NCBI GenBank assembly: GCA_019894975.1
Contig: JAGXNO010000029.1
Coordinates: 1-46,931, forward strand
Origin: Promethearchaeota archaeon
Lineage (GTDB): Archaea > Asgardarchaeota > Lokiarchaeia > Sigyniarchaeales > SOKP01
Direction: 5' to 3'
DNA length: 46,931 bases
The translations under genes were made by a program, and so were the position numbers. The notes under the pieces are model-generated. The model was given only the letters and a program-made list of their open reading frames with translations. It was not told the origin of the DNA and ran no database searches. Shown in pieces: positions 1 to 46,931 of the stretch (its first letter is position 1; every line of letters starts with the position of its first letter).

Positions 1-497
<497 letters not shown>

Positions 498-519
498 TCA
501 GATTATCAGAAAGATTCCT

Positions 520-540
520 AAATAATAACTGTTATTATTT
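520..540. promoter_or_regulatory. Perfect 10-1-10 inverted repeat upstream of katG, candidate repressor operator
   Basis: AAATAATAAC-T-GTTATTATTT, about 105 bp upstream of the katG start. Confidence 0.4.
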
Positions 541-707
541 GCTTATGGTTTTTAAAAAAGATTGTGTTTTTATCTTATAATAATTACCTTTTTATAATTC
601 TTATAAGCAAAGGGATTAGAAACTGAAGCTTTAACTGCAGTTTAAATATTATAATTTCACCTGGAAAAAAACACATTTCAAAAAATAAAAAAAATGAATA
701 AGAAGTG

Positions 708-2702
708 TTATTTTAGCTTATCCTTCATTTTCATGTAGAAATCTAGCGATTCTGGGTTCCGAAGGGCACCACGGTTGGTAACTTCCATGCCATGGATGAT
801 TTTGGTAACAGCAATTTCGACTTTCTTATTACTAAAGGTATAGGGAATGCCATCGGGAGGAGCTGCATAAATGAGCTTTGGGACGTGCCTCGGAGAAGTT
901 TTTTCCCGTAAAGTTTGTCGAATTTTAGCTTGTAATTCATCAGTTAATTCATATCCTTCATTAAGTAATACAAACATAACAATTCGGATATCCCCGACGA
1001 ATTTTTGCCCGATTACTAAGGAGTCTGCTATTTCTGGTAGTTGTTCTACAACATTATAGATTTCAGCAGTCCCGATCCTCACACCACTTGGTTTAAGAAC
1101 TGCATCAGAACGCCCCCAGAAAGTTATTCCCTCAGTATCACTATGGATTACTATATAATCACCATGACGCCACACATTCTTGCCTCTGTCTTTAAAATCA
1201 TCAAAGTATGCTGCTTTATATTTTGTCATATTGGCATCATCTCCCCAGAAGTAAATAGGCATTGAAGGAGAAGGGGCTTCACATACCAATTCTGCTTGCT
1301 CATCAAGCACGGGTTCAGCATTCTCATTATAAGCTTGAATTTTCATTGCTAGTGATTTTGTTTGTATTTCACCAGAATAAACTGGAAGTATGGGTAATGC
1401 ACAAGCAAAACACCCATTAATATCGGTCCCACCACTTATTGAATTGAAAAATAGATCTTTTTTAATCTCTCGATACACATATTCAAATCCTTCAGGTGAA
1501 AGAGTAGATGCTGTTTGAGAAATTTCTCGAAGTGAACTCAAATCATATTTTTCAGGAGGTTTTGCCCCGATACCCATTAGATGATGAATGTACGATGCAC
1601 TCGTCCCAAATATGGAAATTTTGTATTTTTCTATTAGCTCAAACATCCGAAGAGGTTCAGGATAGAGAGGATTTCCATCATAGAGGAATATTGTTGCCCC
1701 TACGGCTAGTGAACTTATCAGCCAATTCCACATCATCCAACTAGGAGCAGTAATATAATTTATTACATCTGAGCGCTTGAGATCAGTTGCTAATATTAAT
1801 TCCTTAAGATGATTAATTAATACACCTCCAGCACCTTGAACCATACATTTTGGTTTCCCGGTTGTACCACTTGAAAACATGACATAAACTGGATGATCAA
1901 AGGGTAATTGCTCAAAATCGAGTTTAGGATTCTCTTCCTTTGAAATAAAATTATCCCAGTGAACGGCTTTAGGAATGCTACTTATATCTGGTTTTCCTTC
2001 CGAAACATAGGATACAACGACAACCTTTTCAATTGAAGGAATTGCATTTACTACTTCTTTAATGTTATCTGTGATCTCAAATACGTTATCCCTATAGTAA
2101 TAACCATCCACGGTGAATAGTACTTTAGGTTCAATTTGCCCAAAACGGTCAATTACGGCACTTGCTTGCAATTCAGCACCACAAGAAGCCCAAACAGCAC
2201 CTATGGCAGTTGCGGCTAACATTGCAGTCGGAGTTTCAATTAAATTTGGAATATATGATACAACTCTGTCTCCAACTTTCACCCCTATTTCACGGAGAGA
2301 TTTTGCTAATCGAGCAACTTGTTTGTTTAAATTTTTATATGTAATTATTTCGGTTTTTTTTGATTCCCCTTGAAAAATAAAAGCGAACTGATTATCTTTA
2401 TGTTTTAAGAGATTTTCAGCAAAATTAAGTTTTGCTCCAGGAAACCACTTAGTACCAGGAAATACATTTAAATCCTCAACGACCTTATCGTATTTCTGTG
2501 AAGCGATTACATTTCCAAAGTCCCACATTGCTGCCCAAAAATCTTCAATACTGTCGATTGACCATTGATATAATTCTTTGGCATCCTTAATGTTCTTTTT
2601 ATATTGTTTGTTAACATGCTCAATGAAATGTGTTACTTCAGCATTTTTTATCCATTTTTTGGAAGGTTCCCAGAGCTTTTTTCTTTCATCACTCATTATC
2701 AA
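708..2702 (-). CDS. Acetoacetate-CoA ligase (AMP-forming acyl-CoA synthetase family)
   Basis: FSSGTTGKPKCMVQGAGG AMP-binding motif, SISGGTD, GRSDAVLKPSGVRIGTAEIY, NKKVE. The real start is probably ATG of MSDER (2696). Confidence 0.9.
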   Translation of the reverse strand: MIMSDERKKLWEPSKKWIKNAEVTHFIEHVNKQYKKNIKDAKELYQWSIDSIEDFWAAMWDFGNVIASQKYDKVVEDLNVFPGTKWFPGAKLNFAENLLKHKDNQFAFIFQGESKKTEIITYKNLNKQVARLAKSLREIGVKVGDRVVSYIPNLIETPTAMLAATAIGAVWASCGAELQASAVIDRFGQIEPKVLFTVDGYYYRDNVFEITDNIKEVVNAIPSIEKVVVVSYVSEGKPDISSIPKAVHWDNFISKEENPKLDFEQLPFDHPVYVMFSSGTTGKPKCMVQGAGGVLINHLKELILATDLKRSDVINYITAPSWMMWNWLISSLAVGATIFLYDGNPLYPEPLRMFELIEKYKISIFGTSASYIHHLMGIGAKPPEKYDLSSLREISQTASTLSPEGFEYVYREIKKDLFFNSISGGTDINGCFACALPILPVYSGEIQTKSLAMKIQAYNENAEPVLDEQAELVCEAPSPSMPIYFWGDDANMTKYKAAYFDDFKDRGKNVWRHGDYIVIHSDTEGITFWGRSDAVLKPSGVRIGTAEIYNVVEQLPEIADSLVIGQKFVGDIRIVMFVLLNEGYELTDELQAKIRQTLREKTSPRHVPKLIYAAPPDGIPYTFSNKKVEIAVTKIIHGMEVTNRGALRNPESLDFYMKMKDKLK

Positions 2703-2852
2703 ATTCCCAAAATTAGAATTTGTTAGTTAGATTTTGAATAATCAATATTTCTATTTATTGCTATTACCTAAAAAAATTATTGGTTGTACAATTTTTATAT
2801 GCAATCATAATTTATGATTTAAATATACAAATAATCAAAAATGTGAAGGAAA

Positions 2853-4301
2853 CTGGTAAATAGATTTAAAGAATATGCAGAAGCGGTAGAGAAGAATCAA
2901 CACAACTTAACAGAAATTAGTGATAAAATATGGGAATATGCAGAGTTGGGTTTTCAAGAATATAAATCTTCTGAACTGTTAGTAAAAACATTGGAGGAAA
3001 ACGGGTTTAATGTTGATAAGGGTGTAGCATCAATACCAACTGCATTCGTGGCTTCTTATGGTAGTGGTAAACCTACAATAGCAATCCTAGGTGAATATGA
3101 TGCATTGCCTGGATTAAGTCAGACTACAGAGGTTATAAGAAAACCCTTAATAGAAGGAGCTCCAGGTCATGGTTGTGGTCATAATCTTTTAGGGACTGCA
3201 GGATTAGGGGCTGTTTTAGCGGTGAAGGAAGCACTGGATGCAGGGGAAGTAAAGGGAACCATTAAATATTATGGGTGTCCTGCAGAAGAAGTTTTCAACA
3301 CGAAAGGTTATATGATTAATCCTGGAAATGTTTTTGAGAATATTGATATCTCTATAACATGGCATCCAGGAATAATTAATGGAGTAGCAGTTCAATCTAA
3401 TAACGCTATGAATTCTGTGTTCTTTAAGTTTTATGGGAAAACTGCACATGCCGCTGCAGACCCGTATAATGGACGAAGTGCACTAGATGCTGTAGAACTT
3501 ATGAATGTTGGTGCGAATTTCATGCGTGAACACATGATATCTGACGCTCGACTTCATTATGTAATTACTAATGGTGGTCTTGCTCCTAATGTGGTTCCAG
3601 ATAAAGCTGAAGTACATTATTTTGTAAGATCTCCTGAACGTTATCAAGTTGATGAACTATATAATCGATTAATAAATGTAGCTAAGGGTGCTGTTCTAAT
3701 GACCGAAACGCGTTTAGAAGTTGATTTCATTAGTGGGACCTATAATCCTGTCCGTAATGATGTTGTAAATAATGTAATTTATGAAAAAATGAAAGATTTA
3801 GGTCCACCATTATTTAGTAAAGAAGAACAAAGTTTTGCTAAAGAATTAAAGAAAACTGTTCCACCACCGGATTTCACAGGAATGAAGAAAATTGTCCCTC
3901 CCGATAAATGGGAAAAGGCAATAGAGAACCTTAAAAGACCATTGTTTCCCGTCGTATCTCCTCCTTTAGGAAAAGGAACTGTCGCAGCAGGTTCTACTGA
4001 TGTAGGAGACGTATCTTGGTATACCCCTTTGGGAGAATTTGGTACGGCGTGCCATATAAACGGATCTCCAGGGCATTCATGGCAAAATGTGGTGACTTCT
4101 GGAATGAGTATAGGTCACAAAGGCATGATTAAAGCGGCTCAGATCATTTGTTTAACAACTTTAGAATTTTTGAATAATCCAGAATTAGTAAAAAATGCTC
4201 GTAAAGAATTTGATAATACGTTCAAAGATAAAAAGTATATTTCTCCTTTCCAAGAAGGTTACAAACTGCCCTTACAACGCTTAACAAAAAAAAAGAGTTG
4301 A
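2853..4301 (+). CDS. M20 amidohydrolase, AbgB (aminobenzoyl-glutamate hydrolase subunit B)-like
   Basis: GEYDALPG, GHGCGHN, GCPAEE, WHP, GSTDVGDVSW and HSWQ motifs. The frame is open upstream of the track start (2946) and gives ...ISDKIWEYAELGFQE, the conserved family N-terminus. The only plausible start is CTG at 2853. Confidence 0.88.
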   Translation: MVNRFKEYAEAVEKNQHNLTEISDKIWEYAELGFQEYKSSELLVKTLEENGFNVDKGVASIPTAFVASYGSGKPTIAILGEYDALPGLSQTTEVIRKPLIEGAPGHGCGHNLLGTAGLGAVLAVKEALDAGEVKGTIKYYGCPAEEVFNTKGYMINPGNVFENIDISITWHPGIINGVAVQSNNAMNSVFFKFYGKTAHAAADPYNGRSALDAVELMNVGANFMREHMISDARLHYVITNGGLAPNVVPDKAEVHYFVRSPERYQVDELYNRLINVAKGAVLMTETRLEVDFISGTYNPVRNDVVNNVIYEKMKDLGPPLFSKEEQSFAKELKKTVPPPDFTGMKKIVPPDKWEKAIENLKRPLFPVVSPPLGKGTVAAGSTDVGDVSWYTPLGEFGTACHINGSPGHSWQNVVTSGMSIGHKGMIKAAQIICLTTLEFLNNPELVKNARKEFDNTFKDKKYISPFQEGYKLPLQRLTKKKS

Positions 4302-4495
4302 TTAATATAAAAGATAAAGATAAAGAAAAGACTGAAAAGGAAGAGCATTCGGCTGAAGAAGTTGCTAAAGCTATGATTGAAAATATGATAGCAAATATGA
4401 AAAATCCCAATTTTTTGGATGAAAAGGAAGAGAGACTCCAAAAAGCTGCTAATGAGGTCATTAAAAAACGGAAGGAGAGAGAAAGAAGCGCTTAA
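4298..4495 (+). CDS. Small charged helical hypothetical protein
   Basis: 65 aa, E/K-rich; TTG start overlaps the upstream TGA stop (TTGA). Confidence 0.5.
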   Translation: MINIKDKDKEKTEKEEHSAEEVAKAMIENMIANMKNPNFLDEKEERLQKAANEVIKKRKERERSA

Positions 4496-4517
4496 TTTAA
4501 ATTAAAGTTGTCCTATT

Positions 4518-6008
4518 TTAAGAATAAATCTTCTTTTTATACTTATAATCTACATATTCACAGACTTTCGCTAGTGCATTTACAGGTCTATCCCATAATG
4601 TAAATAGTAATGCCCCATTATTCCTGAGTCGTTTAGACCATGGACTTGTAAAGCTCATTGGATTCACATATAAGATTGGGATAGAATATTTTTCTGAATT
4701 TTTCATAGTAGGTACTAATAAGTTATGGGCTAGGGAATCCATAACTTCAGAAGGTTGATGCTGAAAATCTGCATGTTTAGCAATCTTTTCATTTTTAAGA
4801 TAGTCATCTAAAACATCTTGAAATCCGACAACTCCATACTGAATAATCATATCAATCTCACCAGACTTCATAAGAATTTCAGGTATATTTATGTAGAAAT
4901 AAGGTAAATTCATATCAAAAGCGCAATCTACTGGATTTCTTGCACTGGCATTTGAAGGTAAGAGCTCCATCAATTGAGTTTGAAGGGATTCTGATAACTC
5001 TGGTACAATTAAACCTTTTTTCTCTGCGTTGTTCGCTGCCATCGCTCCTGGTCCACCTGAGTTTGTTATAATACCAAGTCTATTTCCTTTAGGTAGAATA
5101 CCTCTAGACAATATCAATGCAATATCTAAAAATTCTTGAACGTAGTCAGTTTGAATAATTCCTGTCTCCTTAAATACTGCATTATAGATATTTGCGTTAC
5201 CTGCTAATGATCCAGTATGACTTCCAAGAGCTCGATTTCCTGCTTCAGAACCCCCAACATATATACCGATAATAGGCTTTTTCCGTGTAATCTCTGTTGC
5301 TAATTCTAAGAATTTTTTTCCTCGTTTTAATTCCTCAATATACAACCCAATCACACCTGTATCCTTATCATCTTTGAAATATTCTAAACAATCGACTATA
5401 TCAATATTTGCTTCATTTCCAACTGAAATGGACTTAGATAAACCTACATCTATACTATTTGGGTCAAACCAAATGTGACTTGAAAGGGTGCCACTTTGGG
5501 AAGCGATTGAAAATTTATCTCTTTTTATATGTTCCCATATAGATGTATTAAATGCGATGTTCTCTTCTTTTTTTCCATACCAGTTATTAAATACACCTAA
5601 ACAGTTGGGTCCAATAAATCTTATGCCAAATTGTTCTGATATATGATTTATATCTTCAGTAAGTGTGTTCTCACGACCCCCTTCTAATTCCCGGAATCCT
5701 CCAGAAATTACAATTATTCTTTTTACTCCTTTTTCTCCACATTCTTTAAAGATTTGCGGAACAAGTTTTGCAGATAAAACAATTATTGCAAGTTCTGGTA
5801 TTTTTGGTACTTCTGCTATTGATTTATAAGCTTTATATCCCATTACTGAGTCTAATTTTAAATGAATAGGAAATATATTTCCATCATAATTGCTCTTAAT
5901 CAGATTCATAATTAGTATAGCTGCTAAAGAACTCCCTTTATTATTTGCACCAAAAAATGCAACACTTTTAGGATTTAAAAATCCATGTAGAAAGTGATTT
6001 TCACTCAT
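4518..6008 (-). CDS. acdA: Acyl/acetate-CoA ligase (ADP-forming) alpha subunit
   Basis: PKSVAFFGA CoA-binding domain, GPNCLG, SQSG, SVGNEA, SHTGSLAG (phospho-His), TNSGG, NPVD. Confidence 0.88.
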   Translation of the reverse strand: MSENHFLHGFLNPKSVAFFGANNKGSSLAAILIMNLIKSNYDGNIFPIHLKLDSVMGYKAYKSIAEVPKIPELAIIVLSAKLVPQIFKECGEKGVKRIIVISGGFRELEGGRENTLTEDINHISEQFGIRFIGPNCLGVFNNWYGKKEENIAFNTSIWEHIKRDKFSIASQSGTLSSHIWFDPNSIDVGLSKSISVGNEANIDIVDCLEYFKDDKDTGVIGLYIEELKRGKKFLELATEITRKKPIIGIYVGGSEAGNRALGSHTGSLAGNANIYNAVFKETGIIQTDYVQEFLDIALILSRGILPKGNRLGIITNSGGPGAMAANNAEKKGLIVPELSESLQTQLMELLPSNASARNPVDCAFDMNLPYFYINIPEILMKSGEIDMIIQYGVVGFQDVLDDYLKNEKIAKHADFQHQPSEVMDSLAHNLLVPTMKNSEKYSIPILYVNPMSFTSPWSKRLRNNGALLFTLWDRPVNALAKVCEYVDYKYKKKIYS

Positions 6009-6074
6009 TATATTAACCTATAACAGAAAATATTACATAATTTTAAAACCTAAATTAAAAAAAGAAAAGATATC

Positions 6075-6173
6075 TCAGAAAAAAGATTTAGCAATATCGT
6101 CTAAGATTGTATCCTTAAGTAACTCTGATATCATATCATCATGCATTAGATGAGCATGTGCATTAATTATCAT
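6075..6173 (-). pseudogene. 32-codon remnant of an amidohydrolase-family gene (N- and C-termini fused)
   Basis: Manual translation MIINAHAHLMHDDMISELLKDTILDDIAKSFF*: an HxH N-terminus followed by a typical C-terminal helix. Confidence 0.5.
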
Positions 6174-6287
6174 AGCATTTCGATTTTATTTTTTAAATTT
6201 GGATAATAGTGTTTATTTATAGTTCTAAGTATATGAATTTTAATATTTAATAAGATTATACTATTTAATTAACTAAAAACGAGGTAA

Positions 6288-6575
6288 ATGAATATGAGTG
6301 AAGAAGGAGATGAAAGAAAAAATATCGTTGATAAGATTAACAATGCCTTCACAGATTTTGTTGGGAATGTTTTCGGAGAATCTGGTAAAGATTTTATTGA
6401 GGAAACTGCTGAAAAAGTAAAAGAATTTTCAAGTGAAGCGATTAATAAATTCATAGAATTTTCTGATTCTGTCTTTAAAGAAAATGAACAGTATATTAAA
6501 GCTCGAGATAGTATAGAGGATGTATTAAAGCAAACTGGCTTTCTTAAAGAAAGCGAAGAAGAAGAAGAGTTTTAA
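6288..6575 (+). CDS. Small acidic amphipathic-helical hypothetical protein
   Basis: 95 aa ORF, GAGGT SD-like element upstream, acidic tail ESEEEEEF; start may be 6294. Confidence 0.75.
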   Translation: MNMSEEGDERKNIVDKINNAFTDFVGNVFGESGKDFIEETAEKVKEFSSEAINKFIEFSDSVFKENEQYIKARDSIEDVLKQTGFLKESEEEEEF

Positions 6576-6648
6576 TATAGGAAGTTATTTTGAAATTAGT
6601 TTATTATTTTATTCTTATTTATTTTTTAAAAGTAGATTTATTTTAATC

Positions 6649-6897
6649 TTATTTTAGCACATTCGCATTTTTTAAGAAAGATTTGATTTCATCCTGAGTC
6701 GCATTGAATAATTCTGATATAACCATTAAAGATGTCGTACTATCCATGCCTAAGCCGACATAATCCTTATAGAGCTTTATCCACGTTTCCTTTTGTGAAT
6801 ACTTTTCGGGATGTTCAGCTTGAACATGAGCCCAATAAGGATGTTCTAACGCAATACCGCAATATGGGCAAAACCTAGATTCTTCTTCATCACTCAT
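6649..6897 (-). CDS. Small C2H2-type zinc-finger protein
   Basis: CPYC-x10-H-x4-H (FCPYCGIALEHPYWAHVQAEHPE) followed by a helical domain. Confidence 0.75.
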   Translation of the reverse strand: MSDEEESRFCPYCGIALEHPYWAHVQAEHPEKYSQKETWIKLYKDYVGLGMDSTTSLMVISELFNATQDEIKSFLKNANVLK

Positions 6898-7014
6898 AAT
6901 TTTGTACCACTTTTCTTAAAAAATAATCTTCTGAATAATTGTAATATACCATTATTAGTATAAAAAATTTTTAATTTCAAAAAGAAACTAAGATTGAAAA
7001 AATTAATTAAAAAA

Positions 7015-7533
7015 TCATTCCCATTTTTCTTTTAATTCTTCTTGAGTTAATTTTCTTATATTATCCACAGCCCACACAACAAAGCTATAACAAGTTTTCT
7101 GCCAAACTTCATTTTGCCCATATTGTAAATAGTTTTCTGGTTTACTTAAGTCATAACCGCATAGTTCAGAACATACAACGCTTCCAAATTGTTTTTCAAA
7201 TTCAGAACAATATTTAGCTGCCCTGAAATAGGCTAAGTTCATCGTTTGATCATCCATTAATTTTTTACCACCCATGATGGCACCAATAGCAGCACAAGCT
7301 CCTGCTACCGCCCCACAAGCTCCCATCCATCCTTTTTTTGACTTATACCCTCCAAAACCTCCAGCAAATGGTTTAATCATATTGTGAAACATATAGTTGT
7401 CAACGTCAAGAACCTCTAAGACACTTGTTAACGTTAATTCAGCACAGTTTCTACTACCTTTCATATTAGGCAATTCCTTCTCTAATTCCTTAATCTTTTC
7501 ATCAAATCTAGATTGTAAATCATTTTTTACCAT
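7015..7533 (-). CDS. C_GCAxxG_C_C family putative redox protein
   Basis: NCAE...GACGAVAG...VVCSEL...TCY motif set. Confidence 0.85.
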   Translation of the reverse strand: MVKNDLQSRFDEKIKELEKELPNMKGSRNCAELTLTSVLEVLDVDNYMFHNMIKPFAGGFGGYKSKKGWMGACGAVAGACAAIGAIMGGKKLMDDQTMNLAYFRAAKYCSEFEKQFGSVVCSELCGYDLSKPENYLQYGQNEVWQKTCYSFVVWAVDNIRKLTQEELKEKWE

Positions 7534-7569
7534 TTTTTTTCTCCTTGGTTTGTTTTTAAATGAAAGAGA

Positions 7570-8082
7570 TTATTCAGGGGTGAACCCTGCTTCTAAAATT
7601 ATCTCAGTAGCCAGCCTAGAAATATTTCCTACAAGTTTTGAGCAATGTTCCATCATACCAGATTGGAAGGCTGCTTTTAAATCCTCAGGATCCCATAGAT
7701 TATAAGTTCTACCTAAAAGCGATTCTTGAACATCGTGGCATCTACAAGAACCATAATCCTCAAGATAACTATCATGTAATTTTTTAACAAGCCTATACGA
7801 TTCCATAGGTTTATACATGTCCCCAAAATCTTTATATTCTCTTCCAAATAGATAACTGATTACCATAGAAGCCCCTATAAATGCTCCACAAGAACCATCT
7901 CCAGTGAGGCCTAAACCATCTGCAAGTCCGCTTCCCGCTTTAAATACATCGTCATTCCATACTCCTATTGCCTGAAATATAGCCGCTATTGTAGATTGAG
8001 CACAACCAGTATATTTTTGCTCAAATTTCTGGCCTAGTTCAGAGGCTTTTAATAAGATTTTTTCTTTTGAATTGGGTATCAT
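7570..8082 (-). CDS. C_GCAxxG_C_C family putative redox protein
   Basis: GCAQS...GSCGAFIG...CRCHDV...HCS motif set. Confidence 0.85.
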   Translation of the reverse strand: MIPNSKEKILLKASELGQKFEQKYTGCAQSTIAAIFQAIGVWNDDVFKAGSGLADGLGLTGDGSCGAFIGASMVISYLFGREYKDFGDMYKPMESYRLVKKLHDSYLEDYGSCRCHDVQESLLGRTYNLWDPEDLKAAFQSGMMEHCSKLVGNISRLATEIILEAGFTPE

Positions 8083-8139
8083 GATATTTTTTAATTCTTT
8101 AATTAGTAGCTTCTAATGAATTAAATAAAATATAAAGTT

Positions 8140-9363
8140 TTAAATATCTATTTCTTTTATGAGTAATACATCTTTTCCTGCGAGATCCTTTCCACAATAT
8201 TTAGCATATTTATCAAAAAATCCCATTGGATCTAATATTGCTTCCTCAGGAGTAAGAACACCCTTTTCTGTAATTTCACCACTGAGAACCATATTTACTG
8301 CTATAGCGAGGGGAATTGATGTTACTCCCGCCATTCCTCCAAAAGGTACTCGATTGTTACCGATTGCAATTTTTAGAGGTTTTCCATCTTTAACACCTGT
8401 CACTATTACAGTTAATCCAGGAGGAGTACCAACATATTCCTTAATGAATTCTCCGTCTCTACTTATATCCCTAATTTCTTCTTCAAATTTAATTGTGGCC
8501 TCATTCAAAGTTAACTCCTTATTAGATATCTTTTGAGTATAACTGCGAATTATATTAGTTATTGTATTCCCCATATACATCAGATTCGAAACTGAATTTG
8601 CTTTTATAACTCTTGGTAAAGTAACAGGTTCAGGATGTCCGATATGACAAACGTAAGTCTCTTTAAATCCTGGAAAATTAAGTGGTTCTGCGTCAGAAAG
8701 AGGTTTAATATTAATATATTTACCACCCCGATATGTTGGCATTTCTTCCAAAGTTTCATAAAATAAGTGCATAGTAGCAGCATTAGCAACTGCAGGCATA
8801 TCCTTAAATTTTCTATAAAATTTTCTTGGTTCAACATAATATTTTGGTTTACTCCCGATCCTTTCCCCTGCACCATATCCCCATGCAGTTATAAGATCAT
8901 CAACTTTATCAAGTTTAGAACACGCCATAACAGCCATTAGGTTTGTAATTCCCGGACTTGAGCCAATTCCAATAACTGCTGTGATTCCTGCTTTTTTTGC
9001 TCTTTCATCCATTTCAAGCAAATCTAAAGTCGGTTTCCAATCATCACATATATCTACATATGGTTTTTTAGCATTTAAAACAGCATCGAGTATCATAGAT
9101 GCAAATTTGTAGTATGGTCCCACTGTGTTCATTACAAGGTCATGTGACGAGATTAAATTAATAAGGTTGTCCCTTGCGGTAACATCTATCTGTGCTGCTT
9201 TTAATTTATCAGAGCCAATTAGATCTACAAGGTGATTTGCTCGTTCATAATCTTTATCTGCTACAGTAATATTTGTTATGTTTGGAGATTCGAGGAGTAT
9301 AGCTATAGCCATTCTTCCCATATCCCCCGATCCACCCAATGCTAATACCTTCATAGTTATCAT
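8140..9363 (-). CDS. Saccharopine dehydrogenase-like NAD(P)-binding oxidoreductase
   Basis: VLALGGSGDMG Rossmann motif, NTVGPYY, YVDICDD, GSSPGITN, GHPEP, GVLTPE. Confidence 0.85.
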   Translation of the reverse strand: MITMKVLALGGSGDMGRMAIAILLESPNITNITVADKDYERANHLVDLIGSDKLKAAQIDVTARDNLINLISSHDLVMNTVGPYYKFASMILDAVLNAKKPYVDICDDWKPTLDLLEMDERAKKAGITAVIGIGSSPGITNLMAVMACSKLDKVDDLITAWGYGAGERIGSKPKYYVEPRKFYRKFKDMPAVANAATMHLFYETLEEMPTYRGGKYINIKPLSDAEPLNFPGFKETYVCHIGHPEPVTLPRVIKANSVSNLMYMGNTITNIIRSYTQKISNKELTLNEATIKFEEEIRDISRDGEFIKEYVGTPPGLTVIVTGVKDGKPLKIAIGNNRVPFGGMAGVTSIPLAIAVNMVLSGEITEKGVLTPEEAILDPMGFFDKYAKYCGKDLAGKDVLLIKEIDI

Positions 9364-9468
9364 CTATTTTGTAATTCAATTTCAATATTGGTTAAGCATG
9401 TATAAAAATATATATTAATTGAAACACATTAAGTAATAATTATATCATTAGTAAAGGGAATATATTCA

Positions 9469-10776
9469 ATGTCAAGAAGAGATATAGCATGGTATGAAAA
9501 TGATATGCTTAAGGATATGTATATCAAAGCTGGCTCAAATGCTTTTAGAGGTTATCATTCACCTATAATAAGTCCCAAAACTACTTTTGTTGGTACTAAT
9601 AGTTTGAATGATTTTATTAATCACATCTCTGCTTATTTATCTGATAATGAACGACGGGTTTTAATTGTGGTTGATAAAGATCTGCATAAGCTAGGAGAGA
9701 GAGTTGCTATTAGACTTAAACAAAGAAATATTGACTCAAGATTTTATGATAATGTGCTTCCTGACGTACCTAGACATACAATACTTGAAGGAGCTAAGGC
9801 TTGTGAAGAATATGATCCAAAAGTTATTTTAGCTGTAGGAGGGGGATCTGCTATGGATACAGCAAAGCTAATTCTGCTATTTTATGAAAAACCTGAAATA
9901 AATATCAATAATATGAGTGCCCCATTTTATGCGGGACTACGGAAAAAAGTCAATATTCTAGCAGCAATACCCACTACTTCGGGGACTGGAGCAGAAACAA
10001 CTTTTATAGCAGTTGTGACAGATACAGATAGAGATCCACCGAAAAAAACAGAAGTTGTACTCTACGAATTTTGCCCGGATTTTGTAGTGCTTCATCCGGA
10101 TTTTGTTAAAACAATGCCTCCTGCTCTAACTATGGGAACAGGTATGGACGCTCTTGCCCACTCTATGGGTTCTTATATGCTTACGATGAGTACACTTTTT
10201 ACAGACATGCATAATTTGAAAGCAATTGAATTGATTTTAAAGTATTTACCACGTTCTGTTAAAAGAGGTAATGACATGGAAGCTCGCGAGAAAATGCAGA
10301 TGGCTGCTTATATCGCAGGCATAGGTTTTGGTAACATTTCTGGGGGCATCGAGCATTCCTTAGGGCACTCATTTGGGGCATTGTTCCATGTTCATCACGG
10401 TGTATGTGTAGCATTGTTTTTAAGTGCATCAATTGCGTTTCAAGCAAAGGTTACTAACAGATTCTATGATCTTGCAAAAAATTTCGGAGTTAAAATTGAG
10501 AATCGAGAGCGAGACGAAATTTTAAAAGACTTACTAACGGAACTAAGGAATTTTATGCGTGAAGTAAATTGTCCACTGTCAATCACTGAACTTGACAATC
10601 CTAAAATTTCAAAGGAAGATTATTTAACCCAGCTAGATCAAATGGTTGAATTTGCCTTTAATGATTACTGCACGTTATCATCTACTCGTCGAATTAATCG
10701 TCCACAGTATAGAAAAATGTTAGAAACGGTATATGAAAATAAAATAGAGGATTTAATGGATTTATTTTATAATTAG
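9469..10776 (+). CDS. Iron-containing alcohol dehydrogenase
   Basis: AVGGGSAMDTAK, IPTTSGTGAE, DALAHS, HSLGH...HHG metal ligands. Confidence 0.92.
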   Translation: MSRRDIAWYENDMLKDMYIKAGSNAFRGYHSPIISPKTTFVGTNSLNDFINHISAYLSDNERRVLIVVDKDLHKLGERVAIRLKQRNIDSRFYDNVLPDVPRHTILEGAKACEEYDPKVILAVGGGSAMDTAKLILLFYEKPEININNMSAPFYAGLRKKVNILAAIPTTSGTGAETTFIAVVTDTDRDPPKKTEVVLYEFCPDFVVLHPDFVKTMPPALTMGTGMDALAHSMGSYMLTMSTLFTDMHNLKAIELILKYLPRSVKRGNDMEAREKMQMAAYIAGIGFGNISGGIEHSLGHSFGALFHVHHGVCVALFLSASIAFQAKVTNRFYDLAKNFGVKIENRERDEILKDLLTELRNFMREVNCPLSITELDNPKISKEDYLTQLDQMVEFAFNDYCTLSSTRRINRPQYRKMLETVYENKIEDLMDLFYN

Positions 10777-10788
10777 GAGGAGAAAATA

Positions 10789-12657
10789 ATGGAAAAATTA
10801 TACGGATATAATGGTAAAATCGCATATATTGATTTAAGTTCTTCAAAAATAGAAATAAAGGATTTAGATCCAGAAATTGCTAAGGAGTATTTAGGCGGAG
10901 CAGGACTTTCCGCAAAGCTTACATATGATTTACTGACGGAGGATGATTATAAAACATTACAAAAAGATCCTTTTTCAAGCGTAAATCCATTAATATTTTC
11001 TACAGGCCCACTAACTGGAACGGCTACACCTTCTAGCAGTAGATATTGTGTTACAGGAATTTCACCACTCACAGGGATATGGGGGGAGTCAACGTCAGGC
11101 GGATTTCTCCCAATTGCATTAAAGAGAAGCGGATATGACGCGATTGTGATTACAGGTGAAAGTGATGATCCAAAATTCATTCTTATTAAGGAAGGAAATA
11201 TAGAAATAAAGGATGCTACACATCTTTGGGGTAAAAATACTCGGGAAACAATAGAAGATATTAAAGAAGGGCTAGAAGATGAAAAACTTAGAATAGCTTG
11301 CATAGGAAAGGCAGGTGAAAATTTAGTAAACTATGCTGCAATAATTAATGATGAGGGAAGAGCTGCTGGAAGATGCGGATTAGGAGCTATAATGGGTAAA
11401 AAGAAACTTAAAGCAATAGCCATAAAAGGAGGTCAATCAATCCAATATTTTGATAAGGAACAACTAAGTAATCTAGGAAAAACTACTCGAGAAAATGTAA
11501 TGATCCCATTTGCTACAAATTTATTTTCTCATTATGGAACTCTAATTTATACGGACATGGGTATGGTTATAGGTGATGTTCCAGCGAACTACTTTACAAA
11601 AACAGAGTTTATAGCGGAAGATTTAACAGGAAGGGCATTAAAGGAACAATATGTTGTTTTAAAATATGCATGTGCCGGATGTCCTATTGGTTGTGGGAGA
11701 AGAACTCTCATAGAAATAGATGGAAATGAGGTTGAAGTCGATGGGCCGGAGTATGAGACAACTGCCGCTTTTGGACCAATGTGTGGAATCCTTAATTTTA
11801 AGCCAATAATCAAAGCAAACCATAAATGCAATCTTGAAGGTGTAGATACAATTTCTAGTGGAGTTTCAATATCTTTTTTAATTTATTTAGTCGAAAATGG
11901 TATTGCTATAAAAGAAATTGAGAAGTACCTAGATGAAATTAGGCTTGAAGAAATTCGATGGGGAAATGACAATGTTGTTCTGAAATTGTTAGATCTAATT
12001 ATTGAAAGAAAGGGAATAGGAAATATATTATCTGAGGGTGTACGAATGATGGCTAAAAAACTGGATGTCGATCCCGATTTAGCCGCCCATGTAAAAGGTT
12101 TGGAATTACCAATGCATGATCCACGCGCCTACTTAGGACAGGCTCTTTCTTACATGACAAGTTGTACTGGAGCTAACCATAATAAGGGGGATTTTTACAA
12201 TATTGATGGTGATGCAGCATCGTACGCAAAAATTAGAAAAAAGGACAGATTTACAGTTAATAAAAGAGAGAAGGCTATAATAGCATATCAAGATTTAACT
12301 AACATTTATGATTCAGCAGTAATTTGTAATTTTACACATATTAATGATGGTGCCTTAGCAAGATTATTAAAATCATGTACGGGAATTCAGGCATTCGGGA
12401 GTAGCGGAACATTGTTTAAAATAGGAGAACGTGCTTCAAACCTTAAACGGTTAATATCCTGTAAACTAGGTTGCAATAGAGCAAATGACTACTTACCAAA
12501 AATTGTTTCAACAGCTCTAAAAACAGGTGGCTCCGCGGGAATAGCAGTTGATTTAGAAGAAAATTTAAAAGTTTATTATGAGAAACGAGGTTGGGAGTGG
12601 GATACGGGTTTTCCTTCCCCAGAAAAATTAAAAGAGCTAAATATCATAAAATCTTAA
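10789..12657 (+). CDS. aor: Tungsten-dependent aldehyde:ferredoxin oxidoreductase family protein
   Basis: SPLTG, AGRCGLGAIMG, CAGCPIGC, GPEYET, HVKGLELPMHDPR; AGGAGG SD. Confidence 0.92.
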   Translation: MEKLYGYNGKIAYIDLSSSKIEIKDLDPEIAKEYLGGAGLSAKLTYDLLTEDDYKTLQKDPFSSVNPLIFSTGPLTGTATPSSSRYCVTGISPLTGIWGESTSGGFLPIALKRSGYDAIVITGESDDPKFILIKEGNIEIKDATHLWGKNTRETIEDIKEGLEDEKLRIACIGKAGENLVNYAAIINDEGRAAGRCGLGAIMGKKKLKAIAIKGGQSIQYFDKEQLSNLGKTTRENVMIPFATNLFSHYGTLIYTDMGMVIGDVPANYFTKTEFIAEDLTGRALKEQYVVLKYACAGCPIGCGRRTLIEIDGNEVEVDGPEYETTAAFGPMCGILNFKPIIKANHKCNLEGVDTISSGVSISFLIYLVENGIAIKEIEKYLDEIRLEEIRWGNDNVVLKLLDLIIERKGIGNILSEGVRMMAKKLDVDPDLAAHVKGLELPMHDPRAYLGQALSYMTSCTGANHNKGDFYNIDGDAASYAKIRKKDRFTVNKREKAIIAYQDLTNIYDSAVICNFTHINDGALARLLKSCTGIQAFGSSGTLFKIGERASNLKRLISCKLGCNRANDYLPKIVSTALKTGGSAGIAVDLEENLKVYYEKRGWEWDTGFPSPEKLKELNIIKS

Positions 12658-12799
12658 AAAACTATATTCTTAAAATTTTTTTCTTTACTTATTTTACTCT
12701 AATCTCTAAATAACAAGTGTTTTAGTTTAAAGTTAAATATGAATAAAATTTCTAATTTAGTAATAAAAATTATAACCGATTGAAGTATTCGATCATAAA

Positions 12800-13246
12800 T
12801 TGAAAGAACTATACGAAATAGGCTTTGTGTTTAGGGGATTTGTAATGGTTAATCATATTTTTAAAGATATGCCCCAACAAAAAGACCATGGAGTAACTAA
12901 AGACCTTAGAGGAGCATTTATATCAGCTATTAACACTTTTTCTGAAACGGCGTTCCAGAATAGTTCGTTAGAGTATTTAGAGTCTGGAAATATTTTGTTT
13001 ATTTTTAAATTAGCAGACATTCAATCCGGGGATAATAATGTAAAAGAACCAGTAATTTTATATGGATTAGTAGATAAGTCAAAAAAGAAATCGGATAAAC
13101 TTGTCAACAAATTTTTCGATAGAGTGAATCCAGTTTTACAATTATTTGTTCAAAAATTCAATGGGGCTAACTTTTCAGAATTAAACCAATTTGAAGATTT
13201 TGAAGAAAAGGTAGTAGAGTTCCTAACGAAAAAAACCCAAGAATGA
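12800..13246 (+). CDS. Longin-like (profilin-fold) small protein
   Basis: Pattern of two N-terminal strands, helix GAFISAINTFSETAF, strands LEYLESGNILFIFK and VILYGLVD, and C-terminal helices ending F.....F.....E, as in longin/AP-sigma-type domains. Confidence 0.6.
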   Translation: MKELYEIGFVFRGFVMVNHIFKDMPQQKDHGVTKDLRGAFISAINTFSETAFQNSSLEYLESGNILFIFKLADIQSGDNNVKEPVILYGLVDKSKKKSDKLVNKFFDRVNPVLQLFVQKFNGANFSELNQFEDFEEKVVEFLTKKTQE

Positions 13247-14896
13247 TTAATCCGCAAGGCTCCAACCTTTAGGTTTTGCTCGAGAATATTTTATCCTTCC
13301 TTGTTCCTTTAATATATTAATTTCTTTTTCTATTTGATCAATGGAGAAACCTTTTTCCTTTAATGGATTCACGAATTCTGCCTTTGTGGGGATTAAATGC
13401 TTATTCTTAAGATGTTCAAGTAGAATATCCTCCAACGTGCCTTCAGTTTTTATTTTTTCTACGGGAGCCTTTTCTTTTGGGACGCTAGATAGAATCGCAC
13501 TTAATTTTTCTTTATCTGTTTTAATAGGTTCTTCTATAACCATATGTTTTACACTGCTCTTTTGTTCCTCAACCACGGTTTCAGCTTCAATTTTTTCCTC
13601 TTTTTCTTCTTCAGGCAAACTCCATACAGGATACACTACTTTTTCATAAATAACTGATTTTTGGGTATTTAATACGGATAATTCTTCTAAGATTTCATCC
13701 TCAGTATAATTTAAATCTTTCAATTCCGCAGTTAGATCTTTTAAATATCCTTTATTTAGTAAAATCTCGAATAGATGCTCTCTAATATTAGTTGGGACTT
13801 TTTGAGCCTTTGCAATCTCATTAATCACAGTCTCTTTTTCAGTAGACTCTAATATCTGCAATTTATCTTGTTGAGGAATATCAAGAGAAGGTTTATCGCC
13901 CCACTCAAAATCGGTGAGAATTCTGATTGCACGATCATATCCTCCAAAAATAATATTTTTCTTTTCTTGATCTACTCTATAACATATATCCTTAATTGAA
14001 CTAGATACTTTTGTCTTCCATTTTAATTCAAAATCTGTTGATCCAATAGATGGATTATGAAATACTTTCAAAGATCCATCTGCGCATCCAGCAACGATCT
14101 CATTGGCGTTATCACCGTCAATATCTTCAATAAGTAGCGATAATGGACGACCCTCATCAATTTGAATATCTTTAATGGGTTCTCCATTGCAATCAAGTAT
14201 TTTTATAACAGAACTATCAGTACTTATTAAAATTTCATTGAAACCATCATTTGTAACATCACCTACTTTAATATCATTAATTTGCGAGCTAAAATCTTTC
14301 TGCCAAGTAATGTCAGGAAGTCCATCTTTAAACCTAATTAATTGAACAATTCCACTTTTAGTTCCAACTATTAATCCATAAATTGGAACCTTATCATCAG
14401 GTAATTTTAACACGCCTAATGTGCAAGCGGTTACCCAAGAGTCGTAATAAAAAATGAATTTTGGTTCCTCAGAGTTAATACCATCAAAAATTTTGATAGT
14501 CTTATCTTCACTACCAAATATTAATTCTATATTCCCATTTCGAGTAATATCTCCAGCGATGCAACAGATTACACGCTTAGGAGATCTATAGCGCATTATT
14601 CCAACTAATTTTTTCTTTTCTAAACTCAATTTTAAAACCATGAAGCTTCCGTCTCCCGCACCCACTAAAACTTCATCACACCCGTCCCCATCTAGATCAA
14701 TGGGATAACTACATCGACACCATCCATCAAAAACTCTATCATCAATTATATTCATACTTTCATCCATTAAATAGAGTGTTTTATCGTGTCCACCAAAAAT
14801 TAAGAAGCTTTTATCGTGGCATCTTAAAATTGAGCACGTTAAAACTGCATCCGGACATTCAAACATATGAATAAGTTGAAAACGCTTTCGAATCAT
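13247..14896 (-). CDS. FG-GAP/BBS2-like 7-bladed beta-propeller with two C-terminal winged-helix-like repeats
   Basis: Repeats DLDGDGCDEVLVG, GDITRNGNIELIFGSEDKTIKIF, GDVTNDGFNEIL, DIDGDNANEIVAG; two C-terminal repeats ending VIY...WSL and RIKY...WSL; no signal peptide. Confidence 0.75.
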   Translation of the reverse strand: MIRKRFQLIHMFECPDAVLTCSILRCHDKSFLIFGGHDKTLYLMDESMNIIDDRVFDGWCRCSYPIDLDGDGCDEVLVGAGDGSFMVLKLSLEKKKLVGIMRYRSPKRVICCIAGDITRNGNIELIFGSEDKTIKIFDGINSEEPKFIFYYDSWVTACTLGVLKLPDDKVPIYGLIVGTKSGIVQLIRFKDGLPDITWQKDFSSQINDIKVGDVTNDGFNEILISTDSSVIKILDCNGEPIKDIQIDEGRPLSLLIEDIDGDNANEIVAGCADGSLKVFHNPSIGSTDFELKWKTKVSSSIKDICYRVDQEKKNIIFGGYDRAIRILTDFEWGDKPSLDIPQQDKLQILESTEKETVINEIAKAQKVPTNIREHLFEILLNKGYLKDLTAELKDLNYTEDEILEELSVLNTQKSVIYEKVVYPVWSLPEEEKEEKIEAETVVEEQKSSVKHMVIEEPIKTDKEKLSAILSSVPKEKAPVEKIKTEGTLEDILLEHLKNKHLIPTKAEFVNPLKEKGFSIDQIEKEINILKEQGRIKYSRAKPKGWSLAD

Positions 14897-15044
14897 GATC
14901 TTACAAGAATCCTTTCGATTATAGAAATTTTGATAATATCTAAAATAAATTTTTCTGTTTATTCATTTAATAATTATCTCAAGAATTATAAAACAATTAG
15001 TTAAAAATAGATAAAGGAAAAAAATAAAAAAGAAAATTTATGAT

Positions 15045-17189
15045 TTATAATGCTAATTGTGCATCCGATGGGCTATATTCGCCAGTGCCTGTTATCTCAT
15101 AGGAGATTTCTAATTTATCACCGATTTCTAACTCATCAATTGCCCACTTTAGCGTATCTTGACCTACCTCATCTGTTATTTTAGGTGTCATTGAATAGGT
15201 ACCATATTCAAATGAATCTGGAACTTTATCAAGAAGTACAAGATTATATAATTTTGATTCACCAATATTTTCAAGAGTTAAGATAATTCTGTAATTACCA
15301 AGATCTCCAATTGGAACAACTTCTTTACTTGTACGGAATTTCCTTCTGATGTGAAGAGCTTCTATGGTTGGTACTTCAGGTTTAAACTCTAATTCTTGAC
15401 TTACTGGGTATGTATTTGCATGATAAATGATTTTTGATTCAAATGTTGAATCTCGAACAGGATTCATACAATGAATAGGATACTGGAATTCTAAGGATGA
15501 ATCAGGTTTAAACATCCCTGTACTAGTATCTTTAAGGGCTCTCAATGTAATTGTAAAAACGTCCATTTCAAAGCTGACGGCACCAGAAGAAAGTTCTACT
15601 TCATCTCCATCCCAAATTAGTTTAATTTCATCTGCTTTAGGTGGTTGGTATTCATCTGTGAACGATTGATGAATGACAATAATTTCATTCAGTGGAGCTG
15701 AACCGTTATTTGCCATTTTAAGAGTGGCAACAACGTCCTGAGATTTGTAAGTTGGGGTTTCAACTTTATCATAAGCCATATCTCCTGTTATGCTAGCTAT
15801 TTCTAATATAACATCTGAGATAGAAACTGCGACTGTAACTTGATATTGGTAATCAGGAACAACTCTAAATTCAAGTTTCTTCCTAAATGTTGGATAATCT
15901 TCACTTTCATATTGCCATTTAACTGAGTGCCATTGGGCGCCTGAAGGCAACATAGGAACATCATTAGGATCTATATCAATGAATTTCACGCTCTCATCAT
16001 CCGGACTGTACACGTCCGCATTGAATAGCTGAATAATAAATTCAGATGAATTATCAAATATTAATTTATTATCCCAAATATTAGGCTCCTCATCTCTTTC
16101 AAGAGTATCAATGAAAAACTTGTTTCGCGTGTAAGCGTCAAATTTATCTATAGCTAATCCTTCAGCAAATGAAGATGCTGCTTTATAAGTAACATCAATA
16201 CTTCCGGTTCTTCTCCTAGCGATATCATTTACGGTAATATTACAGGTTAGTTTAAGTACAACTGTATAATCTGGTCTTAATTTATCGATCTTCCAAATAA
16301 CCTTATCTCCCTTAATTTCAGCTCTTCCTTCAGTTGTATCTCGCACTACAGGATTAATAAAATCATCTGGAATAGTTTTAATTACTTCAATATCAGATAC
16401 TGGTTTGTTAAACATATTCCTTAACGCAATTGCAAAGGTTATTGTATTTTCTCTGTCAATTGAAATTCCAAATGTTTCTAAACTTGATACAACAGCAGTC
16501 CCGCCGTCTTCCCAGGTTTCTCCGTCCTCCTCTTTTTCTTCTTCCTCTTCCTCATCTTCTGCAGTTGGAGGTATTGTGGTGGCTACCTTTTTACTTGGTT
16601 TACTTGATTTATCTTTTAGTTTTAACAATTCTCTTTCAATATTATCTATATTTAGAACTTCATCAGCTTCGGGAAGAGTACTGATAAATTCTTTAACCAA
16701 GAATAGATTTTGTACATCTTTTTTTAATTCAAATTCTTGTGTATTAACGTTGTCTGGATACTCGGTGCCCAATTCTCTTATCGAAATATCTTTAGATTTC
16801 AAATTAGTACTACCTATATTTTCGAGGGAAACATCAATATCCCAAAGTCTATCTATCTTACTTGGGTTTTCGATACTAATTTTTCCTCCAAAGCTAAAGG
16901 ATCCAACGTTAGCATCATGATCTTGTGTTACTTCAACATCCTCAATTACTTTGACTAATGCCAACAAACCTTCTCGATTTCCACCTTTTAATAAAATACT
17001 GCCTTCAAGCTCTCCTGTGTCTTCATCGTATGTCTCAATAACCGGTGTTGCAGAATCTCGATCCACTAATTTTACTTTTCCATCATTCTTATCAGATCTT
17101 TTTAAGGCATCTGCTACTAATTCTTCTTTCGCTTCAGATTTATCAAATCCCATTCTCCGTTGTGGTTTTTTCTTATCTTTTTTTGCCAT
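15045..17189 (-). CDS. Cytoplasmic all-beta protein with a mu-homology-domain-like region and further Ig-like (DUF11-like) domains
   Basis: Segments VKVIEDVEVTQDHDANVGSFSFGGKISI, SDIEVIKTIPDDFINPVVRDTTEGRA..VIWKIDKL and SIDVTYKAASSFAEGLAI resemble MHD strands; acidic insertion; no signal peptide or TM. Confidence 0.6.
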   Translation of the reverse strand: MAKKDKKKPQRRMGFDKSEAKEELVADALKRSDKNDGKVKLVDRDSATPVIETYDEDTGELEGSILLKGGNREGLLALVKVIEDVEVTQDHDANVGSFSFGGKISIENPSKIDRLWDIDVSLENIGSTNLKSKDISIRELGTEYPDNVNTQEFELKKDVQNLFLVKEFISTLPEADEVLNIDNIERELLKLKDKSSKPSKKVATTIPPTAEDEEEEEEKEEDGETWEDGGTAVVSSLETFGISIDRENTITFAIALRNMFNKPVSDIEVIKTIPDDFINPVVRDTTEGRAEIKGDKVIWKIDKLRPDYTVVLKLTCNITVNDIARRRTGSIDVTYKAASSFAEGLAIDKFDAYTRNKFFIDTLERDEEPNIWDNKLIFDNSSEFIIQLFNADVYSPDDESVKFIDIDPNDVPMLPSGAQWHSVKWQYESEDYPTFRKKLEFRVVPDYQYQVTVAVSISDVILEIASITGDMAYDKVETPTYKSQDVVATLKMANNGSAPLNEIIVIHQSFTDEYQPPKADEIKLIWDGDEVELSSGAVSFEMDVFTITLRALKDTSTGMFKPDSSLEFQYPIHCMNPVRDSTFESKIIYHANTYPVSQELEFKPEVPTIEALHIRRKFRTSKEVVPIGDLGNYRIILTLENIGESKLYNLVLLDKVPDSFEYGTYSMTPKITDEVGQDTLKWAIDELEIGDKLEISYEITGTGEYSPSDAQLAL

Positions 17190-17441
17190 GATTCCTTGCC
17201 AATTTTTTGTTTGTTTTTTTTTTATTGGATTGAATTTTATTTAAGAGTTAATAAAAGTTAACCCGATAAAATAAAATCTACTACACTCTTTAAAAAATTT
17301 TTCATACATGAGAAATAGAACGTGAGTAAAAAGATAGGAAGTGTTCTTTTTATAGAAATGTGGAATATTTTTTTCCATTAAAATTTGAATTCTTAGTATT
17401 AAATTCAGATTCTGTAAATTTATGATCACATATTGGTAAAG

Positions 17442-18863
17442 CTATAATTCTTTAGATTGCAGTAAAATTAAGAGCAAATCGTTTACATTGCAACCTGTTG
17501 GACCAGTTACTATTTCACTTTCAACTATTTTAAAAAACTTATTTGAGTCATTATTTTCCAAAAGCTTTTCGGTATCTATACTTCTTGAAATCATCTGTTT
17601 CAACGTATAATTATCCGCTAAAGCGCCCATGGCTTTACTGTTTCCTTCGATGCCGTCAAGATTCGCACTGAGGATTGAGAAATTATACTGAAATTTCTTA
17701 CTTTTTATGTTATTTAAGAAACTTAGGAGCATCTCTTGGTTTCTTCCCCCAATACCATTCCCTCTAATTGTCACAGTTAATTCACCAGTTCCGATTAAGG
17801 CAATTTTAATATCTTTATTTAGGGTTTCTAAGTATGGTGAGATTATTGCTGAAAGTGATTTTCCATATTCTTTAGCTTCACCATTCATGTTTTTAGAAAA
17901 ATATTTTACTATAAATGCTTGATTCTCTAAGAAAGATTTAAGCTCACAAACAGCAGACTTCACACTTCCAATTAAATAATTATGAACATTACTGAAACAC
18001 TCATCATTGATTTTTGGGGTTTCTTTATAATCATCTAGCAACTGCTCTTCCAAATGGTGAATAACAGACATTGGAATTTTTTCATAAATGTTATATTCCG
18101 TTAAAATATCAATGGCATCAGTGAAAGTACTATTATCGGGTATAGTCGGTCCAGATGCTATTGAATCTAGTTTATCTCCTACAACATCAGAAATAATTAT
18201 TGAAATTAAGGTTGCTCTGCTTGTAGTATATACTTTTTTAGCCAGATTACCTCCTTTAAAATCTGATAAATGTTTTCGAATAATATTGATTTTATCTATT
18301 GAGGCACCAGAAGCCAGAAGTAGAGTATTTACTTTTTGTAAATCTTCTAGACTTATCCCTCTTTTTGGTAAAGGTAATAAGGCTGACCCACCCCCAGATA
18401 TTAAACAAAAAACCAGATCATTCTTTTGTGATTTCTCAATTATTCGCATCATCTGTTTTGTGCCATTCAATCCATTTTCATCAGGAATGGGATGGGAAGC
18501 ATAATTAATTTTGATCTTATTTCCTCCTAACATTTTAGAATTTACTGAACCTTTAGGCACATTTATAATCCCTTCATAATCTAGCTTTTCTACCTTAGAT
18601 AATATGCTTTCGAGTGAGAATAGCATTTCAGCAGCTGCTTTCCCGCCACCGATAATATAAATCTTCTGGTAGTTTGAAAGTTTATACTCATCGTTCTGAA
18701 TCAGTAAACTATTATTTCTAACCTTAATTGAATTTTCTACCAAAATTTTTGGTTTCACTGCACCAATTGCTATTTCAAGGCCTTGTATTGCAACCTTTCT
18801 TAAAATTAATTGATTCTCGTTCAAATCATTTCTAAATAGTTCAGCAGCATTTTTGATTCGCAA
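17442..18863 (-). CDS. Glycerate 2-kinase (MOFRL family)
   Basis: GGGKAA, ASHPIPD, LISGGGSAL, SDVVGD..IASGPT, GGRNQE, TGPTGCNVNDL. Confidence 0.92.
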   Translation of the reverse strand: MRIKNAAELFRNDLNENQLILRKVAIQGLEIAIGAVKPKILVENSIKVRNNSLLIQNDEYKLSNYQKIYIIGGGKAAAEMLFSLESILSKVEKLDYEGIINVPKGSVNSKMLGGNKIKINYASHPIPDENGLNGTKQMMRIIEKSQKNDLVFCLISGGGSALLPLPKRGISLEDLQKVNTLLLASGASIDKINIIRKHLSDFKGGNLAKKVYTTSRATLISIIISDVVGDKLDSIASGPTIPDNSTFTDAIDILTEYNIYEKIPMSVIHHLEEQLLDDYKETPKINDECFSNVHNYLIGSVKSAVCELKSFLENQAFIVKYFSKNMNGEAKEYGKSLSAIISPYLETLNKDIKIALIGTGELTVTIRGNGIGGRNQEMLLSFLNNIKSKKFQYNFSILSANLDGIEGNSKAMGALADNYTLKQMISRSIDTEKLLENNDSNKFFKIVESEIVTGPTGCNVNDLLLILLQSKEL

Positions 18864-19085
18864 AATTAATACCCCAGTGTTCTCCTAATTCAAGATTTCA
18901 AAGGTTAATAATATTTATAATTTTTTTATATTAACTGTTTTGGTTGCCAACCTGATACATCCTTTCTTAATTATGCTTATTTTTATTTATAATTATTTGT
19001 GACTAAATTTATTACGTATTGTATTATTAACCTTTTTAACATGAAATTATATTAAAACTAATCACTTAGCTGTTTGGAAAGAAAA

Positions 19086-20570
19086 ATGTCTGAAATTTTT
19101 TATGATTTAGCTATTATCGGGGCAGGACCAGGAGGATATCATGCAGCAATAAGAGCAGCTCAATATGGCGCAAAAGTTGCTTTAATTGAAAAAGACAAAC
19201 TTGGTGGAACTTGCTTAAATCGAGGTTGTATCCCGACTAAAGCCCTATATGCGTCGGTCCAATCGATTGATAAACTAAAGGATTTTGAAGATCTAGGTAT
19301 CGAAATTAAAGAATACACCCTTAATTTTAAAAAAGCAGTGGAAAGAAAAAACCGAGTTGTTGAAGAATTGGTCGGAGGTATAGCTGCATTAGAAAAGGCG
19401 TGGAAAAATGATCTTTACTATGGTCACGGACAAATTATTGGGGGAGATATTTCTTCTGGATATGATATTTTGATTAGAGGACAAGAAAAAAAGAAGATTA
19501 GAGCAAAACGAGTATTACTTGCTACGGGGTCTTCTCCTGCTTTAATACCTTCCTTTAATATAGATCATGAAAAGATATTAACAAGTGATGATATCTTAGA
19601 TCCTAACTTTATAACCGTACCAGATAGGCTATTGATTATTGGAGCTGGAGTAATAGGGTGTGAGTTTGCTAATATTTTTGCCTCGTTTGGTAGTAAGGTA
19701 ACAATGTTAGAATACCTTGGTTCACCTATTGCCACCGAAGAACCGATGATTGTAAAAGAATTAGTAAAAAAATTTAATAAATCAAATATTGAAATCAAAA
19801 CATCTCAAAATGTTTTATCTGTGGAAAACACCGGTTCAAGTGTGAAAGTTATTACATGTTCTGCCTCAGTTCCAAGGGATCAAATTGAGAATGCAGAAAA
19901 GCTCATTTTTGAAGCGGATATATGCTTAGTTTCAATAGGAAGAATGAAAGAGTCGAAGGATTTAGGATTGGAAGAACTAGGGATTAAAACAGACAGAGGA
20001 GCGATCAAATGTAATGTTAATACCTTAGAAACTTCAGTTAAAGGGATTTACGCCATTGGAGATGTTACTGGTGGCTTAATGCTAGCTCATGTTGCATATC
20101 ATGAGGCAGATGTGGCTGTTGCTAACGCGTTAGCGAGTATTGGAGGCTTTCCTGTAAAGGAGACCAAAACAGATTACAATACTGTACCTGCTACTATTTT
20201 TACTTCTCCCAATATTGGATCAGTTGGAGTGAGGAGGAAAGCAGCAAAAGATCGCGGGCTTAATATATTGATGGGTCAATTTCCATATAGTTCTCTAGGC
20301 AAAGCAAAATGCATGGGAGAAGAAGAAGGTTTTATAGTAACACTTGCAGAAAAGGATACATATAAGATTATAGGGGCATCCTGTATAGGAGTTGAAGCTT
20401 CAGAATTAATTGCAGAACTCGCCCTCGCCATTAAACATGGTTTAACTATTCATGATGTTGCAGAAACAATCCATAGCCATCCTACCATCTCTGAGATGGT
20501 GCTTGAAAGTAGTGAAGCCGCAATTGGAAAGGCTATTCATAAAAAAGGAAGACCTATTTATAAACCTTGA
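19086..20570 (+). CDS. lpdA: Dihydrolipoamide dehydrogenase
   Basis: GAGPGGY, GGTCLNRGCIPTK, GAGVIGCE, MLAH, HSHPTISE. ATG 19086 preferred over TTG 19074. Confidence 0.93.
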   Translation: MSEIFYDLAIIGAGPGGYHAAIRAAQYGAKVALIEKDKLGGTCLNRGCIPTKALYASVQSIDKLKDFEDLGIEIKEYTLNFKKAVERKNRVVEELVGGIAALEKAWKNDLYYGHGQIIGGDISSGYDILIRGQEKKKIRAKRVLLATGSSPALIPSFNIDHEKILTSDDILDPNFITVPDRLLIIGAGVIGCEFANIFASFGSKVTMLEYLGSPIATEEPMIVKELVKKFNKSNIEIKTSQNVLSVENTGSSVKVITCSASVPRDQIENAEKLIFEADICLVSIGRMKESKDLGLEELGIKTDRGAIKCNVNTLETSVKGIYAIGDVTGGLMLAHVAYHEADVAVANALASIGGFPVKETKTDYNTVPATIFTSPNIGSVGVRRKAAKDRGLNILMGQFPYSSLGKAKCMGEEEGFIVTLAEKDTYKIIGASCIGVEASELIAELALAIKHGLTIHDVAETIHSHPTISEMVLESSEAAIGKAIHKKGRPIYKP

Positions 20571-20765
20571 TTTGATAGTTGGTATTTTGATAGTTTTACC
20601 ATTTCTATGAGGAGAGATTAATCATCAATTTCGTTTACCTTTGTTCGAGATAACAATATGCACTTCTTGCTTTTAAAGAAGTTTTTAAATATCTTATTTT
20701 ATCTAATATTTGATTTCACATTAATCATTTTTTTCAATAATTATTAGGTAAGAGAAAAGCTAAGT

Positions 20766-22121
20766 ATGCTTCGGCAAGTATATGTACTTAAAGGAAATGA
20801 AGTAATTTATAAAAGAACCTATGGGAATGCTCTAAGTAATTCCGAAGTTGAAGATCTAAGCTTTAGGATATTAAAAGAAGTATAAATTAGTCTTGGAGGG
20901 ACATCAGGACATTTCGATTTTATACAATATAGAATAGCATATAATGTTGAAATTGAAAAGAACTTAATCTTTCTTTTTGTAACCGGATTGATGGATGATT
21001 ACTATAGATTAATCAAGCCACAATTAACTAGCTTTGAAGAACAATTTTTCAATCGTGTAGGTGACGATTTAGAAAAAAAAGACTTGAGTAAGATTAATTA
21101 CACTGGAATTAATGTGATGCTTGATGAAATGCATAGAACTTTAAAACCAAAGATTGCAGTAGTAGGTTTTGCCGGTGTTGGTAAAACTACGATAAAAAAA
21201 TTAATAAAAATGGATGAAATTCCTCTTCAACACGTTCCGACGATTACAGGGGAAATAGCAACTATTAAAATTGGGAATCTTTTTTTTCGCTTATTTGATT
21301 TTGCTGGTCAGGAACAATTTAAATTTCTTTGGAAGGGATTTATTAAAGAAAGCGATGCAGTACTTGTAGTTACCGATTCTACTATGAGAAATGTTGAAAA
21401 GAGTAAATTTTTTATAACACTTATTAATGAAGAAGTCCCACACGCTCGAGCTGCCTTTATCGCTAACAAACAAGACTTGAAAGACACACTGAGTCCAGTA
21501 GAGATAGAAACTATTACAGAAGTAAAAACTTACTCTATGGTTGCTAACCATAAAGAAAATCGGAATAAAATGATTCGGATAATTGCAGATGTCTTAGATA
21601 TGAGCACAGATAATTCTCCATTACTTAAAGAATTATTTAATAGCACTGATTTATCACCAGAAACACTATTCATACCCGAGGAGTCTAGTGTTACTGAAGA
21701 AATTCTGGCACCGCAGGAAGATGAAGTACCCCAGGATCTTCATCCAAGTGGAGAAATTACAAAATATACAAATGCTCTTGATAAAATAGACCAAGTTATC
21801 TCAAGAAGTGTGGAAATAAAACCAATTATGTTTAAAAGTAACAAACCACAAGATGATGATATTAAATTTCCAATTGAAAATGCTCTAATCCCCGCTGATT
21901 TATTTGAAGAATTTATAAATGGGAACTCTTATACGTTAAATGATAAGTTAAGTGTTATATTTACTGTAATAAATTGTGCGTTTCTTACAAGAACCAATCC
22001 TGAAGATTATCCTAAATTCAGTAGTTTTTTAAGAAATTTTAAAATGGAAGTTTTTAATTCCAAGCAGATTAAAACCATTCGCAAGTACTACTCGAAAATC
22101 ATAAAACAAGCAAAATCCTGA
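20766..22121 (+). pseudogene. Longin-like domain + Arf-like small GTPase + C-terminal domain, interrupted by an in-frame TAA at 20883-20885
   Basis: G1 GFAGVGKTT, G2 PTI, G3 FDFAGQ, G4 NKQD. The frame extends 74 codons upstream of the track start (20988) to ATG 20766 (MLRQVYVLKGNEVIYKRTYG...) with a single stop. Confidence 0.7.
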
Positions 22122-22150
22122 AATTTTTTTTAAAGAGAAAGGTAACGATA

Positions 22151-24253
22151 TTATCTATTTATATATTGTACTCTGAAAGACTCAACTTTTCCATTTTTGA
22201 TTGTAACTACTCTATAAGCTCCAACGGTATCAGTATTTTTATATCCGCCTAAACCTAAGGCTGGAGTTTGTAGAATAAAAGGCCCATTTTCTTCAATGCT
22301 CTCAGCATCAGTGTAGAGCTCAGAATAAATGTCATAGAAAACTGCTGCAGGATTTTCAATTTTTTTCAAGCTGAAAGGAGGTGAGTCATAAACTGTAGTT
22401 TTTTTCTCAGAATCGTCTAATCTAAACTCTCTTAATGTGTGCGTATGCCCTGAAAGTGTAAGAGTACAATGATCTTTACAAAATTTAATGAGTTTTTCCC
22501 AATTTGATGAAACTGTTCCATATTTTACATTAAAAATGTTATCTACTCTCGCTTCAGAATTTGGATGCCCTAAATTTCTAAGTACAGATTCTTTGAAGTC
22601 TTCAATCTTCTCTTTAAGAAACCTTCCTCCCTTCTTTTCAAAAAGTTTAATACTTAATTTTTTTTCTCCGGTATTTATTGGAGGTCCGTGTAGAAACAGA
22701 AAAACGTTTGCTTCATCTTTTAATTGATGGTTTATGATGTTTTCCAAATATTTTATTTGCTTACCCCCAAGACCTGTAACTGACGGATGACCGGTAACTA
22801 AATCCCTAATGTTTTTAAAAGAATCGGATCCGGTATTCAAAAAAATCAAATTATTGTTTCCTAAAGTTAGTGAAAAATTAAAGGAAGGGTTTATATCAGT
22901 TAAATAACCCTTTAACGCCTGGGTAGTTTTAACTAATGCTGTTATTGGAGAAGCAGAAAGCAATTGATTTAAGGCAACAGCTTCTGCTGCGTTTAATCCA
23001 ATTTTTTTATACATTTCACCCCATGTTAAATCATAATGATATGGCCTATAATCATGATTTCCAATAGTTGTAAAAATAGGACATAATAACTCTTCCCCCC
23101 TAGTTACACCTTTGTAATGTTTTTGATTTTTGGAGTTAAGTAAAATATCTTTAAATATTTTCCAATTACTCTCTTCATACTTAAATTCATTTATTTTACG
23201 AACTTTTCTCGATAATTGACTTAGAACTGTATAGTCTACAAGATCTCCTGTAAGAACAATAAAATCAATCTCATTTTCAAAAACTTTTCTGTTAATTATT
23301 TTTATAAATTTCCTGAATTGATTATTTGGATTTATTAAGCGTTTTCTTAAAGGTGTCTTAATTTCTGCTAATACTTTTTCTCTATTATCTGTTTTTTTAA
23401 GCTTAAACTTTTTCAGAATTGTATTAAAGAAATCATCCACACCTTTTATGACTGAAGTTTCGGTCCATTTTTTAACAATGTTATATATCCTATCGTTTCT
23501 TTCTGCTAAATGTAAATCTGTGGCATGTACAAACACAAAATTATTCCAATCATTTTTAGAGATAACAATCGAGTGGTAATTTATTCTATTTTTTAAGGAT
23601 ATTAAGTCAAACATCACAAAAGATCGTTCTCTTAAGAAATTTCGCACTTCTCTACTGATTGTGAATCTAATAGTCACTAGATAAAATTTAGTAAGATTCC
23701 CAAAAAAGTTGTATTTTAATAAATAATCTTGGGGAGTTAATCCTTCTAAATATGAAACATGAGTAATTGGAATTGTGGGAACTTCTTTAATATCAATAAT
23801 TGAAAGAGAAAGTGAATCTCCTCTATATGAATGACCTCTTAGTTTTTTCAGCATATAACCAACGTCATCTACAATAAAATCATAGTCTTCATCGGTTTCT
23901 TTTAATTCGTTAGCTATTATTTTTTGCTTTCTTTTTTTAATTTTAATTTTCCGCCTTCTTGCCCAAAAACCCTCGGGTTTATCTTGTTTATACTCTTTCT
24001 TCTTTAACTCAAAAATTTCCCTAAATTTCCACTTGTAATCTAATACAGGAACTAGTTTTATTTCTCCCTTGATATTTTTCCTAAATTCATTAGGATCCAA
24101 TAAATTACTTATAAAAAGAAGCTCAGTTTGAAATTCCTTCTTTTTCAATTTGCGATCTATATTTAAAAATATAGGACGCCCTAAATTAGGGTTAACTATT
24201 ATTGATTGGACTGGTTTTTCTTTTTTCTCTAAACTCAATTGTTCTAAACTCAT
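22151..24253 (-). CDS. Large calcineurin-like metallophosphoesterase
   Basis: TDLH, GDLVD, GNHD, LHGPP and GHTH motifs; basic N-terminal extension. Confidence 0.88.
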   Translation of the reverse strand: MSLEQLSLEKKEKPVQSIIVNPNLGRPIFLNIDRKLKKKEFQTELLFISNLLDPNEFRKNIKGEIKLVPVLDYKWKFREIFELKKKEYKQDKPEGFWARRRKIKIKKRKQKIIANELKETDEDYDFIVDDVGYMLKKLRGHSYRGDSLSLSIIDIKEVPTIPITHVSYLEGLTPQDYLLKYNFFGNLTKFYLVTIRFTISREVRNFLRERSFVMFDLISLKNRINYHSIVISKNDWNNFVFVHATDLHLAERNDRIYNIVKKWTETSVIKGVDDFFNTILKKFKLKKTDNREKVLAEIKTPLRKRLINPNNQFRKFIKIINRKVFENEIDFIVLTGDLVDYTVLSQLSRKVRKINEFKYEESNWKIFKDILLNSKNQKHYKGVTRGEELLCPIFTTIGNHDYRPYHYDLTWGEMYKKIGLNAAEAVALNQLLSASPITALVKTTQALKGYLTDINPSFNFSLTLGNNNLIFLNTGSDSFKNIRDLVTGHPSVTGLGGKQIKYLENIINHQLKDEANVFLFLHGPPINTGEKKLSIKLFEKKGGRFLKEKIEDFKESVLRNLGHPNSEARVDNIFNVKYGTVSSNWEKLIKFCKDHCTLTLSGHTHTLREFRLDDSEKKTTVYDSPPFSLKKIENPAAVFYDIYSELYTDAESIEENGPFILQTPALGLGGYKNTDTVGAYRVVTIKNGKVESFRVQYINR

Positions 24254-24392
24254 TTATTGGTTTTCTTTATTTTGGAAAATAGGCTTTTCTGTATATAAAT
24301 AACTAACTAATCGTTATTTAAAAGTGTATTTTTCTGTAAATAACAAGGTATAGGGATTTATTAAATTCTTTAATCTAAAGCCAATAAGTCTC

Positions 24393-24656
24393 TTATTCTG
24401 AGCTAAGGTTTATAAATATGATATTATCTCCACGAATAACAATTGAACCAAGATCTTCATGCTCTTCCCTGATGTTACCATCCTCGTCTTGATATTCGAA
24501 GATTTGTTCAGCATTTTCAATAAAAATATTTAAGTGTTCATCGAATGATCTAAGTAAAGCACGAAATAAACGGTTACGCTTAACTTTTATAAGGATGATC
24601 TTATCAATCGAATCTTTTAAATAATCAATGGGTCTATTTGATGTTCTTCTTTCCAT
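24393..24656 (-). CDS. Sm-like (Lsm) RNA-binding protein
   Basis: RPIDYL, SFDEHLNIFIENAE (Sm1), IVIRGDNII (Sm2); ATG 24656 preferred. Confidence 0.92.
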   Translation of the reverse strand: MERRTSNRPIDYLKDSIDKIILIKVKRNRLFRALLRSFDEHLNIFIENAEQIFEYQDEDGNIREEHEDLGSIVIRGDNIIFINLSSE

Positions 24657-24781
24657 TTTTAAAAAACTCAAGAAAACAATTCTTAATATAAAAAACTTTT
24701 ATAATGTTAATTATAACCTTATTAATTAAAACCTTTTGATTATTTTTATAAGTGTATACATAAAAACCCACATAAATATCT

Positions 24782-24946
24782 ATGATAAAATTGTCTGAAG
24801 AAGAACCTAGTGAACAGAAAACAGTAATATGTTGTGTAATGAACTGTCAAAGAGAAATTCCTATTGAAAAAGCAATCAAAATAAAGGATAAATTTTTTTG
24901 TCCCATCTGTGGTGTGGCGTATTATAGAAGTAGTCTAAATTTATAG
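24782..24946 (+). CDS. Small four-Cys zinc-binding protein (LIM/treble-clef-like)
   Basis: Manual translation MIKLSEEEPSEQKTVICCVMNCQREIPIEKAIKIKDKFFCPICGVAYYRSSLNL* (54 aa, alternative TTG start 24791); below the track cutoff. Confidence 0.75.
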   Translation: MIKLSEEEPSEQKTVICCVMNCQREIPIEKAIKIKDKFFCPICGVAYYRSSLNL

Positions 24947-24955
24947 GTTATTATT

Positions 24956-25060
24956 AGGCCCGTGGCCTAGTCTGGATGGGGCGGCAGCCTCCTAAGCTGA
25001 AGATCGTTTGTTCAGGCAACTTACGATCAGAAATCGGGGGTTCAATTCCCCCCGGGCCTG
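24956..25060 (+). tRNA. tRNA-Arg(CCT) with a 30-nt intron (25003-25032) at position 45/46
   Basis: Acceptor AGGCCCG/CGGGCCT+G, D arm GCCT..GGGC, anticodon CCT at 24991-24993, T arm GGGGG-TTCAATT-CCCCC; bulge-helix-bulge with central helix CTGA/TCAG. Confidence 0.92.
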
Positions 25061-25212
25061 TTTTACCATTATATTAAATCTTAATATCATAGTTTCGCTT
25101 TTTTGAGTACGATTGGGTTTTAAGTACATACCGAACTCCCCTTCTAAATAGAAAATGTATAAATAAGTATTCAACATAAACATATACTGCTAAAATAATA
25201 GAGGTGAAAAAT

Positions 25213-26943
25213 TTGCCAAAAAGAATATTAAGAGTAGATATGACTAAATTGGAAGCTAAGTTTGAAGATTTACCTGCAGATTATGCTGCTTTAGGTGGTC
25301 GAGGTATGACCTCAACAATAGTTTCGAAAGAAGTTCCTGCTACCTGCAATCCATTAGGGATCCATAATAAGCTTGTTTTTGCTCCAGGATTGGTGACAGG
25401 TACTAAAGCTCCAACTTCAGGGCGTTTATCTGTTGGGGGTAAGTCCCCACTAACAGGAGGGATTAAAGAAGCTAATGCTGGAACCAATTTTGCACAGAAA
25501 CTTGCAAGAATGCGTATCGGAGCATTAATTGTTGAAGGAAAACATAAAGGAGACGATTATTATCTTTTAAAGGTTACTAACGATGGGGCTGAATTTATCG
25601 ATGCTAATAAATGGGTTGGTAAGGGACTCTATAGTACTTACAAGGAGCTTTTTAAAGAATTTGGAGATAAAGTTGGTATTAGCGCTGTTGGAATCTCAGC
25701 AGAGATATTGGGTGCGATGTCAGGAATTTGTTTCAACGATCCTGAGGGATTACCAAGTAGATATGCAGGAAGAGGAGGTCTCGGTGCTGTAATGGCATCT
25801 AAAGGGTTAAAATTTATTATACTTGATGAAACAGGTGCACCTGGTGTTGAAATAGCCAATCAAGAAGTATTTTCTCAAGGGATTAAAAAACTTGGAGATG
25901 CACTTAAAGAACATCCTGTTACACAACCTAAAGGAGGTCTTAACTCTTACGGTACTAGTGTTTTAGTAAATATCATAAATGAAGCTGGTGGACTACCTCA
26001 TAGAAATTTTTCGAGAGGTCAAGATGAAAGAGCTGAAAGAATTTCTGGTGAAGCTAAAGCCGAAGAAATCAAGAAGAGAGGTGGAGTACGGCCTCATTTC
26101 TGCAGTCCTGGTTGTGTAATACAGTGCTCTGAAGTATGGACAAAACCTGGTGGTAAAGATCCTGTTGGAGTTTTGGAATATGAATCTGTATGGGCATTAG
26201 GTGCAAATTGCGAGATTTATGACTTAGATACTATTGGTGAATTAAACAGGGCTTGCAATGATTTAGGTGTAGATACAATTGAAGCAGGTGATACTATTGC
26301 TGTAGCTATGGAAGGAGGTTTGGCTAACTTTGGGGATGGTAAAGCAGCTTTAAAACTTCTGGATGAAATTCGCAAGAAAACACCAACCGGACGAATTTTA
26401 GCTCAAGGAACCGAAATTACTGGTAAAGTACTAGGTGTGACCAGAATTCCGACTTGTAAGGGACAAGGATTTCCTGCTTATGATCCGCGTGCTATTAAAG
26501 GTATTGGAGTCACATATGCGACTACTCCGATGGGTGCTGACCATACAGCCGGATATGCGATTGCTCCGGAAATTATGGGTGTAGGTGGTAAAGTAGATCC
26601 TCGAGATCCTAAGAAAGCGGAGGTTTCCCGTAATCTACAAATAGCCACAGCAGCTCTCGATGCAACAGGGTATTGTTTATTCGTAGCATTTGCAATTTTA
26701 GATATCCCTTCAGGATTAGAAGGTATTGTTGAATCATTGAATGGTGTTTTAGGTGCAAATTTGACAGTAGCTGACGTTCCTATAATTGGTAAGCAAATTC
26801 TCGATATAGAATTAGATTTTAATAAAAGAGCCGGATTTACAGCACTTGACGATAGGCTTCCGGAGTTCCTTATGGAGGAGAAACTTCCACCTTTTGATGA
26901 AGTTTTCAATGTAACTGATGATGAATTAGATAGCGTGTTTTAA
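25213..26943 (+). CDS. aor: Aldehyde:ferredoxin oxidoreductase family protein (second paralogue)
   Basis: KSPLTGGIKEAN, AGRGGLGAVM, CSPGCVIQC, LEYES, AYDPR, GADHT. The GTG at 25204 lies within the GAGGTG SD, so TTG 25213 is preferred. Confidence 0.92.
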   Translation: MPKRILRVDMTKLEAKFEDLPADYAALGGRGMTSTIVSKEVPATCNPLGIHNKLVFAPGLVTGTKAPTSGRLSVGGKSPLTGGIKEANAGTNFAQKLARMRIGALIVEGKHKGDDYYLLKVTNDGAEFIDANKWVGKGLYSTYKELFKEFGDKVGISAVGISAEILGAMSGICFNDPEGLPSRYAGRGGLGAVMASKGLKFIILDETGAPGVEIANQEVFSQGIKKLGDALKEHPVTQPKGGLNSYGTSVLVNIINEAGGLPHRNFSRGQDERAERISGEAKAEEIKKRGGVRPHFCSPGCVIQCSEVWTKPGGKDPVGVLEYESVWALGANCEIYDLDTIGELNRACNDLGVDTIEAGDTIAVAMEGGLANFGDGKAALKLLDEIRKKTPTGRILAQGTEITGKVLGVTRIPTCKGQGFPAYDPRAIKGIGVTYATTPMGADHTAGYAIAPEIMGVGGKVDPRDPKKAEVSRNLQIATAALDATGYCLFVAFAILDIPSGLEGIVESLNGVLGANLTVADVPIIGKQILDIELDFNKRAGFTALDDRLPEFLMEEKLPPFDEVFNVTDDELDSVF

Positions 26944-26963
26944 AATATAAAAATTTTATAAAT

Positions 26964-27248
26964 ATGTCGATTCGAGTAAAACTTTTCGGAGATTTAAGGA
27001 AAAAACTAGAACCAGATATTAAAGGAACCATGTCATTAAAGTTTAACATTGATGATGATGGGATCGATAGGATTTCTGATATTTTCAAAAAATATAGCAT
27101 TGAAGCACATGAAGTTATCCATATTTTTGTGAATGGCAGATACTCAGGTCTTACAAAAAAAGTAAAAAGTGGAGATATTGTATCGATATTCCCAAGAAAT
27201 ATGGCTGTATTATATAAATGGTATTTCAATAGAGAAGAAGATGAATAG
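26964..27248 (+). CDS. MoaD/ThiS-like ubiquitin-fold protein lacking the C-terminal diglycine
   Basis: IRVKLFGDLR...IFVNG...VKSGDIVSIFP, then RNMAVLYKWYFNREEDE instead of PxxGG. Confidence 0.8.
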   Translation: MSIRVKLFGDLRKKLEPDIKGTMSLKFNIDDDGIDRISDIFKKYSIEAHEVIHIFVNGRYSGLTKKVKSGDIVSIFPRNMAVLYKWYFNREEDE

Positions 27249-27486
27249 TAATAATATTGAGGTTACTGTTAAATTTTTTGCGATGTTGAGAGAATACGGA
27301 CCGGCAAAAGAGACAATTACCATTCCTAAGGATAGCACCATTGAAGTATTATTTAAGAGATATCAAATTCCCAGGGAAGCATGGCAAACAATTATTATCA
27401 TCAATGGGATACCACATAAGAACCTTGAAACCGTTCTTAACAATGAAGATATTGTTTCAATTTTTCCACCAATAGGAGGGGGTTAA
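27241..27486 (+). CDS. MoaD/ThiS/SAMP sulfur-carrier protein
   Basis: VTVKFFAMLRE...IIING...EDIVSIFPPIGGG; ATG 27241 overlaps the upstream stop. Confidence 0.9.
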   Translation: MNSNNIEVTVKFFAMLREYGPAKETITIPKDSTIEVLFKRYQIPREAWQTIIIINGIPHKNLETVLNNEDIVSIFPPIGGG

Positions 27487-27784
27487 TCCCTCTTAAAACT
27501 AAATTTCTTTTTTTTAAATTATTTTCATTATAAAATATAACTAATTCTCATTCGAATTTGTTAGTTTAGATGAGTTCAGAAGTAATGAATTCATGAGATT
27601 GATGTATTATCATACTGTAGATCCCAAATAGTTTAAATATTCCTAATTTTACTATTTATTCATTCTAGAACCATGACCGAATAAGTGTTTTTTATACAAT
27701 ATTAGATGAAACCTAAAATAAAGATTACAATACTACTTATTAAGAACAAGAAGAAAATCACAAAGGTGTAGTGATTGTTTAATT

Positions 27785-30700
27785 ATGGATCCGATAGAAA
27801 AGAAACTTAAAGAATCAGAAGAGAAGTATAGAACACTTACAGAGCAATCTTTCCTAGGAATTGCGATTTTACAAGATGATATAATTCAATATGTAAATAA
27901 ACAACTTGGTTATACCGTTGGTTATACTGTAGAAGAAATCATGGCATGGGAAAAAGGAGGTTTTCTTAATTTTATATATCCTGAGGATAGAAAATTTATT
28001 GCCAAGCAAGCTAGAAAAAAACAATTGGGTGAATCAGATGTTATTGACCAATATCAATTTCGAGGGATAAGGAAAAATGGAGATATGATCTGGTTAGAAG
28101 TATTCTCAAAAACTATCACTTATAAAGGAAAACCAGCTGATTTTGTTACAATCCATGATATAACTGATAAGAAAATAGCTGAAAAAAAAATTAATGAATC
28201 TGAAGAAAAATATCGTTCTCTATTTGAAAATATGAACTTCGGGTTCGCATATCATAAGATAATTGTAAACGAAAAAAATAAGCCAATAGATTACGAATAT
28301 ATTGAGGTCAATCCTGCTTTTGAGAAACTAACAGGTTTAAATGCGAAGGATATGATTGGAAGGAAAGTAACAGAAATATTACCTGGAACTGAAAATGATC
28401 CTGCCGATTGGATCGGTAAATTTGGCAGTGTAGCACTCACAGGTGTCCCACTAATAGTTGAAGACTATTCAGAAGCTTTAGATCGATGGTATAAAGTTGC
28501 AGGATACTCTCCAGAAAAAGGATATTTTGTTGTTACTTTTACAGAGATCACTGAACAAAAAAAAGCAGAGATAAAAATTGCAGAATCTGAAGAGAAATAT
28601 CGTAGCTTATTTAATAACTCGCCATTCGCGATAATCCTTTTCACAGGTGAAGGAACTATTCTTGATTGTAATGATGCTACTGAATTCGTTACGGGTTATT
28701 CCAAACAGGATCTAATTGGTAATAATTTTAGAGATTTCAACTTTTATGTTGATATAAAAGATGCTGGAATTGAAAAAAGAGAGAGCAAGGTTAAAAATGG
28801 AAAGAAGCCAGGTGTGAGAGAGATAATGTTGTTCAAAAAAGATGGGAGTCAATTTTATGCTAGGAGCCAAATTGAACTTATTAAACTAAAGGAGGAAACT
28901 TGTATTCAAGCTATTATTCATGATATTACAGAGCAGAAAAAAGTAGAAAAACAAATTTCAGATTTAGCAAAATTCCCATCAGAAAATCCAAATCCCGTAT
29001 TACGAGTGAATAAAGAAAATATAATTTATATCAATAAAGCGGGTCGAATTTTGTTTGATCTAACCGAGGGTGATAAGAGCCCACAAGTTTTAGGAGAAAT
29101 AATAATTAATGCATTTGATGAGAATAGAACGAAAATTTGGGAGGGTGAAATTGAAGATGAATATTACTCATTTACCATAACCCCGATTATACAAGAAGGA
29201 TATGTAAACATCTATGGTCGAAATATTACAGAGAGAAAGAAATCTGAGATTGCTCTTAATTTGGAGAAGGTGTTTGTTGATGATATACTTAATTCTTCAA
29301 TGGATACGATTTTTGTATTTGATCCTGCATCTGGAAAAGCTATTAGGTGGAATAAAGTTTTTAATGATGTTACTGGGTATAGTAATGAGGAGATATCCTC
29401 TTTAAAAGCCCCATATTCATATTATTCTGAAGAAGATTTAAAACTGGCGTCAGAAGCAACTAAAAATATAATGAAGGATGGAAAGTCTATAGTTGAAATG
29501 TCTTTAATTACTAAAAATGGTCGTAAAATTTCTTATGAATATACAGGAACGGTTTTAGAAGACTCAGAGGGAAATGTGTTAATTGTTTCTGTTGGTAGAG
29601 ATCTTACTGAAAGGAAAGAAGCAGAGAAAGAAATTCAATATCAAGCTAGCTTGGTTGAAAATGTAAATGATGCCATCCTTTCACTTGATCTAGATTTTAA
29701 GATTCAAAGTTGGAATAAAGCTGCTGAAAAAATCTATGGGTGGGAAGAAAAGGAGGTTATTGATAAGTATCTTAACGAAATCGTCCCTATTGATTTCCCT
29801 AATGAAGATAATGAAAAAGTTGTAAAACAATTTTTTGAGGATGGATTTTGGAGAGGTGAAGGAATCCAATATCATAAAGATGGAACTAGATTAAATATAT
29901 TATCATCATCCACGTTTCTTACTGATGACGATGGTAAACGCACGGGTATCGTCACAATTAACCATGATAATACTGAATATAAAAAAGCAGAAGAGAAATT
30001 AAGAGAATCTGAAGCTAAATTCCGTGGAATTTTCGAAACAATTCCTGATATATTTTTTCTAATGTCTAATGACGGGACAATTTTAGATTATAAAGGAACT
30101 ATAGAGGAATTATATGTCCCCCCAGAAGAATTTCTTGGTAAAAAAATTTTTGAAGTTTTACCCAAAAGTATTTCTGAACTCAGCTTAACCATGCTAAATA
30201 AGACAATTAAAACTCATGAACCTCAAACAATAGAATACAATTTAGACATTCAAGGTGAAATCCATTTCTATGAAGCTCGACACCTTTATTTTCCTGAAGA
30301 TAGAGTTTTGGTTTTTATCCGAGACATAACTGAACGGAGGAAAGCAGAAGAAAAATTATTGATTTCGGAAAAAAAATATAGAGAAGCATTTGATCGTGCT
30401 AATTTTTATAAAGATCTCTTTAGTCATGATATAAATAATATACTTCAAGTGGTGAATTCGTCAGCAGAATTAATTGCATATCAGTTGGGTGATTCAGAAA
30501 AATCTCAAGATATAGCAAATATTGCAGAAATCATTAAAAAGCAAGTAGAGCGTGGCTCAAAACTAGTCAATAATGTTCGAACTCTTTCTAGGCTAGATGA
30601 AGAGGAAATTCCAATAAAAACAATAGATATTTCCGGTTTTTTAGAAAATTCAATTAATTTTGTAGGTAAAGCGTATGAAGAAAGAAATGTAAAGATTACA

Positions 30701-31087
30701 ATTGAAGGTTTAAAAGGTACATTCAACTTGAATGCAAATGAGCTTATCCAAGATGTTTTTGAAAATATTTTAATTAATAGCATAAAATATAATGAAAATT
30801 CCAAAATAGAAATCACAGTAAGAGTCTCAAAGCTAAAAATCGATAAAAAAAATCATTTCAAATTTGAATTCATTGATAATGGAATAGGAGTACCAGACAA
30901 CAGAAAAGAAGCTATATTCCTGAGTGGAAACAGAGAACTTAAAGGCTCTAAAGGAATGGGATTAGGTCTTTCATTAGTAAGTAAGATAATGCAAGTATTT
31001 AATGGCAAAATTTGGGTTGAAGATACGGTTAAAGGAGATTATACACAAGGGAGCAATTTCGTTCTCTTATTGCCTGGAGCAAAATAA
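27785..31087 (+). CDS. Soluble multi-PAS (about 7) sensor histidine kinase
   Basis: Repeated ESEEKYR...DITExKKAE PAS/PAC units, H-box SHDINNILQ, N-box ENILINSIKYN, DNGIG, GMGLGL; no TM. Confidence 0.93.
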   Translation: MDPIEKKLKESEEKYRTLTEQSFLGIAILQDDIIQYVNKQLGYTVGYTVEEIMAWEKGGFLNFIYPEDRKFIAKQARKKQLGESDVIDQYQFRGIRKNGDMIWLEVFSKTITYKGKPADFVTIHDITDKKIAEKKINESEEKYRSLFENMNFGFAYHKIIVNEKNKPIDYEYIEVNPAFEKLTGLNAKDMIGRKVTEILPGTENDPADWIGKFGSVALTGVPLIVEDYSEALDRWYKVAGYSPEKGYFVVTFTEITEQKKAEIKIAESEEKYRSLFNNSPFAIILFTGEGTILDCNDATEFVTGYSKQDLIGNNFRDFNFYVDIKDAGIEKRESKVKNGKKPGVREIMLFKKDGSQFYARSQIELIKLKEETCIQAIIHDITEQKKVEKQISDLAKFPSENPNPVLRVNKENIIYINKAGRILFDLTEGDKSPQVLGEIIINAFDENRTKIWEGEIEDEYYSFTITPIIQEGYVNIYGRNITERKKSEIALNLEKVFVDDILNSSMDTIFVFDPASGKAIRWNKVFNDVTGYSNEEISSLKAPYSYYSEEDLKLASEATKNIMKDGKSIVEMSLITKNGRKISYEYTGTVLEDSEGNVLIVSVGRDLTERKEAEKEIQYQASLVENVNDAILSLDLDFKIQSWNKAAEKIYGWEEKEVIDKYLNEIVPIDFPNEDNEKVVKQFFEDGFWRGEGIQYHKDGTRLNILSSSTFLTDDDGKRTGIVTINHDNTEYKKAEEKLRESEAKFRGIFETIPDIFFLMSNDGTILDYKGTIEELYVPPEEFLGKKIFEVLPKSISELSLTMLNKTIKTHEPQTIEYNLDIQGEIHFYEARHLYFPEDRVLVFIRDITERRKAEEKLLISEKKYREAFDRANFYKDLFSHDINNILQVVNSSAELIAYQLGDSEKSQDIANIAEIIKKQVERGSKLVNNVRTLSRLDEEEIPIKTIDISGFLENSINFVGKAYEERNVKITIEGLKGTFNLNANELIQDVFENILINSIKYNENSKIEITVRVSKLKIDKKNHFKFEFIDNGIGVPDNRKEAIFLSGNRELKGSKGMGLGLSLVSKIMQVFNGKIWVEDTVKGDYTQGSNFVLLLPGAK

Positions 31088-31092
31088 TATAA

Positions 31093-31686
31093 TCATTTAA
31101 CCATGGGAGATTTATTCTGTTCTAACCATTCATCTTTAAAAATGGCAAATTGATGCATATCTACATAAACTCCGTCTACAAAAAGATCCTCTCTTGCTAC
31201 GAGCTCTTTTTTAAAGCCCAGTTTTTCAGCTGCTCGAAGTGATCTTTTATTTGGATTAAAAACTCCCGCACAAATCTTATGGAAGTTCAACTCATTAAAC
31301 CCATATTTTATAAGTAGCTTCGCAGCTTCACCAACTATGCCTTTTCCCCAATATTCCGGTTCTCCAATCGTTGCTGAAACATTAGCGTTTTTATTTATCC
31401 AATTGATCCAAAAGAATCCAATACTCCCTATTGGTCGCTTGTCTTCTTTATGATAAATAGTAAAGAATATTGCCTCCCTCATTCCACGTCCTGAAGGTGG
31501 TTCAAACCATCTTTTTATTTGCTCAGGAGTAGTGGGCATAACCCAGCGGGCATAATGACGAACTCTGGGATCATTATTCCATCTACAAATTAAATTAATC
31601 CACTTAGAACTTTGAGCAATAAGATCAATTCTCTCTCCCTCAATAAACGGGAAAATTCCGTTTTCTTTTTCTTCTTTATCAGTCAA
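31093..31686 (-). CDS. GNAT acetyltransferase, RimJ/RimL family
   Basis: YWGKGIVGEA, FNELNFHKI, NKRSLRAAEKLGF. Confidence 0.9.
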   Translation of the reverse strand: MTDKEEKENGIFPFIEGERIDLIAQSSKWINLICRWNNDPRVRHYARWVMPTTPEQIKRWFEPPSGRGMREAIFFTIYHKEDKRPIGSIGFFWINWINKNANVSATIGEPEYWGKGIVGEAAKLLIKYGFNELNFHKICAGVFNPNKRSLRAAEKLGFKKELVAREDLFVDGVYVDMHQFAIFKDEWLEQNKSPMVK

Positions 31687-32288
31687 TCATTATCACCTAC
31701 TATATTCTCCTTATTACGTTCCAACCACTCTTTCCTAAGAATTGAAAATCTATGATTATCGACATACATCCCATCCACATATAGATGTTCCCTTAATACC
31801 CCCTCTTTCTTAAAACCTAGTTTTTCAGCAGCTCTTAGAGACCTTTCGTTAGGGTTATATACAGATGCATGAACCTTATGTAGATTCAATTCCGTAAACG
31901 CATAATCTATCATTAATTTTGACGCTTCACCTACTATACCTTTGCCCCAATATTCAGGTTCCCCTATTTCTGCAAAAATATTAGCGTTACGATTTACCCA
32001 ATTGATATGGTTTAACCCAATATCACCAATAGGACGTTTATCAAGCTTATGATAAATTACAAATACGATAAAGTCTCTTACACCATGCTCAGGGGGACTT
32101 TCAAACCATTTTTTTACATCTTCCAACGCGATTGGAAATTCATGTCTCGCATATTGACGTACTCTAGGATCGTTATGCCACCTCGCGTATATCTCCACCC
32201 ATTTCGAAAGTTGAGCAACTAAATCTATTCTTTCTCCATGAATGAACGGAAAAACTTCATTTTCTTCTTCTTTTTCTTCTTTCAACAT
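31683..32288 (-). CDS. GNAT acetyltransferase, RimJ/RimL family
   Basis: YWGKGIVGEA, FTELNLHKV, NERSLRAAEKLGFKKEG. Confidence 0.9.
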   Translation of the reverse strand: MLKEEKEEENEVFPFIHGERIDLVAQLSKWVEIYARWHNDPRVRQYARHEFPIALEDVKKWFESPPEHGVRDFIVFVIYHKLDKRPIGDIGLNHINWVNRNANIFAEIGEPEYWGKGIVGEASKLMIDYAFTELNLHKVHASVYNPNERSLRAAEKLGFKKEGVLREHLYVDGMYVDNHRFSILRKEWLERNKENIVGDND

Positions 32289-32320
32289 CTAATACCACTT
32301 CTTTTTCATATTAAATTTAA

Positions 32321-32908
32321 TTAATTCTTATTATTCTTTCTTTTTAACCAATCTTCCTTTAATAAGCAAAAGGTCTTATTATCAAGATATTTACCATCAA
32401 CATACATTTCTTCTCTTTCAATTCCCTCTAAAACAAACCCAAGTTTTTCAGCAACTGACCATGAACCGATGTTCTCAATAGCAACGCCCCCATGTAGTTT
32501 ATTCAGATTTAATTCATTGAAGGCATAATCAATCAATAATTTTGTAGCCTCTGTAGCGACATTTTTGCCCCAATAATCCTTTTCCCCGATCCAAATATAT
32601 GCATTTGCCCATCCATTTACCCAATCTATCCATCCTAATCCTATCCTTCCGATAGGTTTTTTATCTTTTTTATGCCATATTTCAAAAGAGATATGTTCCT
32701 TAAATTTTTCTCCTCCTGACTCAAATCGCTTCTTTTGTTCATCAAGAGTTCGAGGAATTACATTTCTGGCATACCTTCTCACAATGGGATCATTCTTCCA
32801 TTTAGCGTATAATTCTGCGTGTTTGGAGTTCGGTGCACAAAGTTCCAAATTCTCTCCTTGAATAAATGGAAAGTGGTTAGTTTGTCCTTCATTATTAATG
32901 TCTTGCAT
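32321..32908 (-). CDS. GNAT acetyltransferase, RimJ/RimL family
   Basis: YWGKNVATEA, FNELNLNKL, NIGSWSVAEKLGFVLEG. Confidence 0.9.
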   Translation of the reverse strand: MQDINNEGQTNHFPFIQGENLELCAPNSKHAELYAKWKNDPIVRRYARNVIPRTLDEQKKRFESGGEKFKEHISFEIWHKKDKKPIGRIGLGWIDWVNGWANAYIWIGEKDYWGKNVATEATKLLIDYAFNELNLNKLHGGVAIENIGSWSVAEKLGFVLEGIEREEMYVDGKYLDNKTFCLLKEDWLKRKNNKN

Positions 32909-32916
32909 TCAAGTCA

Positions 32917-33489
32917 TTACTCCTCACTTTTTATAGCTTGCCATTCCTTTCTAAGAATTGAATATTTTAAAGCATCTACATGCTCCCCATCAATATAGAT
33001 CTCTTTTTTTAGCGTTAATTCATGCTTAAAATCATTCTTTTCAACTACCCTTACTGAGGACTGATTCGGTGCGAAAATACCTGCATTTATTTTGTGTAAG
33101 TTTAATTCATTAAATCCATATTCTACTACTAGCCTTGCGGCTTCTGTAGCGTGGCCTTTCCCCCAATAATCTTTTTCACCGATTAAGTAAAATAGAAAGG
33201 CACTTCTATCAAACCATCGAATTCGAATAAGTCCGGTATATCCAATAGGTTTTTCATCATCTCTATGCCATATTTCAAAGAAAATTTCAGAAGATACTCT
33301 TTCTTGCTTAGGTTCAAACATTTTTTTTACTTCTTCAACGTTTTGAGGGAATTCATACCGGGCATACTTTCTGATTTGAGGGGAATTCATCCATTTAGTA
33401 TATAAATTAATATGCTCTGTGTTAGGGGGACATAGATTAATAATGGTTCCCTCTAAGAATGGAACACCTTTCGTTTTAGTCTCTACCAT
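32917..33489 (-). CDS. GNAT acetyltransferase, RimJ/RimL family
   Basis: YWGKGHATEA, FNELNLHKI, NQSSVRVVEK. Confidence 0.9.
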   Translation of the reverse strand: MVETKTKGVPFLEGTIINLCPPNTEHINLYTKWMNSPQIRKYARYEFPQNVEEVKKMFEPKQERVSSEIFFEIWHRDDEKPIGYTGLIRIRWFDRSAFLFYLIGEKDYWGKGHATEAARLVVEYGFNELNLHKINAGIFAPNQSSVRVVEKNDFKHELTLKKEIYIDGEHVDALKYSILRKEWQAIKSEE

Positions 33490-33597
33490 GTTAAATTTTC
33501 TTTTCTCTTTCTATCAGTAATCTATTTAATATCCTGTCTCTTAAATCTTTGCTGGTTTATATAATATATTTTTAGAGAAAAAAGATACTACCTAAAA

Positions 33598-34419
33598 TTA
33601 CCGGTTTTTAGGAAACCATTCTTTAGCAAAATCGACAATTTTTCGTTGAGAGATTAATCTGGTTTCCCCTATACCTATTTTACCTGGAATATAATTAATT
33701 TCTGACTCATAATCAATTCCTAGTTGTTCGAAATCATCACTATTATGATCCAGATCTTCATATTCTACCCAACTTCTTTTATTTTTTATGATCATTGCAG
33801 ATCCACTCTTAACATAATTTTTACCTGGGAACTCAGATCGATATTCTGCAAGATGCAAGGATGTATTATTATAATGATTGACACCTAACAACAAGATTTT
33901 TCCATCCAAATCATAAATGCGAGCAAGAGGAGAATCTTCTCCTAAACCTGATGTCAATTTATGATTAGCAGTAACTTTTTTTGCGTATTTACCCCAAGCT
34001 GCAAATGATAAAGAAGGATGAGCGCTTCTTAAAACATTAGGCCAATTTCTAAAGGTATCAGTTATTCTACCCATTTCTCGTGTAGGAGTTATTTCGGGTT
34101 GATACGCAGGCATTTGAGTTTTAATAATATCCCACCATTCTTCAGGTACGGGAGGATTTTCCCAATAAGTTGGATCTGAATTATCAGAAGAAAAAGTAGG
34201 CATTATCAGTGTACCATTTGTAGTGAGAATTTCCAATAAAGCCTGTATTACAGAAACAGGACCCCCAACAGTCCAACCTATTTCACTTAAAGAACTATGC
34301 ATTATAACAACTGATCCCGTTGTAATACCAAGTGTTTTAAAATCGTGTTTTAAAGAGGTTATAGTATTAGGAGTCTTTGTCTTTTTCACAATTTCTCCTT
34401 CAGACTTCTTTGCTTTCAT
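33598..34419 (-). CDS. AAC(3)/YokD-family N-acetyltransferase
   Basis: MHSSLSEIGW, LIMPTF, RSAHPSLSFAAWG, SPLARIY, NTSLHLAEY. Confidence 0.92.
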   Translation of the reverse strand: MKAKKSEGEIVKKTKTPNTITSLKHDFKTLGITTGSVVIMHSSLSEIGWTVGGPVSVIQALLEILTTNGTLIMPTFSSDNSDPTYWENPPVPEEWWDIIKTQMPAYQPEITPTREMGRITDTFRNWPNVLRSAHPSLSFAAWGKYAKKVTANHKLTSGLGEDSPLARIYDLDGKILLLGVNHYNNTSLHLAEYRSEFPGKNYVKSGSAMIIKNKRSWVEYEDLDHNSDDFEQLGIDYESEINYIPGKIGIGETRLISQRKIVDFAKEWFPKNR

Positions 34420-34542
34420 AAACCAAAATAACCCTTAAGAAATAATAAAACTTTTGAATAAATCTATTCTTTAAGTCATAAAAGTTATAATATTTAGTTG
34501 ATCATTGAGAGAATTGTTGTTTGTGAGGTTGATTGACTACAA

Positions 34543-35574
34543 GTGAATTTACTTAAATATTCATTAAGACGGATTCTTGTCATGATTCCTGTGTTATTTG
34601 GTGTTTTGACTGTTACCTTTATTCTCTCGAGATCGATACCTGGAGATCCTGTCCTTGCATTAATACAGGCTCGTGGATTGCGGAATTTTCCTATAGAAGT
34701 TTATAATCAGACAGTAAGTCAACTCGGACTTGATGATCCAATAGTAGTACAATATTTTAGATTTTTAGAGGAACTGTTTACAGGAAATTGGGGTGTTTCT
34801 ATTTCTATTGATAGAAATGAGCCAGTTTGGGATCTAATTATGCAAAGACTACCACGAACAATAGATCTAACCTTATTCTCATTATTTATAGGTGCATATT
34901 TAGGTATTAAGCTAGGAATCAAAGCAGCAACTCATAGAAGAGAAACCCCAGATACAATAGTAAGAGGATTAGCTATTTTAGGAGTATCTATTCCAATCTT
35001 CTTCTTAGGCATGACACTTCAATATTTATTCGGTGTCTTATTTCCCATATTCGATCCCGTTGGACATTCAAGTGCGATCTATAACGATCCCCCATTAGTG
35101 ACCGGTTTCTATATAATAGATGCATTAATAGCAGGAGAATGGTATAAAATTGGAGATTATATCTGGCATATGGTTTTACCCGTATTTTGTCTATCGTTTG
35201 TCATGTTTTCGTCGATATCAAGACATACACGTTCGAGTATGTTAGAAGAATTAAATAGAGATTATGTCAGAACAGCTAGAGCAAAAGGATGCAAAGAAAA
35301 AGACGTAATTAAGGGGCATGCCTTACAAAATGCTTTGATTCCCACAATAACAATAGCCGGGTTCAACTTTGCTAGTGCTTTAGCAGGTTCTTTTTTCATT
35401 GAAGTAACTTTTGGGATAGTTGGGATAGGACAATTATTCATTGATGCAATATTTCTCACAGATTATTGGGTATTAACTGCATTGGTCTTTCTAATAACAA
35501 TTATTTTCATCTTAGTGAATTTGATAACTGATATTATTTATGCTCGAATAGATCCCAGGATAATGTATACTTAA
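34543..35574 (+). CDS. Dipeptide/oligopeptide ABC permease (DppB/OppB-like), orphan
   Basis: PGDP, GLDDP..QY, EAA-loop DYVRTARAKG, NLITDIIYARIDPRI. Confidence 0.92.
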   Translation: MNLLKYSLRRILVMIPVLFGVLTVTFILSRSIPGDPVLALIQARGLRNFPIEVYNQTVSQLGLDDPIVVQYFRFLEELFTGNWGVSISIDRNEPVWDLIMQRLPRTIDLTLFSLFIGAYLGIKLGIKAATHRRETPDTIVRGLAILGVSIPIFFLGMTLQYLFGVLFPIFDPVGHSSAIYNDPPLVTGFYIIDALIAGEWYKIGDYIWHMVLPVFCLSFVMFSSISRHTRSSMLEELNRDYVRTARAKGCKEKDVIKGHALQNALIPTITIAGFNFASALAGSFFIEVTFGIVGIGQLFIDAIFLTDYWVLTALVFLITIIFILVNLITDIIYARIDPRIMYT

Positions 35575-35641
35575 TCATTAAAGAATTAGTATTTTAGAAA
35601 AAAAGAAAAAATTTGTATTTTTTTAGAACAATTTTAATAAT

Positions 35642-35854
35642 TTAGATTATTGTCATTGCCAGGTCCATATCGTTAAGAGTTAATTTCTTTCGACCAGCGT
35701 GTCGGGTCATTTCAAGTGCTTTATTTGTCATACCCTTAGCTAACTTTTCTAAATAGTCAATTAGGGCATCAACAGCATCTCGAGCAACCATTTCAGCACC
35801 ATTATCTTTCATTAACTTTCGAACTGGACTCCAAGCAAAAACTTTCTTTGCCAT
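35642..35854 (-). CDS. Archaeal histone-fold protein (HMf-like, no tail)
   Basis: SPVRKLMK..GAEMVARDA...HAGRKKL...D..LA; GGAGG SD. Confidence 0.93.
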   Translation of the reverse strand: MAKKVFAWSPVRKLMKDNGAEMVARDAVDALIDYLEKLAKGMTNKALEMTRHAGRKKLTLNDMDLAMTII

Positions 35855-36156
35855 TTTTTATTCCTCCACTTTTTAATTTTTAATATTTGTGTTAGTTTTT
35901 TTTTACTAAAAACTTCTTTAAGTTATAATACTTATTTCAAATATATAAGGATTACGGTAGATTTTCGATACTATATGTTTCGGTTAATAATTTCATCCGA
36001 TCGATAAAATAGCGATGTCCTAAAAGAACCTCGGAGGATATAGTTCTGAGCTCACAGATCCAAGATTTTTTTTAATTATTAATTATAGAGTGGACAAAAA
36101 TATTTGTAATGAGGAATTATCCCAAATCTATAAAAAATTAAGAAAAAATAATGAAA

Positions 36157-36723
36157 TTATAATTCTTTGCGCATTACATAGAGACCCTTCAGTTCTTTAT
36201 GAATTTTAAATCCTTCTGATTCATACAAAGCAACAGGTCCACGATAACTATGTGCATCTGATAATTCTCCTACCCTTGGGTATGATTCAATAATATCATA
36301 TCCCTCATTAGTATAATGTGAAATTGCATATTTTAACAGCTTTCGAGCGATTCCTTGCTTTCTATAGGCATGACCGATTAAAAAACATACAATACCCGCA
36401 ATCTTCTTTCCTGAATCTGAAGAATCATACTTATATAGTTCTTTAGCGAAATTATCTCTTAAATTTATATTACACCATCCTATGGGCTGATTTTCAGAAT
36501 AAGCTAGAAGACCATGCATTATACCAGAAAGAATTAAATTGATAGAATGACTTTTGTTAGCTTCTTTCGTTTGTTTTCCCCACTTTTTATTACTTCCAGC
36601 AAAGTGATAATAATGGCAGTAACATCCAGACCATTCAGGATTGTCAGCAAAAGCGACATTTTCAAAGTAGAAAAGCCAATCGTCAAGTAAGTCCGAACTT
36701 AAGGGTTTGATGGTAATTTGCAT
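36157..36723 (-). CDS. GNAT acetyltransferase with CxC motif
   Basis: WSGCYCHYYH, PIGWCN, YRKQGIARKLL, LYESEGF. Confidence 0.88.
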   Translation of the reverse strand: MQITIKPLSSDLLDDWLFYFENVAFADNPEWSGCYCHYYHFAGSNKKWGKQTKEANKSHSINLILSGIMHGLLAYSENQPIGWCNINLRDNFAKELYKYDSSDSGKKIAGIVCFLIGHAYRKQGIARKLLKYAISHYTNEGYDIIESYPRVGELSDAHSYRGPVALYESEGFKIHKELKGLYVMRKEL

Positions 36724-36812
36724 TTATGGTTCCTCTTTCCTTTTTGATTATTTTATAGTAAATAGAATTGGAATTTGAATTCTAAGATAAGAAATGTTAT
36801 TTATTTAATTAT

Positions 36813-37304
36813 TTAAGGATTTAGTTGAGCATCTATTTTGTTTTTTTTAGCACTTAAAAGGAGAGCAGGAATTATACAGAAGTACATGAGTATAAGGAGC
36901 AAAACTAGAAATCCGTTGTTAGCCAATTCCCCTAGACCGGGGGTATGATCATACATTTTATAATATCCCATAAGTCCAACAATTAACCAAAACATAATAG
37001 GTATACCGATTATATATAAAACAATTGCATAATAGCGAGGATTCTTTCCCCTTTTATTAATATTTCTTACACTTAAACTTAATTTTTCTTTTACTAACGT
37101 GGAATAGATGAAAGGAAAAAACAAAATAGTGGATACGATATAAATTAAAAAGAAGGAACCAGCATCTGACACTTCTTCAAAGTAACTATATATAGATTGA
37201 TTTAAATCAAAACTAATAAACACTAGAGGCAGAATAAAACCTATAAGTGAAATATAAAATATGGCAAATATCAACAAAATGATTTTTTTTTTATACAGCA
37301 TCAT
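36813..37304 (-). CDS. Four-TM membrane protein, unknown function
   Basis: Four hydrophobic segments. Confidence 0.7.
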   Translation of the reverse strand: MMLYKKKIILLIFAIFYISLIGFILPLVFISFDLNQSIYSYFEEVSDAGSFFLIYIVSTILFFPFIYSTLVKEKLSLSVRNINKRGKNPRYYAIVLYIIGIPIMFWLIVGLMGYYKMYDHTPGLGELANNGFLVLLLILMYFCIIPALLLSAKKNKIDAQLNP

Positions 37305-37435
37305 TTATATGAAAATATTGATCCTTTATTTTCCTTTTTATTCCGAAAATCTGTTAACTTCTAGGAGAAAATAAGTTTTTAAAAATCATCAGAAATTACT
37401 TCAATTATTAATAAAATTGAATTTTTCTGGTATGG

Positions 37436-38512
37436 TTGATCTTTTTGAAGAAACGTATTGCATACTGTGGTGGAGATGGAGTTGGCCCAGAGGTTGTGGC
37501 AGAAGGTCTTAAAACACTTAAGGTTATATCTGATTATTCAGATTTTGATTTTGAATTTAAAGAAGCACCGGCTGGAGGAAATGTGTATAAAAAATTTGGG
37601 AAAAGTCTCCCTGATCAATCATTGGAGATTATTAAACATTCTGATGCTCTTTTGTTTGGAGCCGCAGGATTGCCAGATCTTCCTCCGGGGGTTGGTGAAG
37701 TTGCAGTATTAGAGATTAGGCAAGGTCTAGATTTATTTGTTAATTTAAGACCAGTTAAACTATATGAATCGTTGAGGGATAGATGTCCTTTGAAAAATGA
37801 ATTTATCGGAGAGGGAATTGATATAACATTTGTGAGAGAAAACACAGAAGGTCTTTATGCGAAGAAAGGCGCTGTTTTAAAGGATGATATTGCTGAGAAT
37901 TTAATGGTTGTTACTAGAAATGGATGTGAAAGAATTATTAGTTATGCTTTTGAGTATGCAAAACGAATGGACCACTCAAAGGTAACCTCAGTAGATAAAG
38001 CAAATGTATTAAGTCCAAGCATGCTGTGGAGAAAGATTTTCCATGAGATTGGTGACAAACATCCTGATATTGAAAAAGAGGACATTTATATAGACGCTTT
38101 TTGTCAATGGCTTATCAGGAAACCAGATTCTTTTCAAACTGTTGTAACGGGGAATATGTTTGGTGATATAATAAGCGATGAAGGTGCATTTCTAATAGGA
38201 AGTCTAGGAATGGCTGCTAGCGGTAATATAAATCCGGGGAAAGTATCAATGTATGAGCCAATTCATGGTTCCGCCCCAGATATCGCAGGAAAAGGAATTG
38301 CAAATCCTATCGGAGCAATATTAAGTGTTAAATTGATGATGCAAGAATCATTCCAATCTCCTGATATTGCTCAATTAATTGAAGATTCTGTAGAAGAAGC
38401 TCTAAATGAAGGACGAACCATTGATTTAAAGAATCCCCAAATAAAAACACTTACCACAATTGAAATGGGAAATTTAATAGTAGAAAAGTTAAAAATGAGC
38501 TTAAAAAGGTAA
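37436..38512 (+). CDS. leuB: 3-isopropylmalate dehydrogenase (isocitrate/isopropylmalate family)
   Basis: GDGVGPEV, LFVNLRP, VRENTEGLY, SVDKANV, NMFGDIISD, EPIHGSAPDIAGKGIANP. Confidence 0.8.
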   Translation: MIFLKKRIAYCGGDGVGPEVVAEGLKTLKVISDYSDFDFEFKEAPAGGNVYKKFGKSLPDQSLEIIKHSDALLFGAAGLPDLPPGVGEVAVLEIRQGLDLFVNLRPVKLYESLRDRCPLKNEFIGEGIDITFVRENTEGLYAKKGAVLKDDIAENLMVVTRNGCERIISYAFEYAKRMDHSKVTSVDKANVLSPSMLWRKIFHEIGDKHPDIEKEDIYIDAFCQWLIRKPDSFQTVVTGNMFGDIISDEGAFLIGSLGMAASGNINPGKVSMYEPIHGSAPDIAGKGIANPIGAILSVKLMMQESFQSPDIAQLIEDSVEEALNEGRTIDLKNPQIKTLTTIEMGNLIVEKLKMSLKR

Positions 38513-38523
38513 TATTTCCAATA

Positions 38524-40083
38524 CTAATACTTATCATCAATACTAGAAAACATTGCTCTCAGTTGGTCAAAAATATCAATTTGAAAATCTTCCCCAATCC
38601 TAAAAAAAAGAAGCTCAATAGGCTTTTGATTAAGCTGTTCATCAACATTTAATTCACCTATTATGTCAGACCAGCTACTGCGCTCCAAAGCCCTAATGCC
38701 AATTAATACAACACCTTTATCTTTAACATTTTTGATAATTCTAATTATCATGTCCTTCCACTGAGGATCAACATGGTCCTTACCTATTGCATCAAAAATA
38801 CAAAATACTCCATCAGAGCTGGAGACATCATCAATTGCAGAATAAAGGTGTTGTTTTAGTATCAAACCGTTTGGATACTGAAAAACTTGTTCATCCTCAT
38901 AATCTCTTACTGAAGAACTCTCACCTAATGATTTTATTTTAGTCACCATTTGGAGACCTGGACTCCATATTGTACTCTCTGTAATAAACGATACAGTTAA
39001 TACAATCTTTTTGCGGATAATTGAAGCCATTATTTCATACAGGATATTATGGCGTCGTTCGTCTTCAATTTCTTTACTCTTCATTACGTAGTGGTATGAA
39101 ATCAAATTGAATGCATCCTCCACGTTTTCACCAGTCAAAGCACTAGTTTCTATGTATGATAATTTTATCTTTTCTTCTTCAGATAACTCATTTGCTAATT
39201 GTACCCCTTCTTTATAAGCAACTTGTCTTTCGGTACTTAAATCTGATTTGTTTCCAACTATTATAATAGGAATTTCCTCATCACTAGTGAAATCCTTTAA
39301 TTCTTTATACCAACTTTTAATATTATTGAACGATTCTCTATTTGTTAAATCGAAAACTGTGAAAGCGGCTTGAGCTCCTGTATAATAACCCTTTCGAAAG
39401 CGGCGGAAATAATTCTGAGCTCCCAAATCATATAAAGTGACTCCAATCTCATTTCCAAAGAATTCAAAAGTGTGTGTTAATACATTGAGTCCAATCGTTG
39501 CTCGATAATCGTCCGTAAATTTATTTTCAACGAACCTACGATTAATAGAGGTTTTCCCAACCTCATGATCTCCCAAAATTACAAATTTAAACCGATATTC
39601 CCCTCGCGTTCCTAGCTTCATTTGGTATAATTGATTTTTTAATCTTTGCACATTTTCGGCTTCATATTCAAAATTTGGTACCGAAATTTGAATTATATCA
39701 CCTTCTTCAGCTGTTAATATTTGAGCTGTTTTCTCAGCTAAAAATAAGCCGTAAGGTGATAGCTTCTCAATTGAGGCCATATTATTTAAAACTAAGCTTA
39801 ATATTCGTTCCTCATCAACAGATATAAACAATAGACGATGATTTTCAGTATCAAAACTTGCATTTCCAAATCGCTTGAAGGAGAATTCGTTACGCATACG
39901 TTGTAAAACAGGATTTACAATAGAAGTTAAAACAGAAACCAATTCAATGTCAACATCTTTTCTTTTTTCACCAGCTATAATAAGACCTTCACTATCGGAT
40001 ACAATAACCGCTTCAACTTCTGTATTTAACTCTAGAAATTTATTAAAGAAGTCAACAAATAATTTATTTTTACGTAATACCAA
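38524..40083 (-). CDS. Roadblock domain + Rab-like GTPase + degenerate C-terminal G-domain-like region
   Basis: VEAVIVSDSEGLIIA roadblock; GDHEVGKTS, DYRATIG, YDLGAQ, GNKSD, ETSA; C-terminal SDGVFCIFD...VVLIGIR. Confidence 0.85.
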   Translation of the reverse strand: MVLRKNKLFVDFFNKFLELNTEVEAVIVSDSEGLIIAGEKRKDVDIELVSVLTSIVNPVLQRMRNEFSFKRFGNASFDTENHRLLFISVDEERILSLVLNNMASIEKLSPYGLFLAEKTAQILTAEEGDIIQISVPNFEYEAENVQRLKNQLYQMKLGTRGEYRFKFVILGDHEVGKTSINRRFVENKFTDDYRATIGLNVLTHTFEFFGNEIGVTLYDLGAQNYFRRFRKGYYTGAQAAFTVFDLTNRESFNNIKSWYKELKDFTSDEEIPIIIVGNKSDLSTERQVAYKEGVQLANELSEEEKIKLSYIETSALTGENVEDAFNLISYHYVMKSKEIEDERRHNILYEIMASIIRKKIVLTVSFITESTIWSPGLQMVTKIKSLGESSSVRDYEDEQVFQYPNGLILKQHLYSAIDDVSSSDGVFCIFDAIGKDHVDPQWKDMIIRIIKNVKDKGVVLIGIRALERSSWSDIIGELNVDEQLNQKPIELLFFRIGEDFQIDIFDQLRAMFSSIDDKY

Positions 40084-40168
40084 GGATACTCCCCTGTTTC
40101 TTATTACATATATGATAAAAATGCTACTTATTAATTTTTTTTATTTTACACTTATATTTTAATTTATA

Positions 40169-41755
40169 TTAAAGGTATTTAATTGTATTTAACATAACTT
40201 TAAGTTGATCATATATTTCTAGCCTATATTCGACACCTATTTTGAAGAATAATAGTGATATCATCTTTTGTTCTAATAATTCGTTTACATCGAATTCTTC
40301 CATTATTCGGGACCAATTACTTTTTTCAGTAACCCTAATCCCAATTAAAACTACCTTATTCTCATCTATATCGTTTATAATTTTAGTAACAACATCTCTC
40401 CATTCTGGATCTATATGGTCTTCATAACGGGCGTCAAATATACAAAAAACACCATCAGATTTTGAGACATCAAAATTTGTGTAGAGATAATTCCGGATCA
40501 TAACCCCATTTGAGAATTTGTATTTTTTTTCATCGTAATCATCTTTTATCTTTTCAAGCTTATACTCACTATTAATATCTGAAAGTATTTGTAAACCCGG
40601 GCTCCAGAATTCATTTTCGGATATAACACTCAATGTTAACAGGTTTTCTAAATTTACTCCCTGTTTCTTTCTTTTCTCTAAAATTAAATTCAGTTCTTCT
40701 AATAAATCAAGTTTAACCCTTTCCTCTTCCTCTTTTCTGCTATGAGATATATAGTGATACGCGATTAAGGTGAAAGCATCTTCAACGTTCGCTCCTGTTA
40801 GAGCGCTTGTTTCAATGTATGACACGTTAATGTTTGATAATTCAGATAATTCGTTAGCTAAATTAACTCCATCTTGATATGATACTTCTCTTTCAATAGT
40901 TAAGTCCGATTTATTTCCCACTATTATCATCGGGATTTCTCTCCCTTGAATGAATTTTTCTAATTCATCATACCACACTTTAACATCTTCATATGTCTTT
41001 TTATTCCTAAGATCGAATACAATGAACGCAGCTTGTGCCCCCAAATAATAGGTCTGGCGGAATCTTGCGAAGAAACTCTGAGCACCCACGTCCCATAGAC
41101 TATAAACTATTTTATTTCCATAGAATTCTATGTTATGGCTTAATATATTCAATCCAATCGTAGCCCGATAATCAGTAGAGAATTTATTTTCCACGAATCT
41201 TCTTACTAATGATGTCTTTCCTACTTCATGATCACCTATTATAATAAACTTGAATCGATATGTGCCACCCTGATCTAACCTCATTTGATAAATTTGATTC
41301 CTAACTCTTTCTTCTGTAGCAGAAGCATCAGTTTCATATTCAAAATGAGGAATTGTCATTTGGATATTATCACCTTCCTCAGCATTGAGTATCTGAACTG
41401 CTTTTTCAGCAAGAAGGTATGCATATGGAGAGGCTTTATCAACTGAAGCCATATTATTCAGTACAACACTCAGGGTTCTTCGCTCATCTAAAGATATAAA
41501 TAATAGTCTGTGAAATTCTGTATCAAAACTAGCGGTACCAAACTCTCTGAAAGCAAATTCATCACGAATCCTTTCCAATATGGGATTGATAATCGATGTC
41601 AAAACTGATACAATTTCTAAATTAATATTTTGTCTTTTTTCACTGGCTATAACTAAACCTTGGTGATCACTTACTATTACGGCTTCTACATCTTTATTAA
41701 TTTCTAAGAAAATACTAAATAATTCTACAAAAAGTTCATTTCTATTTACAGACAA
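40169..41755 (-). CDS. Roadblock domain + Rab-like GTPase + degenerate C-terminal G-domain-like region (paralogue)
   Basis: VEAVIVSDHQGLVIA; GDHEVGKTS, DYRATIG, WDVGAQ, GNKSD, ETSA; C-terminal SDGVFCIFD...VVLIGIR. Confidence 0.85.
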   Translation of the reverse strand: MSVNRNELFVELFSIFLEINKDVEAVIVSDHQGLVIASEKRQNINLEIVSVLTSIINPILERIRDEFAFREFGTASFDTEFHRLLFISLDERRTLSVVLNNMASVDKASPYAYLLAEKAVQILNAEEGDNIQMTIPHFEYETDASATEERVRNQIYQMRLDQGGTYRFKFIIIGDHEVGKTSLVRRFVENKFSTDYRATIGLNILSHNIEFYGNKIVYSLWDVGAQSFFARFRQTYYLGAQAAFIVFDLRNKKTYEDVKVWYDELEKFIQGREIPMIIVGNKSDLTIEREVSYQDGVNLANELSELSNINVSYIETSALTGANVEDAFTLIAYHYISHSRKEEEERVKLDLLEELNLILEKRKKQGVNLENLLTLSVISENEFWSPGLQILSDINSEYKLEKIKDDYDEKKYKFSNGVMIRNYLYTNFDVSKSDGVFCIFDARYEDHIDPEWRDVVTKIINDIDENKVVLIGIRVTEKSNWSRIMEEFDVNELLEQKMISLLFFKIGVEYRLEIYDQLKVMLNTIKYL

Positions 41756-41949
41756 GAATTATCCAACCAATAACCATTTTTTATGGTGAAAACTATATTC
41801 TTAACAATATAGTAACATAAGGACTATATAATTTTTTATCATACGAATACCAAATAGATATTATTAAAAGTCTCTAGTCTATAATTTTAATATAAAAATT
41901 TTATTGGATATAAGGGATAAGTAATTAAAAGGCTTACAACAAAGCTATC

Positions 41950-42531
41950 ATGCCTTCCTGCATAGTGTGCCACTTAGAAGTAGAGGAAACGAGTCATTCT
42001 TATTTTGAATGTGATAATGGACATCCGATTCATTTTCACTGCCTAGCAGATTGGTTACTACAATCTAAAAACTGTCCTTTATGTAGTGATCCTTATCCAG
42101 AAAAGGTATTAGTGAAGTTCAAAGATTTTATTGAGAAAAAAGAAAAAGAAAAACAAGAATCAATAGATCAAGGATTACAAGAAGAAACGAAGAAAAAAAT
42201 GGCTGAAGTTGCAGATAAAATCGTCTTTTTAAAATATATTGAAACCGTTGAATATTTAATTGAAGATAAGAAATATAATGACGCTATAGATTTACTCATG
42301 GATTCGTATAATGAAAGATCTACTGATGAGAAAAACCTGAAAGTTCTTTTCCTACTGGGGATGGCTAATTATTTACGAGGACGCTATGATTTAGCAATCA
42401 ATTTCCTGTTTAAATTAGTGAAATTAAAGTTTGATTATCCTGATGGATTTCTGTTTCTTGGGAAGTCCTATGAAGCGTTAGGAATGAAAGAAAAAGCAGA
42501 GTGGGCTTATCAAAGAATAAAAAAAAAGTAA
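41950..42531 (+). CDS. RING-H2 finger + TPR protein (putative E3 ligase)
   Basis: CIVC-x13-C-x3-HPIHFHC...WL...CPLC, a charged helical linker, then TPR-like repeats LFLLGMANYLRGRYDLAI and FLFLGKSYEALG..EKA. Confidence 0.85.
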   Translation: MPSCIVCHLEVEETSHSYFECDNGHPIHFHCLADWLLQSKNCPLCSDPYPEKVLVKFKDFIEKKEKEKQESIDQGLQEETKKKMAEVADKIVFLKYIETVEYLIEDKKYNDAIDLLMDSYNERSTDEKNLKVLFLLGMANYLRGRYDLAINFLFKLVKLKFDYPDGFLFLGKSYEALGMKEKAEWAYQRIKKK

Positions 42532-42532
42532 T

Positions 42533-43366
42533 TTACTCTTCTTTAATTGTTATTAAATCAAGGTTTACTGCAACCGTAAAATCTTGAGAATGATTCGTTG
42601 GACCATATCCTTTTCCAAGATTCATATTTTCTGCCTTTAGAATTGCTGCTGTTATGTAAGCTTTAGCAACATGAACGGCTTTTTTTATTCCATGACCTTT
42701 TGCCAATTCTGCTGCGATTGCTGAGGCAAACGTACAACCCGTCCCGTGTGTATTCTTAGAATTGATACGAGGTGTATAATACTCTGTAAATTTTTTTCCA
42801 TCATAAAGTAAATCTATAGCATATTCTTTGTCTGGAAGATGTCCACCTTTAATAACTACGTTTTGTGCTCCTAAAGAATGGATTTTTTTCGCTGCTTCAC
42901 GAGCGTCTATCAAATTTTTTATCTCTATATCTGTAATTACTTGAGCCTCATAATGGTTTGGTGTTATCACATGCGCCAATGGGATTAATTCTGACATAAG
43001 TGCGATTTTTGCTTCAGGCTTTAATAAATGATCCCCACCTTTTGCGACCATTACTGGATCTATAATCAAAAACTCTACATTATATTTACGAGCACGACTA
43101 GCTACAATTTTAATGATTTCAGCATTAACAAGCATACCGGTTTTCCACGCATCTGCACCTATATCGGTCATAACAGAATCAATTTGTTTCCCTACAAAAT
43201 TAGGATCTATTTCATATATACCTTGAACCCCAATTGTATTTTGGGCAGTTAGTGCTGTAATCGCACTCATTCCATAAACACCTAATGCAGAAAATGTTTT
43301 TAAATCTGCTTGGATCCCCGCACCGCCACCTGAATCAGATCCAGCAATAGTTAATACTTTTTTCAT
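42533..43366 (-). CDS. thiD: Hydroxymethylpyrimidine/phosphomethylpyrimidine kinase
   Basis: [40 protein letters not shown]. Confidence 0.95.
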
Positions 43367-43452
43367 TTTCCTTAGTAAATTATACCTTAATTTTATAAAA
43401 AATTTCTTATAGTTTTATAGAAACAGGAGGGATTAGAGTTCTGACTTTCAAC

Positions 43453-44772
43453 CTATAAAGTAGAATTCTTCTTACTTTCTAGAGTATCTTTTAATAGTTT
43501 TATCGCACAAAATTCCCCACACATACTACATACTTCCTCATCATCTTCAGCACAACCATTTCGGTAATGAATCTCTCTAGCAAGTTCTGGATCTATAGCT
43601 TGTTCAATCATACCTTCCCAGTTGAGTTCTTTTCTGGCAATATCCATTTTATAATCCCAATCTGAAACTCGTTTACCATAGCGTGCGATATTAACAGCAT
43701 GAGCAGCTATTTTTGACGAGATAACACCTCTTTTGACATCATCCTTAGTAGGTAATCCTAAGTGTTCAGCAGGAGTCACATAGCATAAATAATCAGCCCC
43801 AGCTAAACCAGCAAGTACTCCCCCAATCGCACCAACTATATCATCATAACCGGGGGCGATATCAGTGACAAGAGGACCTAATACATAAAATGGCGCTTCA
43901 TTACATAATGATTTCTGCATTTTAATGTTGTGTTCAACCTCGTTTGCAGGAATGTGACCTGGTCCTTCAACCATGACTTGGACATCTGCAGCCCAAGCAC
44001 GCTTTACCAATTTAGAAATTTCTAACAGTTCTTGAACCTGAGCAAAGTCAGTAGAATCAAAGATACTCCCTGGGCGCATACCATCTCCTAAAGAAAGCGT
44101 AAAATCATATTCTTTTGCCATCTCAAGTAGATAATCATATCTTCTATTATAAGGATTTTCCATATTATTCTCTATGATCCATGATGCCAAGAATGTTCCT
44201 CCCCTAGAAACAACCCCCATTAACCTAGGGTGTTTGATCAAATAGTTTACAATTTCTTGTGTTACACCAACGTGAATAGTGAAGAAATCGACACCTTCCT
44301 TTGCTTGTTCTTCCACAACATTGAACATGTCATCCTCATCCATATGGATGATAGCACCCTTATTCTCAAGAGCTCTTAGTGCTGTTTGATAGATAGGGAC
44401 TGTACCTAATGGGACTTTAGCTTCATCACTGATTCTTTTCCTAATCGTAATTAGATCGGCTTCGGTAATACCAGTGCTTAAATCCATAACGGTATCCGCC
44501 CCAAATTGAACAGCTATTTTAGCCTTTTCTACTTCTTCATCGATATTGCAATGAGTTTTTGAAGACCCAACATTCGCATTTATTTTGACTAATAATCCTT
44601 TACCAATTCCAATAGGTAAACCAAGATCTCGTCGATTTGATCTAGGAATTATAATTCTGCCACTTTCAATACCGCGTCTTATGAATTCGACATCTACTTG
44701 TTCAATTCTTGCCACAGTCTCCATATCCTTTGTAGTGTGCCCGTTCCTCGCTGTTCTCATCAATGTTGACAA
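43453..44772 (-). CDS. thiC: Phosphomethylpyrimidine synthase
   Basis: KINANVG, MDLST, GTVPIYQ, SRGG, EGPGH, YVTPAEH, CSMCGEFC. Confidence 0.97.
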   Translation of the reverse strand: MSTLMRTARNGHTTKDMETVARIEQVDVEFIRRGIESGRIIIPRSNRRDLGLPIGIGKGLLVKINANVGSSKTHCNIDEEVEKAKIAVQFGADTVMDLSTGITEADLITIRKRISDEAKVPLGTVPIYQTALRALENKGAIIHMDEDDMFNVVEEQAKEGVDFFTIHVGVTQEIVNYLIKHPRLMGVVSRGGTFLASWIIENNMENPYNRRYDYLLEMAKEYDFTLSLGDGMRPGSIFDSTDFAQVQELLEISKLVKRAWAADVQVMVEGPGHIPANEVEHNIKMQKSLCNEAPFYVLGPLVTDIAPGYDDIVGAIGGVLAGLAGADYLCYVTPAEHLGLPTKDDVKRGVISSKIAAHAVNIARYGKRVSDWDYKMDIARKELNWEGMIEQAIDPELAREIHYRNGCAEDDEEVCSMCGEFCAIKLLKDTLESKKNSTL

Positions 44773-44933
44773 CTTTCTAAACCTTCATATCACAGTTTTA
44801 ATTTAATTTGGGAAGTAATTCCACTAAGAAAAAATAGTTTTGTCCAAATTATATTCTTTTGTCTTTTTAATTAAAAATAAAATGTAAAACTAAATTGAAT
44901 AAAAAAAAGAAAGTTTTTTTTTTGAGAATAGGA

Positions 44934-45263
44934 CTAAGGAAGTTTTAATCCAACCAATTCTAAAGCATCTTGTACTTCAGCCCATATTCCCATACTATAT
45001 TCAAGTCCTTCAATTTCAAGAAACATTGCCATCATATTACCGATGAATCTCCAGGCTTCCTCAAGTTCTCCCTCCTTTACTTGAGTAATACTAAAAACAT
45101 CTATTCCCTCAGTGGTACTCCTAACAGCCGCTTGAATAATAACTTTTCCCGGAGTTTTATTGGGGGGAAACTGTTGGATTGCTTTAAGATATTGCTTTCC
45201 TACTCTTTCCCCAACATGACTTGGGTATTTTACAAAAGTAACAATATACGCTATAATATCCAC
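44934..45263 (-). CDS. Small alpha/beta hypothetical protein
   Basis: Protein-like composition (YP...GK.YL...FPP, IEGLEY, ALELVG); start codon uncertain. Confidence 0.7.
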   Translation of the reverse strand: MDIIAYIVTFVKYPSHVGERVGKQYLKAIQQFPPNKTPGKVIIQAAVRSTTEGIDVFSITQVKEGELEEAWRFIGNMMAMFLEIEGLEYSMGIWAEVQDALELVGLKLP

Positions 45264-45439
45264 CTTTAAGTAAAGTTTAATTTAGTTAAAATTAGATTTC
45301 GAAGTAAGTCATTATATTATTTGTGTTAATATAAATGTTTACTTTTTTTGCCAATAGTGTAAAAGATTTTAATAATTAAAATTAGGAGGAGCTAATTTTA
45401 TTTTGAAATTCTCTAAAAGTACATACATTGTCTAATGCT

Positions 45440-45838
45440 TTAGCGGCAAGTTCGACTGACTCGAATACCATATTTTTTAACAACTTCTAAAACCTCTAGT
45501 TCTAAATGACGATTACCAACTTCAGAGAATCCTGAAGCAAAAATCGTAGCAAACGAAACTCCTTTCTTACCACACTCTTCGAGAATCTTTGGACAAAGCT
45601 TTGCAGGGACTGCGACAATTACGTAATCAATAGGCTGATCATCAGGAATATCTAAAACAGACCCATACACAGGAAGATCAGCAATGGTTTGCCCTTTTAA
45701 TCGAGGATTAAATAAGTAGACTGGTTTGTCAAACCCACTATATTTAAAACAACTAACCCAATATCCACCTGCGCGTTTTTCATTAACGCCAATAATTCCA
45801 ATAGCTCTTGGATTGAATAATTTCTCGAAATCGGTCAT
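45440..45838 (-). pseudogene. Truncated acyl-CoA ligase (ADP-forming) alpha subunit, CoA-binding domain only
   Basis: FNPRAIGIIG...FASGFSEVG...YGIRV then SRTCR* exactly where GPNC is expected. Confidence 0.7.
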
Positions 45839-45931
45839 ATTATAAATTTTAGGATTTGTTTAGGGATTTAATACAAGATCAAATTACACTATTATTATTT
45901 TTCTACTTGAAATAAATTGTAATATTATAAT

Positions 45932-46402
45932 TTATTCAAAACCCATTTTTAATTGTTTCAAAAGTTTAATCAATGAAACAGTTAATTGAAAGTTATTAAG
46001 TTGATTGAATGGAACAAATTTAGCATCAAGAGTGTCATCTTGAGCAACAGGGGGAGCATTGGTTCTTCCGTCGATTTGTTCTACAAAATAATTAAGTAAT
46101 ACATAGTGGTATTCAATTTTGCCCTTCTCATCATACATAATTTTATCTATAATTCCCGCTAATTTTATTACTTTCACTTTAAAACCCGTTTCTTCAAAAG
46201 CTTCTCTCTCTGCTGCGGTTTCCACTTCTTCCCCTAAATCCAAATGACCTCCAGGAATTGACCAGTATCCTGCATCAGGATTATATTTTCTTTTCACTAA
46301 AAGTAAAGTCTTATCCCTAACAAGAAGAACACCTACACCTACATGCGGACGAATAGGATATTTTCTTGTATCAAAAGCAGTTAGTTGTTCTCTATCAACC
46401 AT
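45932..46402 (-). CDS. NUDIX hydrolase
   Basis: Nudix box GGHLDLGEEVETAAEREAFEETG. Confidence 0.93.
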   Translation of the reverse strand: MVDREQLTAFDTRKYPIRPHVGVGVLLVRDKTLLLVKRKYNPDAGYWSIPGGHLDLGEEVETAAEREAFEETGFKVKVIKLAGIIDKIMYDEKGKIEYHYVLLNYFVEQIDGRTNAPPVAQDDTLDAKFVPFNQLNNFQLTVSLIKLLKQLKMGFE

Positions 46403-46479
46403 AAATTTACATTTAATTACATATTTTAAGTATTAATAGCATTTACTAGTTATAAAGATTAATTATATACTGTTATATT

Positions 46480-46931
46480 ATGGTTCGCCCTTGGTATTGG
46501 CCAAAGAATGGTATGCCGGAAAGAACGGAACCATTTACATGGATTATTAAGGGAAAAATGGCAATTTCATGGTGGCCTGATCACAATGTAGTTGAAAGAT
46601 ACAGCACTGAAGACATAAAAGTTATAATAAATTGTTCTGAATTTGACAACCGGGAAGATATACCTAAGAAGTTTAAGTATTGCCATATAAGCATCCCCGA
46701 TTATGGCACTCCGACTGAGGACCAACTATCAAGATTTTTTAAGATTACAAGTGAAGCTGGTTCTAATAATCATCCAATTGTAGTGCATTGTGTGGCAGGG
46801 TGTGGAAGGTCTGGTATTATGGTCCTAGCGTGGGCAGCATTTAATGATTATATTCCTAGTGGGATAGATCCAGTAAAATGGATCTGTAAATTAAGATCAT
46901 GCTGTTTAGAAACAAAGGAACAAATGGAGTT
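46480..46931 (+). CDS. Dual-specificity/protein-tyrosine phosphatase (runs off the window edge)
   Basis: Manual translation: ...HISIPDYGTPT...VVHCVAGCGRSG...LRSCCLETKEQME, containing the HCx5R signature; start 46480 or 46513; not in the ORF track. Confidence 0.92.
   Translation, partial: MVRPWYWPKNGMPERTEPFTWIIKGKMAISWWPDHNVVERYSTEDIKVIINCSEFDNREDIPKKFKYCHISIPDYGTPTEDQLSRFFKITSEAGSNNHPIVVHCVAGCGRSGIMVLAWAAFNDYIPSGIDPVKWICKLRSCCLETKEQME

Follow-up and report, generated by a model that had tools for sequence, protein, structure and literature searches.

A co-inherited lokiarchaeal gene pair for a mu-homology-domain-like protein and an ITFG2/BBS-type propeller, read as a candidate cytoplasmic scaffold

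How eukaryotic adaptor and coat complexes arose is still an open question, and what is on record so far of Asgard “AP-like” domains amounts to scattered Pfam matches of marginal strength. In a lokiarchaeal contig (JAGXNO010000029.1; “the window” below is the whole stretch analyzed, 46,931 nt), adjacent genes for a longin-like, a propeller and an all-beta protein raise the question of whether they encode a membrane-trafficking-like complex, as an earlier note on this DNA proposed, or a module of another kind.

Gene layout and neighborhood

The ORFs lie exactly as the earlier note described them, three adjacent genes for soluble proteins amid metabolic genes (Table 1). On one side they are flanked by genes for an Fe-ADH and an aldehyde:ferredoxin oxidoreductase, on the other by a glycerate-kinase-like DUF4147/MOFRL gene and a pyridine-nucleotide disulphide oxidoreductase gene; Arf-like and Rag/roadblock-type GTPase genes are present in the same window. 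The 549- and 714-aa genes are co-oriented, and the 148-aa gene meets them convergently without a gap, as had been noted, the touching stop codons (TGA at 13244-13246; TTA, the reverse complement of TAA, at 13247-13249) abutting at 13246/13247. All three proteins show 63 to 95% identity across hundreds of metagenomic relatives, which establishes the three ORFs as real genes, and the invariance of residues 2-14 among orthologues of the 148-aa protein supports its TTG start. In the spacer between the co-oriented genes (median length 149 bp over 76 related loci) an oligo-T tract lies immediately behind the stop of the upstream gene, and the propeller ATG is preceded by a TATA-like stretch rich in A/T; judged by this tract, transcripts of the two genes may be separate. 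A sequence scan found no signal peptide or transmembrane segment in any of the three proteins (maximum 19-residue hydropathy: 0.96, 1.16 and 1.63). All three are acidic, with a net charge of −54 for the 714-aa and −23 for the 549-aa protein (poly-Lys N-terminus excepted). Such strong acidity does not suggest membrane binding, and the overall charge of the 714-aa protein gives no hint of a basic lipid-binding patch.

Table 1. Features of the three-gene locus, in window coordinates
Feature	Coordinates	Strand	Basis or remark
148-aa longin-like protein gene (P0001)	12800..13246	+	ORF, TTG start; convergent neighbor
549-aa propeller protein gene (P0002)	13247..14896	-	ORF; orthologues 45-95% identity
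P0002 C-terminal tail: two ~60-aa repeats (about 365-427, 486-549) plus acidic linker	13250..13804	-	alignment
P0002 FG-GAP-type beta-propeller, residues 1-335	13892..14896	-	conserved DxDxDG-type loops, about ten conserved cysteines
148-bp spacer between co-oriented 714-aa and 549-aa genes	14897..15044	-	sequence reading
714-aa all-beta soluble protein gene (P0003)	15045..17189	-	ORF; orthologues 64-95% identity
P0003 C-terminal DUF11-type Ig-like domain, residues 618-705	15075..15338	-	TIGR01451 weak match; beta strands 618-701 in model
P0003 pilin/cohesin-like beta-sandwich domain, residues 466-612	15354..15794	-	
P0003 mu-homology-domain-like module, residues about 50-460	15810..17042	-	split by disordered acidic insert
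P0003 acidic predicted-disordered insert, residues 193-240, poly-Glu, in the MHD-like module	16470..16613	-	pLDDT <50 at 202-232; sequence
P0003 N-terminal segment, residues 17-60	17010..17141	-	near-invariant in orthologues (E19...D55 columns); modeled at pLDDT 41-65

Folds of the encoded proteins

The 714-aa protein belongs to an Asgard “Adap_comp_sub-like”/DUF11 family; grouped at 50% identity, the wider family comprises 464 clusters. In its AF2 model (pLDDT 88, pTM 0.75) residues about 50-460 form an elongated, all-beta module in which one beta-sandwich subdomain is inserted into a second, and a domain-resolving search (VIA) matched this region as a rigid body over 210 to 230 residues, both subdomains included, to eight mu-homology domain (MHD) structures, which ranked above every other fold there. 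The earlier description of the protein as mu-homology-like is thus borne out by model and structure search. Foldseek with the full-length model returned mostly generic multi-Ig chains at huge rmsd, the only standout being AP2 mu2 (3ml6; TM 0.48 by target). By sequence, PF00928 (Adap_comp_sub; gathering score, 31.6 bits) did not match the protein at an E value of ≤1 in a Pfam search, nor was it found in a six-frame search of the genome; it matched 10 of 31 orthologues (1e-5 to 1.8e-8; two reach 34.5 bits) and, over profile positions 18-233, a distant relative at 30.6 bits. A family profile searched against PDB sequences recovered no MHD and nothing else relevant. Since the protein lies below the PF00928 thresholds and its family profile finds no MHD in the PDB, its putative kinship with eukaryotic MHDs rests on the modeled fold together with a marginal sequence signal. 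DUF11 and PF00928 matches fall on one and the same sandwich (residues about 246-357). At the C terminus, TIGR01451 matched residues 623-668 under its cut-off (E = 6.7e-4), and PF01345 covers the equivalent domain (residues about 635-710) in orthologues, P0209 and P0216 among them. No longin domain precedes the MHD-like module, residues 1-45 being charged and disordered with one short helix; the near-invariant N-terminal segment (Table 1) is a candidate partner-binding element.

The 549-aa protein, previously called an FG-GAP propeller, can be placed in the BBS2/BBS7/ITFG2 propeller family by Pfam models above their cut-offs (Beta-prop_BBS7: 59.3 bits, cut-off 27; BBS2_Mid: 38.7, cut-off 27; FG-GAP_3: 35.2, cut-off 26.9), the Itfg2 model scoring 22.6, below 27. 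A profile of the propeller searched against PDB sequences recovered ITFG2 (2.6e-10), BBS7 (3e-4) and BBS2 (2.4e-3), so that ITFG2 is its closest solved relative. Residues D67, D69, G72, E75, D258, D262, E266, C14 and C62 are invariant in the orthologue alignment, and the genome holds one copy of the protein. The tail repeats, which end in ...YPVWSL and ...YSRAKPKGWSL and number three in a sister-family homologue, appear winged-helix-like by sequence pattern. The tail had no Pfam match and no usable ESM Atlas match (search by features), no BBS C-terminal model matched residues 340-549, and the BBSome order of propeller, coiled coil, GAE and platform was not found.

For the 148-aa protein the topology (beta-beta-alpha-beta-beta-beta-alpha-alpha) is that of a longin fold in a weak model (pLDDT 60), and the top Foldseek and VIA matches are longin domains throughout, in agreement with the earlier assignment. 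The closest known systems are the longin domains of sedlin/TRAPPC2, Sec22b, VAMP7, AP sigma and the mu N terminus, FNIP/NPRL2/SMCR8 and the lokiarchaeal Roadblock-Longin protein 8yqg. Unlike these known longins, the protein matches no Pfam or NCBIfam longin model at an E value of ≤1, and its family profile recovered nothing relevant from PDB sequences.

Co-inheritance of the gene pair and alternative readings

Across 80 species-level loci, the 714- and 549-aa genes adjoin in 76, and in the other four the sequence ends soon after the 714-aa gene. Both genes are absent from nine related genomes, and in a sister family the two stay together in another gene context. The order longin-propeller-MHD is retained in 72 of the 80 loci, the convergent stops lying a median of 1.5 bp apart, so that the conserved neighborhood on which the earlier note had made its proposal depend does exist. 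However, the glycerate-kinase-like gene, a metabolic one, keeps its place just as faithfully, and synteny of such depth is therefore no proof of function by itself. All 40 of the 40 family genomes carry the longin-like gene, the nine pair-less ones included, and it is missing beside the pair in locus L078 as well as in L011 and L101, which are rearranged. Because it is kept where the pair is missing and absent where the pair sits in another context, it is genetically separable from the pair, as the earlier note had allowed in calling it possibly unrelated; we reject it as an obligate third subunit and regard it as an old syntenic neighbor that is probably no necessary part of the module. Only the MHD-like and propeller genes behave as a unit, gained and lost together. 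A complex prediction that paired the whole propeller protein with the MHD-like protein trimmed to residues 10-460 gave a score of 0.00, which carries no verdict either way.

We read the pair as a co-inherited two-gene module encoding a cytoplasmic recruiting scaffold, to which we give about an even chance. By analogy with every characterized MHD, short peptide motifs or partner proteins would be the ligands of the MHD-like module, and the Ca-type loops and C-terminal repeats would make the propeller a second interaction platform. Beyond the folds, conservation, co-occurrence and co-loss observed here, we infer physical binding of the pair, motif recognition and the cellular process served. A paralogue of the 714-aa protein is located inside chemotaxis (Che) operons, which indicates that the MHD-like family in these archaea is not specific to trafficking. 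A regulatory or signaling scaffold seems to us about twice as likely as a vesicle coat because the nearest solved relative of the propeller is ITFG2 of the KICSTOR scaffold and because of this chemotaxis-operon paralogue.

The proposal that longin, propeller and MHD proteins are three subunits of an archaeal proto-adaptor or coat (AP/COPI/TSET- or BBSome-like) that sorts membrane cargo draws on the occurrence of all three folds in eukaryotic adaptor and coat complexes, the conserved trio order with its closely spaced stops, the GTPase genes in the window and the scattered Asgard homologues of all AP domains listed by Eme et al. (2023). We nevertheless consider it unlikely and do not uphold it, given the separable longin gene, the equally faithful metabolic neighbor, the chemotaxis-operon paralogue and an MHD protein that has no N-terminal longin domain. 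As the earlier note itself stated, no alpha-solenoid subunit is encoded here (none among the Pfam-scanned neighbors from 4518 to 24253); the Adaptin_N-like matches that the rest of the genome yields are marginal (39.6 bits versus 37), in a model that also rings in the controls B. subtilis and two methanogens, and no sigma-type longin passes its cut-off (Clat_adaptor_s is below). Equally improbable, in our estimate, is a true membrane-associated cargo adaptor in Lokiarchaeia made of the MHD-fold protein and the ITFG2/BBS-type propeller, a minimal, solenoid-free forerunner of eukaryotic mu-type subunits and propeller-bearing coats (TSET, BBSome) with the longin as a loosely attached third subunit.

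Somewhat less improbable, yet still doubtful, is that the genes are mere neighbors whose proteins act apart, the MHD-like shape having converged from Ig-like/DUF11 sandwiches unrelated to eukaryotic MHDs. The overlap of DUF11 and PF00928 matches, the generic multi-Ig chains that dominate the full-length Foldseek search and the occurrence of structurally similar DUF11 families in Thermoplasmatota and bacteria are consistent with this, as are the oligo-T tract and the fact that relatives stand alone elsewhere. Close relatives without the propeller include a paralogue in the same genome and P0363; in other Asgard classes, family members are not beside a propeller gene, and the only recurrent conserved partner in other Asgard families is a metallo-beta-lactamase-fold gene. 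That nine genomes lack both genes, and that the two stayed together through the sister-family rearrangement, would, however, hardly be explained by coincidence, and the long rigid-body match to eight MHD structures, above all other folds there, argues against convergence. Export of the pair by non-classical secretion, as an integrin-like surface module of an FG-GAP propeller and Ig-like “legs”, seems very improbable: although extracellular proteins typically contain DxDxDG-loop propellers, DUF11 and pilin-like sandwiches, the Foldseek matches include integrin alpha chains and the propeller has many conserved cysteines, no aligned orthologue carries a signal peptide or membrane anchor, the N termini are highly charged, the propeller tail has repeats of winged-helix-like sequence pattern, and an MHD-like paralogue lies within a cytoplasmic Che operon.

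Relation to known systems and implications

The closest known systems to the 714-aa module are the MHDs of the AP-1 to AP-4 mu subunits, delta-COP and the muniscins SGIP1/FCHo/Syp1 (PF00928). In contrast to mu and delta-COP the protein lacks an N-terminal longin, and in contrast to muniscins it lacks an F-BAR domain; its module has ∼110 extra ordered residues and the 48-residue acidic insert, is followed by the pilin-like and DUF11 domains, falls under every Pfam threshold and has no adaptin partners nearby. The core of AP, COPI and TSET complexes, a longin-MHD fusion with two alpha-solenoid (adaptin) subunits and a sigma/zeta longin, was not found here. The propeller shares the FG-GAP-type seven-blade family of ITFG2 (KICSTOR) and BBS2/BBS7 (BBSome) but, compared with BBS2/7, appears to carry two winged-helix-like repeats in place of the coiled-coil, GAE and platform domains, and its MHD-like partner has no counterpart in KICSTOR or the BBSome.

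Parts of this picture are already published, namely, the PF00928 candidates of Eme et al. (2023) and an Asgard-eukaryote cluster catalogued as “BBS7/ITFG2” in a 2026 preprint. According to PMC10307638, most Asgard groups have mu C-terminal and sigma-like domains, never within one protein. Judged by shared diagnostic motifs, the “Adap_comp_sub” ESP candidates listed there belong to the same family as the 714-aa protein; a Jordarchaeia sequence, for instance, contains ...TWECTIEFMNTSEF..., which fits the family consensus WxCxLxFxNxSEF. Supplementary Table 3 and the Supplementary Information of that paper give Pfam matches alone, without a fold test, the propeller partner, co-loss or the chemotaxis-operon paralogue, and we found no account of the MHD-propeller gene linkage in the literature. 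A confident model now gives one such Asgard family a predicted MHD fold, with a fixed genetic partner of a type that eukaryotes employ in the BBSome and in KICSTOR, and the result is a tangible system of two proteins, in a lineage of which relatives are in culture, that is open to expression, pull-down and structural work. The paralogue in the chemotaxis operon suggests that in archaea the MHD fold may first have served as a general cytoplasmic scaffold, with recruitment to vesicle traffic only at a later stage. Whether the pair proves to be an adaptor or a scaffold, the answer would bear on models for the assembly of the endomembrane machinery.

Inheritance of the MHD-like and propeller genes

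The three open reading frames reported in the earlier note match exactly in position, and the longin-like and propeller genes do abut convergently (the TGA stop at 13244-13246 is followed directly by that of the propeller gene at 13247-13249, a TAA that reads TTA on the plus strand). All three proteins are acidic, none has a signal peptide or hydrophobic segment, and Promethearchaeota/Lokiarchaeia metagenomes contain hundreds of close relatives of each. Their metabolic neighbours are Fe-ADH, aldehyde:ferredoxin oxidoreductase, glycerate-kinase-like DUF4147/MOFRL and disulphide oxidoreductase genes; somewhat beyond lies an Arf-family GTPase gene (Arf/Roc-family, 377 aa), which interrupts an otherwise conserved block between oxidoreductase and Metallophos genes and is found in some related loci only. 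Directly past the stop codon of the 714-aa gene comes a long oligo-T tract, and this gene and the co-oriented 549-aa gene may therefore be separate transcription units.

Coordinates of the genes and other features (window positions, or genome:contig and locus positions)
Feature	Position	Strand	Remark
148-aa longin-like gene	12800-13246	+	ORF, TTG start
549-aa propeller gene	13247-14896	-	ORF
Oligo-T tract	14990-15044
714-aa MHD-like gene	15045-17189	-	ORF
Arf/Roc-family GTPase gene	20988-22121
Longin-like paralogues	G000:C91:7484-7888; G000:C131:18192-18587
703-aa MHD-like paralogue	G000:C101:28828-30630		L008:7850-9961
Lactamase_B_3 gene before MHD-family gene	L015:8968-9678; L016:5968-6675; L018:8379-9068
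che-operon paralogue	L102:6001-8175; L105:6418-8424; L106:6758-8785; L107:4183-7206
Locus with MHD-like fragment	G138:C25:6131-9260
Tandem MHD-family locus	L101:2047-10915		isolate YT6_002

In a survey of 201 genomes spread across the phylum (the family of the window's genome, with that genome added, comprising 41), a full-length propeller orthologue was found in one family only, in six of its eight genera. At least 27 of 32 propeller-carrying genomes have the MHD-like orthologue directly upstream, on one contig with the propeller gene; in the other five the propeller gene is at a contig end (G104, G135), cut (G125), in a 500-contig assembly (G153) or, in G138, accompanied by an MHD-like gene reduced to a fragment. 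The G138 fragment is C-terminal and carries a TAG, and the longin gene there is tandem-duplicated. The conserved neighbourhood sought across Asgard genomes was likewise found among 80 named species-representative loci, where the propeller gene is downstream of the MHD-like gene in 76 (median gap, 149 bp) and the convergent longin gene is next in 72 (median gap, 1.5 bp). Three of the four exceptions stop no more than 240 bp past the MHD-like gene; in the fourth (L092), with about 1.3 kb downstream, the ORF there is unmatched by the propeller profile.

Orthologues of both genes are missing from nine of the family's genomes (89-100% complete; two whole genera and one genome of a third), all of which keep the longin gene. 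In the three that were examined, gene order runs Metallophos, oxidoreductase, glycerate-kinase-like, longin, with no gene between the last two. In a sister family (G165) and at locus L101 the MHD-like gene remains adjacent to the propeller gene, but the two are convergent and in another context, with no longin-profile match; in one species (L078) the pair persists without longin. Shared adjacency, joint absence and joint retention in rearranged loci mean that the two genes behave as one unit in inheritance. The longin gene behaves like a long-standing neighbour, as does the equally constant glycerate-kinase-like gene. At L101, MHD-family genes for proteins of 1,033 and 701 aa stand in tandem, and the gene after them, convergent with them, encodes a 921-aa propeller. 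The two longin-like paralogues in the window's genome lie beside deoxyhypusine synthase/peptidase M29 genes and near CdhC genes; that on C91 is conserved throughout the family.

Folds and wider family

The window's 714-aa protein matches only DUF11 in Pfam, and 10 of 31 orthologues also match the adaptor medium-subunit model PF00928 (best E = 1.8e-8, 34.5 bits, cut-off 31.6; profile positions 123-240, overlapping the DUF11 match); a distant relative matches over positions 18-233 of 259. Its AlphaFold2 model is confident and all-beta (pLDDT 88, pTM 0.75), with residues 1-45 and an acidic insert (193-240) disordered, and it matched AP2 mu2 (scores 16.1 and 15.9, the second entry with rmsd 3.6 A over 228/252 residues), AP4 mu4 (15.1), AP3 mu3A (14.9), AP1 mu1 (13.9), delta-COP (13.9 and 12.6), SGIP1 (13.0) and Syp1 (11.7), upholding its description as mu-homology-like. 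Asgard candidates for Adap_comp_sub (PF00928) and Clat_adaptor_s, never in one protein, have been listed (Eme et al. 2023, PMC10307638), and a Jordarchaeia sequence in that list has the diagnostic motifs of the 714-aa family.

An exhaustive profile search with this family returned 464 clusters, which share a conserved core (positions 240-719) and from which a diverse alignment of 79 sequences was made. The core occurs in 90 of 201 genomes and most Asgard families, the typical member being ~600 aa and not adjacent to a propeller; Thermoplasmatota have predicted-structure clusters of similar overall shape. In three genomes of two other Asgard families, a co-oriented metallo-beta-lactamase-fold gene directly precedes a ~590-aa member. 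The window's genome has a stand-alone 703-aa paralogue with unrelated neighbours (UvrD helicase, PEMT-like methyltransferase), a type that recurs across the family.

The 549-aa protein is an FG-GAP propeller, as proposed, with Beta-prop_BBS7 (59.3 bits), BBS2_Mid (38.7) and FG-GAP_3 (35.2) above cut-offs. In a family profile search its closest solved relative is the KICSTOR component ITFG2 (E = 2.6e-10), ahead of BBS7 and BBS2; an Asgard-eukaryote structural cluster catalogued as 'BBS7/ITFG2' is mentioned in a 2026 preprint. In the alignment the DxDxDG-type loops, of which the propeller has three or four, are invariant, and some ten cysteines are conserved (C14 and C62 without exception; motifs FECP...C...C and WCRC, window 13892-14896); these features hint at metal binding by this cytoplasmic propeller. 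Its C-terminal tail has two repeats, ending YPVWSL and YSRAKPKGWSL, and a sister-family homologue three. In L011, a sister-family genome, the genes for a 638-aa propeller (three C-terminal repeats) and a 738-aa MHD-family protein are convergent and separated by a 98-aa ORF.

Scaffold or coat

A third paralogue branch (668-1,007 aa), absent from the window's own genome, was found in four Lokiarchaeial genomes of its family, in complete chemotaxis operons (cheW, cheY, cheA, paralogue, unknown, cheW-cheC/X, unknown, cheR, cheB), between cheA and the cheW-cheC/cheX fusion gene. The literature search turned up no publication about the pair, its co-loss or this paralogue.

The earlier note proposed that the trio forms a membrane-trafficking-like proto-coat. 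The pair does move as a unit, but the wider proposal is weakened: the longin gene is separable, no alpha-solenoid subunit is among the genes at the locus (as the note had conceded), the MHD-like protein, unlike AP/COPI medium subunits, lacks a fused longin domain, both members of the pair are acidic, and a paralogue sits in chemotaxis operons. The best-supported reading is a co-inherited two-protein cytoplasmic scaffold, in which the MHD-fold protein would be the recruiter and the ITFG2/BBS-type propeller its partner, with longin a neighbour; physical binding of the pair, the type of ligand and the cellular process served are what we infer. Together with the other contexts, the che-operon paralogue indicates that the MHD-like fold family has more than one cytoplasmic use in these archaea, signalling among them.
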